Assembly: GCA_017416885.1 (NCBI GenBank)
Contig: JAFQAM010000197.1
Span: forward strand, 1 to 38,802
Reading direction: 5' to 3'
Source of the DNA: Clostridia bacterium
GTDB lineage: Bacteria > Bacillota > Clostridia > Oscillospirales > CAG-272
Length of the DNA: 38,802 nt
This document shows positions 1 through 38,802 of the stretch, in pieces. The stretch's first letter is position 1; each line of letters starts with the position of its first letter. Made by a program: the position numbers and the translations under genes. Below the pieces are notes generated by a model that saw nothing but the letters and a program-made list of their open reading frames with translations, made no database searches and was not told the DNA's origin.

Positions 1-198
1 ATGAGGAATGTCAAATCTGTCTGTGCGCTTATTGATGGTTGCGCCCGTAATAGTCGCAGTACCCTTTGCCTCATCAATTGTCGCATTCCAAATAACACCG
101 TCCTCCCCGGTATTAGTTGTATTTGCCGCAGAAGCCGAGAAGCAAAGCATCACAGCTAAGGCAAATACACAAATAAAAATGTATAAAAATCTTTTCAT
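1..198 (-). CDS. Exported protein, N-terminal part only (gene runs off the window start)
   Basis: Absent from the ORF track because it is open to position 1. Reverse-strand ATG at 198-196, with AAGGAG 6 nt upstream (revcomp of ctcctt at 205-210). Translation is MKRFLYIFICVFALAVMLCFSASAANTTNTGEDGVIWNATIDEAKGTATITG..., a classic signal peptide with an ASA-type cleavage site. 66 codons are in frame to the window edge. Confidence 0.6.
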   Translation of the reverse strand, partial: MKRFLYIFICVFALAVMLCFSASAANTTNTGEDGVIWNATIDEAKGTATITGATINKRTDRFDIPH

Positions 199-322
199 AA
201 ATTTCTCCTTTATCGCCTTGTACATTTTTCACATATTTATTTTATCACAAACTGTACAAACTGTCAATAGTTATAATAATTAAATATATATTAACAGAAT
301 ATAAAAAATCCAAAAAATCTAC

Positions 323-351
323 TTGCAAAACAAACGCCTATGTGTTATACT
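323..351 (+). promoter_or_regulatory. Sigma-A type promoter for asnA
   Basis: TTGCAA (323-328), 17 nt spacer, TATACT (346-351), with TGT directly upstream (extended -10). It lies about 30 nt before the asnA ATG. Confidence 0.55.
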
Positions 352-383
352 AACTACATTATTTAGTAAAGCGAGGAATCATT

Positions 384-1385
384 ATGTCACTTGTAATACC
401 AAATGGCTATAAATCACTTCTTGATATCAGACAAACAGAGGTAGCCATCAAAAAAGTAAAAGACTTTTTTGAAAGAGATTTAGCAATCGGGCTGAATTTA
501 ACAAGAGTTTCAGCTCCACTTTTCGTATCCCCCGAAAGCGGACTTAATGATAACTTAAACGGCACGGAAAGACCTGTTTCCTTTGATATTCTTAACGGCG
601 ATCAGCTTGAAATCGTTCATTCTCTTGCAAAATGGAAAAGAGTAGCGCTTAAAAGCTATGGCTTCAGAGTAGGCGAGGGACTTTATACCGATATGATTGC
701 TATCCGTCGCGACGAGGAAACAGATAATATCCATTCAATGTATGTTGACCAATGGGACTGGGAAAGAATCATTTCCAAGGAGCAAAGAACAATTGATGTT
801 TTAAAGAAAACAGTAAAAATTATTTATAATTCCTTAAAGCACACAGAAAACTATATTGCATACGAATATGAGTTTATCGGCAATATGCTTCCCGAAAGCA
901 TTACATTTGTTACAACACAGGAATTAGAGGATATGTATCCTGATTTAACAGCCAAACAAAGAGAGCACGAAATCGCAAAAAAACACGGTGCTGTGTTTAT
1001 AATGCAGATTGGCGGCGCTTTAAAATCAGGTAAAATTCACGACGGCAGAGCCCCTGACTATGACGATTGGACTTTAAACGGCGACATAATCGTTTACTAT
1101 CCTGTTTTAGATATCGCATTAGAGCTTTCATCAATGGGTATAAGAGTTGATGAGGAAGCTTTAAATAAGCAGCTTAAAATCAGAGGCTGCGAGGACAGAA
1201 AAGAATTAGAGTATCATAAAGCATTACTTAACGGCGAGCTACCCTACACAATCGGCGGCGGTATCGGTCAATCAAGAATGTGTATGTACTTCCTGAGAAA
1301 AGCGCACATAGGCGAGGTTCAATCTGCTCATTGGGGCAAGGAAACCCTCGAGGAGTGTATGAAAAAAGGAGTTCACCTACTCTAA
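384..1385 (+). CDS. asnA: Aspartate--ammonia ligase (asparagine synthetase A)
   Basis: 333 aa. The N-terminus ([16 protein letters not shown]...[12 protein letters not shown]) and the later blocks ([20 protein letters not shown]) are typical of AsnA, which is class II aaRS-like. A GAGGA RBS is present. Confidence 0.9.
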
Positions 1386-1386
1386 A

Positions 1387-2271
1387 ATGCAACACCTTTG
1401 GATATTCCTTATTTTACTGTATGGCATTTTCAAGGGATTAAGAGAAGCACTTAAAAAGAAGGCGATGGAAACAAATAGTGTCTTAGAGGTGCTATTTTTC
1501 TACACCTTCGTTGCTTTTTTATTGACAATCCCATTTTCAAAGGACATATTTTCCGTCAGCTTAGAATACCACATAGCAATACTTATTAAATCCTTTGCAA
1601 TTTTTATCGCATGGCTATGCGCATTAAACTCCATCAAAAGATTGCCGCTTAGCATTTATAGCGTAATGGATATGGGCAGAATGGTTTTTTCCATTCTTTT
1701 AGGCGTAATATTCCTAAACGAAAAGCTTAGCCTTCTTCAAATCCTCGGTATAGCTCTTGTAATAGCAGGAATTACTCTTGTAAATCTGAAAAAGAAGGGA
1801 CACAGTGGCGATAAAACCACATATAAGGTAGTCCCACTAATATTAGTTTCCTGTATTTTAAACGCACTTTCAGGTACACTTGATAAGTTCCTTTTGTCAA
1901 CAAGCCCCGATAGAATTATATTCGGCAGCGATATCCTGACCGCATCGCAAATGCAGTTTTGGTATATGCTTTATTTAACCTCATTTTATCTTATCTATAT
2001 TTTGCTAAAGCGAGAGAAAATCAATGTAAAAAAGTGCCTCAAGTGTCCGTGGATTTACATTTTAAGCATTTTGTTCATCATAGCCGACAGAGCATTGTTT
2101 ATAGCAAACACAAGCCCTAACAGTACAATAGTAGTTATGACACTGTTAAAGCAATCCTCTGTTCTTATTTCAATCCTGCTTGGCAGAATACTTTATAAGG
2201 AAAAGAATATACTTTACCGCACCCTGTGCGCATTATTGATTATTTGCGGCATAGTAATTTCCGTAATTTAG
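1387..2271 (+). CDS. EamA/DMT-superfamily permease
   Basis: 294 aa, about 10 predicted TM helices in a two-fold EamA-like arrangement. It starts 1 nt after the asnA stop. The start codon is uncertain because the RBS is distant. Confidence 0.65.
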   Translation: MQHLWIFLILLYGIFKGLREALKKKAMETNSVLEVLFFYTFVAFLLTIPFSKDIFSVSLEYHIAILIKSFAIFIAWLCALNSIKRLPLSIYSVMDMGRMVFSILLGVIFLNEKLSLLQILGIALVIAGITLVNLKKKGHSGDKTTYKVVPLILVSCILNALSGTLDKFLLSTSPDRIIFGSDILTASQMQFWYMLYLTSFYLIYILLKREKINVKKCLKCPWIYILSILFIIADRALFIANTSPNSTIVVMTLLKQSSVLISILLGRILYKEKNILYRTLCALLIICGIVISVI

Positions 2272-2351
2272 CTATACACTAAGCCTGATTTTTCAAAATT
2301 CACCATTGAATTTTATCCGAACACAATATTCAGAAATCTTTATTTTTAGTA

Positions 2352-2380
2352 TTGACAAAACCTGAAAACTGTGATATAAT
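2352..2380 (+). promoter_or_regulatory. Consensus sigma-A promoter for tRNA-Leu
   Basis: TTGACA (2352-2357), exactly 17 nt, TATAAT (2375-2380), preceded by TGA (extended -10). It lies 30 nt upstream of the tRNA 5' end. Confidence 0.8.
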
Positions 2381-2410
2381 ATCGCCGTTGCGAAAAGCAG
2401 CGGCACATAT

Positions 2411-2494
2411 GCGGGTGTGGCGGAATTGGCAGACGCGCTAGACTTAGGATCTAGTGCCAAAAGCATGCAGGTTCGACCCCTGTCACCCGCACCA
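2411..2494 (+). tRNA. tRNA-Leu (anticodon TAG)
   Basis: 84 nt. Acceptor stem GCGGGTG/CACCCGC. Anticodon stem CTAGA/TCTAG with loop CTTAGGA, giving anticodon TAG. It has a long variable arm (class II), a T-loop GTTCGAC, discriminator A and an encoded CCA. Confidence 0.9.
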
Positions 2495-2498
2495 AAAA

Positions 2499-2537
2499 AT
2501 ACTGCAGAAAAGGATACGTTTTCTGCAGTATTTTTTT
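2499..2537 (+). terminator. Rho-independent terminator after tRNA-Leu
   Basis: 13-bp stem atactgcagaaaa/ttttctgcagtat, loop ggatacg, followed by T7. Confidence 0.85.
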
Positions 2538-2539
2538 AT

Positions 2540-2730
2540 CCATTGCGAAAGCAATGGCATATCATCGCCGTAGGCGTATATCATCACCGAAGGTGCATAT
2601 CATCAGCCGTAGGCTGTATTTTCTTTCGCAATGATGATATACTCGTCTGAAAACGAGATATGCTCGTTTTCAAACGGATGATATGCAATTTCTTACGAAA
2701 TTGATGATATACAAGGCTTTTGCCTTGATG
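2540..2730. repeat. Mini-hairpin tandem array A (two halves in opposite orientation)
   Basis: Left half has four hairpins: ccattgc-GAAA-gcaatgg, cgcc-GTA-ggcg, cacc-GAA-ggtg and cagcc-GTA-ggctg. The first three are each followed by (C/T)ATATCAT. Right half has hairpins tcgt..acga, cgttt-tca-aaacg, aatttc-ttac-gaaatt and aaggc-tttt-gcctt, each preceded by GATGATAT(A/G)C or a truncated GAT/TGATATGC form (the reverse complement of the left spacer). 2541-2551 is perfectly complementary to 2623-2633. Confidence 0.75.
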
Positions 2731-2753
2731 TTGATTAAACTTTGTGTTATAAT
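2725..2753 (+). promoter_or_regulatory. Sigma-A type promoter for the four-helix-bundle gene
   Basis: TTGATG (2725-2730), 17 nt, TATAAT (2748-2753), with TGT upstream (extended -10). A GAGGTG RBS precedes the ATG at 2774. Confidence 0.6.
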
Positions 2754-2773
2754 CTACTAAAAGAGGTGATATT

Positions 2774-3121
2774 ATGTCAAAAAACTATTTATTGATATAT
2801 TCAGAACAACTTGCTACGGAAATAGAGTTGCTTTGTCAAAACTTAAAAGCGTCATCCAACACTCTTTTCCAAATACGCAAAAGTTCAAGCAGTGTTTATG
2901 CAAATATCCGTGAAGCGAATTACGGTCAAAGTAAAGCAGATATGCTTTCCAAATTTGAAATTGCGCTCAAAGAATGTAGTGAAACAGAAGGTTGGTTGCA
3001 GTTGCTATTTAATACGAATGGCATAGATGAAGATATATACAAGAAGCACCGCAATCTTTGTGGTAGAATTAGACGCATGCTGATTTCAAGTTGTAAAACT
3101 CTAAAGGAGAGCTTAAAATGA
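2774..3121 (+). CDS. Four-helix-bundle protein (23S rRNA intervening-sequence protein family)
   Basis: 115 aa. The block ANIREANYGQSKADMLSKFEIALKECSETEGWLQLL matches the hallmark pattern of this family (EA.....S..DF..K..IALKE..ET..WL.LL). Confidence 0.8.
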   Translation: MSKNYLLIYSEQLATEIELLCQNLKASSNTLFQIRKSSSSVYANIREANYGQSKADMLSKFEIALKECSETEGWLQLLFNTNGIDEDIYKKHRNLCGRIRRMLISSCKTLKESLK

Positions 3122-3160
3122 AACCTTTTATATATCGATAAAATAGTTGAAATTGTTGTA

Positions 3161-3555
3161 TTGATTATGGGAAGTGTGCTTGACACATTTCTTATCGTCA
3201 ATATGGGTGAGGATATACTTTTCCTAATCTTCATTATACCGTTCACAGCAATCTTGTTTTATTTTTTAATTGATTCTATTTATTGGATTTTTCAACCAAA
3301 TGTATTAGTTTATCAATATGAAACAGGAATAGTTATTGAAAGAAACAAATAATTGAATATACAGACATCGAGCGAGTCTATTTTAAAAATTACATACACA
3401 AAAAACGTTATGGTCATTATTATAGAGATACTTACAGTGGAATAATTTATATCAAACTGAAATCCGGCAAGCTACATAAGATAAGAAATGCGTTTTATCC
3501 CATAGAAGTAGTAGATGTTATCTCTCGTATCAAGCAACAGAGAAAATTTAAGTAG
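3161..3555 (+). pseudogene. Small membrane protein with a PH-like C-terminal part, interrupted by a frameshift
   Basis: The track ORF 3161-3352 (two TM helices, then ...YQYETGIVIERNK*) continues in the -1 frame from about 3340 to the TAG at 3553-3555 as IIEYTDIERVYFKNYIHKKRYGHYYRDTYSGIIYIKLKSGKLHKIRNAFYPIEVVDVISRIKQQRKFK. One extra A in the acaaat run at 3345-3350 would restore a single ORF of about 130 aa. There is no convincing RBS at 3161. Confidence 0.4.
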
Positions 3556-3602
3556 TCAAGGTCTTTTGTTGTTAGTAGACAATAAAAACGCATCTATTCG
3601 TT

Positions 3603-3681
3603 AAAATTGAACCCATTTTTTGCGAAAAAATTGAACCTATTTTCTATAAAAATTGAACCCATTTTGCAAAATGAACCCATT
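3603..3681 (+). repeat. Four direct repeats of AAAATTGAACC(C/T)ATTTT
   Basis: Copies at 3603-3619, 3627-3643, 3649-3665 and 3668-3681 (the last is 1 nt shorter). Spacing is 24, 22 and 19 nt. Each copy is an AAAAT-N7-ATTTT imperfect palindrome. Confidence 0.8.
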
Positions 3682-3713
3682 AGGATTTTGTATCCTTTTC
3701 GTAGCCCTTTCAC

Positions 3714-3758
3714 AAAAAAGCCTCAAGATTGTATTCGATCTTGAGTCTTTTTTGTTTT
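3714..3758. terminator. Rho-independent terminator (A-run and T-run flanked, potentially bidirectional)
   Basis: aaaaaag, then stem ctcaagat/atcttgag with loop tgtattcg, then tcttttttgtttt. Confidence 0.75.
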
Positions 3759-3760
3759 AT

Positions 3761-3826
3761 CCGCCCTTAGCGGAATAAATCTACTTTCGTGGATGAAATC
3801 GCTAAAACGATGAAGTCATCCTGAGG
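3761..3826. repeat. Weaker mini-hairpin array D
   Basis: ccgc-cctta-gcgg, atctac-tttc-gtggat (one G.T pair), atcg-ctaaaa-cgat and cc-tga-gg, interleaved with the recurring spacer GGA(A/T)(T/G)AAATC / GATGAAGTC. Confidence 0.4.
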
Positions 3827-3892
3827 CAGTTTGTATTTGAATAATCCATACATCAGTCAGTCTGTTTGATTATTTCCTAATTACTGATTTTA

Positions 3893-3921
3893 TTGACTAT
3901 TTTTAGACTTTATGGTATAAT
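3893..3921 (+). promoter_or_regulatory. Sigma-A type promoter for the 3950 gene
   Basis: TTGACT (3893-3898), 17 nt, TATAAT (3916-3921), with TGG upstream. Confidence 0.65.
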
Positions 3922-3949
3922 TATTTAAATCATACGAATGGAGAAAAAT

Positions 3950-4816
3950 ATGAAAAACCAAGGAAAAATCATTCTAACCGTTTTTGCTGCCCTTTCATTT
4001 TTATGCGTTATATTTTGGAAAGGTGTATATTATGTAGGAGGCTTATCCCATTTATACTATAGCAAGGATGTGTTAAATAGCGTATATTACTATATCGCAA
4101 TTTCCATTTTCGCCATAGCTATTTTTACAACACTTGTAATTTTAATGTTCAAAAGCAAAGGGACCTTAAAAATCATTTGTATATCATTACTCATTGTTAT
4201 TATGCTTGCCTCAATGGTTATTTCATTTTTTGAAATGCTTGTAGTATCTCTTTTGGGTTCAAACGGATGCTCTTATACAGAAAATATCGACAACTACGGA
4301 AAATACGATGGATATGAAGTGTCATATTTTCCAAAGACTATTACTGACGATATGACTGTAATCAAATTTTCATATTACTATAAGTATGTAGATATTGACC
4401 AAGTAGATATCTATCTTGAGGTTAAATTCAAGGATAAAGAAACAATGGATTTATATTTATCGGAAGCTACAAGTAAATTAAATGACGGCAATGTTATTAA
4501 ATATCAAAGCCCATATAACTCAAAATATACCGATATAATTTCAAATCGTTCGGTAAGATATGGCTCCGAAGGAGATTTAGCATCATATATCAAGTTTGAC
4601 GGAGATGATGATTACAAATATGTAGAAATGGGGTATAATTCTATTTCATATTCATACGACGAGCTTGTTATCATCTATAATTATACATTTATAGGAAGCG
4701 ATATTATGGTGGGCAACAACCCCGATAAGGGCGAATATTATCCCAAATACCTTGAACGCTTTGGCGTAGAGTGGAATCCTAATAATGACTTTATGTATAA
4801 GTATATTAAAGAATAA
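3950..4816 (+). CDS. Hypothetical membrane protein (N-terminal TM helices, C-terminal extracytoplasmic domain)
   Basis: The track ORF starts at 3938, but the GGAG at 3940-3943 is placed to serve the ATG at 3950 (MKNQGKIILTVF...). About 4 TM segments are followed by a Tyr/Asp-rich soluble domain. I recognise no family motif. Confidence 0.6.
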   Translation: MKNQGKIILTVFAALSFLCVIFWKGVYYVGGLSHLYYSKDVLNSVYYYIAISIFAIAIFTTLVILMFKSKGTLKIICISLLIVIMLASMVISFFEMLVVSLLGSNGCSYTENIDNYGKYDGYEVSYFPKTITDDMTVIKFSYYYKYVDIDQVDIYLEVKFKDKETMDLYLSEATSKLNDGNVIKYQSPYNSKYTDIISNRSVRYGSEGDLASYIKFDGDDDYKYVEMGYNSISYSYDELVIIYNYTFIGSDIMVGNNPDKGEYYPKYLERFGVEWNPNNDFMYKYIKE

Positions 4817-4840
4817 TTTAAATAGAAAAGAGAAACAACA

Positions 4841-5899
4841 ATGAAAAACTTCGCATCTAATACCCTCGCCCCATCAAGCAATCAATTTTGGTTCTCAGGC
4901 GACGGCAAAATCCACAAGGGCAGAATATTCTACAAAATTTTCGCAGGCGGCAGCTACAATTATTCCTTTATGTTTACAAATATGATTGATAGCACCTTTA
5001 GCGATGGCACTCATTCACAAGCAAATTTAATTTGCGATGAATATCAAATTCATTCCTTAGGAATTTATGTAACCTCTGATTTTACTAACAATTTAGATAC
5101 TAACAACAAAATTCAATTAACCTTCAACGGCGAAAAATCCAAAACAGTTATTCCCAAGGAAATATTTTATACTGATGCAGTAAAGCTATCCTGTAACAAA
5201 AATGATTATATCTGCCTTGAAATAGAATTTTCAGGCAATGGCAAAATTCCGTATATGGAAGAAATGATGATACCGTCATTTGTTTTTGAAAACGGAAAAT
5301 GGATAGAAAGCAAAAAAACACCGCTATGCGCATCAATCCTATGCGATAGACCTGTTGAAAGGAAAGTCGGCTTTTTCGGTGACAGTATAACCGAGGGCAT
5401 TGGCGTTAGCAACAACTCATATAAATGGTGGTGCTCAAAAATTGCCGAAGAGGTTGGCGAAAAATATTCCTATTGGGATATCGGTATAGGCTTCGGCAGA
5501 GCACAGGATGCATCATCTAAAGGCTCATGGCTTGATAAAGCAAAATTACTTGATACAGTAACAGTATGCTTCGGTGTAAATGATATCTGTCAAGGCTTTA
5601 GCGAGGAAACCGTAAAAAATAGCCTATACACCATAGTCACCGAGTTAAAAAATGCAGGTGTAAGAGTTATCCTGTTTACAGTGCCACCTTTTGATTACGA
5701 TTTACAAAAGGAACAAATTTGGCGCAATGTAAATAACTACATTAAAAACGAGCTTTCAAAAATCGTTGAGGTTTTTGACACAGTCTCAATTTGGGGCTGC
5801 GAGCAACCAAATGACCATAGAGCAAAATACGGCGGACACCCAAATGAAGAGGGAAGCGCGCTTTTAGCAAGAGAATTCGTCTCAAAAATCAATTTATAG
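4841..5899 (+). CDS. SGNH/GDSL-family hydrolase with an N-terminal extra domain
   Basis: 352 aa. Block I is FFGDSITEG, block III is GVNDI, and a C-terminal GGHPNEEG block is present. Confidence 0.75.
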   Translation: MKNFASNTLAPSSNQFWFSGDGKIHKGRIFYKIFAGGSYNYSFMFTNMIDSTFSDGTHSQANLICDEYQIHSLGIYVTSDFTNNLDTNNKIQLTFNGEKSKTVIPKEIFYTDAVKLSCNKNDYICLEIEFSGNGKIPYMEEMMIPSFVFENGKWIESKKTPLCASILCDRPVERKVGFFGDSITEGIGVSNNSYKWWCSKIAEEVGEKYSYWDIGIGFGRAQDASSKGSWLDKAKLLDTVTVCFGVNDICQGFSEETVKNSLYTIVTELKNAGVRVILFTVPPFDYDLQKEQIWRNVNNYIKNELSKIVEVFDTVSIWGCEQPNDHRAKYGGHPNEEGSALLAREFVSKINL

Positions 5900-5935
5900 T
5901 AACAATATATGAACATATAAACATATTATCAATAA

Positions 5936-5975
5936 TAAAAACAACGCAATTTAATCAAAATTGCGTTGTTTTTGT
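5936..5975. terminator. Bidirectional terminator between convergent genes
   Basis: 11-bp stem acaacgcaatt/aattgcgttgt, loop taatcaa, flanked by an A-run upstream and a T-run downstream. Confidence 0.8.
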
Positions 5976-5976
5976 A

Positions 5977-6402
5977 TTATAATAGCCTATTTCCGTGGCC
6001 GTCCTCATTAACCCAGCCTATCAAAATCAGTATTCCCTCAATAATGCACCATAAATGCATTACAGCAACAACAACCATTGTTATAAACAAAGGAATAAAG
6101 AATCCAAATATAATAATCTTGATATTTTCAATATGATTACAAATAAACATCATTACCGCTAAAAGAACAATCGCAATAGACGGAACAAAAAGCTGTATCA
6201 TTCCTTTTTTGATTTTCTTTAAATACAAACTGTAAATACCAAATCCAAACAAAATCGCAAGTAACCCCGCCACAATTCTGTATTTCGGCTTGTGATAGAA
6301 GTAAGAGCCACAATTTTCGTCATCTACCTCAATCCTTTTTCCGCACTCGGGACAGTATAGTCTTTTTCCGTCAAGCCTGATTCCGCAATGCTTACAATAC
6401 AT
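5977..6402 (-). CDS. Zinc-ribbon plus TM2-domain membrane protein
   Basis: The N-terminus CKHCG...CPECG is a zinc ribbon. VAGLLAILFGFGIYSLYLKKIKKG and the C-terminal IIEGILILIGWVNEDGHGNRL fit the TM2-domain pattern. An AAAGGAG RBS is present. Confidence 0.65.
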   Translation of the reverse strand: MYCKHCGIRLDGKRLYCPECGKRIEVDDENCGSYFYHKPKYRIVAGLLAILFGFGIYSLYLKKIKKGMIQLFVPSIAIVLLAVMMFICNHIENIKIIIFGFFIPLFITMVVVAVMHLWCIIEGILILIGWVNEDGHGNRLL

Positions 6403-6422
6403 AGCTCCAACTCCTTTCGAAA

Positions 6423-7159
6423 TTATTTATCGTTATACTTTAATGATGATATGCCTTTTTTATTTAGTTTAAAAATTTTTTTATCAAGTATTTTTTTGAA
6501 AAACCTTTTAAAAATCCTCATATTTCCAAAAAGCCTTACTAAAGTTGGACTTATTAAATAGTATACCCTTACAAGCAATCTACCAAAAAGATTTTTTCTT
6601 AAAATGTTGTCTCTATATCGTCTTAATGTCCAAACCTCAGGACAGTCATATGAACCATATACACATGTTGCAATATAACATCCCTCTTTACTCATTTGTG
6701 ATTCTGAGCTTTTTCTTGGTGTATAATCTTCGTCATCATTATGAGAGTGAGTAATTCTCTTTGGGTAGCCATTTAAAATTGCTTCATTGATTTTTTTATC
6801 AATATAATCTTGGTTTACACCGTACTTTGTCCAAAAAGTAATAATACTAATTCCAGCCTCTTCGCATATTTCTTTAACCTTAATATCTCTTTTAATGCGA
6901 CTTGAATCATTGTGTGTAGGGTCATTAATTTCAATGAAAGCAACAGGCTTAAAGCTCGAGGTTAATATTAAAAAATCAATATTTCTAAATAGCTCATTAT
7001 GAAATTTCGAATTGTCAGTTCTATTAATGACACTTGCTAAATTAACCTGTGGCTGTAAATGATATCCGTCGGTAGTGCTTTAACAATTGCATTGTAATAT
7101 GATAACTCGGATTTTGTCATTAAGCTATCTTTTAGCTCATAAATAAATGTGTCGTTCAT
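6423..7159 (-). pseudogene. DUF2726 (restriction-endonuclease-like) protein with a Cys-rich C-terminal module, frameshifted
   Basis: The ATG at 7159 gives MNDTFIYELKDSLMTKSELSYYNAIVKALPTD..., which stops at 7037-7039. A second frame is open from about 7083 and reads TDGYHLQPQVNLASVINRTDNSKFHNELFRNIDFLILTSSFKPVAFIEINDPTHNDSSRIKRDIKVKEICEEAGISIITFW, the DUF2726 pattern. It runs uninterrupted into the track ORF 6423-6695 (MSKEGCYIATCVYGSYDCPEVWTLRRYRD...). The total length of 737 nt is not a multiple of 3. The shift must lie within about 7066-7082. Confidence 0.7.
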
Positions 7160-7212
7160 AAAGTATCCTTGATGTTTTTTTATATTTTAACATTTTATTA
7201 CAACAATGTCAA

Positions 7213-7250
7213 TAAAAAATCCCATAAGATATCTACCTTATGGGACATTT
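7213..7250 (-). terminator. Terminator of spoIVA
   Basis: Stem tcccataa/ttatggga with a 10-nt loop, followed on the minus strand by T6. Confidence 0.7.
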
Positions 7251-7252
7251 TA

Positions 7253-8719
7253 TTACAAAATTATACAAATCAAGCCGTTTGAGCCCTCGTTTATCACTCT
7301 TGACAGCGTATCAGATAGCTTCGCTCTTGACTCTTGAGAAATATGCTCTAATTTTGCGTGTAAGCCGTCATTTACAAGCTCATAAAGTGTCTTACCAAAC
7401 ATATTAGATTGCCATATCCTCTTTGGGTCATCCTCAAATTCCTCTAAAATGTACTTTATCATTTCCTGTGATCTCTCAGCCGTACCGACAATCGGATTGA
7501 TTTCCGTATCAATAGAAGCTCTTATCATATGAATTGACGGAGCAGAAGCCTTCAGCTTTACACCGTAAGCGCCTGCTTGCTTTACAATTTCAGGCTCCTC
7601 AAGAGTCATATCCTCATAATCGGGAAGCACAATTCCGTAACCGCTACTATTTACATCCTCAATCGCCTTAGCAAATTTGTCAAACTCAGCCTTCGCCTCA
7701 CTTAAAGACTTAATAGTAGTAAATAAATCCTCATCGTCATTTATTTCAATTCCGCTAAGCTCACTTATCACCTTGTAGTATAATTCCGGTAATAGCGAAA
7801 TATTAATATCTACCGTACCGTTTCCTAAATCACTTACCACCTCAGGCATATTCAAAATATTTTCATTTTCAAAAAGCGCTGTGGCAATACCGTTAATATC
7901 ATCAATTTTCGTTGCATTTAAAATTGAAGACTTGATTGAAGAAATTATGCTTTCCTTTAACCAATGATTACCATCTAAAGATGCAAAATATTTTGGCAAA
8001 TTGAATCTTAGCTCATTAATACCGAATTGACCTAATAAAAGCTTTAATATCCCCTCAAAATCCTCATTGTCAAGCTCAAGCGCATTTACCAAAGCAACAG
8101 GAGACTCATATTTCTTTTCAAGCTCAATTGCTAACTCCTGCGCCTTCTTTGACTGAGGCGAATTTGAATTTAAAACAATTACAAATGGCTTGTTAATCGC
8201 TTTTAGTTCATTAATAACTCTTTCTTCGCTTGCTACATATGCTGCGCGCTCAATCTCACCGATTGTTCCGTCAGTAGTTACCACAACACCAACAGTGGAA
8301 TGGTCCTTGATGACCTTTTTGGTACCAAGCTCCCCTGCCTTTTCAAACTCCATAGGCTCACTGTCCCAAGGAGTCATAACCATTCTGCTTTCGCCATTTT
8401 CCGTAGCGCCGATAGCGCCGTCAACCATATAGCCAACACAGTCAATCAGTCTGACTCTCATCTTTGATGAGCCAATACAAACAGAAACCGCCTCATCAGG
8501 AATAAATTTAGGCTCAGTTGTCATAATAGTTTTGCCCGAGGCGCTTTGCGGAGTCTCATCCTTTGCCCTTTCCTTGTCGTATTCCGACTCGATATTAGGC
8601 AAAACAACATTGTCCATAAACTTTTTAACAAAGGTTGATTTTCCACTTCTCACAGGACCGACAACACCTAAATATATTTCGCCGTTAGTCCTTTTTGCGA
8701 TATCATCATAAATATTCAT
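7253..8719 (-). CDS. spoIVA: Stage IV sporulation protein A (spore-coat morphogenetic ATPase)
   Basis: 488 aa. MNIYDDIAKRTNGEIYLGVVGPVRSGKSTFVKKFM contains the Walker A motif at the expected position, and similarity to SpoIVA runs the whole length. Confidence 0.92.
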   Translation of the reverse strand: MNIYDDIAKRTNGEIYLGVVGPVRSGKSTFVKKFMDNVVLPNIESEYDKERAKDETPQSASGKTIMTTEPKFIPDEAVSVCIGSSKMRVRLIDCVGYMVDGAIGATENGESRMVMTPWDSEPMEFEKAGELGTKKVIKDHSTVGVVVTTDGTIGEIERAAYVASEERVINELKAINKPFVIVLNSNSPQSKKAQELAIELEKKYESPVALVNALELDNEDFEGILKLLLGQFGINELRFNLPKYFASLDGNHWLKESIISSIKSSILNATKIDDINGIATALFENENILNMPEVVSDLGNGTVDINISLLPELYYKVISELSGIEINDDEDLFTTIKSLSEAKAEFDKFAKAIEDVNSSGYGIVLPDYEDMTLEEPEIVKQAGAYGVKLKASAPSIHMIRASIDTEINPIVGTAERSQEMIKYILEEFEDDPKRIWQSNMFGKTLYELVNDGLHAKLEHISQESRAKLSDTLSRVINEGSNGLICIIL

Positions 8720-8752
8720 AAAATTCCCGTTCCTTTTTATGTAATTTCATTT

Positions 8753-8786
8753 AATGAATATGCATAAAATATCCCGAGTATGACAA
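8753..8786 (-). promoter_or_regulatory. Possible sigma-E type promoter of spoIVA
   Basis: The minus strand reads tTCATActcgggatattttatgCATATtCAt. A TCATA-like -35 and a CATAxxxT-like -10 are about 16 nt apart, loosely resembling the sigma-E consensus. Confidence 0.3.
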
Positions 8787-8810
8787 AAGCACATCCGAAG
8801 ATGTGCTTTT
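8785..8810 (-). terminator. Terminator of the DUF4190 gene
   Basis: aaaa, then stem gcacatc/gatgtgc with loop cgaa, then tttt. It lies immediately downstream of the 8821 stop on the minus strand. Confidence 0.7.
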
Positions 8811-8820
8811 ATGTATAAAA

Positions 8821-9240
8821 TTAATAATTCATCATTTCGTTCATCATTTCTTGCATTACGCCTGCTAAAACTGTTGCATATAAAATCAAATAAATAACAG
8901 AGCATACAATAGCAATGATACCGCAAATCATACCTGCGCGAGCAAGTGAGTTAGGCTGACCGCCATTATTGTTTTTATCAACATAATAAAATACAATCGC
9001 CAGAATACCCATAATAATACCGCATGAGCCGCAGCAGAGAATACTCAAAATACCAAGCACTAATGAAGCAATAGCGTATCCGCTGTTTTCCTTCTTTGGT
9101 TGATCGACAGGAGTATAGTGAGGAATGTTGTAAATAGGCTGATTATTTTCATTTTGATTATTGTAATAACCGTTTGTATTTTGCTCGTTTGAATTATTAT
9201 CATTGTTATTCTGATAACCGAATTCGTTATTTTCGTTCAT
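8821..9240 (-). CDS. DUF4190-type small membrane protein with an Asn/Gln-rich N-terminal region
   Basis: 139 aa. The N-terminal ~45 residues are dominated by N/Q/Y. Two TM helices follow, with the pattern GYAIASLVLGILSILCCGSCGIIMGILAIVF typical of DUF4190. Confidence 0.7.
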   Translation of the reverse strand: MNENNEFGYQNNNDNNSNEQNTNGYYNNQNENNQPIYNIPHYTPVDQPKKENSGYAIASLVLGILSILCCGSCGIIMGILAIVFYYVDKNNNGGQPNSLARAGMICGIIAIVCSVIYLILYATVLAGVMQEMMNEMMNY

Positions 9241-9376
9241 AATTACACCCCCTTAAATAGATATATTTATTTTAACATTAAATATATTCAATTTCAATAG
9301 TTTTTTGAAAAAAGAGTTTAAATTTAAATCAAAATATGTTAATATATTGATTGAGGTGGTTTATTTGCAAAGAAGA

Positions 9377-9787
9377 ATGAAAAGACTTATAATTTCCAAT
9401 ATCATAGTGCTGCTTGCATCAATTGCTTTTGCGATTGTAGCAGGAATATTATCACGGAATGATATGTGGAAATGTATGACGGTTGAGGTGTATGGCTTAT
9501 ACTGTCCGGGCTGTGGCGGAACAAGAGCATTATTTTCTTTACTGAAATTGGATTTTTTATCAATGCTGAAATATAATCCTATTCTGCCAATGGCTATATT
9601 AGTTTACGCATACTATAATGTACGCGCATTTATCGAGATTAAAAGAAATAACGAGCAGTATTTTGCTAAAAACAAGTATAGACTTATATATGTAGTAATA
9701 GCTTTTGGCTTTATTTATTTTTTGGTTAGAAACATACTTTTGCTAAACGGCATTGATTTATTAGGCGATATCTTAGGAGGAAATTGA
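9377..9787 (+). CDS. DUF2752 domain membrane protein
   Basis: The CPGCGGTRALFSLLKLDF motif is typical of DUF2752. The track ORF starts at TTG 9305. The ATG at 9377 or the TTG at 9365 (just after GAGGTGG) is a more plausible start. Confidence 0.65.
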   Translation: MKRLIISNIIVLLASIAFAIVAGILSRNDMWKCMTVEVYGLYCPGCGGTRALFSLLKLDFLSMLKYNPILPMAILVYAYYNVRAFIEIKRNNEQYFAKNKYRLIYVVIAFGFIYFLVRNILLLNGIDLLGDILGGN

Positions 9788-9788
9788 A

Positions 9789-10874
9789 ATGAAGGATTTC
9801 GATAAAAGAGTTAACAGCACCGTAATTGACGGACATTTACATATTGAGGGCATCTACAATAATAAAGGAGAGCACTTTCTGAACGGCTTTGAGGAATACC
9901 GCAATACCAAGGGATTAAAAAGATTGAACATTGCAGCGCTTCCGTCAGGCAAAAGAGATGTAGCCAATAATATCTTATGCGCATTTTATAAGTTAGCGCA
10001 TCCTCAGGACTTTGCTCACGGTGGACTCACATTTAAGGAATATCCCGTTAATCCCAACGAAAAAACAGATATGTCTCCACTAACACAATATAAGGAGCTA
10101 ATGGAAATAGGCTTTGACGGAATTAAGCTGTTAGAGGGCAAGCCGCAGGTACATAAGGTGCTCGGTATTCCGCTGTGCCATGAATATTTTGACGAATTTT
10201 ATGATGCAATAGAAAAGGACGGCACGCACCTTTTATTTCATGTAAACGATCCCGAGGAATTCTGGGATCCCGATAAAGCAAGCGAGGAAATCAAAAAGTT
10301 AGGCTGGTTCTACGGAGACGGCACCTACGCCTCAAACGAGGAGGTTTATCGCCAGATTTATGCGATTTTAGATAAGCATCCAAATTTAAAGGTAACCTTT
10401 GCCCATTTCTTTTTCTATTCCAAGCAACCCCAAAAGCTTGAAGCTTTATTCGAAAAATATCCCAACGCCTGTGTAGATGTAACACCGGGCGGAGAAATGT
10501 TTGTTTCATTTAGCGAAAATCCCGAATACTATAAGGAGTTTTTCAAAAAATATAGCAATAGAGTGCTTTTAGGCACAGATAGCACATTCCCATATAGCGC
10601 TGATGATATGATGTGGATTTGCGATAGAGTATATCGCTATTTTGCCACAACAGATACACTAAAAAGCTTTAACGGTTGCGAAATAACAGGCATTGATTTA
10701 CCAAACGAATTTAGAGAAAATATTTTCCATAAAAATTTTGAAAACAGAGTAGGCGCAGAGCCTAAGAAAATCAACAAGGAAGCATTAAAGCGCTATATCG
10801 AAAAATATAAGCACCTGATCAAGGAAAAGGACTACCTTGAGGAGATAGAAAGGCTGACAAAAGAGCTATTATAA
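9789..10874 (+). CDS. Amidohydrolase-family (TIM-barrel metal-dependent) hydrolase
   Basis: 361 aa. It has an N-terminal IDGHLHIEG metal-binding motif and a later FHVND / GTDS pattern. A GGAGG RBS is present. Confidence 0.6.
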   Translation: MKDFDKRVNSTVIDGHLHIEGIYNNKGEHFLNGFEEYRNTKGLKRLNIAALPSGKRDVANNILCAFYKLAHPQDFAHGGLTFKEYPVNPNEKTDMSPLTQYKELMEIGFDGIKLLEGKPQVHKVLGIPLCHEYFDEFYDAIEKDGTHLLFHVNDPEEFWDPDKASEEIKKLGWFYGDGTYASNEEVYRQIYAILDKHPNLKVTFAHFFFYSKQPQKLEALFEKYPNACVDVTPGGEMFVSFSENPEYYKEFFKKYSNRVLLGTDSTFPYSADDMMWICDRVYRYFATTDTLKSFNGCEITGIDLPNEFRENIFHKNFENRVGAEPKKINKEALKRYIEKYKHLIKEKDYLEEIERLTKELL

Positions 10875-10883
10875 TAATTATAC

Positions 10884-10912
10884 TTGACTTTACAGAATAT
10901 GTATGCTATAAT
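10884..10912 (+). promoter_or_regulatory. Sigma-A type promoter for the CorC/HlyC transporter gene
   Basis: TTGACT (10884-10889), 17 nt, TATAAT (10907-10912). Confidence 0.65.
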
Positions 10913-10947
10913 TGATATAATTATTTATTGGAGGTAACTTTATAATT

Positions 10948-12267
10948 ATGGACCCGGACCCTAATACTGCAAACTTTTTCATTGATAACATCGGCTTATT
11001 TATAGCAATGCTGATATGCTTAATATGCTCAGGATTCTTTTCAGCAACAGAGACAGCGTTTACTTCATTTAACAAAATCAGAATGAAGAATAATGCTCAG
11101 GACGGCAATAAAAGAGCATCATTAGTAATTAAGCTTGAAGAAAAATATGAAAAGCTTTTGACAGGAATATTAATAGGCAACAACATAGTTAATATTGCGC
11201 TATCATCAATTGCAACACTTTATTTTATTGCTTTATTTGAAGGCGTGCAATTAGATAATGCTAATTCAATCGGTTCAACAGTATCAACAGCAGTTGTAAC
11301 AGTAGCGGTTCTTATTTTTGGCGAAATCTCACCGAAGGTAATTGCAAGACAAAATCCCGATAAGGTTGCAATGAGCTTTGCACCTATCATTAATGCAATA
11401 ATGATAGTTTTAACACCGCTTACATTTGTTTTCGGTGCTTGGAGTAATTTAATGGTTAAATTGTTCCACTCTAAGGAGCAAAACACTATGACAGAAGAAG
11501 AGCTTATCACCATTGTTGATGAAGCAGAGGAGGGCGGCGCTCTTGAAAGTGAGGAGGGCGACCTTATCCGTTCAGCCATCGAATTCAGTGATGTGAGCGC
11601 AGGCGATATTCTGACACCCCGTGTGGATATTTGCGCTATTCCAAAGGATGCAACCGTTGAGGAAATTGCAAAAACCTTTATAGAAAATTCCTTCTCAAGA
11701 TTGCCTGTTTATGGCGAGGATATTGACGATATTGTCGGTATTTTACACGAAAAGGATTTCTTTATCGCATACCATAACAATAATAAAACAGTATCAAAAT
11801 ACATACAAAAGCCCGTGCATGTGTCTGAGCACATTAAAATCACCGACCTTTTACAGACACTCAAAACAAAAAAATGCCATATGGCAATCGTAGTTGATGA
11901 ATTCGGCGGTACAATGGGCATTGTAACGATGGAGGATATTATCGAGGAATTAATCGGTGATGTCTTTGACGAGCACGACGAGGTAACTAACGATTATAAG
12001 GAGCTGCCTGACGGAAGCTTTAATGTAAAATGCTCAGCCGACCTTGACGATTTCTTTGATAAATTTGAAATTTCAGTTGATGACGACGAGGACCAGCCTC
12101 AGACCGTAAACGGCTTTATTATGAAGGAGCTTGAAACCTTCCCGCAGGTAGGCGATAGCTTTGAATATCAGAACCTCAGAATCGAGATTAAGAAAATCGG
12201 CTCAAAAAGAGTAGAAGAGGTCAATGTTTCAGTAATCCAAAAGGAAGAAACAAAGGACGAAGAATAA
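10948..12267 (+). CDS. HlyC/CorC-family transporter (CNNM/DUF21 TM domain, CBS pair, CorC_HlyC domain)
   Basis: 439 aa. It has the N-terminal 4-TM DUF21 region (SGFFSATETAFTS), a CBS pair region and the C-terminal transporter-associated domain. Confidence 0.85.
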   Translation: MDPDPNTANFFIDNIGLFIAMLICLICSGFFSATETAFTSFNKIRMKNNAQDGNKRASLVIKLEEKYEKLLTGILIGNNIVNIALSSIATLYFIALFEGVQLDNANSIGSTVSTAVVTVAVLIFGEISPKVIARQNPDKVAMSFAPIINAIMIVLTPLTFVFGAWSNLMVKLFHSKEQNTMTEEELITIVDEAEEGGALESEEGDLIRSAIEFSDVSAGDILTPRVDICAIPKDATVEEIAKTFIENSFSRLPVYGEDIDDIVGILHEKDFFIAYHNNNKTVSKYIQKPVHVSEHIKITDLLQTLKTKKCHMAIVVDEFGGTMGIVTMEDIIEELIGDVFDEHDEVTNDYKELPDGSFNVKCSADLDDFFDKFEISVDDDEDQPQTVNGFIMKELETFPQVGDSFEYQNLRIEIKKIGSKRVEEVNVSVIQKEETKDEE

Positions 12268-12270
12268 CTT

Positions 12271-12297
12271 AAAGCTCCCTTTAATAGGGAGCTTTAT
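12271..12297 (+). terminator. Terminator after the CorC/HlyC gene
   Basis: 9-bp stem aaagctccc/gggagcttt, loop tttaata, T-rich tail. Confidence 0.6.
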
Positions 12298-12316
12298 TAA
12301 AGAATAAACCAAACTA

Positions 12317-12431
12317 ATATATACACGCGCTGCGTGATTCCATACAAACTAAGGTTGATTACATACACACCTGCGGCGTGATTGTGGCAAAGCTGCAACC
12401 CTACATCCTATCCCCTATATCCTATAATATC
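12317..12431. repeat. Mini-hairpin tandem array C
   Basis: There are three 21-23 nt units of the form ATACA-hairpin-GATT: atacaCACGC-gct-GCGTGatt, catacAAAC-taa-GGTTGatt and acatacaCACC-tgc-GGCGTGatt. These are followed by ttgtggc-aaa-gctgcaa (a 7-bp stem with two G.T pairs) and then C/T-rich CCTAT(A)ATCC repeats that run into a TATAAT at 12423-12428. Confidence 0.6.
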
Positions 12432-12453
12432 CCGCGACTGAAAGGAGCAAAAA

Positions 12454-13017
12454 ATGAATGTATTTGACTTTGACGGAACTATCTATGACGGTGATAGCTC
12501 CTCACACTTTTATTTTTATTGCTTAAAGCATTATCCAAAAACAAGAAAGCTTTTATTCCGCACTATATGGTACGGTATTGGCTTCGGCTTAAAAATTGTC
12601 AAAAAGAAAACCTTCAAGCAAAAGCTATTCAGCTTTGTTTCAAAAATAGATGACCTTGATAAGGCTGTTTTGGATTTTTGGCAATCCCACGAAAAAAACA
12701 TAAAAAAATTCTATCTTGATATGAAGCAGCCAACCGATATTATAATCTCAGCATCCCCCGAATTTCTTTTAAAGCCGATTTGCGACAAATTAGGCGTTAC
12801 AGTAATGGCAACCAAGGTAGATAAAAAAACAGGACTTTTTGACGGCGAAAACTGTCACGGTCAAGAAAAGGTAAGACGATTCTATGAGCTTTATCCCGAT
12901 GCTGAAATAGACGAGTTTTATTCCGACCTCTATTGCGATACCCCTCTCGCTCGCCTCGCGAAAAAAGCCTACATCGTCAAGGGCGAAAAGCTCTCCCCTT
13001 GGAAAAAATACAAATAA
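12454..13017 (+). CDS. HAD-superfamily hydrolase (subfamily IB-like)
   Basis: 187 aa. It carries the N-terminal FDFDGTIYDGDS motif I. A GGAG RBS is present. Confidence 0.75.
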   Translation: MNVFDFDGTIYDGDSSSHFYFYCLKHYPKTRKLLFRTIWYGIGFGLKIVKKKTFKQKLFSFVSKIDDLDKAVLDFWQSHEKNIKKFYLDMKQPTDIIISASPEFLLKPICDKLGVTVMATKVDKKTGLFDGENCHGQEKVRRFYELYPDAEIDEFYSDLYCDTPLARLAKKAYIVKGEKLSPWKKYK

Positions 13018-13022
13018 TTCTC

Positions 13023-13128
13023 ATTTTGCGAAGCAAAATATATCGAAATTTACGAAGTAAATTATATCGAAAATCGCTTGCGATTTATATCGAATTTGCG
13101 TAGCAAATATATCGACACACATAGTGTG
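13023..13128. repeat. Mini-hairpin tandem array B (clearest example)
   Basis: Five perfect palindromes are present: attttgc-GAA-gcaaaat, aatttac-GAA-gtaaatt, aaatcgc-tt-gcgattt, atttgc-GTA-gcaaat and cacac-ATA-gtgtg. They are separated by the invariant spacer ATATCGA (4 copies), with a period of 22-24 nt. Confidence 0.85.
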
Positions 13129-13135
13129 CTATAAT

Positions 13136-13171
13136 AAAAACCTTCAAGGAAACGCACCTTGAAGGTTTTTT
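13136..13171. terminator. Bidirectional terminator (HAD gene and convergent XRE gene)
   Basis: aaaaa, then stem ccttcaagg/ccttgaagg with loop aaacgca, then tttttt. Confidence 0.85.
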
Positions 13172-13179
13172 GTGTAAAT

Positions 13180-13428
13180 TTAATCATCAATATCAAGTAT
13201 TTTATAAGCCTTAATTCCCAACGCCTTAGCAATAGTAAAAATCGCCTTAACAGACGGACAATACGGCAAATTTGGACTTTCAAGCTGACTTATATAAGAG
13301 AGCGTAAGTCCTGTGTTTTCTGCAAGCTCAGCCTGTGTCATTCCCGCCTTGCGCCTATAATATCCTATTTTTATACCTATATCTAAAAGAATTCCTTTAT
13401 ATTCATTTTCACTTAGCATTGTCATCAT
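13180..13428 (-). CDS. XRE-family helix-turn-helix transcriptional regulator
   Basis: 82 aa. IGYYRRKAGMTQAELAENTGLTLSYISQLE is a canonical HTH_3 (Cro/C1-type) motif. Confidence 0.85.
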   Translation of the reverse strand: MMTMLSENEYKGILLDIGIKIGYYRRKAGMTQAELAENTGLTLSYISQLESPNLPYCPSVKAIFTIAKALGIKAYKILDIDD

Positions 13429-13461
13429 CCTTACCTTTTTGTTTAATATTATTATATCCTA

Positions 13462-13519
13462 TTGCAAAACAAAAATAAATGTGATACAATTGAGTAAAGA
13501 CTCACTAAAATTGAGTAAA
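13462..13519 (+). promoter_or_regulatory. Promoter plus direct-repeat operator candidate for the zinc-ribbon/SPFH operon
   Basis: TTGCAA (13462-13467), 17 nt, TACAAT (13485-13490), with TGA upstream. AATTGAGTAAA occurs twice (13489-13499 and 13509-13519, 20-bp phasing), overlapping the -10/+1 region. The inverted repeat tgagt/actca lies between the two copies. Confidence 0.5.
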
Positions 13520-13556
13520 CACACAACGATATTAATACTATAAAAGGAGAGTATGC

Positions 13557-14378
13557 ATGGCATTTTGTGTAAATTGTGGAGAAAATTTACAAAATGGCGC
13601 AAAATTCTGCGCAAGCTGCGGCACGCCTGTAAATCAAAACGCTTCAGCAAACAACGAAAGAAAAGCTATATATGATGGTGAAATCCACAAATGTCCCAAT
13701 TGTGGCGAAGCCTTAAAATCATTTGAGACTATCTGCCCAACCTGTCAATTTGAACTAAGAGGAACAAAAGGTTCAAACTCGGTAAAGGAATTAGCGGATA
13801 AATTAGAGAAATCAACATCAGAAAATCAAAAAATTACAATCATCAAAAACTATCCTATCCCAAACACCAAAGAAGACATATTTGAATTTATGTTCTTAGC
13901 ATATTCGAATTTTGATGCTAAATATTATGCAGAACATCAAGATGTCGAAGATATATCTGATGCTTGGTTAGCTAAGGTAGAACAATGCTATCAAAAGGCA
14001 AAATTTTTGTTACATAAAAATGAAATTCAAAAAATAGAAGAAATGTATATGAAAATAAAAGGTGATATTCAAATTGTCAATAAAAAAGATTCAAAAAGAA
14101 ACATTGCTTCTATTATTATGATAATAATAGGACTTTTGATTATGACACCTTTGCCACCAATAGGCGTGGTATTGTTAATTTGTGGTATTGTTAGAATTGT
14201 TAAAAAAAGCAAAAAAATTAATTCAAATAACAACAAGGCTATAAATCACAATTATGCTAATACTGTACAAACGAAAACAGGCTTTTCAACATGGAGCACA
14301 ACCGCAAAGATTTTATGGATAATTTTAAATATTTATACTTTAGGAATTCCAGCAATAATTTATGCGTGTAGCAAATAA
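13557..14378 (+). CDS. Double zinc-ribbon protein with a helical middle domain and C-terminal TM segments
   Basis: 273 aa. CVNCG..CASCG and CPNCG..CPTCQ form two zinc ribbons. A conserved block IIKNYPIPNTKEDIFEFMFLAYSNFD follows. There are two C-terminal hydrophobic helices. Confidence 0.7.
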   Translation: MAFCVNCGENLQNGAKFCASCGTPVNQNASANNERKAIYDGEIHKCPNCGEALKSFETICPTCQFELRGTKGSNSVKELADKLEKSTSENQKITIIKNYPIPNTKEDIFEFMFLAYSNFDAKYYAEHQDVEDISDAWLAKVEQCYQKAKFLLHKNEIQKIEEMYMKIKGDIQIVNKKDSKRNIASIIMIIIGLLIMTPLPPIGVVLLICGIVRIVKKSKKINSNNNKAINHNYANTVQTKTGFSTWSTTAKILWIILNIYTLGIPAIIYACSK

Positions 14379-14393
14379 AAGGAGATGAAACAA

Positions 14394-15152
14394 ATGGCAT
14401 TTTTTGATTCTTTAAAAAACATAATAAAAGCCGTACAACCTCAACAAAACTCAAGTAATAATAACGCACAAGGAGCTTGCTCGTTTTGCTCAAATTGTGG
14501 AATGAGGTTAGAAAGCAACGCAAAATTTTGTAGTGGTTGTGGCTCTTTTGTTGTTGGTATGGTTACGAATATACCAAATAAGGTTACTACGAATGAATTA
14601 TCTGAAACTTATTCTAACGGACGACAACAAGAGTATGTCGGCACTGTGTTAAAATGTTCAAATTGCGGATGCAACATTACACAGACTACAGCCATCTGTC
14701 CAGAATGTGGGATAAGAATTACAGGACAAGCCGCTGTTGGATCAGTTTTATCGTTTAAGGATCAACTAATGACCTTAGAAAGCGGTCGTAAAAAAGGATT
14801 TGGTGGAATTTTATTAGGCACACACTGTCCTGCAGATCCTGTAGATGTACAAAAACTAACATTAATCAGAAATTTTCCTGTACCTAATTCAATAGATGAT
14901 ATACTTGAATTTATGATGTTAGCGGTTGCAAATATCGATGTAAGCTTGTCAAAAAAATCTTGGACTAATAGAACTTCAAATAATGGAATAGAAACCGTTG
15001 CCACCATAGCAAAGGCAATTAGTAATGCATGGGTATCAAAAATGCAACAAATATATCAAAAAGCAGAAATTATATTTCCTAATGATCCTACATTTAAGCA
15101 AATTCAAAAAATATATTTTAGTAAAATGAAAGAATTAAAAATTAAAGTTTAA
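14394..15152 (+). CDS. Double zinc-ribbon protein, soluble paralogue of the preceding gene
   Basis: CSNCG..CSGCG and CSNCG..CPECG form two zinc ribbons. It shares LIRNFPVPNSIDDILEFMMLAVANID and AWVSKMQQIYQKAE with the upstream protein. The track start at 14385 directly abuts the AAAGGAG, so the ATG at 14394 has better spacing. Confidence 0.7.
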   Translation: MAFFDSLKNIIKAVQPQQNSSNNNAQGACSFCSNCGMRLESNAKFCSGCGSFVVGMVTNIPNKVTTNELSETYSNGRQQEYVGTVLKCSNCGCNITQTTAICPECGIRITGQAAVGSVLSFKDQLMTLESGRKKGFGGILLGTHCPADPVDVQKLTLIRNFPVPNSIDDILEFMMLAVANIDVSLSKKSWTNRTSNNGIETVATIAKAISNAWVSKMQQIYQKAEIIFPNDPTFKQIQKIYFSKMKELKIKV

Positions 15153-15174
15153 TTACAAATAAAAGGAGCTAATT

Positions 15175-16458
15175 ATGGGACTTTTCAAAAAGAAAACAGG
15201 CATCTTTGCCGATGTTATTCGTTGTGATGAGACATCATATTTAATATGGAAATGGCATCCAAACGGAACTAAAGAAGGCGAAACTGAAAGAGAAAATTCA
15301 ATAAGATGGGGCTCATCCTTGCGTGTAAAGGATGTCGAGGTAGCGGTATTTGTTTATAAGCAAAAAAACGGAACAATGCAAGATTACATTGTAGGCCCAT
15401 ATGACGAGAAAATTAAAACCTCAAACTTTCCTGTATTGTCGGGAATTTTAGGTGCCTTTATGGGAGGTGATACTCCTTTCCAAGCTGAGATTTATTTTAT
15501 CAATTTAGCAGAAATAATTCAAACTAAATTTGCTGTACCTTATTTTGATGTATTTGATAATCGTTATCCGGAATTTTCCGTTCCTGTTGCAGTAAGAGGA
15601 ACAATTAGCTTCAGAATAGATGATTACGAGTATTTTATAAAGTTACATAGACTTAATACCTTTAATATAGATGACTTTTACTCACAAATTAAGCACGCGG
15701 TTAGCAGATATGTAAAAAGCATAGTTACGAATATACCAACAATAGAGAATATTCCGGTTATCCAATTGGAAAACAAAACCGCAATAATAAACGATTCTGT
15801 AGAAAAAGATATCTCAAAAAGATTGCAAGGTCAATTCGGTGTAGAAGTCACTGGCGTTGATATAGGTGTAATTGATATTGATAAAACAAGTGTTGGATAT
15901 AACAAGCTTATGTCGATAACAAGAGAGATAACAATAGCAAAAACTGCCGCGGATCTTGAAAATTATGAGGAAACATTGCGTATTCAAAGAGAAGAAGGAC
16001 AATATGCAATGCATAAGCAAACGCAAAGCACAAATCTAAATGCTTTTCAAATTGAAAAGCAAGCAGAGGTTGGTATAGCCGGCGCTGATGCGCTTGGAAA
16101 AATGGGAGCAAATAACGCAGGCAATATTGATTTGGGAAATAACAGTGGATTTAATCCTGTGCAGATGATGGCAGGAATGGCTTTAGGCGGTGCAGTGGGA
16201 CAAAATATTGCAACCGTAATGAACGGCACAATGTATGGCGGAACAGCCTCAGCGCCGCCGCCTATTCCAACAAGAGCATATAATGTTGCTGTGAATGGAA
16301 CCGCAACAGGTCCTTATGATGTTGTAAGACTTACTCAAATGGCGCAAGCAGGCGAGCTTTTGCCGGATAGCTTGGTTTGGACACAAGGAATGGCAACATG
16401 GCAAAAGGCAGAAGAAATTAACGAGCTAAAGGGGATTTTTCCACCGCCAATAATATAA
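15175..16458 (+). CDS. SPFH/Band-7 family protein (COG4260, YdjI-like) with a C-terminal GYF_2 domain
   Basis: 427 aa. The N-terminus MGLFKKKTGIFADVIRCDETSYLIWKWHP is typical of the YdjI / virion-core-protein-like SPFH group. A Gly/Ala/Met-rich linker follows. The C-terminal YNVAVNGTATGPYDVVRLTQMAQAGELLPDSLVWTQGMATWQKAEEINELKGIF fits GYF_2 (DUF4339). Confidence 0.75.
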   Translation: MGLFKKKTGIFADVIRCDETSYLIWKWHPNGTKEGETERENSIRWGSSLRVKDVEVAVFVYKQKNGTMQDYIVGPYDEKIKTSNFPVLSGILGAFMGGDTPFQAEIYFINLAEIIQTKFAVPYFDVFDNRYPEFSVPVAVRGTISFRIDDYEYFIKLHRLNTFNIDDFYSQIKHAVSRYVKSIVTNIPTIENIPVIQLENKTAIINDSVEKDISKRLQGQFGVEVTGVDIGVIDIDKTSVGYNKLMSITREITIAKTAADLENYEETLRIQREEGQYAMHKQTQSTNLNAFQIEKQAEVGIAGADALGKMGANNAGNIDLGNNSGFNPVQMMAGMALGGAVGQNIATVMNGTMYGGTASAPPPIPTRAYNVAVNGTATGPYDVVRLTQMAQAGELLPDSLVWTQGMATWQKAEEINELKGIFPPPII

Positions 16459-16460
16459 AC

Positions 16461-16495
16461 AAAAATACTGTTGCGCGCGCAACAGTATTTTTATT
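16461..16495. terminator. Bidirectional terminator between the SPFH gene and phoR
   Basis: aaaaatactgttgcgc/gcgcaacagtattttt forms a 13-bp perfect palindrome flanked by an A-run and a T-run. Confidence 0.85.
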
Positions 16496-16508
16496 TTGAA
16501 AGCTTTTG

Positions 16509-18209
16509 TTATTTATTAAATTTGATTTCAACAGTAGTACCAATACCAATATCACTGTCAATTTTTAATTCAGCGTTGTATAATGCACAAATATGCTTTA
16601 CAATTGCAAGACCTAAGCCTGTGCCGCCTGTTTTTTTGGAGCGGGATTTATCCACTCTGTAAAATCTCTCGCAAAGCCTTGGCAAATGCTCCTTTTCAAT
16701 GCCGATACCGCTATCCTTAACAGTAAGAGTAACGGAATAGTCGTCATCCTTTATCGAAATCAGAATACTTCCGTTTTCCTTGTTGTAGTTAATTGCATTT
16801 GAGGCAAGATTTTGTATAAGCTCGAAAACCTTTTTAGGGTCGCCGTTTATTATGCCATTCCCCTCAATTTTTAAGCTTATATTCTTTTTGTTTATCTCCT
16901 CGCTTAATTCACTGAATATTTCTTCGGCGGTTTGCCTTAAATCAACAGGGATAAAGACCGTATCAATCAGCTCGCCCTGTTCCAGTCTGCTTAGCTTCAG
17001 CATATCGGAAATCAAAGACGATAAGCGAAGGCTTTCCTTGTGTATTCTTTCAATCTGCTTTTTTGCGCCCTCATCAATATCCTTCTCAAGCAATACCTCA
17101 GATAATCCTCGCATAACGGTAATAGGTGTTTTCAACTCGTGAGAAGCATTAGCAAAGAAATCGCTTTTTTGCTTGGATACTGTCTTTTCCTGCGTTATAT
17201 CTGTGATTATTAAAATTGATGAAATATTGTCTGAAAGGGAAGAGTCTGTTATTTTCTGTATTACAACCGATAAATCCCTGTTGTTATAGTGATGCTCAAA
17301 GAAATAGCTTTCATCAATGTGCTTTAAAATTTCATTGTATAGCTCTAAATCATCAATTAAGTAAATCAGATTTTTGATATCATCGCATTTTGCGCAGTTG
17401 AAAATTTCAAGAGCGCTTTTATTTACAAAAACAAGCTTTTTTTCTTGATTGATAGCAATGATTCCCTGCGAAACATTGTCAAGCACAGTGTTCAGCTTTT
17501 TATGCTCTTGCATTATAAGACTGATATGCGCGTGAATGCTTGCATTAAGCTCATTTATTTCACCAAGCACAGAGTAAATCTCAGGCTCGCTGGAATCGGT
17601 GCTCAAAGGCTCATATTTTCCGTCGTTCAGGCTCCTTAAGCTTTTGCCGATATCTGTAACCTTAGAGGAAATATTCTTTGATAGAATATTAGACATAACG
17701 AATGAAATTATTATAGATATAATCAAAACCACAATTAAAAGCGGCAGTGTTACATTTATGTATGATGAAATCTCACTGCTTTTGATAGCCAAACGGACAA
17801 TAATATCCGTTCCGTCATAAAGAGTGGATTTTATAGCATAATAAGTCATTTTGCATTTGAAGGTGTCAGAATATCTCTCTATTGTTTTAGGAGAATCAGA
17901 CAATGCATTTTTAATTTCCTCTCTGTTTGCGTGATTGTCCAAAGGAGCATTTGTGTCACTTTCATATAAAACATTGCCGTCCTTATCAAAAACAGTAATA
18001 CGGAATTCATCCTTACTCGCATAACGGGACAGCTTATCGAAATCCTGCTTGCTTGCAATCAGCGAGCAAGCAAGCTCGGTTTCACTGATTAATTGATTTT
18101 TAATCATATTCTTAGTGCTGAGATTAACAGCAATAATGCTGAAAGTGAACATTAAAAGAGTAGAAATCAGAGTAACAAGGAAAAATCTTAAAAACAGCTT
18201 CTTTTTCAT
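16509..18209 (-). CDS. phoR: Phosphate-regulon sensor histidine kinase (PhoR-type)
   Basis: 566 aa. It has two TM helices flanking an extracytoplasmic domain of about 130 aa, a HAMP region, a PAS-like region, an H-box (FFANASHELKTPIT) and N/G boxes (GGTGLGLAIVKH). It is the last gene of the pst-pho operon. Confidence 0.8.
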   Translation of the reverse strand: MKKKLFLRFFLVTLISTLLMFTFSIIAVNLSTKNMIKNQLISETELACSLIASKQDFDKLSRYASKDEFRITVFDKDGNVLYESDTNAPLDNHANREEIKNALSDSPKTIERYSDTFKCKMTYYAIKSTLYDGTDIIVRLAIKSSEISSYINVTLPLLIVVLIISIIISFVMSNILSKNISSKVTDIGKSLRSLNDGKYEPLSTDSSEPEIYSVLGEINELNASIHAHISLIMQEHKKLNTVLDNVSQGIIAINQEKKLVFVNKSALEIFNCAKCDDIKNLIYLIDDLELYNEILKHIDESYFFEHHYNNRDLSVVIQKITDSSLSDNISSILIITDITQEKTVSKQKSDFFANASHELKTPITVMRGLSEVLLEKDIDEGAKKQIERIHKESLRLSSLISDMLKLSRLEQGELIDTVFIPVDLRQTAEEIFSELSEEINKKNISLKIEGNGIINGDPKKVFELIQNLASNAINYNKENGSILISIKDDDYSVTLTVKDSGIGIEKEHLPRLCERFYRVDKSRSKKTGGTGLGLAIVKHICALYNAELKIDSDIGIGTTVEIKFNK

Positions 18210-18871
18210 TTGTTTTCATAGCGATAGCCGATACCTCTGACGGTAACGATACAGTCGCTTCCCCCGGCCTCCTTTATTTTATCGCGCAAGGTTGCAATAT
18301 GCATATCAAGCGTTCTTGTTTCACCTATGAAGCTTTCACCCCATACCTCTCTGAAAAGCGTCTCTCTTTCGACAGTTACACCCGAATTGCTTATAAGCAT
18401 TTTTAAAAGCTTGAATTCCTTCAAGGTAAGCATTAAATCCTTATCCTTGTAAAAAATCTTGTAAACATTATTATCAATTACAAAGCCGTCAGCATTTGTA
18501 ATATATAAATTAGCGCGCCTTAAATTGGTTTTCACTCTTGCAATCAATTCAAGAATAGAGAAGGGCTTTGCCATATAATCGTCCGCGCCCTTGTTAAGCC
18601 CCTTTACAAAGCTTATTTCATCGGTTTTTGCGCTAACAATAATAACGGGTATTTTCTCATCAAGCTCCCTTATTTTAGTTAAAATAGTGTATCCGTCCAT
18701 ATCGGGGAGCATTATATCAAGAATAATAAGATTAGGCCTTGATTTTTCAAATTCATTAAGAAAATCCTTACCGTTTTCAAACATTCTGATTTTATAAAGC
18801 CCATCAAATGCGCCTTCATAAACCTCACGAATGCCTTCATCATCCTCTACAATGTAAATTAAAGACTCCAT
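18206..18871 (-). CDS. phoP: OmpR-family response regulator (PhoP/PhoB-type)
   Basis: 221 aa. The receiver domain has DLIILDIMLPDMDG, and the C-terminal winged helix has TVRGIGYR. It overlaps phoR by 4 nt. Confidence 0.8.
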   Translation of the reverse strand: MESLIYIVEDDEGIREVYEGAFDGLYKIRMFENGKDFLNEFEKSRPNLIILDIMLPDMDGYTILTKIRELDEKIPVIIVSAKTDEISFVKGLNKGADDYMAKPFSILELIARVKTNLRRANLYITNADGFVIDNNVYKIFYKDKDLMLTLKEFKLLKMLISNSGVTVERETLFREVWGESFIGETRTLDMHIATLRDKIKEAGGSDCIVTVRGIGYRYENK

Positions 18872-19524
18872 CAGTATTTTAAATGTACTCCTGTCTCATT
18901 ATATTTTGTCCACTCTGCAACATTTACAGCGTGGTCGCCAATTCTTTCAAGATATTTTGCTACCATCATAAGAGTAATTGCTTGCTCAGCATTGCTGCTA
19001 TCCTTTCTGATAAGCTCAATAAGCTCATTTTGTACTGTTACAAATAGCTCATCCATTTCATCATCAAGGCTAATTACAGTATCAGCTAAATTCTCATCAT
19101 TTTTTATAAATGAATTGACACTTTCCCGTACCATCTTAATAGCCAAATTTCCCATAGCTGTAATGTGCGTCAGCTTTTTAATGTATCTTTCGCCCGGCAT
19201 GGTATATACAAGATCTCCAATATCGCTTGCTTGATCGCCGAATCTTTCAATATCGGTAATCATCTTTAACGCGCAGGAAACCTCACGAAAGTCTCTCGCC
19301 ACAGGCTGTTGCTTCAGAAGAATACGCATGCATCTTTTTTCAATGCTCATTTCATATTCGTCAACAAGCTTGTCAGTTTGAGCAATGCTTTTACCTAAAT
19401 CTCTGTTCATTTGCAATAAAGCAGTGATAGCATCGCTAATCATTTGCTCTGTAAGACGGCACATTTCAACCAGCTGTGTCTTTAAATTCTGTAATTCCTC
19501 TTCAAATATTTTTCTAATTGACAT
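18871..19524 (-). CDS. phoU: Phosphate signalling complex protein PhoU
   Basis: 217 aa with two PhoU repeats (ERIGDHAVNVAEW, ERFGDQASDIGD). Confidence 0.9.
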   Translation of the reverse strand: MSIRKIFEEELQNLKTQLVEMCRLTEQMISDAITALLQMNRDLGKSIAQTDKLVDEYEMSIEKRCMRILLKQQPVARDFREVSCALKMITDIERFGDQASDIGDLVYTMPGERYIKKLTHITAMGNLAIKMVRESVNSFIKNDENLADTVISLDDEMDELFVTVQNELIELIRKDSSNAEQAITLMMVAKYLERIGDHAVNVAEWTKYNETGVHLKY

Positions 19525-19560
19525 TTTATATCTCCATTATACAATATTTTTTATTAAAAA

Positions 19561-20331
19561 TCAACCAAATCTGCCGGTAATATATCTTTCTGTTCTTTCA
19601 TCCCCGGGCGATGAAAAAATATCATCTGTTGCTCCGTACTCAATTAACTCTCCAAGCAAGAAAAAAGCGGTATTATCTGCAATTCTTGTTGCCTGCTGCA
19701 TATTGTGCGTAACTATAACAATAGTTAAATCCTTTTTCAGTTCTTCCATCAGTTCTTCGATTTTGCCCGTTGAGATCGGATCAAGGGCAGATGTAGGCTC
19801 ATCCATTAAAAGTATTTTAGGATTAGCGGCAAGCGAACGGGCAATACATAGCCTTTGCTGTTGACCGCCGCTCATTCCAAGAGCGCTCTTTTTAAGCCTG
19901 TCCTTTACCTCGTCCCAAATGCTTGCGCGTCGAAGCGAATTCTCAACAATTTCATCAAGCTCGCTTCTTTTTTTGATTCCGAAGGTTCTCGGAGCAAAGG
20001 CGATATTGTCATAAATGCTCATAGGAAATGGATTTGGCTTTTGAAACACCATGCCAACATTTTTTCTTAAGGCATTAATATCTGTTTCCTTATCGAAAAT
20101 ATCAATATTTCCAATCTTGAAGCTTCCTGTAATCTTACAATCCTCAACCAAATCATTCATTCTGTTTAATATCTTTAAAAAGGTAGATTTACCGCAGCCG
20201 GACGGTCCTATTAAAGCAGTTACTTGCTTTTCGGGGATTTCAATATTTATATTTTTCAAAGCGTGAAAATCACCGTAGTAAAGATTGCAGTCCTTAACTG
20301 ATATATTCATTTTACCTGTAAAGTCAATCAT
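19561..20331 (-). CDS. pstB: Phosphate ABC transporter ATP-binding protein PstB
   Basis: 256 aa. Walker A is GPSGCGKST, the signature is [13 protein letters not shown], and Walker B is [12 protein letters not shown]. The PstB-typical N-terminus [12 protein letters not shown] is present. Confidence 0.92.
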
Positions 20332-21155
20332 TTTTCTTCTCCTGTCGATTTTTTAATTAATTTTCCGATACCGCTTGCAAGCAAATTTAAGAAAATAACA
20401 AATACAAGCAATACAACCGATGTGGCTGCAGCTTCATCTCTGTAACCGTTGCTTGCAAAATAGTAAATATCAAGTGCAAGGCTTGTACCCGGTGATAATA
20501 GGTTTTGCGGAACCTTATTTACAACCATTCCGATTGTTAATATAAGTACCGCGCTTTCTGATACAACACGCCCGATTGCAAGAATGATAGCGGTAACGAT
20601 ACCGCCCGAGGCTGATGGCAATACGATTTTAAAAATGGTTCTGACCTTACTTGCGCCTAACGCATAAGATCCTTCCCGAAGTCCGCCTTGAACCGAAAGC
20701 AGGCTTTCCTGTGTGGAACGCACAATAGTCGGTAAAATCATAATTGCAAGAGTAATTCCGCCGCCAATAATTGAATATCCCCAACCAAACGCAACAACGA
20801 ATATTAAATATCCGAACAAGCCGTAAACAATACTCGGAATACCCGCAAGTGTTTCAGTAGCAACCTGAATAATCCGCACAAGCTTTCCTTTATTATTTGT
20901 GTATTCAACTAAGAAAATAGCGCTTGCAACACCGATAGGTACAGCAATTAATGAAGCAATAGCCACAAGCTCAAGCATACCGACAAACGCAGGCAAAATG
21001 GAAGGCGAGCTTTTATAATCGCCAAATAACAAATCAAATGATAGCTTTCCCGTGCCTTTTATTAAAACATAAGCAATAACTGCAACAAGACAAATAAGAG
21101 TAATCCCCAATGCGACAAGACAAATTATTTTAAGTGCTGAATAAAGCTTTCTCAT
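20328..21155 (-). CDS. pstA: Phosphate ABC transporter permease PstA
   Basis: 275 aa, 6 TM helices with an EAA-type loop ([20 protein letters not shown]). It holds the second permease position of the operon. Confidence 0.85.
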
Positions 21156-22057
21156 TTTTTTGATTCCTTTTTCTTAATTTTGTCGTTTTTTTCTCTTTTA
21201 AGCAGAGAAAAGCTTATATTTAAAAGCAAGGTAAATACAAATAGAACAACACCCGTCGCTATAAGAGCAGACAAAGCATCTCCGCGAAGCTCCATAGCTC
21301 CCATAGCAATATTGGCAGTCAGTGTTCTCACGCTTTGGAACAGACTGTTTGGCATTTCGGGACTGCCACCGATTACCATAATTACCGCCATTGTTTCACC
21401 GATAGCGCGACCAATCGCGAGTACAACACCTGCTAAAATACCGCTTTTAGCAGACGGAACAAGTATCTTAAATGTCGCTTGCTCTTTAGTGGCGCCTAAA
21501 GCCAAAGCACCCTCATAATATGAGCTTGGCACGCTGTTTAGGCTATCTAAGCTTACACTTACAATAGTAGGTAAAATCATAATTCCAAGAACCAATGAGG
21601 CAGAAAAAATTCCATAACCAACTCCATTTGGCGAAATATAGTCTCTTACAAAGGGAACTATAACAGTCATACCGAATAGACCAAATATAACCGATGGAAT
21701 ACCTGCAAGTAAATTTATCATTTGCCTTATGGGATTAACTAATTTTTTAGGGCAAAACTTATATAACGCAATAGCGGTAAGAAGTCCTATGCCAACGCCT
21801 ATTATAACGGATAATGCGGTAACATAAAGCGTAGTTACAATCATAGGAAATATGCCGTACGCTATCTCATCCGCTAAGGGCGCCCATTTCATAACGAAAA
21901 CAAATTCAAAAAATCCTGTTTTTGCAATAAACGGCGTGCCGCTTATGAATAGAAATACAGTAATTGTGGCTAAAGCCAGAATAGAGAAGATAGCGCAGAA
22001 AAGAAATACGAAACGCATTCCTTTTTCTTTAAGATTAATAAAAGTTGAACTTTTCAT
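21152..22057 (-). CDS. pstC: Phosphate ABC transporter permease PstC
   Basis: 301 aa with an EAA-type loop (EGALALGATKEQATFKILVP). It is the first permease after pstS. Confidence 0.85.
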   Translation of the reverse strand: MKSSTFINLKEKGMRFVFLFCAIFSILALATITVFLFISGTPFIAKTGFFEFVFVMKWAPLADEIAYGIFPMIVTTLYVTALSVIIGVGIGLLTAIALYKFCPKKLVNPIRQMINLLAGIPSVIFGLFGMTVIVPFVRDYISPNGVGYGIFSASLVLGIMILPTIVSVSLDSLNSVPSSYYEGALALGATKEQATFKILVPSAKSGILAGVVLAIGRAIGETMAVIMVIGGSPEMPNSLFQSVRTLTANIAMGAMELRGDALSALIATGVVLFVFTLLLNISFSLLKREKNDKIKKKESKK

Positions 22058-22058
22058 A

Positions 22059-22928
22059 TTATTTAGTTACTTGCGCCCAAACGGTAATGGCTTTTTCGCC
22101 TGCATCAACATCGTAAATCTTTTTTAAATCCTCTGAAGAAATATTATTATAGGTATTTTTATTATTTACGATAATTGCAATGCCATCCTTAGCAACCTCA
22201 TAATAGGTACAATTCGGAGATTTTTCAGAATTAAACGCTTCTGAAATCATACCGAAATCAGTAACGCCGTTTTCTGCATCATTATAGCCTGTACCGCTTC
22301 CGCCACCTGCAACGCTTACGCTTACACTACTTTGAATTTCCTCAAATTTAGTAGCAAGCTTTTCCATAAGAGGCTTTAAGGATGTACTGCCCGAAATTGT
22401 AATTTCACCGCTTAAGCTTGGAATAACAGTATAAGGAACAGTATTTTCTCTTGTGGAAACATATCCGTTTTCGCTTATAATTGATTGAGCATCGGAGCTT
22501 TGCAGGAAAGCGAGAAAAGCAGCGTTAACCTCTGAAGCAACTCTATTTTCCTGATAAACTATATTTAAAGGTCTTGAAATTTTGTATGAACCGTCCTTAA
22601 TGGTAGCAATTGTTGGCATAACGCCGTCAACAGATAAAATTTTAACATCGCTTGTGACATAGCCTAAGCTATCATAGCCGATTGCTAAAGGATTGCTTTC
22701 AACCTCTTGTAAAACCGATGCTGTGTTTGAAGCAACGATTACACCTGAAATATCAGATTTTCCTTTAAGACCGATAATTTCCATAAAAGCAGATTTTGTT
22801 CCGCTTCCGTCCTCACGGGTAACAACACTGATAATTTTTGCTTCATCAAAGCTTCCGCCGCAGGAAGTAAGAATAAAAGCAGAGCATAAAACAACAGTTA
22901 GTAAAATAAGTGCGATTAATTTTTTCAT
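22059..22928 (-). CDS. pstS: Phosphate ABC transporter substrate-binding lipoprotein PstS
   Basis: 289 aa. It has a lipoprotein signal (LTSCGG) and a PBP-like_2 pattern (REDGSGT..., GSTSL). Confidence 0.85.
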   Translation of the reverse strand: MKKLIALILLTVVLCSAFILTSCGGSFDEAKIISVVTREDGSGTKSAFMEIIGLKGKSDISGVIVASNTASVLQEVESNPLAIGYDSLGYVTSDVKILSVDGVMPTIATIKDGSYKISRPLNIVYQENRVASEVNAAFLAFLQSSDAQSIISENGYVSTRENTVPYTVIPSLSGEITISGSTSLKPLMEKLATKFEEIQSSVSVSVAGGGSGTGYNDAENGVTDFGMISEAFNSEKSPNCTYYEVAKDGIAIIVNNKNTYNNISSEDLKKIYDVDAGEKAITVWAQVTK

Positions 22929-22989
22929 TTTCTTTTCTCCTTCTTCTGTAAGCTTTTTGCTTACGCACTTATTTTACCTCAATCTTAAA

Positions 22990-23025
22990 ATCATAACTAC
23001 CAAATCAATGTTTAGATTATGTAAA
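22990..23025 (-). promoter_or_regulatory. Candidate Pho-box promoter of the pst operon
   Basis: The minus strand reads TTTACA-taatc-TAAACA-ttgat-TTGGTA-gt-TATGAT. These are hexamers of the TT(A/T/C)ACA type spaced by 5 nt, in place of a -35, followed by a -10-like TATGAT. Confidence 0.45.
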
Positions 23026-23040
23026 TTTAAGGTAAAAGAA

Positions 23041-23104
23041 AAAAGTGGCTGTTGCTCTTAACTGATTCTTTTCAAATCAGCTATTTGCAACAGCCCCTTT
23101 TTTA
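23041..23104. terminator. Compound hairpin terminator between the 23218 gene and the pst operon
   Basis: Outer stem ggctgttgc/gcaacagcc encloses inner stem ctgatt/aatcag. It is flanked by aaaaaa and tttttt. Confidence 0.65.
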
Positions 23105-23217
23105 TTTACTTGATGACATGTGCAGTTGAGTTAAAAACATGCTACATCTTGTGAAATTGATTAAAATTAATGAATAAGTAGATTTTACATTGTAATAAAA
23201 TTTTATTACAATAGTTT

Positions 23218-24486
23218 TTAATTTGACTCACTATTTTTGTATAATGTGACTTTCAAAGTGATTTTAGATACCGTAAACCTTTCAGTTGAGTTATTGCTTT
23301 CAAAAAACAAGCATATTTTGTTAGTATTAGCAAAATACGCAAGATCAGTGGTCGTAGAACCATTTATCCAGCTTCCGTTTTCGCTAGGCTCTTTTTCAAA
23401 GCTATGAACACCCCCGTTCATGCTTTGGTCGGTGTTTGATATTTGACCGTAAACGGTTGCCCCGTTTCCAAAGATATTAGTGGTAGTAGATGCATATATA
23501 TTATAGTCAATCTTGATTTTATCATAACCAAGCGCGTAGTATTTAGAAAAATCATCCCAAACTTTCCCCTTGATTATAGCTTTTGCATCCCAAATCCAAA
23601 GGCTGAAACTTTCATCCCAATACCAAGATTGTGTTACTGGTTCAAAAACAACCTCTGGCTTTTGTCCAGGTATGTATTCCTCAGGTTCTTCAAGATTGCT
23701 GATAAATGACGGATCTATTTCAATTTTTTTTGCCTTGTTTTCAGGGATTTCACTTTCTTGTCCAACATAGGCCAAACCGTATGTGTAAGATTTTACCTCG
23801 TTAAATGTTTCAGTGTAGATTTTATCTCCGCCTCTTTCTTTAACAACAACGAAATATACTCTTACATCTCCAAGCTGAAGGTATAAATAGTTACCTTTTT
23901 GACAAGAAGAATCAAATTCAAGCTTTACTGTATTTTTTTCACTGTTGGAAGCAATTACACAACTTTCGTAGCTTTGCTGCCAAAGCTTTTCTTCTGTATT
24001 AGTCGTTGCCCTGCTATATCCGCTTTCTATACTTGCGCTTAGCTCCTTGGGAATACCTGCCTGAATATTCGAGTTGAGTGTATTTCCTTCGGAGATTGAT
24101 GTGAATTTTTTTACAGCTTGAGTGGTTTGCGCCTTGACGCTTTCTTGAGTTGTTTTGGTTACTTCATTTTCAAAACTTGATTTTCCGCCGTTATATACAA
24201 ATTTAGCACAGGTAGATGTTAAAGGAACATTTTTTATTGTACCTATCTCATAAACATAATAATTGTATTCGTCATCATGCCAAGAAACCTCGGTATTAAG
24301 GAAATCATTATTTTTTGTAGCTTCCTGTTTGAAACTCATTATCCCGATTTCTGAATCGTCATTCATAATAACTGTTCCAACCTCTGAATTTTTGTCATCA
24401 GTGCTTTTGACTATGAATTCACAAGAACAAAGGACAAAAAATATTGCTACAATTATCAAAAGTAATAATAGTTTAATAATTTTCAT
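23218..24486 (-). CDS. Exported (probable lipo-)protein of unknown function
   Basis: 422 aa. The signal peptide MKIIKLLLLLIIVAIFFVLCSC has a lipobox-like LCSC. The mature part is Ser/Thr/Asn/Tyr-rich and beta-rich, and I recognise no family motif. Confidence 0.65.
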   Translation of the reverse strand: MKIIKLLLLLIIVAIFFVLCSCEFIVKSTDDKNSEVGTVIMNDDSEIGIMSFKQEATKNNDFLNTEVSWHDDEYNYYVYEIGTIKNVPLTSTCAKFVYNGGKSSFENEVTKTTQESVKAQTTQAVKKFTSISEGNTLNSNIQAGIPKELSASIESGYSRATTNTEEKLWQQSYESCVIASNSEKNTVKLEFDSSCQKGNYLYLQLGDVRVYFVVVKERGGDKIYTETFNEVKSYTYGLAYVGQESEIPENKAKKIEIDPSFISNLEEPEEYIPGQKPEVVFEPVTQSWYWDESFSLWIWDAKAIIKGKVWDDFSKYYALGYDKIKIDYNIYASTTTNIFGNGATVYGQISNTDQSMNGGVHSFEKEPSENGSWINGSTTTDLAYFANTNKICLFFESNNSTERFTVSKITLKVTLYKNSESN

Positions 24487-24532
24487 TTATTTTACTCCAA
24501 TTATATGGGTTGTCATATAGATAATTTATTTT

Positions 24533-25087
24533 TTATTCTTTTTCAAATTCGCGTACATTCTTTTCAAGTAGTGGAATGTATTTTTTATAAACATATCCCA
24601 TTATAGGAATGAATACATATATGAATGATGCAATGAATGGAATAATCCACCATAAAAAGCAAGTAGAATTTCCGTAAAAAACTTCGGTTTCTGCGGTCAT
24701 GTGGGTTAAAAGAAGGGCAATAGAACATATTAGATTGATTAAGCTTGCGATGAGATTAGGCTTTATCCACGCATACATATCATCACCATTCTTTTTTGAA
24801 ACAATGGTCGCGATTGCGATCACAACGGTAGCAATCCAACTAATGATATAGAAGAATTTTAAAGTGCTCACAGATTCGTATGAACTATCAAAGGCTTCAA
24901 ACATCGAAACCTTTTCGCCATTAATTGAAGCAAACGGTATAGCAAAGAGAAAAATAATGTTTAAAACAATCATAGCTATGGCAATTTTGGATACTGTTCC
25001 GCTGTTTTTCTTGATTTTTTGTTTGTAATCATTGAGCATTTTTTTCTGAAGCTCAATATTGTTTTTAATGAAATTTTCCTGACTCAT
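24533..25087 (-). CDS. Hypothetical polytopic membrane protein
   Basis: 184 aa. A charged N-terminal helix is followed by about 5 TM segments. A GGAG RBS is present. It lies 46 nt upstream of the next gene in the operon. Confidence 0.6.
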   Translation of the reverse strand: MSQENFIKNNIELQKKMLNDYKQKIKKNSGTVSKIAIAMIVLNIIFLFAIPFASINGEKVSMFEAFDSSYESVSTLKFFYIISWIATVVIAIATIVSKKNGDDMYAWIKPNLIASLINLICSIALLLTHMTAETEVFYGNSTCFLWWIIPFIASFIYVFIPIMGYVYKKYIPLLEKNVREFEKE

Positions 25088-25115
25088 TTTTGTTTTCTCC
25101 TATTTGATTTTTTTA

Positions 25116-25706
25116 TTATTCTTGGGTTTGATCAGATTTTACTGTAACAGTATTTTTGTAGTGATAATAGGCTATTAACGCACATATGATTACACCGACC
25201 AAAATGTCTAAAGTTGCAAAGGTATCAGCAGATGTATTGATAACAATTATGCTTCCTTTTCCAAAAATAGATTCAATTGTACCTAAAAGGGACTCGCGAA
25301 TGGTTTTTTCTGCTATGTTGACTATTATATATAGACATCCAGAGCCTATACAACTGCTTAGTACGCCGGCAATTATAAAGCCGAATTTTTCGTTTTTGCT
25401 AAAGGATATCAACCCTAAAAGTAAAAAAACGAGGCTTGAAAAAATAAGTATAACGCCAAGCAATTCATAAGTTCTACTGTCTTTTTCTGCCGGCTCATCG
25501 ATTAAATATAAACTGATTTGGTTTGAGAAGCTATCACTTTCTTTAAGTATTTCAGAATATTTTATCGTTAATATGTTCTCATCGTTAATATTATCCTGTG
25601 CTGAAACATATGTTTTTGAAAAATAAAAATAAATATTGAGAACGATTAAAAAGATGATAAGCAAAATAATTACGCTCTTTATTCGAGTTTTCGTTTCCTC
25701 ATTCAT
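25116..25706 (-). CDS. Hypothetical membrane protein
   Basis: 196 aa. An N-terminal TM anchor and a short extracytoplasmic segment are followed by about 4 TM helices. A strong AAGGGGGG RBS is present. It is the first gene of the three-gene operon. Confidence 0.6.
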   Translation of the reverse strand: MNEETKTRIKSVIILLIIFLIVLNIYFYFSKTYVSAQDNINDENILTIKYSEILKESDSFSNQISLYLIDEPAEKDSRTYELLGVILIFSSLVFLLLGLISFSKNEKFGFIIAGVLSSCIGSGCLYIIVNIAEKTIRESLLGTIESIFGKGSIIVINTSADTFATLDILVGVIICALIAYYHYKNTVTVKSDQTQE

Positions 25707-25820
25707 AAATTTAACACCCCCCTTCTCATAATGTCCTTGCTAAAAAACACGAAATAATTATTTGTGTTTTAACAAATTAGCATTTTATAAAAAATAAGAA
25801 TTTTTTTGTAAAAACGCAAT

Positions 25821-25893
25821 ATTCTTATCTTTAACACAATTATAACGAAAAAATGTGTTAATGTCAAGATGAATTCTTATTTTTAACACAATT
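25821..25893. promoter_or_regulatory. Repeated operator-like motif in the divergent intergenic region
   Basis: ATTCTTATCTTTAACACAATT (25821-25841) and ATTCTTATTTTTAACACAATT (25873-25893) are direct repeats identical at 20 of 21 positions, 52 bp apart. TTAACACA (25831-25838) and TGTGTTAA (25854-25861) form an inverted repeat. Confidence 0.6.
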
Positions 25894-25919
25894 TATTATA
25901 AAGAAAGGTTGGTGTCATT

Positions 25920-26162
25920 ATGAAAATTTATGATTATAACGGAAAAAAGAACATTTGTGGAGATAGAATTCACGAAGCGCGATGTAAAAATAGGATAACT
26001 CAAAGCGAGTTGGCGGCAAGACTACAGGTCTCTGGAATTACAATTGAACGCGATAGTATTTCAAGAATAGAAATAGGCACGCGATTTGTATCTGATTATG
26101 AATTGCGTGAGTTATCAAGAATATTAAATGTATCAGTTAACTGGCTCTTAGGCATAGATTAA
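25920..26162 (+). CDS. XRE-family helix-turn-helix transcriptional regulator
   Basis: 80 aa. IHEARCKNRITQSELAARLQVSGITIERDSISRIEIG is an HTH_3 motif. Confidence 0.85.
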   Translation: MKIYDYNGKKNICGDRIHEARCKNRITQSELAARLQVSGITIERDSISRIEIGTRFVSDYELRELSRILNVSVNWLLGID

Positions 26163-26223
26163 AGGCTATACTTCAATATTTATTAAACAAAACAGACTTT
26201 AACCGTCTTAAGGAAATTGACGA

Positions 26224-26742
26224 TTAAAGTCTGCTTTTATTTTCAAGCTTAATCATTACATTATATAACGGCAAAATCAACACCGACATAGCAATATTGC
26301 CGCACATATGTACAATATCAAACGTAAATCCTGCCACAATCCAAGCTATCATTCCTTCAAAATTGAGTCCGAACGCAAGCGCCTGAAACGGAGCATAGAG
26401 TATTCCGTACAAAAGCCCGTGTAAGCCGCACAAAATAGCCGAAATAACAGCCCTTTTCTTAATGGATAGCCTTTTAGGTATAAGCATAATAAATACCCAT
26501 AAAACTGCCCATATATAGATGTAAGGATACCACCAGGTGCCAAAGCCGTTAACAAGACCGACTAAAAAAACATAAATATATATAGGAATTAATGCTTTCC
26601 ACCTGTAAACTAATGTGAAAACCGCAATAAACATAGCAACCGCATGTATATTCGGTAAAAACTCCATAATCATTTTTGATATAAACATAATAGCGCCAAG
26701 CATACTGAATATGATTATATCTCTGATTGCGCTTTTTTTCAT
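26224..26742 (-). CDS. Polytopic membrane protein (possibly ECF-transporter S-component-like)
   Basis: 172 aa, about 6 TM helices. Its ATG overlaps the cyclophilin stop (TAATG), implying co-transcription. The family assignment is only a guess from topology. Confidence 0.5.
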   Translation of the reverse strand: MKKSAIRDIIIFSMLGAIMFISKMIMEFLPNIHAVAMFIAVFTLVYRWKALIPIYIYVFLVGLVNGFGTWWYPYIYIWAVLWVFIMLIPKRLSIKKRAVISAILCGLHGLLYGILYAPFQALAFGLNFEGMIAWIVAGFTFDIVHMCGNIAMSVLILPLYNVMIKLENKSRL

Positions 26743-27212
26743 TAAATAAGAGTCACCTTTTTCATTCTCATATCAATAAACGGTCTGTCTCTGCCATCTG
26801 TTTTTACAGAAGCAATTTCGTCAACAACATCCATACCGCTTACAACCTTACCGAAAGCAGCATACTGACCGTCAAGGAATTTAGCATCTGCGTGGCAAAT
26901 AAAGAACTGTGATGAAGCAGAGTTGTAATTCTGGCTTCTTGCCATTGAAATAACACCTCTAACATGAGAAATCTCATTTTTAACACCGTTAACTAAAAAT
27001 TCGCCCTTGATATTCTTATCTGAGCCGCCGCAGCCTGTACCTGTCGGATCACCGCCCTGAATCATAAAGCCTGCAATAACTCTGTGGAAAATAAGACCGT
27101 CATAAAATCCCTCGCTGACTAATTTTTCAAAGTTAGCGCAGGTAATAGGAGCCTTATCGTTATAAAGCTCAATATCAATAATTCCGCCTGTTTCCATTTC
27201 AATTCTTACCAT
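26742..27212 (-). CDS. ppiB: Peptidyl-prolyl cis-trans isomerase, cyclophilin type
   Basis: FHRVIAGFMIQGGDP and SMARS...NSASSQFFI are cyclophilin signatures. The track ORF starts at 27272, but the ATG at 27212 (MVRIEMETGG...) follows a GAGGA RBS and gives the usual length of about 156 aa. Confidence 0.88.
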   Translation of the reverse strand: MVRIEMETGGIIDIELYNDKAPITCANFEKLVSEGFYDGLIFHRVIAGFMIQGGDPTGTGCGGSDKNIKGEFLVNGVKNEISHVRGVISMARSQNYNSASSQFFICHADAKFLDGQYAAFGKVVSGMDVVDEIASVKTDGRDRPFIDMRMKKVTLI

Positions 27213-27352
27213 AATAAAATCCTCACAAAACTTATTTTTACTTATTTTAACATATAAGCATAAAAAAATCAAATGGAAATATAATATTTTTAAAAGAATT
27301 TTGCAGGGAATACCGTAATATCATTCCCTATTGATTATAAACAGGTAATAAA

Positions 27353-28444
27353 ATGGAAAAATATAAAAAATTTGCATATATAAGCATTTCATCAGTTGCT
27401 ATAATTGCCTTGGCTTATGTGCTCTTAAAATACGCTTTGGGAATATTTTTACCCTTTGCATTTTCATATTTAATCGTAGCTCTTGCAAGACCTATAATAA
27501 ATAAAATGTGCAAAAGACGAAGAGTCCCCAAGCCACTCGCAAGCATACTTGTAATATCAATTTTGCTTTTTATAATTATCTATCTGACCGTGATTTGTCT
27601 GTCCTACGGTATAAGACAGTTAGGAAGCATAACCAATAATATACTTGATAACCTTTCAAGCGAAAATAACTTTATTTCAAGCACGCTTGAATGGATAGAG
27701 GGACTTAAAATCAAATTCCCATTCTTAAACAGCATCCTCCCGGGAATGGACGAAAGCTTGTATTCAATGCTCTTGGAAACAGTAGGCAACGCATTAAAAG
27801 CGTTAAGCTCAAAATTGACCTCATTAATATCATCATTTATATCCTCATTTCCCTCATTTTTAATAATGCTCATTGTTATAATTCTATCCCTCTTTTATTT
27901 TTCCAAGGATTACGATTTAATAGCAGAAAAAATAGAAAAAATCGCTCCCAAAAAAATATCGAGCAAGCTTCCTATAATCAAAAACGAAATTATATCAATG
28001 GTATCTAAATACTTAAAGGCATATTCAATCCTCTTAATAATTTCTTTAGTTCAATTGTTTTCAGGCTTTCTGATTTTAGGCGTAAAAAACAGCTTTCTTT
28101 TGGCAGTAGTAATATCATTCGTTGATATGCTGCCTGTTTTAGGCGTGGGTACAGTATTAATTCCGTGGTCAATCGTGGAATTTGTAAGAGGCAACACCTT
28201 TATGGGAATAGGACTTCTAATTCTGTTTTTAATAGTCTATATTGTTCGACAGATAGCCGAGCCGAAAATTTTAAGCAAGCAAATGAATGTCCATCCGCTA
28301 ATAACAATATTCGCATTATACGCAGGACTAAAGCTCTTAGGTATAGGCGGACTGATTATTGCCCCATTTTTAGCATTTTTAATAAAAACAGTATATAATT
28401 CCATTAAAAAAGAAAAAAATGTTGAAAACCAAGAAAAACTGTGA
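27353..28444 (+). CDS. ytvI: AI-2E family transporter, probably sporulation integral membrane protein YtvI
   Basis: 363 aa, about 8 TM helices. The C-terminal pattern VRQIAEPKILSKQMNVHPLITIFALYAGLKLLGIGGLIIAPF is typical of the UPF0118/AI-2E family. Confidence 0.65.
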   Translation: MEKYKKFAYISISSVAIIALAYVLLKYALGIFLPFAFSYLIVALARPIINKMCKRRRVPKPLASILVISILLFIIIYLTVICLSYGIRQLGSITNNILDNLSSENNFISSTLEWIEGLKIKFPFLNSILPGMDESLYSMLLETVGNALKALSSKLTSLISSFISSFPSFLIMLIVIILSLFYFSKDYDLIAEKIEKIAPKKISSKLPIIKNEIISMVSKYLKAYSILLIISLVQLFSGFLILGVKNSFLLAVVISFVDMLPVLGVGTVLIPWSIVEFVRGNTFMGIGLLILFLIVYIVRQIAEPKILSKQMNVHPLITIFALYAGLKLLGIGGLIIAPFLAFLIKTVYNSIKKEKNVENQEKL

Positions 28445-28486
28445 TATTATATAAAATATATATTTTCATCACAGGAGAATAACATT

Positions 28487-29491
28487 ATGTTTAACGATAA
28501 AAAGGTGGTTTTCTCAGGCGTTCAGCCATCAGGAAACCTTACAATAGGAAACTATCTTGGAGCAATTAAAAATTTTAGCGCATTTTCAGAGGATTACCAT
28601 TGTTATTATTGCGTAGTAGATATGCACGCAATCACAGTAAGACAAAATCCTGCGGAATTACGCCGTCGCACATATGAAACTTTAGCATTATATATGGCTT
28701 GCGGTCTTGATCCCGAAAAGAATACATTGTTTGTACAAAGCCATGTGCCACAACACGCAGAGCTCGGTTGGATTTTAGATTGCTATACTATGTTTGGCGA
28801 GCTTTCCCGTATGACTCAATTTAAGGATAAAAGCGCAAAAAATGCCGATAACATTAATGCAGGTCTTTTCACATATCCATCCTTAATGGCAGCCGATATT
28901 CTTTTATATCAAACAGAGCTTGTACCTGTCGGTGTTGACCAAAAGCAACACTTAGAGCTTGCAAGAGATATTGCAAACCGCTTTAATCAGGTATATGGCG
29001 AAACCTTCGTTGTGCCCGACGGATATATTCCAAAGGAGGGCGCAAAGATTATGTCCCTTCAAGATCCAATTAAGAAAATGAGCAAGTCCGATACAAACGA
29101 AAACGCAGTTGTAAGAATTTTAGACTCCAAGGACGATATTATAAGAAAGTTCAAAAGAGCAGTTACCGACTCAGGCTGTGAAATTATTCACGGAGAGGGC
29201 AAGGAGGGCATCTCAAATCTTCTTACCATTTATTCTTGCTTTACAGGTAAAACCATAGAGGAAGCAGAAAAGGAATTTGCAGGCAAGGGCTATGGCGACT
29301 TTAAGCTTGCGGTAGGTGAAGCCTGCGCAGATGCTTTAGCGCCTGTAAGAAGCGAGTTTGACCGTCTTATGAAGGATAAAGCATACCTTGAAGGGATTAT
29401 GGCGCAAGGCGCCGAAAACGCGTTCAAAAATGCCCGTCGCACAATGTCAAAGGTTAAGCGCAAAATCGGCTTTACAGAAATCAAACACTAA
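28487..29491 (+). CDS. trpS: Tryptophan--tRNA ligase
   Basis: 334 aa. The GVQPSGNLTIGNYLG block forms the HIGH region, and KMSKS is present (KKMSKSD). Confidence 0.93.
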   Translation: MFNDKKVVFSGVQPSGNLTIGNYLGAIKNFSAFSEDYHCYYCVVDMHAITVRQNPAELRRRTYETLALYMACGLDPEKNTLFVQSHVPQHAELGWILDCYTMFGELSRMTQFKDKSAKNADNINAGLFTYPSLMAADILLYQTELVPVGVDQKQHLELARDIANRFNQVYGETFVVPDGYIPKEGAKIMSLQDPIKKMSKSDTNENAVVRILDSKDDIIRKFKRAVTDSGCEIIHGEGKEGISNLLTIYSCFTGKTIEEAEKEFAGKGYGDFKLAVGEACADALAPVRSEFDRLMKDKAYLEGIMAQGAENAFKNARRTMSKVKRKIGFTEIKH

Positions 29492-29493
29492 AC

Positions 29494-29535
29494 AAAAAAT
29501 CAACTATCTCACACGAGATAGTTGATTTTTATTTT
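29494..29535. terminator. Bidirectional terminator between trpS and the LRR gene
   Basis: aaaaa, then 12-bp stem atcaactatctc/gagatagttgat with loop acac, then tttttatttt. Confidence 0.85.
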
Positions 29536-31090
29536 AACCTTGCTTTTTTATTTCTCCCATTGTAATTTCAATAGGCTTATCACTTGTTCCTGTGCCGATA
29601 TAATAAATATCCTTGCCGTTAGTAACAAATGTACTAATAATTAATTTTGTAGCATCGTGGCTCTCATTAAAGCCCTTTAAAACGAAATCAAAGCCGGCAT
29701 ATTCACTGCTTACATTTGCAATAACAACATTATTCTTGTTAGCGACAACGCTTCCGTTATCAAGCTTTAATAATGTCTCGCCCTCATTAAGTCCCGAAGA
29801 AGCTACAACACCGTAGGATAGAGCAGCGCCCTCATTATACTTATTATATACGCCAAGAGACTCTTTATTTATAGAATAGCTTGCGCAAAGAGCATATCCG
29901 TCTTCCTTAACCGAATACTTAACACCGCTGAAAATAGGCTCATATTCATTAGCTGTCGCCATTAATCCGCATCCGTTTTGACAAGCGCATACCTCGCTGA
30001 ATTTATCTGTATAGCTTGTAAAACTAAGAGTTGATTTTTCACTGTCAACATTATGCTCGTTATTATAAAACGCCTTGCATAAATTATAGTTGTATACAAC
30101 AGTCCAAGTATTTAATGCTCCGTATTCATCATCGCTCTTGCTTGGATCGTATTCAACAAGATTAGCATTGGTAAACTTGTCATAGCTTGATTTGCTTATT
30201 AAAGCATCAAGCTGTGCTTTGTTGCCTGTAAAATAAATACAAACTGAATACATTGAGCTTGGATAAGAGGTAAATGTGCCTTGCTTATCATAAACAGGCG
30301 ATTTAATTTCTGTCTCATTAGCCAAAAATGTGTCAGGAGCATATATTCTGAATATTTTATCCTTGTATTGATTCCAAGCAAAATGCATTTCGCCGAAATC
30401 AACCAAATTTGCGCCAAGTCTTAGCTCTGTTATAACTTGACCTTGACCGAAATCGAAAGCTCTATCCGCAACGGTAGTTACGGAATTTGGTAAAGTCAAT
30501 GCTTGGAGTCCCGTACATCCTTTAAATGTGTAAGCAGGGATTGTTGTTATTTGTGAATCCTTATGGAAATTAATTTCAGTAATAGCTTTACTTTGATAGA
30601 ATGTATAAGTATTAAGCTCAGTTACAGACTTTGGAACATTAATCTTTTGTAATTTAGGACTGTTCGCAAAGCAACCGTATGAAAATTTTGTAATAGTTGA
30701 ATTTTCAGGAAAGTAAATTTCAATTGTGTTGTATCTTGTTAAAGGGTTAGAGCCGCCGTCAGTGGGAACTGATGTAACCGTTGTTGGAATTTCAATTCTT
30801 ATAACAGAACTTACAGAGTACGAATACCCCTTTGCATTTATTTTTGAAAAATCATAGGTAAATGCGCCGTTGTTTGTTACAACATATTGGGACGGATAGG
30901 TATAATAATTGCCGTTTCCATCTGTTAAAACAACTCTTGATGTAGCATCGGTACTCATACCCGTTAAGTCAATACCGTCAATTCTTTCAGCAACACCGAA
31001 TTCGTTTGATGTAGCAGCGCTTACTGAAATTGCAAGCACGCAAAACAGCAAAATAGCCATTGATAGAATAAAAAACAGTCTTTTTTTCAT
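29534..31090 (-). CDS. Secreted BspA-type leucine-rich-repeat protein
   Basis: 518 aa. The signal peptide ends ...ISVSAAT. The central part has LRR_5-like repeats (FANSPKLQKINVPKSVTELNTYTFYQSKAITEINF..., FKGCTGLQALTLPNSVTTVADRAF). A Cys-containing C-terminal domain is shared with the 32101 paralogue. Confidence 0.75.
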   Translation of the reverse strand: MKKRLFFILSMAILLFCVLAISVSAATSNEFGVAERIDGIDLTGMSTDATSRVVLTDGNGNYYTYPSQYVVTNNGAFTYDFSKINAKGYSYSVSSVIRIEIPTTVTSVPTDGGSNPLTRYNTIEIYFPENSTITKFSYGCFANSPKLQKINVPKSVTELNTYTFYQSKAITEINFHKDSQITTIPAYTFKGCTGLQALTLPNSVTTVADRAFDFGQGQVITELRLGANLVDFGEMHFAWNQYKDKIFRIYAPDTFLANETEIKSPVYDKQGTFTSYPSSMYSVCIYFTGNKAQLDALISKSSYDKFTNANLVEYDPSKSDDEYGALNTWTVVYNYNLCKAFYNNEHNVDSEKSTLSFTSYTDKFSEVCACQNGCGLMATANEYEPIFSGVKYSVKEDGYALCASYSINKESLGVYNKYNEGAALSYGVVASSGLNEGETLLKLDNGSVVANKNNVVIANVSSEYAGFDFVLKGFNESHDATKLIISTFVTNGKDIYYIGTGTSDKPIEITMGEIKKQG

Positions 31091-31117
31091 ATTTTTTTAA
31101 CTCCTTATTTGAATTAT

Positions 31118-31146
31118 TTGACAAATCGCCACTTTTATGATACTAT
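31118..31146 (+). promoter_or_regulatory. Candidate promoter of AraC gene 1
   Basis: TTGACA (31118-31123), 17 nt, TACTAT (31141-31146), with TGA upstream. A similar arrangement lies upstream of the second AraC gene. Confidence 0.45.
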
Positions 31147-31213
31147 AAATATAAAGTATTTACTATGATTTTTTCACATTTTATTAGCATTATTTGACCG
31201 AAAGGAGAAAAAT

Positions 31214-32080
31214 ATGAAGGAGTGTCTCTTATATACAAATTTTTCAAATAAGTCATATACTTTTGCAGATGTAAACTGTAATAGCAGAGAAATTTTGGAT
31301 AAACCGCTTATAGTCAACTGCGCCAACTGTACAAATACAGAGGTGTGGTGCGTTAACAAAAATAAAACAGGACGGCTTGATTATTATTTTTTATACCTAA
31401 TATCAAATAATTTTCTTGTGGAAACACCAAACGGTAAAGAAATGATGTACGAGGGCGATATTGTAGTAATTCCACCAAATGAGCCATATACATTTACACC
31501 GGAAAAAGGTAAGCAGATTTATTATTTATGCGTGCATATAACAGGCTATGATGTAGAAAAGCTTTTAAATGAGTATGAAATTGCAATTTTTCCTGAAATT
31601 AATAAGCTAAGCCCCAACAACCACCTACAACAGAGATTTAAAAAGCTTTTTGATGCATTTGCCAAAAACGATGAATACAGAGACAGAGAGCTTGCCAACC
31701 TTGTCGAAAGAATTTTCATTGAAGCTGCAAGAGCCATAAAAGCAAGGGACAATGATAAGAATATACTTTCAAAATCCATAAGATACATAAACGAATTTTA
31801 TACAACAAAAATAAATATTCCCAGCCTTGCCAAAATGGAAAATATGAGCATGACTAAATACAATAAGATATTCAAGGAGCAAATGAAAATATCGCCAACA
31901 AAATATATAATCAGTCAAAGAATACATCTTGCCAAGGAGCTTTTAGAAACAACCAATCTTTCGATAACGGAAATAAGCCTGACCTGTGGCTATGACGATA
32001 TTAACTTTTTCAGCCGTGTATTTAAGGAAAATGTAGGAATGTCCCCAACCTCATATAAGCAAAAAATAAATGCCGATTAG
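31214..32080 (+). CDS. AraC-family transcriptional regulator (cupin sensor plus HTH_18)
   Basis: 288 aa. The C-terminal part (ISPTKYIISQRIHLAKELL...CGYDDINFFSRVFKENVGMSPTSYK) is a canonical AraC HTH pair. Confidence 0.85.
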   Translation: MKECLLYTNFSNKSYTFADVNCNSREILDKPLIVNCANCTNTEVWCVNKNKTGRLDYYFLYLISNNFLVETPNGKEMMYEGDIVVIPPNEPYTFTPEKGKQIYYLCVHITGYDVEKLLNEYEIAIFPEINKLSPNNHLQQRFKKLFDAFAKNDEYRDRELANLVERIFIEAARAIKARDNDKNILSKSIRYINEFYTTKINIPSLAKMENMSMTKYNKIFKEQMKISPTKYIISQRIHLAKELLETTNLSITEISLTCGYDDINFFSRVFKENVGMSPTSYKQKINAD

Positions 32081-32098
32081 CTCGGCATTTATTTTTGT
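32063..32098. terminator. Bidirectional terminator between AraC gene 1 and LRR gene 2
   Basis: 13-bp stem aaataaatgccga/tcggcatttattt with loop ttagc (spanning the TAG stop), followed by a T-run. Confidence 0.7.
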
Positions 32099-32100
32099 TA

Positions 32101-33588
32101 TTATTCAGTGTCCTTTTGCTGCTTTTTTCTTATTTCTGTCATTGTGATAGCAGCAGGCACATTGCTTGAGCAGGTCTTAGTCAAATAATAAATATTTGTT
32201 CCGTCAGTTAAATATGAGCAAATAATAAGCGCAGTATCGGAGTTTCCGCCTTCCTCGTCAAATCCGCGGAGAATGAAATCGTAGCCCACATAGTCCATAT
32301 TTACATTTGCAATAATTATATTTGTCCTTCCTTGTGCAGCCTCAACTCCGTTTTCACCTATTTTTAACAGGTTAGAGCCGTCAGCGTTAGGCGTAGCCGC
32401 CACCATACCGTATTCTAATGAAATATTAGAATTATATTTCTTGTAAACCTCTAATGATTTGTGATTTACAGTATATCCGCCGCAAAGAGCAGTGTTGTCA
32501 TTTTCCTTTACAGAATATCCAGCAAACACGAAAATAGGAGCATAATCTTCTTCGTTTACTTTTTCTTGAATTTTACATACACTGCATTCGCCAACTTCAT
32601 TTAATGAAGTTGTAAAATCAACAAAGTTCAATTTATAATCACTTGAAAATTTGTGTTCACCGTTATAGAAAGCATCACACTTATTGTATTCGTATACCAT
32701 ATAGCACTTGCTTGACTTTTCATCTGCTGATATAGCATTAAATTCATCAAGGCTTACTAATTGTATAGTATTCCAAACGGCTGTTGATTCATTTTTTGCG
32801 GTGTATAACTCTAATTCTGTATCAATAATTTTTTGAGCTTGTGTTTTTGTTCCTGTATAATAGATAACACCACCGGTTCTAAATGCACTGTCTCTGTCAT
32901 TCCAACCGAAAAAGTTTGAATGTAAGGCAATGTTACCGTTTTCATCAAAGTTTCCTGCAGGCATGTAAATGGTTTTTAAGTTATTACAACCGGCAAAAAA
33001 TGCATTTATGTCAAATACTTGAGTGAAATTTTCACCGAAATATACAGTTGTTAAATTGCCGCATGATCTTAAAAAGTTATCATTTACAGTTCGAAGAGAA
33101 TTAGGAAGCTTCAAGACCTCAATACCGGTATTTGCAAAGCAGTCGGTGTTCATTGCAGTAATAGTAGAATTTTCAGCAAATTCAACTTCGGTAAGACTTG
33201 TAGTGCTAAGGAATGTTCCCCACTGAACACCTGTAATAGTGCTTGAAAAATATACATATTCAAGTGTTGTTGAACCGGCAAATGTTCTTGAAACATATGT
33301 ACATCCCTCTGGATATTCAATCATAACAACGCTTGAAGAATCGTAAGATTTTCCTGCGGCTGTATTTAATGCAGAAAAATCTATGTCCTTCAAGTTTTTA
33401 AAGATATATGCGGAAGGATATGTGATTCCATCAGTCATAAGAACTCGTGATGTGGTATCAAGTCCATTAACAACTGTCATATTTTCAATCGTTGTAATGT
33501 TGCCAAATTCAGAAGCACTAACAGAAATTGCAAATAAGCAAACAAATAGTGCTACAATTAAAAGTGTAATAAAAAGCCTTTTTTTCAT
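32101..33588 (-). CDS. Secreted BspA-type leucine-rich-repeat protein (paralogue)
   Basis: 495 aa. The signal peptide ends ...ISVSASE. It has LRR_5-like repeats (FANTGIEVLKLPNSLRTVNDNFLRSCGNLTTVYF). Its C-terminal domain aligns with the 29534 protein (YNKCDAFYNGEH / YNLCKAFYNNEH; IIANVNMDYVGYDFILRGF / VIANVSSEYAGFDFVLKGF). Confidence 0.75.
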   Translation of the reverse strand: MKKRLFITLLIVALFVCLFAISVSASEFGNITTIENMTVVNGLDTTSRVLMTDGITYPSAYIFKNLKDIDFSALNTAAGKSYDSSSVVMIEYPEGCTYVSRTFAGSTTLEYVYFSSTITGVQWGTFLSTTSLTEVEFAENSTITAMNTDCFANTGIEVLKLPNSLRTVNDNFLRSCGNLTTVYFGENFTQVFDINAFFAGCNNLKTIYMPAGNFDENGNIALHSNFFGWNDRDSAFRTGGVIYYTGTKTQAQKIIDTELELYTAKNESTAVWNTIQLVSLDEFNAISADEKSSKCYMVYEYNKCDAFYNGEHKFSSDYKLNFVDFTTSLNEVGECSVCKIQEKVNEEDYAPIFVFAGYSVKENDNTALCGGYTVNHKSLEVYKKYNSNISLEYGMVAATPNADGSNLLKIGENGVEAAQGRTNIIIANVNMDYVGYDFILRGFDEEGGNSDTALIICSYLTDGTNIYYLTKTCSSNVPAAITMTEIRKKQQKDTE

Positions 33589-33611
33589 AATAAATTCTCC
33601 TTTTTGTATTA

Positions 33612-33640
33612 TTTACTTTTGTACAAATATATGATACAAT
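33612..33640 (+). promoter_or_regulatory. Candidate promoter of AraC gene 2
   Basis: TTTACT (33612-33617), 17 nt, TACAAT (33635-33640), with TGA upstream. Confidence 0.4.
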
Positions 33641-33704
33641 ATTATATGAATAAAATCAATAGAATATTTAACTGAAAAATAGTATTTTTTAACGGGAGAT
33701 AAAA

Positions 33705-34562
33705 ATGAAAAATATTTGGAATTATCTAATTGATGTGGATACAACCAATTTAAATAACACTAAAAAATTAGGAAGCAGAGAAAATATTCAATATCCCTTG
33801 GTAGTAAATTGCGCCGGAAAAATTAGCAATCTTACCAATGCGGATAACAATAATACAGGAAGACTTGACTATTATTTGCTTTACATTTATAAGGGCGAAA
33901 TGAATGTGTACAATAACGGTGTTGCTCAGTGTGTTAAGGAGGGCGATGTAATCATTTTCCCACCAAACAAGCATTTTAGACATGAATGCTTAAATACAAC
34001 AGTTAGCTATTTGTGGGCGCATTTTACAGGTAGTGATGTACTAAATATTTTAGACCGCTATGGCATTAAGCTATTTCCTGCAATAAATAAAGCTAATGGC
34101 GAAAACAGAATTTCAAATCGCTTTCAAAAGCTTTTTGAGGGCTTTGCTAAAAAAGATAAGTTCAGAGATTACGATCTTTCATCCCTTCTTGACAGATTGC
34201 TTATTGAAATAGGACGCGCAATTTCCGTTGAACAGGGCGAAAAACTGCTTTTTGCAAAATCAATAAGATACATAAATGAATACTATTCTACGCAAATAAA
34301 GATAACTGACCTTGCCAAAATGGAAAATGTCAGTATGACTACATATAATCTCCATTTCAAAAGACAAATGGGAATGTCCCCGACAAAGTACATTCTTGCC
34401 CTTCGTATGCATTCCGCCAAGGAACTTTTAGAATCAAGTAAGCTTTCAGTAAGAGATATAGGCGCTATGTGTGGCTATGAGGATTTTAACTTTTTTACTA
34501 AGACCTTTAAAGGCTTCACAGGCTTATCTCCCTTAGCTTACAGAAAAAGCTTAAAATCATAA
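33705..34562 (+). CDS. AraC-family transcriptional regulator (paralogue)
   Basis: 285 aa. It aligns along its whole length with the 31214 protein (GRLDYY, KSIRYINE(F/Y)Y, LAKMEN(M/V)SMT, SPTKYI, CGY(D/E)D(I/F)NFF). Confidence 0.85.
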   Translation: MKNIWNYLIDVDTTNLNNTKKLGSRENIQYPLVVNCAGKISNLTNADNNNTGRLDYYLLYIYKGEMNVYNNGVAQCVKEGDVIIFPPNKHFRHECLNTTVSYLWAHFTGSDVLNILDRYGIKLFPAINKANGENRISNRFQKLFEGFAKKDKFRDYDLSSLLDRLLIEIGRAISVEQGEKLLFAKSIRYINEYYSTQIKITDLAKMENVSMTTYNLHFKRQMGMSPTKYILALRMHSAKELLESSKLSVRDIGAMCGYEDFNFFTKTFKGFTGLSPLAYRKSLKS

Positions 34563-34580
34563 TACAAAATCTTGTATAAT

Positions 34581-34686
34581 TTGCACAATCAAATTCTGAA
34601 AACTATTAGAAATTTGTTGATTGTGTGAAAAAATCTGTTCAAAAATGAAAATTGTGTGAACGAAGCTTGAAAAATCCATTCACAAT
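34581..34686. promoter_or_regulatory. Cluster of ATTGTG(TG)AA motifs upstream of the lipoprotein operon
   Basis: ATTGTGTGAA occurs at 34620-34629 and 34651-34660. The inverted copy TTCACAAT lies at 34679-34686. The inverted partial copy cacaatcaa (34584-34592) pairs with ttgattgtg (34617-34625). Confidence 0.5.
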
Positions 34687-34746
34687 GTGAAATTCTCAAA
34701 AATCTGTGATATTATGAAAACAGAAAGAGGAAAGGAGATTTCAAAA

Positions 34747-37488
34747 ATGAAAAAGATTATACTTATTTTTGTAGCAATAATTTCTTTAGCGCTACTGTCA
34801 TCTTGTATTAAAATCTATATGCCTGAAAATCCGTCAGACAGTAGTAACACACAGGTTGACACCGACACACAGGTAGATATCAAGGATGATGACAAGACTC
34901 AAAACAACGAGCTTGAAATTACCCGCATATCTGCAAATAAAAATGTATATCAGTCATACAATTTAGGCAAATATTACGGGAGCGGCTTTAATACTGAATT
35001 GCCTACGCCGTTAGGAAAAGCAGAATACGAAATCATCCAAACCTACGAGGAGCTGAAAAAAGATACTGACTACGGCTCACAGGTTGACAAAGCGCTATTT
35101 GAGGAAAATTACATTTTAGCCGTTAGATTTCCTCATAGTGCCGATAAAAAGGGCTTAATCGGCTTTAAGGACCTTCGTAAAGGTACGGCGGGCTGCTTCG
35201 TAACATTAGTATGTAACGGCACATCAGTTTCCCAAAATGAATACTTTTATTACCAAGTGCCAAAAGATGAGCTTCTTAATTGGGAAAGCTCAGGCGCTAT
35301 TGAATTAAGGAAAGAGCAGGTAAGCTATGTTAATTCAATCCAAATAGAAGCATCAACTAAGCTTATGGATAAAGACGGCGATATACTTCTTCTTTCAAGC
35401 CACGAGCTAATGGATTTTATTAATGTAAATAACCTTTCAGTAAAAATTACAAATCCATCTGCCCCATACTATATTGTATGCTATTCAAGAAGGCTTTTTG
35501 ATAAAGCTCCATCATTCTTAGAGCCAACTATAAGTGAAAGCACAATTAAGCTTACAAGAGATTACAGCGTAGCATATCACAAAACAGAAAGCGCATATCT
35601 TGATTTAATTCCACTTAATATAGACGATATATCTACAATAAATAAAATAGAAATGACCTCTGAATTAATTGGAAGCAGCGAATATTTCAAGCTTGATTAT
35701 CAAGTAGATAACACATTAAAAACGCCTTATGATATTGTAGATTTCTATAAATCCTTCCACGGCGGAGTTTATTATGGCGCCGAGCTTAAAAATCAGCAAA
35801 GCTCATCCTATACCGTAATAGAAAGCTACCGTGAGCTTTTAGATAAAGCAGAATTTTATGTAGATGAGGAAATCTTTAAGGATAACTATGTTCTTGTCCT
35901 TAAATTAGTAGGCGCAGAGCGTAACCGACTTGGCTTTGCTAACGCACATATAGGTCTTATAGATGCTATGGAAGGCGCTCTTAGCGGATATGTTGATATT
36001 GATTTGTATGTAACTCCTCTTTACGAATCTATCATAAACGGAAGCTCTAACAGTCTTTCCGATAAGGAAGAAATTCTTGATGAGCCAAGCGAATATATTC
36101 CAAGAGTAGAATATGAATATATTATTGTACCAAAATCAGATTTAAGAAGCGTTGCAAAAACAGGCACTCTGAATATAAATACCAAGGATACCTTTAAAAG
36201 CACGGTTCAGCCAAGCATAACAAAAAAATACTTTAATGCTGACGGCTTTAATATATTGCCCGGTTATACATGGCGCATTACAACAAAGCTTGAAATGGAA
36301 GACTTTAATAATAAGTATGGTACTAACTTCATTACAACAAATATCGGTGCAAAGTATAATAGAGAATACATTATAGTATATTTAGAGGATGAATACGATA
36401 TTATTCAAACATCATTAAGCGAAAATAATAACAGTATGTATCTTTCGTACCTCATTAGAGGAGCAAAAGAGTTTAACGGTCATAACGGTCAATATACAGG
36501 ATATTTCCTGCGCATTGAGAGGGACGCCGAGGATGCCTTTAATAGACTAAATATTAAATGCACATTAATTGCCTCAGTTGGCACACAGAAATCATATAGT
36601 GTGGAAAAGGAAATAAAGCCTTATGACCATTATGAAATGAAAATAAGCTATGCTGATGAAATTGACTTTAAATATCTTGTTTTAACCGATTACACTCAAT
36701 TTGAGGAGCTTTTTAACGAGTACAGCGAATATGAATACGATATTATCGCCCCTGATAAGGTATTTGCTCCGTCAACCTTTGAAAATAACTGTGTAGTTGT
36801 TTTCCCGGGATATTATGATGACATAAATACCTATTACAATGCAAGAATAGGTGGAAACGGAGCTCTTTATCTCTATGCATATGAGAATATAGGTTATCTT
36901 GAAGAGATACAATATAAAATGCTTACATTTATTTCCATTCCAAAGGATGATTTATCCAAGCCAATAAACGGAATAAAAATTCAATACACCAAGGAGCCTG
37001 TATTTAATGGCGTATTTGAGCATGTAACTGTGTCATCTACAAATTCAGCCGATGTAAAGTTAGAGCAAAAATTTGTCTTAATTAATTCAGAAAATCAGCT
37101 GAATGAAATCCTTCCGAATTTTAAGGACTACAAAAAGCTTCAAAATGTCGATTTTGAAAATAACTTCATTTTAGCATTTAACAGAGGCTATTTTACAAAT
37201 GTAGGATATCTGTACGGCGATTTTGTGAACTTTAAAACCGATGCAAACGGTAATGCCTATATCACCTTTATGCAGGAAAATCAAAAGTGGATTAACACAG
37301 GCATTCGCAACTATACTCTTGATTTAGTTATTATCCCAAGAGAATATTTAAAGCACGAAATCAGTTATTTGTATTATCACAGCGCGCTCTATTCAGCTCC
37401 ATTTGAAAAATCTGAGCTTGACCGTCTTGAAAATTTTCTTGATTATCCCGATATATTATATCCCGAAATTCCGGAAAGCTTAGAGTGA
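34747..37488 (+). CDS. Large modular lipoprotein of unknown function
   Basis: The track ORF starts at 34687. The ATG at 34747 follows AAGGAG and gives MKKIILIFVAIISLALLSSC, a lipoprotein signal with lipobox LSSC. The mature protein of about 890 aa contains three to four divergent copies of a module whose core is Y-x-(I/V)I-x-(S/T)Y-x-EL ... F-x-(E/D)N(Y/F)(I/V)L. Confidence 0.7.
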   Translation: MKKIILIFVAIISLALLSSCIKIYMPENPSDSSNTQVDTDTQVDIKDDDKTQNNELEITRISANKNVYQSYNLGKYYGSGFNTELPTPLGKAEYEIIQTYEELKKDTDYGSQVDKALFEENYILAVRFPHSADKKGLIGFKDLRKGTAGCFVTLVCNGTSVSQNEYFYYQVPKDELLNWESSGAIELRKEQVSYVNSIQIEASTKLMDKDGDILLLSSHELMDFINVNNLSVKITNPSAPYYIVCYSRRLFDKAPSFLEPTISESTIKLTRDYSVAYHKTESAYLDLIPLNIDDISTINKIEMTSELIGSSEYFKLDYQVDNTLKTPYDIVDFYKSFHGGVYYGAELKNQQSSSYTVIESYRELLDKAEFYVDEEIFKDNYVLVLKLVGAERNRLGFANAHIGLIDAMEGALSGYVDIDLYVTPLYESIINGSSNSLSDKEEILDEPSEYIPRVEYEYIIVPKSDLRSVAKTGTLNINTKDTFKSTVQPSITKKYFNADGFNILPGYTWRITTKLEMEDFNNKYGTNFITTNIGAKYNREYIIVYLEDEYDIIQTSLSENNNSMYLSYLIRGAKEFNGHNGQYTGYFLRIERDAEDAFNRLNIKCTLIASVGTQKSYSVEKEIKPYDHYEMKISYADEIDFKYLVLTDYTQFEELFNEYSEYEYDIIAPDKVFAPSTFENNCVVVFPGYYDDINTYYNARIGGNGALYLYAYENIGYLEEIQYKMLTFISIPKDDLSKPINGIKIQYTKEPVFNGVFEHVTVSSTNSADVKLEQKFVLINSENQLNEILPNFKDYKKLQNVDFENNFILAFNRGYFTNVGYLYGDFVNFKTDANGNAYITFMQENQKWINTGIRNYTLDLVIIPREYLKHEISYLYYHSALYSAPFEKSELDRLENFLDYPDILYPEIPESLE

Positions 37489-37513
37489 AAAGGATAACGA
37501 AAGGAGAATAAAA

Positions 37514-38464
37514 ATGTTAAGGTTTAAAAATTATATTTTAATTCTCATATCCGTAATTTTAATTTTTGCACTTGCATCCTGTTCAAATAATGCAAGCGCC
37601 GACACAGACAGTGAGAATATCCCGAGCGATACCGATACAAGCACCTCACTGCCTGATAAGCTTAAAATTTCCTATGAATCAGAAAGACTTGATATATATC
37701 CCTCATATAAATTAGGCGAATATTTCGGCAACGGCTTTAAAAAAGAAATCACCTGTGATTTAGTGGGGCATGCCCAATACGAAATTATGCAGGATTACGA
37801 GGAAACCGCCGAAAGCACAACCTATGGCGCGGATATAGATGAAAAGCTATTTGAAACCCACTATATTTTAGCATTAAGATTTTTATATAGCCCCGATAAC
37901 ATAGGGCTTATAGGAATAAATAGCTTTAATAAGGGAGAAGCGCGTATAATCGCCAATGCATTATATAGCGCAAACGGAAACTTAGATGAAGAGGATTACT
38001 ATTATTACTATATTGCCGTTCCAATCAAGGACCTTGAAAATTGGAGTGATGAGGGTGAAATAGAAATAAGAAAAAGCAGTATTGATTATATCGGCACTAA
38101 CACTGTTGTGTTAGATTATACCTATGAGGATGCAAACGGATATACTCGGCTTTTAACAAAAAATCAGCTTGAAAATTATATAGAAGAAAATAATATACCT
38201 ATCCGCATTGAAGCTATTGGCAAAACCGATAATTATATTATTCATATATCCAAGGGACGATTTAATTATAAGCCGTCTGTTATGAAGCCGACTTATGAAA
38301 ACGGCGAAATTAAGCTGACAGTAGATTACAGTATCTCTTATCATAAGGCAGAAAAATCATACCTGAGCATTATTGCTCTTAACAATAACCTTATACCCAA
38401 AATTGATGATGTAAAAAATATCACAGTAACGCTTCGCGAAATAAAATCTGGCGTTTTGTCATAA
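37514..38464 (+). CDS. Lipoprotein, single-module paralogue of the preceding gene
   Basis: 316 aa. The signal and lipobox are ILIFALASC. It aligns with residues ~75-335 of the 933-aa protein (AQYEIMQDYEE...LFETHYILALRF versus AEYEIIQTYEE...LFEENYILAVRF; YHKAEKSYLSIIAL versus YHKTESAYLDLIPL). A GGAG RBS is present. Confidence 0.75.
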   Translation: MLRFKNYILILISVILIFALASCSNNASADTDSENIPSDTDTSTSLPDKLKISYESERLDIYPSYKLGEYFGNGFKKEITCDLVGHAQYEIMQDYEETAESTTYGADIDEKLFETHYILALRFLYSPDNIGLIGINSFNKGEARIIANALYSANGNLDEEDYYYYYIAVPIKDLENWSDEGEIEIRKSSIDYIGTNTVVLDYTYEDANGYTRLLTKNQLENYIEENNIPIRIEAIGKTDNYIIHISKGRFNYKPSVMKPTYENGEIKLTVDYSISYHKAEKSYLSIIALNNNLIPKIDDVKNITVTLREIKSGVLS

Positions 38465-38802
38465 AGTTTATATATAATTTCAGCTAAAAATTTAGTAGAT
38501 AAATAACTGTCGTGTACCAAAAAAGGGTCATATGTATTGAGATTTTGCATCATTGCAGATAGAGAAGTAGCTGTACCGCTGATTGCAATATATTCGTCAC
38601 ATTTAAGTTTTTCGTACTCTGTAACTTTTTTGCGTAAAAATTCACGCATGGCACAAACGTCATTGCCAAATTTATCTTTAATTCTTACGACACCGTATGG
38701 CAGGCTTTTTGAATAATAAATATTTCCGTCTTTTCCCGCGGCAATTTCGCTACTTGCGCCACCAACGTCAATAATTCCTTTGTTGCCGGTATTACCGCAA
38801 GC
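38341..38802 (-). CDS. Ppx/GppA-family phosphatase, window-truncated at its 5' end and apparently with a non-native 3' end
   Basis: The reverse strand is open in frame from the window end (154 codons): ...GIIDVGGASSEIAAGKDGNIYYSKSLPYGVVRI...YIAISGTATSLSAMMQNL... These are the ASKHA-fold Ppx/GppA motifs. The last ~41 codons (38341-38464) are antisense to the well-supported end of the 37514 lipoprotein gene. Confidence 0.6.
   Translation of the reverse strand, partial: ACGNTGNKGIIDVGGASSEIAAGKDGNIYYSKSLPYGVVRIKDKFGNDVCAMREFLRKKVTEYEKLKCDEYIAISGTATSLSAMMQNLNTYDPFLVHDSYLSTKFLAEIIYKLYDKTPDFISRSVTVIFFTSSILGIRLLLRAIMLRYDFSAL

Follow-up and report, generated by a model that had tools for sequence, protein, structure and literature searches.

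The hairpin array behind the tRNA-Leu gene of the analysed window (the whole 38,802-nucleotide stretch of Clostridia DNA) represents a multi-copy repeat module that is widespread but so far hardly described (Table 1). It forms part of a broader superfamily of such arrays, with the related linkers ATATCAC, ATTTCAC, ATTTCATC and ATATCGA, to which the orphan Rfam motif Gut-1 also belongs. As for its function, we infer, with a probability of about 0.45, that it is a REP/BIME-like repeat module which acts as a folded single strand and marks off a stable-RNA gene from the promoter that follows it.

Table 1 Features of the repeat module and its surroundings in the window.
Feature	Position	Strand	Remarks
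tRNA-Leu promoter	2352-2380	+	perfect TTGACA-17-TATAAT with TG extension; context, outside the repeat
tRNA-Leu(UAG) gene	2411-2494	+	CCA encoded; ARAGORN; Rfam tRNA 56 bits
Two-way intrinsic terminator	2494-2536	.	A-tract, 18-nt perfect inverted repeat, T-tract
Left junction TTATCC and hairpin 1 (CCATTGC-GAAA-GCAATGG)	2536-2557 (hairpin 2540-2557)	+	5' arm and loop double as 5' strand of closing stem
Left half-array	2558-2616	+	three units, each an 8-nt linker YATATCAT and a C...G-closed mini-hairpin; triloops GTA/GAA/GTA
Left linkers	2558-2565, 2577-2584, 2596-2603		CATATCAT, TATATCAT, CATATCAT
Left mini-hairpins	2566-2576, 2585-2595, 2604-2616		cgcc-GTA-ggcg, cacc-GAA-ggtg, cagcc-GTA-ggctg
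Centre	2617-2633	+	TATTTT, then CTTTCGCAATG (3' strand of closing stem, pairs with 2541-2551)
Right half-array	2633-2730	-	sense is the minus strand; ends with terminal GAT
Right linkers	2633, 2677, 2703; 2657		GATGATAT; degenerate GATATGC at 2657
Right hairpins	2642-2657, ~2664-2676, 2686-2703, 2712-2727		
Outward promoter TTGATG-17-TATAAT	2725-2753	+	-35 TTGATG 2725-2730, -10 TATAAT 2748-2753
Four-helix-bundle protein gene	2774-3121	+	115 aa, PF05635 / TIGR02436; optional multi-copy cargo
Second terminator and decayed half-array	3714-3830	+	terminator ~3714-3754; half-array 3756-3830, other linker class
Third array	13023-13127	+	same grammar; five AT-rich mini-hairpins with ATATCGA between them

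Layout of the arrays in the window

The first-pass annotation had described the hairpins and linkers of the left half, and all of its coordinates agree with the window. It had also proposed that the left half folds in two ways, and an inverted-repeat search of the window found the perfect 11-bp complementarity of 2541-2551 to 2623-2633 that closes the second fold. The same search found a complementary pair within the right half (2644-2657 with 2663-2676), in which the shorter pair tgaaaacga/tcgttttca that had been noticed before is contained. The two halves had been said to face each other. Their linkers are indeed opposed, and covariance model R1 matches the right half on the minus strand (2597-2707, 27.9 bits); however, the halves are inexact mirror images that differ in stem length and composition. 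Left stems are 4-5 bp long and GC-rich, while right stems are 6-7 bp long and usually begin with CAA and finish with TTG.

ATATCATC occurs 15 times in the window, where 2.4 copies are expected, and six of these copies lie inside the array within 150 nt, three on the plus strand followed by three on the minus strand. Folding of both strands, which had been suggested as a check, gave -80 kcal/mol for the plus strand of the array compared with -44 for shuffled sequences (z -8.7), and a z-score of -9.4 for the minus strand. The AT-rich context is the only thing to suggest that the array arose by chance in low-complexity DNA or through misassembly. This reading is already refuted by the excess of ATATCATC, the fold z-scores, the multi-locus family, the covariation of the stems and an identical array shared by two independent samples (L275 and L276), and we give it practically no credence.

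Two further arrays, overlooked in the first-pass annotation, are present in the window. The second, which has the layout of the second arrays of loci L252 and L253, contains a hairpin TCCGC-CCTTA-GCGGA and the linkers GATGAAAT and ATGAAGTC. The third has the loops GAA, GAA, TTG, GTA and ATA and occupies a 3' UTR position, between the stop codon of a HAD-family hydrolase gene (ORF 12454-13017, PF12710) and a terminator at 13136-13172.

A module shared by many Clostridia genomes

The annotation had suggested a genome-wide search for spaced hairpins. Extended to one genome per species, a scan with the hairpin and linker grammar returned 120 loci, about 58 of which have the same architecture as the window. 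The genomes in which they occur are those of uncultured Clostridia from gut and rumen, with the record labels Acutalibacteraceae, Oscillospiraceae, Ruminococcus and 'Eubacteriales'. Several assemblies (MAGs) carry two or more loci each, and in DNA metagenomes words from hairpin 1 reach a depth about 740 times that of the flank. The annotation was to be given up if its grammar recurred at no other locus and in no related genome; as the grammar recurs in conserved form at numerous loci and across numerous genomes, this objection falls away. A literature search on tRNA-linked hairpin arrays of Clostridia found nothing.

In the shared build a tRNA or tmRNA gene of any isotype that ends in CCA is followed by a two-way intrinsic terminator and then by TTATCC with hairpin 1. 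Next come three units, each made of YATATCAT and a mini-hairpin with a C-G-closed GNA loop (G-N-A or G-N-N-A), a centre whose sequence complements the left arm and the loop of hairpin 1, and about three mirrored units with ATGATATR linkers. Some modules also include an outward promoter, a four-helix-bundle gene and a variable ORF. The left half has three units in 58 of 65 loci and the right half has zero to six. The nested pairing of left with right linkers that is seen in the minimum free energy fold was rejected as a conserved feature because the two halves have unequal numbers of units.

The array had been tied to tRNA-Leu, a link that did not hold: the genes upstream of the family members represent at least 15 tRNA isotypes as well as tmRNA. 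At the family loci an array stands behind 38 of the 46 ends of tRNA or tmRNA clusters. Additional tRNA clusters at the same loci carry one in only about one case in nine, so the array is no general requirement of tRNA genes. At three loci (L017, L021 and L102) tRNA 3' fragments precede the module.

The two-way terminator

In the window the module starts at the base directly after the CCA of tRNA-Leu, and the array starts immediately 3' of the terminator. The same arrangement, a hairpin and T5 preceded by at least A4 directly before the array, is found in 57 of 62 family loci. A near-copy of the window's terminator, with an array after it, stands behind a tmRNA gene (L261), and a close variant of this terminator, also with an array, behind tRNA-Ser (L264). 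Identical copies of terminator, array and gene are found behind tRNA-Val, tRNA-Ala, tRNA-Gly and a likely tRNA-Asn (assigned by eye from the 3' half of the gene), and behind tRNA or tmRNA 3' ends that are cut by the start of the contig. Because the same or a closely similar terminator stands, with an array, behind different tRNAs and tmRNA, these sequence comparisons place the terminator, previously regarded as that of tRNA-Leu itself, in the repeat module and not in the tRNA gene.

Stem covariation and strand sense

The stems are conserved in pairing. Among 74 distinct left and 73 distinct right hairpins, 60 of each set are perfect, paired cells amount to 98.3% and 12 of 22 pairs have changed on both sides; none of 500 shuffles reaches the observed pairing, and slid controls reach 20-43%. 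The closing stem covaries between types as well (CATTGCGAAAG/CTTTCGCAATG, CAAGCCGCAGG/CCTGCGGCTTG and CAAGCCGACAG/CTGTCGGCTTG, in addition to the variants of L023 and L047). RNAalifold extends it by pairing 2536-2539 with 2634-2637 and favours it over the local hairpin 1, which supports the proposed cloverleaf-like fold with one stem around three hairpins.

The two halves differ in strand polarity. In the left half the loops read GAA, GTA, GCA or GNNA, and in the right half TTC, TGC or TAC. The ratio of G·T to A·C mismatches is 11:3 in the left half and 3:7 in the right half, which gives 18:6 when counted on the ATATCATC strand. A covariance model built from left halves matches right halves exclusively on the opposite strand; the two-orientation symmetry, whose loss in an alignment had been named as a second possible refutation, thus survives.

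Linkers are spaced at 19-22 bp in the left half and 23-26 bp in the right half. Since the linker between stems is constant while the linker spacing along the duplex varies from 19 to 26 bp, selection appears to act on a folded single strand and not on duplex DNA, with a sense that would flip between the halves. Helical phasing and curved DNA were rejected because the spacing covers this same range. Several likenesses that had been seen by eye were dropped for want of a match or of a test: a DnaA box (TTATCCA), a Fur box, the pC194/phiX nick site (CTTGAT), lambda nut boxA/boxB, Rho rut sites, type III toxin-antitoxin repeat arrays and the end repeats of Tn7 or Mu.

Transcript data

The array might be a structured RNA, the class in which Rfam files Gut-1 (Gene; sRNA), either as an independent sRNA or as a read-through tail of the tRNA transcript; the closing stem and three hairpins, or displayed AUAUCAUC linkers, would then bind or sequester a protein or an RNA. 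The strong covariation, the switch-like alternative folds of hairpin 1 and closing stem, and the match to Gut-1 (34.8 bits, E about 2e-5) are consistent with this role. At one locus (L005) the array is located within a leuS T-box leader and is necessarily transcribed there. Metatranscriptome contigs, which like all of the RNA data are assembled contigs without strand information, match the array of the window exactly (X49: 2581-2671 at a depth of 5.5 and 2642-2729 at a depth of 8.9, with flanking genes at 0-3).

However, DNA metagenomes give the same 2-3-fold excess of array over flank contigs and the same array-to-tRNA depth ratio, and the resemblance of the RNA to the DNA runs in both ratios leaves transcription and DNA carry-over unseparated. 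In a cDNA metatranscriptome the depth is 600-1400 on the tRNA and 0-14 on the array. No promoter was found before or within the array of the window, a strong terminator precedes it and the promoter at its end faces outward. Wobble and loop polarity flip between the halves, and therefore one transcript cannot be the sense strand for both. Triloops and GNYA loops are also atypical of stable RNA hairpins. We consider a structured RNA unlikely.

The downstream promoter and the four-helix-bundle gene

As had been noticed, the array ends inside the -35 box of the promoter of the four-helix-bundle gene; the box is composed of the last hairpin arm and the truncated linker. The sequence TTGATT-17-TATAAT is found at nine other loci, and nine more end with GTGATT and have no good -10 box. 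The gene had been included as part of the picture, yet it is an optional neighbour: it was matched at 11 of 58 loci and is absent from at least 37, while about ten loci are cut off too close to the array for a decision. It has 3503 homologues, mostly on contigs shorter than 2 kb, and all but one of the best 120 are 87-97% identical. Modules also give rise to spurious N-terminally extended ORFs of 141-177 aa. Metagenome assembly and annotation are affected in both respects, as modules break contigs and spawn such ORFs.

The position of the promoter raises the alternative of an operator array on duplex DNA, in which a regulator bound to repeated TTGATGATAT motifs, three in each orientation, would control the four-helix-bundle promoter with its truncated-repeat -35 box. 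The contribution of the last unit to that box would fit, as would a single array that lies between two divergent four-helix-bundle genes (L257). The order of three direct and then inverted repeats recalls iteron or operator layouts. Such control is very unlikely, given the many arrays that have no four-helix-bundle gene, the GTGATT ends that lack a good -10 box, the linker spacing without helical phasing and the arrays that occur in UTRs. Moreover, duplex binding offers no reason for covarying palindromes with strand-specific loops.

Possible mobility of the module

Near-identical modules (94-97% over 1.2 kb) are found behind different tRNAs, and the junction is always immediately after CCA. 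Tandem cassettes, each beginning with a terminator and an array, occur at L045, L008, L252 and L253 and in the window (3714-3830). The terminator is duplicated at L012, with one copy on each side of a half-array, segments of the tRNA 3' end are duplicated at L021 and L110, and unit numbers are expanded at L027, L029 and L072. These features would agree with the module being a substrate for single-stranded-DNA recombination or transposition, its units being read in folded single-stranded DNA by a trans-encoded enzyme (with HUH/RAYT-like or integron-integrase-like logic). A mobile module, with or without the four-helix-bundle cassette, would thus home to the 3' ends of stable-RNA genes, and its own terminator would spare the host gene. 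The mirrored use of strands between the halves and the strikingly high copy number of the four-helix-bundle gene also point in this direction, as do the C-G-closed GNA triloops, the classic type of extra-stable DNA mini-hairpin.

On the other side, no transposase or recombinase is consistently near. No transposase-like ORF was noticed among 86 neighbouring ORFs judged by their N-terminal sequences only, and neither a transposase nor a recombinase was found among those ORFs of the window, up to 25084, for which Pfam was searched. Large serine recombinases, read from the C-terminal sequences of ORFs, were found at only four loci, upstream of the tRNA fragment; at L021 and L102 a gene of this type is directly upstream. 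No target-site duplication or empty site was found for the module. A metagenome scan anchored on the upstream EamA-family transporter gene returned ten loci, none usable as a filled/empty pair: one is 82% identical and ends before the tRNA, and the others are about 40% identical and have no tRNA. BLAST found no match to the array on plasmids and phages, and a search of viral contigs with the same pattern gave 120 hits that are all coding tandem repeats and include no family member. The stems vary from unit to unit, in contrast to the sequence-specific end hairpins of REP or IS200/IS605 elements, and gene conversion could explain the identity of the copies. On balance we consider a recombination or transposition substrate unlikely.

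A more specific version of such mobility, which we consider improbable, would be a cassette system of a new kind, which targets the CCA end of tRNA and tmRNA genes of every sort. The folded mini-hairpin and ATATCATC units would serve as attC-like, structure-read recombination sites and a replacement two-way terminator would be supplied. As an accessory factor that binds the hairpins, such a system would use the four-helix-bundle protein, which is related to Avd, the accessory protein of DGRs (diversity-generating retroelements), and to rRNA intervening-sequence proteins. If true, stable-RNA genes would be targeted in a new way, and the PF05635 family would be linked to insertion at such genes.

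A putative boundary between stable-RNA genes and the next promoter

The reading that we prefer, a folded boundary module, takes up the position of the array between the terminator and the outward promoter. With its opposed halves the module would display one 'sense' half in either direction of unwinding or transcription. Combined with the two-way terminator, it could form a boundary that works in both directions and separates a very strongly transcribed stable-RNA gene from the promoter after it, and each GC hairpin with its A/U-rich tract might be a back-up stop or a processing site. The module would spread, or be homogenised, in the manner of REP/BIME elements.

Several observations count against a boundary role. 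The 8-nt linker is far better conserved than a weak RNA-DNA hybrid requires, which points to a putative specific binding partner. Both half orders exist, and the polarity in relation to the upstream gene is not fixed. The perfect stems could in part be maintained by template-switch 'correction' of quasi-palindromes instead of selection. Finally, the terminator before the array looks efficient, and little RNA is therefore expected to reach the array.

Relation to known repeat families and to Gut-1

REP and BIME elements are multi-copy extragenic palindromic units that occur in both orientations at gene ends with conserved pairing, and roles in termination, mRNA 3' protection and DNA topology have been proposed for them. 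The comparison with BIMEs made in the first-pass annotation is a fair analogy of organisation, as the module is also built of multi-copy palindromic units in both orientations with pairing maintained. However, REP units are imperfect palindromes of conserved sequence and about 35 nt, whereas the units here are 9-16 nt long with stems of 4-7 bp, differ in sequence from one to the next and have the linker as their conserved part. Orientation is three plus three instead of strictly alternating, and the array stands after the terminator (except for the third array of the window) and not before it. The 5' GTAG motif of REPs is missing (GTAG occurs only where the loop is GTA), no RAYT gene was seen among the neighbouring ORFs judged by their N-termini, and the host group is another one. 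The module also differs from MITEs, which have terminal inverted repeats and target-site duplications: its inverted repeat of 10-14 nt brackets the left half only, the module ends show no duplication and a duplicated terminator was found only in L012.

Integron attC sites keep structure while their sequence varies, have short conserved flanking cores and are active as one folded strand. The module resembles them in its structure over sequence, its apparent one-strand form and its sites that bound tandem gene cassettes. An attC site is, however, a single long imperfect hairpin with extrahelical bases and R/L core sites that depends on intI and attI next to it, in cassettes devoid of promoters. 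These traits were not found here; no recombinase is present among the window ORFs compared with Pfam (to 25084), and none stood out among the ORF starts at the loci. Arm sites of tRNA-island integrases have one tRNA target and an adjacent integrase, unlike a module that follows tRNAs of at least 15 isotypes and tmRNA.

23S rRNA intervening sequences can carry a PF05635 gene in a highly structured insert, and the module likewise combines a four-helix-bundle gene of the same Pfam family with a structured insert at a stable-RNA gene. It differs in that it lies outside the mature RNA, behind a terminator, and in that the gene has its own promoter and is absent from most arrays (at least 37 of 58); RNase III processing is not implied.

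The nearest known family, which the first-pass annotation had overlooked, is Gut-1 (RF01706), matched on the minus strand at 2554-2626 with 34.8 bits (E 1.7e-5). The gathering threshold is 50, and an Rfam scan of the window gave no match to Gut-1 at that level. By sequence and structure the module is a distant relative of this motif. Both are from gut metagenomes and have three tandem mini-hairpins with a conserved 7-8-nt linker between them (GUGAAAU or GUGAUAU in Gut-1). The Gut-1 seed alignment has members that stand behind a terminator which itself comes after a tRNA 3' end or a protein-gene stop (BAAZ01025322 and BAAZ01000095). As in the module, one arm of the first hairpin can pair with a stretch in the centre, and an inverted second half is present, the linkers of which are AUAUCAC in Gut-1; the window shares this setting of terminator, closing inverted repeat and second inverted half. 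Gut-1-type linkers (AATTTCAC) and ATATCATC units also share compound arrays in L072 and L090.

There are differences. The linker is (G)AUGAUAU in the window and GUGAAAU in Gut-1, with the UGAUAU core present and the stem ends differing. The half order is ->->-> <-<-<- in the window module and <-<-<- ->->-> in Gut-1 and the GATGAAAT class. The Rfam model describes one half only, on the strand with UUC loops, and a genuine Gut-1 copy in L034 was not matched by the covariance model of the present class (E<0.01, default filters).

Gut-1 was published from 'human gut only', without context or function (Weinberg et al. 2010, PMC2864571), nothing on it was found in the literature after 2010, and it has been in Rfam since that year as an orphan for which organism, context and function are missing. 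The module family supplies missing parts for Gut-1-like motifs: a host range in uncultured gut and rumen Clostridia; a fixed address directly behind tRNA and tmRNA terminators; a full architecture of two-way terminator, closed left half, mirrored right half and optional promoter cargo; and evidence for the active form, apparently a folded single strand with a sense flip between the halves. With these, an unexplained motif becomes testable.

An array of mini-hairpins behind tRNA-Leu

The element 3' of tRNA-Leu is a conserved repeat module that occurs in multiple copies behind stable-RNA genes and is linked to a terminator. It has a closing stem, its stems covary, and the strand polarity is mirrored between its halves. 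The first-pass annotation had described the array from the sequence, and its description matched the window on re-check. The window has 15 copies of ATATCATC where 2.4 are expected (maximum whole-window total in 100 shuffles, 9), and six of these copies lie in the array, three on the plus strand followed by three on the minus strand. On both strands the array also folds far better than its shuffles (z = -8.7 and -9.4); together with the motif counts, this excludes a chance origin. The -35 box of the outward promoter consists of an arm of the last array hairpin plus GAT.

The nine ATATCATC copies outside the array (six on the plus strand, three on the minus) may simply reflect codon usage (Asp-Asp-Ile). 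The remaining window is unremarkable chromosomal DNA from a Clostridium-like spore former, including genes for AsnA, an EamA transporter, SpoIVA, Pst phosphate transport with PhoU, and a two-component system.

Features of the tRNA-Leu array, its cassette and further arrays in the window
Feature	Position	Strand	Details
tRNA-Leu(UAG)	2411-2494	+	Upstream promoter perfect TTGACA-17-TATAAT
Two-way intrinsic terminator	2494-2536		18-nt perfect inverted repeat between A-tract and T-tract
Hairpin 1	2540-2557		3' of terminator, preceded by TTATCC
Left half	2558-2616		Three units, each a YATATCAT linker and a mini-hairpin
Centre	2617-2633		Contains CTTTCGCAATG, complementary to 5' arm and loop of hairpin 1
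Right half	2633-2727		Four hairpins, each preceded by GATGATAT or a degenerate form
Outward promoter	2725-2753		TTGATG-17-TATAAT, upstream of ORF 2774-3121
Second two-way terminator	~3714-3754
Decayed GATGAAAT-class half-array	~3756-3830		Behind the second terminator
Five-unit ATATCGA-class array	13023-13127		Between stop codon of ORF 12454-13017 and terminator 13136-13172

A family of arrays in gut and rumen Clostridia

One genome per species (GTDB) was scanned for three ATATCATC copies 9-14 nt apart, which returned at least 120 loci. Among the scan matches listed, about half were unrelated coding tandem repeats and ~58 loci had the architecture of the window almost base for base, all of them from uncultured gut or rumen Clostridia assemblies. 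The same pattern in viral contigs yielded only coding repeats and no family member, and plasmid and phage collections gave no array match. Three units make up the left half in 58 of 65 loci and the right half in 45 of 65, with right halves ranging from 0 to 6 units. Two types of hairpin 1 predominate, CCATTGCGAAAGCAATGG and CCAAGCCGCAGGCTTGG, both with a matching centre.

Covarying stems and mirrored strand polarity

Across the loci the left halves hold 74 different hairpins and the right halves 73, with 60 perfect ones on each side. The RNAalifold consensus of 44 left halves is a closing stem that encloses three hairpins, TTAT-CCAxxGCG... pairing with ...CGCxxTGG-ATGA. On this structure 98.3% of the cells are paired and both sides have changed in 12 of 22 pairs; none of 500 shuffles reached this pairing, and slid controls gave 20-43%. 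Much of the closing-stem signal reflects the two hairpin-1 types; the centres also match in hairpin-1 variants with a changed loop (loci L022, L035 and L086 of other assemblies) or changed arms (L023, L047).

The loops are strand-specific and mirrored between the halves: left loops are GAA, GTA, GCA, AAA or GNNA, right loops TTC, TGC, TAC or TTT. Wobbles are mirrored as well: G·T versus A·C stands at 11:3 in the left half and 3:7 in the right, which adds up to an 18:6 bias towards the strand carrying the linker as ATATCATC (binomial estimate p ~0.01). A covariance model built from left halves matched right halves on the opposite strand only (27.9 bits for the window array, 24-47 bits at other loci). 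The halves would thus be 'sense' on different strands. A constant 8 nt of linker separates the closing C-G pairs, the spacing of linkers along the duplex varies from 19 to 26 bp, and together with the mirrored features this would make a folded single strand the constant geometry. A duplex operator array, one of three main rival readings, in which the linkers would be read as double-stranded sites, is disfavoured by this variable spacing and by arrays that have no promoter. In the reading we favour, the module would act as a folded single strand whose two opposed halves let it work whichever way transcription or replication runs.

Arrays follow stable-RNA genes and their terminators

Of the 46 tRNA or tmRNA cluster ends present in these loci, 38 have an array in the same orientation no more than 320 nt downstream. 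At least 15 tRNA isotypes have an array behind them, as does tmRNA (L099, L261). Not every tRNA operon carries an array: among nine additional clusters in the same loci only about one has it. Protein genes precede a few arrays. In L005 a three-unit left-type array lies between the T-box leader terminator and the leuS RBS and start codon (minus strand of the locus, ~4290-4400), and riboswitch read-through must place it in the leuS mRNA.

In 57 of 62 loci the array comes immediately after an A-tract, hairpin and T-tract, and the terminator is carried along with the array. The terminator gaagtaacttttgtctaccaaaagttacttc stands ahead of arrays behind tRNA-Leu, tRNA-Ala, tRNA-Val, tRNA-Gly, tmRNA and likely tRNA-Asn (called by eye from its 3' half). 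A near-copy of the window terminator tactgcagaaaa...ttttctgcagta precedes the tmRNA-linked array of L261, and a close variant accompanies a tRNA-Ser array (L264). L012 has the entire terminator duplicated, one copy on each side of a half-array.

In another main rival reading, a mobile cassette would home to tRNA genes and use the module as its single-stranded DNA recombination site. In L021, L091 and L102 an ORF for a putative large serine recombinase, so labelled from its C-terminal sequence, lies upstream, its end 100-150 nt from the terminator and array. A tRNA 3' fragment lies between this ORF and the array in L021 and L102, with no clear fragment in L091; L017 has such a fragment ahead of the module without a clear recombinase ORF. 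These four loci suggest islands integrated in the same tRNA genes as the arrays. The 27-nt tRNA 3' end of L021 is present twice, ~1 kb apart. L110 has a partial tandem repeat of a ~330-bp segment that comprises a tRNA-like 3' end, the terminator and the array; the array is shorter in the second copy.

The four-helix-bundle cassette

The product of ORF 2774-3121 is a four-helix-bundle protein (PF05635 / TIGR02436), whose gene follows the array in only 11 of 58 loci. It has 3503 homologues, mostly on contigs below 2 kb, and the best 120 of the 3503 are 87-97% identical with one exception; copies of the gene are strikingly numerous. Wherever the contig extends far enough, an array and a tRNA or tmRNA lie upstream. 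The exception is L257 (1-911), in which two divergent four-helix-bundle genes with their own promoters flank one array lacking tRNA, terminator and hairpin 1, so either array half can face a promoter. Variable ORFs, often overlapping the stop codon, follow the gene, and cassettes are sometimes in tandem with a terminator and array at the start of each. In loci with a parsable array end, a perfect TATAAT often lies 17 nt beyond arrays that end in TTGATT, and none of the nine ending in GTGATT has a good -10 box.

In L251 (3318-3390), L252, L253 and L255, the cassette (four-helix-bundle gene and a 157-aa ORF) ends in one or two copies of TTATACTACTTTTGGTC, the reverse complement of AAAAGTAGTATAA in its own promoter; a 13-nt inverted repeat thus brackets both genes. 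Many database homologues (P0016, P0021, P0025, P0060 and others) have 141-177 aa instead of 115. These look like gene calls with a start upstream of the true one, probably inside the array, and hence like a repeat-caused annotation artefact.

Transcription and a possible boundary function

The third main rival follows the Rfam classification of Gut-1 (RF01706), the nearest known family, and holds the module to be a structured RNA. The RNA data consist of assembled contigs that carry no strand information, and two RNA-labelled runs have the same array-to-tRNA depth ratio as DNA metagenomes. In a cDNA metatranscriptome depth was 600-1400 over the tRNA and 0-14 over the array. In a second one, exact array contigs had a depth of 5-9 and flanking genes 0-3; DNA runs were similar, with a 2-3-fold excess.

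We favour a reading in which the array and two-way terminator would together be a boundary element, separating a very strong transcription unit from the promoter that follows. The linker is strongly conserved, which suggests a specific partner; this is where the explanation has its main gap. The module may spread or be homogenised as REP/BIME repeats are.

After the cassette, four intergenic direct repeats of ~ATTGAACCCATTTT, 22-27 nt apart (3599-3690), gave no Rfam match; metatranscriptome contigs cover 3599-3719 at depths of 11 and 8 (runs X49 and X50), the neighbouring genes being uncovered.

Further array classes and the relation to Gut-1

A second element marks where the cassette of the window ends. 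Its terminator is followed by TTTTATCC, the hairpin TCCGC-CCTTA-GCGGA and decayed units whose linkers read GATGAAAT and ATGAAGTC, a layout resembling the second arrays of L252 and L253, where an array of the GATGAAAT/ATTTCATC class lies 3' of the cassettes. The ATATCGA-class array follows a HAD-family hydrolase gene (PF12710) and, lying between stop codon and terminator, is in the 3' UTR. Its five AT-rich mini-hairpins (loops GAA, GAA, TTG, GTA and ATA) have the grammar of the tRNA-Leu array with a different linker, and this pattern is absent from the collected loci.

The sole match of a relaxed-threshold Rfam scan was to Gut-1; it involves the left half, read on the minus strand, and scores 34.8 bits where the gathering score is 50. 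Gut-1 was published in a single sentence, from human gut sequences only (PMC2864571). Its seed alignment runs from a tRNA 3' end or protein-gene stop through a terminator and first hairpin to three hairpins with GUGAUAUU linkers, a centre complementary to the first hairpin, and AUAUCAC units. The setting is that of the window element, but the halves come in reverse order. L072 and L090 combine Gut-1-type linkers with ATATCATC units. Given the score below gathering, the reversed halves and the mixed and further linker classes, the window element appears to be a new class in a superfamily with Gut-1 rather than a formal Gut-1 member.

Follow-up and report, generated by a model that had tools for sequence, protein, structure and literature searches.

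A tandem mini-hairpin array in the 3' UTR of a HAD-family hydrolase gene from a gut Clostridia bacterium is a half-array of the repeat family that includes the orphan motif Gut-1

REP and BIME elements are clustered extragenic palindromes with short conserved linkers, which are dispersed and polymorphic in enterobacteria and pseudomonads and are associated with RAYT transposases. REP sequences are often found 3' of a stop codon and ahead of the terminator, and they stabilise the mRNA upstream of them. The Gut-1 motif (Rfam RF01706) consists of three hairpins joined by GUGAAAU; its authors reported no more than its occurrence in human-gut metagenomes and rated it as a likely non-coding RNA (Weinberg 2010, PMC2864571). 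No follow-up work on Gut-1 since 2010 was found in the literature searched, and it has been an orphan motif since that time. At the level of DNA, d(GCGAAGC), d(cGNAg) and d(cGNNAg) are known as hyperstable mini-hairpins, which are physicochemical motifs and not a genetic element, and no natural arrays of which are described in these papers (PMC13037366, PMC3201870). DGR targets depend on a DNA hairpin that is strand-specific, has a GRNA loop and lies just 3' of the stop codon; Avd, a nucleic-acid-associated protein, is a partner of the reverse transcriptase (RT) of DGRs (PMC3240598, PMC10053308). In addition, perfect hairpins are known to arise and to be maintained by template switching (PMC8794818).

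Here, we have analyzed a stretch of 38,802 nucleotides from a Clostridia bacterium (hereafter the window), which carries a SpoIVA gene and whose host is an uncultured spore-forming Clostridium-class bacterium from gut samples. An earlier note on this DNA had described a tandem array of five perfect mini-hairpins with an invariant ATATCGA spacer in the 3' UTR of a HAD gene. Direct reading of 13023-13128 confirmed the five perfect hairpins, the identity of the linker in all four copies and the location between the stop codon (13017) and the terminator. The parts of the locus are as follows:

12454-13017, + strand: HAD-family hydrolase gene (HAD gene; PF12710), stop codon TAA at 13015-13017
13023-13039, + strand: hairpin 1, attttgc-GAA-gcaaaat, core GCGAAGC (direct reading and folds)
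13040-13046, + strand: linker ATATCGA, copy 1 (direct reading and motif count)
13047-13063, + strand: hairpin 2, aatttac-GAA-gtaaatt, two compensated pairs apart from hairpin 1
13064-13070, + strand: linker ATATCGA, copy 2 (direct reading and motif count)
13071-13086, + strand: hairpin 3, aaatcgc-TT-gcgattt (direct reading)
13087-13093, + strand: linker ATATCGA, copy 3 (direct reading and motif count)
13094-13108, + strand: hairpin 4, atttgc-GTA-gcaaat, containing GCGTAGC (direct reading)
13109-13115, + strand: linker ATATCGA, copy 4 (direct reading and motif count)
13116-13128, + strand: hairpin 5, cacac-ATA-gtgtg (direct reading)
13136-13170, both strands: bidirectional intrinsic terminator with a 14-bp stem (13136-49/13157-70), an A run before it and a T run after it
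13180-13428, - strand: convergent HTH_3 gene (XRE-type HTH repressor), sharing the terminator with the HAD gene

The core GCGAAGC was found exactly as announced for unit 1. The window contains 10 copies of ATATCGA, four of which, those of the array, lie within 76 nt, and a single, isolated copy of TCGATAT (8589-8595). A detector that required at least three identical 7-mers at a spacing of 17-32 nt, with every gap being a flush perfect hairpin, found 13040-13115 and 2559-2603 in the window and no such array in any of 500 dinucleotide-preserving shuffles. A generic detector of hairpin chains (stems of at least 4 bp) performed no better than shuffles (59 chains versus 40). With regard to the proposal that the stems are related by compensatory changes, this was true of units 1, 2 and 4, whereas the stems of units 3 and 5 are unlike these. 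When two-unit arrays were aligned with MAFFT, the result was not consistent with the structure.

CRISPR, which the earlier note had already dismissed, resembles the array in the regular alternation of constant and variable segments; however, the constant part is 7 nt long and the variable part is a self-complementary stretch of 11-20 nt, as opposed to repeats of ∼21-48 nt with non-palindromic spacers, and Pfam scans of the window revealed no Cas domains. Tandem intrinsic terminators were also rejected, as the combination of a stem and a T run is present at 13136-13170 only and is absent from the array hairpins; the sole array hairpin listed in the terminator scan was a weak match (13129-13115, - strand). 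Between hairpin 5 and the terminator, 13127-13135 reads TGcTATAAT, a perfect extended -10 motif, for which neither a -35 box nor a downstream gene was seen and which is probably a chance occurrence.

Rfam at gathering thresholds reported tRNA only and no Gut-1. When cmscan was run in E-value mode, the Gut-1 model matched the - strand of the array (13013-13095) over its full length (model 1-77 of 77) with 23.3 bits (E = 0.07 in 1.1 kb and 0.012 in 191 nt), the Rfam gathering score being 50 bits. On the - strand of 2554-2626, it reached 34.8 bits, also at full length and below the gathering score of 50. Other full-length, sub-threshold matches of 30-42 bits were found in L200, L132, L215, L305 and L306; the highest score in the sample was 41.9 bits (L200), and no array reached 50 bits or more. 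The seed sequences of Gut-1 contain GYGAUAU linkers, a centre such as UGCCUGCGGCA...GAAUAUA and a mirrored half with AUAUCAC linkers. Gut-1 and the array share tandem short hairpins with variable stems, an invariant 7-nt linker (GUGAAAU/GUGAUAU in Gut-1) and an origin from uncultured gut bacteria. Measured against the Gut-1 definition of at least three tandem hairpins with a RUGAWAU-type 7-nt linker, the array has five hairpins and four UCGAUAU linkers on the - strand, and both the window and its relatives derive from Clostridia/Eubacteriales MAGs of animal and human gut origin. It differs in the first two bases of the linker, which are off the consensus, and in having one half only. The array is firmly identified as a below-threshold variant of the described but unexplained Gut-1 motif. 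The earlier claim that it matches no described element therefore fails, because Gut-1, with the same architecture and mirrored GYGAUAU/AUAUCAC seed arrays, already describes the family in one variant, a finding which the note itself had named as decisive against novelty.

The other sites named in the earlier note proved to be real arrays with other linkers. These arrays and related features in the window are:

2384-2404, + strand: hairpin gccgttgc-GAAAA-gcagcggc in the tRNA-Leu leader (comparison with L003)
2540-2727, + strand: complete mirrored array, with the best Gut-1 match of the window (- strand)
2774-3121, + strand: PF05635/TIGR02436 four-helix-bundle (Avd-like) gene, directly 3' of the mirrored array
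3760-3826, + strand: half-array that closes the PF05635 cassette on its 3' side; linkers ATAAATC / TGAAATC (Gut-1-type linker)
12317-12400, + strand: sister array with linkers GATTCCATAC / GATTACATAC, upstream of the HAD promoter

The array at 2540-2727 comprises four hairpins with three (C/T)ATATCAT linkers, a centre and then four hairpins with ATGATAT linkers, and a long-range helix pairs CATTGCGAAAG with CTTTCGCAATG. Homologues of the half-array at 3760-3826 in L305 and L306 gave Gut-1 scores of 40.6 and 34.5 bits, respectively. The array at 12317-12400 is missing in L003.

The array at 13023-13128 belongs to a family of modular mini-hairpin repeats and represents a solo half-array; Gut-1 is the only described representative of this family. 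The repeat unit is a 7-nt linker, AT[A/T]TC[A/G]N, followed by a perfect palindrome, which spans precisely the distance to the following linker. In the complete element, a short centre is preceded by a half-array with NYGAWAT linkers and followed by its mirrored counterpart with ATWTCRN linkers, that is, [NCGATAT-hairpin] x3-4, centre, [ATATCGN-hairpin] x3-4, in which the centre is a hairpin such as gcgCTGCGgcgc plus GGATTTATATC. A long-range helix from the centre to the outermost hairpin encloses one half of complete elements; in window-type arrays, six of its 11 pairs were changed on both sides and none on one side. The array downstream of the HAD gene is of the right type only and abuts the stop codon, and it has no mirrored second half. 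Polarity of linkers and loops is uniform within a half and flips together in the mirrored half. Because hairpin polarity is thus tied to the linker, the units are oriented objects. Rfam describes Gut-1 as a three-hairpin sRNA, and the mirrored half, the link to PF05635, the DNA-type loops and the turnover of hairpins are not described there; the loci analyzed here show it as one half of a larger mirrored element and the family as having several linker families across Clostridia and phages.

In a comparison set of 61 loci orthologous for the HAD gene, arrays with the same linker were found at non-orthologous places in other species (ATATCGA in L013 and GATTCCATAC in L031), together with arrays of the linkers AATTCATG (L004 and L019) and CATCA (L050, a Christensenella MAG). 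Pattern scans of viral and metagenome sequences for three ATATCGA copies gave at least 120 matches, mostly unrelated tandem repeats, and a flush-palindrome filter was needed before they became useful. With this filter, arrays were found, among the matches listed, in IMG/VR phage contigs (L074, L080 and L082/L132) and metagenome contigs (L200, L204, L215, L225, L229, L254 and L259); L318 and L328 also carry them. Related arrays elsewhere, which the earlier note had set as a test, therefore exist, in other genomes as well as in phage contigs and metagenomes. When the element centre was added to make the pattern stricter, viral contigs gave no matches, and no promoter could be established inside element centres. 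Across loci, recurrence was limited to the linkers and a few stems; for example, the stem of hairpin 4 (ATTTGC/GCAAAT) recurs between ATATCGA linkers with the loop GGA in L074/L172 and GA in L225. Linkers and architecture are conserved from Clostridia of 35% GC to phage contigs of 59% GC. Members of the family are scattered over intergenic junctions in uncultured gut Clostridia and in their phages, and presence varies between close relatives. Arrays lie upstream of promoters, in 5' UTRs, between cistrons and in 3' UTRs, and their position is not tied to one transcript role.

Loops and stems were evaluated on the strand with the ATWTCR linker for 99 unique hairpins. GNA accounted for 28 of the 48 triloops and TNC for one, and 18 of the 37 tetraloops were GNNA, just two of which were GNRA. 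The tetraloop classes that are stable in RNA are GNRA and UNCG. The closing pair was 5'C:G3' in 83 of the 99 hairpins. The array follows the same loop and closing-pair rules as the hyperstable DNA mini-hairpins (PMC13037366, PMC3201870), with GCGAAGC in unit 1 and GCGTAGC in unit 4. Among 567 stem pairs, 10 were not Watson-Crick, including 3 G·T and 3 A·C, and thus no RNA-type tolerance of G·U was seen on either strand. In alignment A2, seven pairs were changed on both sides and none on one side. Folded as DNA, 13023-13128 was more stable than its shuffles (z = -4.5 on the + strand and -4.8 on the - strand; none of 200 shuffles was as stable), whereas its RNA folds were not (z = -1.4 and -1.6). 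Based on the loop statistics and the absent excess of G·U, the hairpins look like DNA objects, and these features, all taken from sequence, appear to be more in keeping with a palindromic repeat at the DNA level than with a dedicated RNA. For the same reasons, the suggestion that structure is conserved and sequence is not, as in RNA-type covariation, could not be upheld, as DNA palindromes fit better. It should be noted that 'covariation' in such repeats need not imply a functional RNA.

A functional RNA would be one whose hairpins stop exonucleases of both directions (3'-5' and 5'-3') and whose AU-rich linkers are cut by endonucleases, so that the 3' end of the HAD mRNA is protected, or in which the array is a stand-alone sRNA. 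The location between stop codon and terminator agrees with such a role, for which REP sequences are a precedent, and a mirrored design would work on either transcribed strand. Moreover, many arrays are intercistronic or precede a ribosome-binding site by 5-20 nt, which leaves no room for a promoter (L132, L215, L225, L328 and, upstream of a capsid gene, L080), an orthologous array is retained between phage late genes, and Gut-1 itself was rated a likely RNA (Weinberg 2010, PMC2864571). However, the pairs show neither a G·U excess nor one-sided changes, the loops are GNA/GNNA and not GNRA/UNCG, and the RNA folds are no more stable than shuffles. In addition, the arrays at 2540-2727, at 12317-12400 and in L335 lie downstream of a terminator and upstream of the promoter of the adjacent gene, and should be poorly transcribed because of this placement. 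We consider a functional RNA somewhat doubtful.

The hairpins turn over rapidly. In L200, three elements are near-identical over ∼200 nt, and two hairpins have been replaced wholesale (agc-GAA-gct by gtc-GCA-gac); the copies occur scattered in either orientation. Where PF05635 proteins are identical, the arrays upstream of them have different hairpin sets and different loops; one stem, cacgc/gcgtg, carries the loops GTCA, GTTA, CTTA, ATCA or GCCA. The 17 nt that form the loop and the 3' arm of the tRNA-Leu leader hairpin (2384-2404) are missing in L003, which matches the expectation for a fold-back copy of adjacent sequence. The L080 element opens with a hairpin that repeats the target sequence in inverted form, and an 18-nt direct repeat flanks this element. 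Comparison of orthologous intergenic regions, as the earlier note had proposed, revealed a AATTCATG array directly 3' of the HAD stop in L004, before a terminator orthologous to that of the window, and no array after the HAD stop in L003, L032, L033 and L005.

On the basis of these results, we favor, at about an even chance, a DNA-level palindromic repeat that is perfected by fold-back, spreads at gene boundaries and travels as a co-transcribed passenger of the HAD 3' UTR, with an effect that is generic and REP-like at most. Hyperstable d(cGNAg)/d(cGNNAg) mini-hairpins would form on one defined strand when the DNA is single-stranded, and intrastrand fold-back or template-switch copying, and not selection at the RNA level, would create the hairpins and keep them perfect. 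Such copying would account for the perfect stems, for the double 'compensatory' changes without one-sided intermediates, for the loops as the fastest-mutating part and for the new hairpins made from neighbouring sequence. At gene boundaries, and notably in company with PF05635 cassettes and phage modules, arrays would be selfish or neutral passengers that spread and are turned over, and the half-array at 13023-13128 would be a remnant upstream of the HAD terminator. The likely effect at this locus would be just that of generic stable hairpins on a transcript end, as with REP sequences. Thus, the array most likely is a passively co-transcribed repeat remnant in the HAD 3' UTR.

Two syntenic phages with 49-82% amino-acid identity both keep an orthologous array between the scaffold and capsid genes, in which the stems differ by compensated changes and all linkers are GCGATAT in one phage (L080) and TCGATAT in the other (L132). 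Retention in phages and the wide conservation of linkers suggest selection for function and not pure drift, and the concerted linker change within an array hints at a trans-acting reader. Together, conserved linkers, concerted change and phage retention argue for some trans-acting reader and are the main weakness of the passive model.

One candidate reader is the Avd-like protein. A mirrored array was found directly upstream of every PF05635/TIGR02436 gene examined (window 2774-3121; L304-L317; L225 and L229; L318 and L327; L328 and L332; L335 and L340), and the proteins are just 40% identical between subclades and differ in their linker families. In ∼0.8 Mb of array-bearing, cassette-free relatives, no PF05635 gene lacking an array was present. 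The passive model leaves this strict link unexplained. The arrays might thus be the cis partner of PF05635 proteins (Avd-like, pentameric four-helix bundles), which would bind linker plus hairpin as single-stranded DNA or RNA; by analogy with REP/RAYT, 13023-13128 would be an extra site, and an RT encoded elsewhere may be involved. We regard this as unlikely. Known systems offer a parallel, as Avd acts with the DGR RT and a strand-specific GRNA DNA hairpin is present at DGR targets (PMC3240598, PMC10053308). The array resembles the DGR target in a DNA hairpin with a G..A loop 3' of a stop codon and in a stem whose sequence is free while pairing is required (PMC3240598), and also in the genetic association with an Avd-family protein. 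On the other hand, the DGR target is a single GC-rich stem of 7-10 bp with a GRNA tetraloop, beside a VR/TR pair and an RT (PMC3240598), whereas the loci here are arrays with mostly triloops; at 13023-13128 the loops are GAA, GAA, TT, GTA and ATA and the stems are A/T-rich. Genes for RT, HUH enzymes and integrases were all absent from the window, and no RT gene was called within 2-3 kb of any PF05635 cassette. It also counts against a PF05635 partner that ∼20 of the 24 arrays found independently of the protein have no PF05635 gene nearby, nor does 13023-13128, and that several linker families coexist in one genome. Furthermore, to our knowledge PF05635 has no sequence-specific binding or catalytic activity.

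PF05635 homologues number in the thousands and are mostly on contigs of <2 kb, which resembles multi-copy mobile DNA. No match to the PF05635 cassette was obtained by BLAST in phage and plasmid collections, and PADLOC assigned no defence system to PF05635 or to the genes 3' of it. The cassette at 2495-3940 of the window has the order terminator, array, promoter, PF05635 gene, variable ORF2, 17-mer repeats, terminator and second array. Cassettes in the window, L304, L305, L306, L309, L311, L314 and L317 begin exactly after the CCA of stable-RNA genes (tRNA-Val, Ala, Ser, Leu and tmRNA); L003 and L033 have the same tRNA-Leu gene without a cassette, inverted and without an encoded CCA. ORF2 in the window (3119-3560) is a frameshifted copy of an intact 149-aa membrane protein of L314, and other cassettes have an unrelated 157-aa Cys-rich ORF2; neither type has a match in Pfam, NCBIfam or PADLOC. 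Between ORF2 and the terminator lie direct 17-mer repeats, which differ in kind from the hairpin arrays (AAAATTGAACCCATTTT, four constant copies at 3603-3665 of the window; ATTTATACTACTTTTGGTC at 3820-3870 of L304).

A broader proposal is that Gut-1-type arrays and PF05635 genes form one unrecognised system, in which a non-HUH protein would act with single-stranded mini-hairpin arrays that are made or rewritten in situ by fold-back or RT-type synthesis, a non-coding diversification resembling that of DGRs; the cassettes would insert precisely at the CCA ends of tRNA and tmRNA genes, possibly via tRNA-primed cDNA, and 13023-13128 would be one dispersed site. We put this forward with little confidence. 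In any case, Gut-1-type hairpins seem, by their sequences, to obey the stability rules of DNA and not those of RNA and to turn over unusually fast, and one clade of Avd-like proteins is always array-attached among the genes examined, some of them in cassettes right after tRNA or tmRNA genes. This unexplained alignment leads to testable hypotheses on protein binding, single-stranded DNA structure and template-switch mutagenesis.

The passive repeat proposed above shares with REP/BIME elements the clustered, dispersed and polymorphic palindromes, the short linkers and a repeat-flanked associated gene. It would also be conceivable, as for REP/BIME, that an HUH enzyme encoded elsewhere (RAYT or IS200/IS605 TnpA) cuts the linker beside single-stranded hairpins and thereby mobilises the arrays. 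The units are oriented (a linker with a strand-specific loop) and the hairpins are of DNA type; copies are dispersed in both orientations, their presence varies between relatives, and L005 has an IS200/IS605-like TnpA ORF with a hairpin at the corresponding site 3' of the HAD gene. The hairpins that RAYT and TnpA recognise are defined ones, in contrast with the variable stems of the arrays. REP stems are conserved in sequence, whereas here the linker is conserved and the five stems differ; REP palindromes alternate in orientation, whereas successive palindromes here lack the BIME-type alternation and keep one polarity per half. The associated gene encodes a four-helix-bundle protein and not an HUH transposase, no RAYT (Y1/HUH) gene was found among the proteins of the 38.8-kb window, and gene calls beside the PF05635-linked arrays gave no HUH gene either. 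The duplications at the flanks, which are irregular as well as long and measure 18 nt in L080 and 67 nt or more in L004, also speak against such an enzyme. Mobilisation by HUH cleavage is therefore quite improbable.

The neighbouring XRE-type HTH repressor gene (13180-13428) raises the question of an operator array, for which lambda OR1-3 would be the analogue: the dyads are 17 bp long with 7-bp spacers and a spacing of 23-24 bp. However, operators would show the opposite pattern to the invariant spacers and variable dyads seen here, the array is situated past both the terminator and the 3' end of the HTH gene, and the same arrays occur in many unrelated contexts with no HTH gene. We consider an operator hardly credible.

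Several further observations concern the surroundings of the arrays. The site downstream of the HAD gene is a hot spot for small insertions. In L005, the TnpA ORF (...HTKWNCKYHIVFAPKYRR...; ∼10700-10830) directly follows the HAD terminator and is preceded by the hairpin cacgcga-TAG-tcgcgtg. In L004, a partial second HAD 3' end (2965-3031), 82% identical to window 12935-13001, follows the array and terminator; judging from this sequence, the insertion appears to have duplicated the end of its target gene. The 13.2 kb of the window at 13018-26233 contain HTH, zinc-ribbon and SPFH genes and a pst/phoU/phoRB operon, and L003, L032, L033 and L005 have a homologue of window 26234 onward within ∼50 nt 3' of the HAD gene. 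The terminator at 16459-16508 of the window matches the one 3' of the HAD gene in L003. An attL/attR pair of an integrated island was rejected for this segment, since no TCGATAT half is found near 26233, pst/pho genes are present and there is no integrase. Elsewhere in the window, a frameshifted pseudogene (6696-7252), whose translation by eye resembles a DUF2726-type nuclease-fold protein, lies in a region (6417-7183) with no BLAST match in L003.

In the terminase-portal spacer of phages, L080 (1428-1640) has a hairpin array with its halves in opposite order, and the related L132 (3400-3560) has mirrored simple repeats, AATTAAAAATT... and AATTCTCAAC..., in the same spacer. Finally, a two-hairpin motif with no Rfam match, composed of CTCCCTT-gtgtaa-AGGGAG, a second hairpin and GAGGGATTG, adjoins arrays in L004 (2050-2110 and 2785-2835), L033 (9900-9960), L031 (18880-18950) and L074 (∼5080-5130). 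In L033, this motif is inserted in the 5' end of the HAD gene, where the ribosome-binding site and the first seven codons are duplicated.
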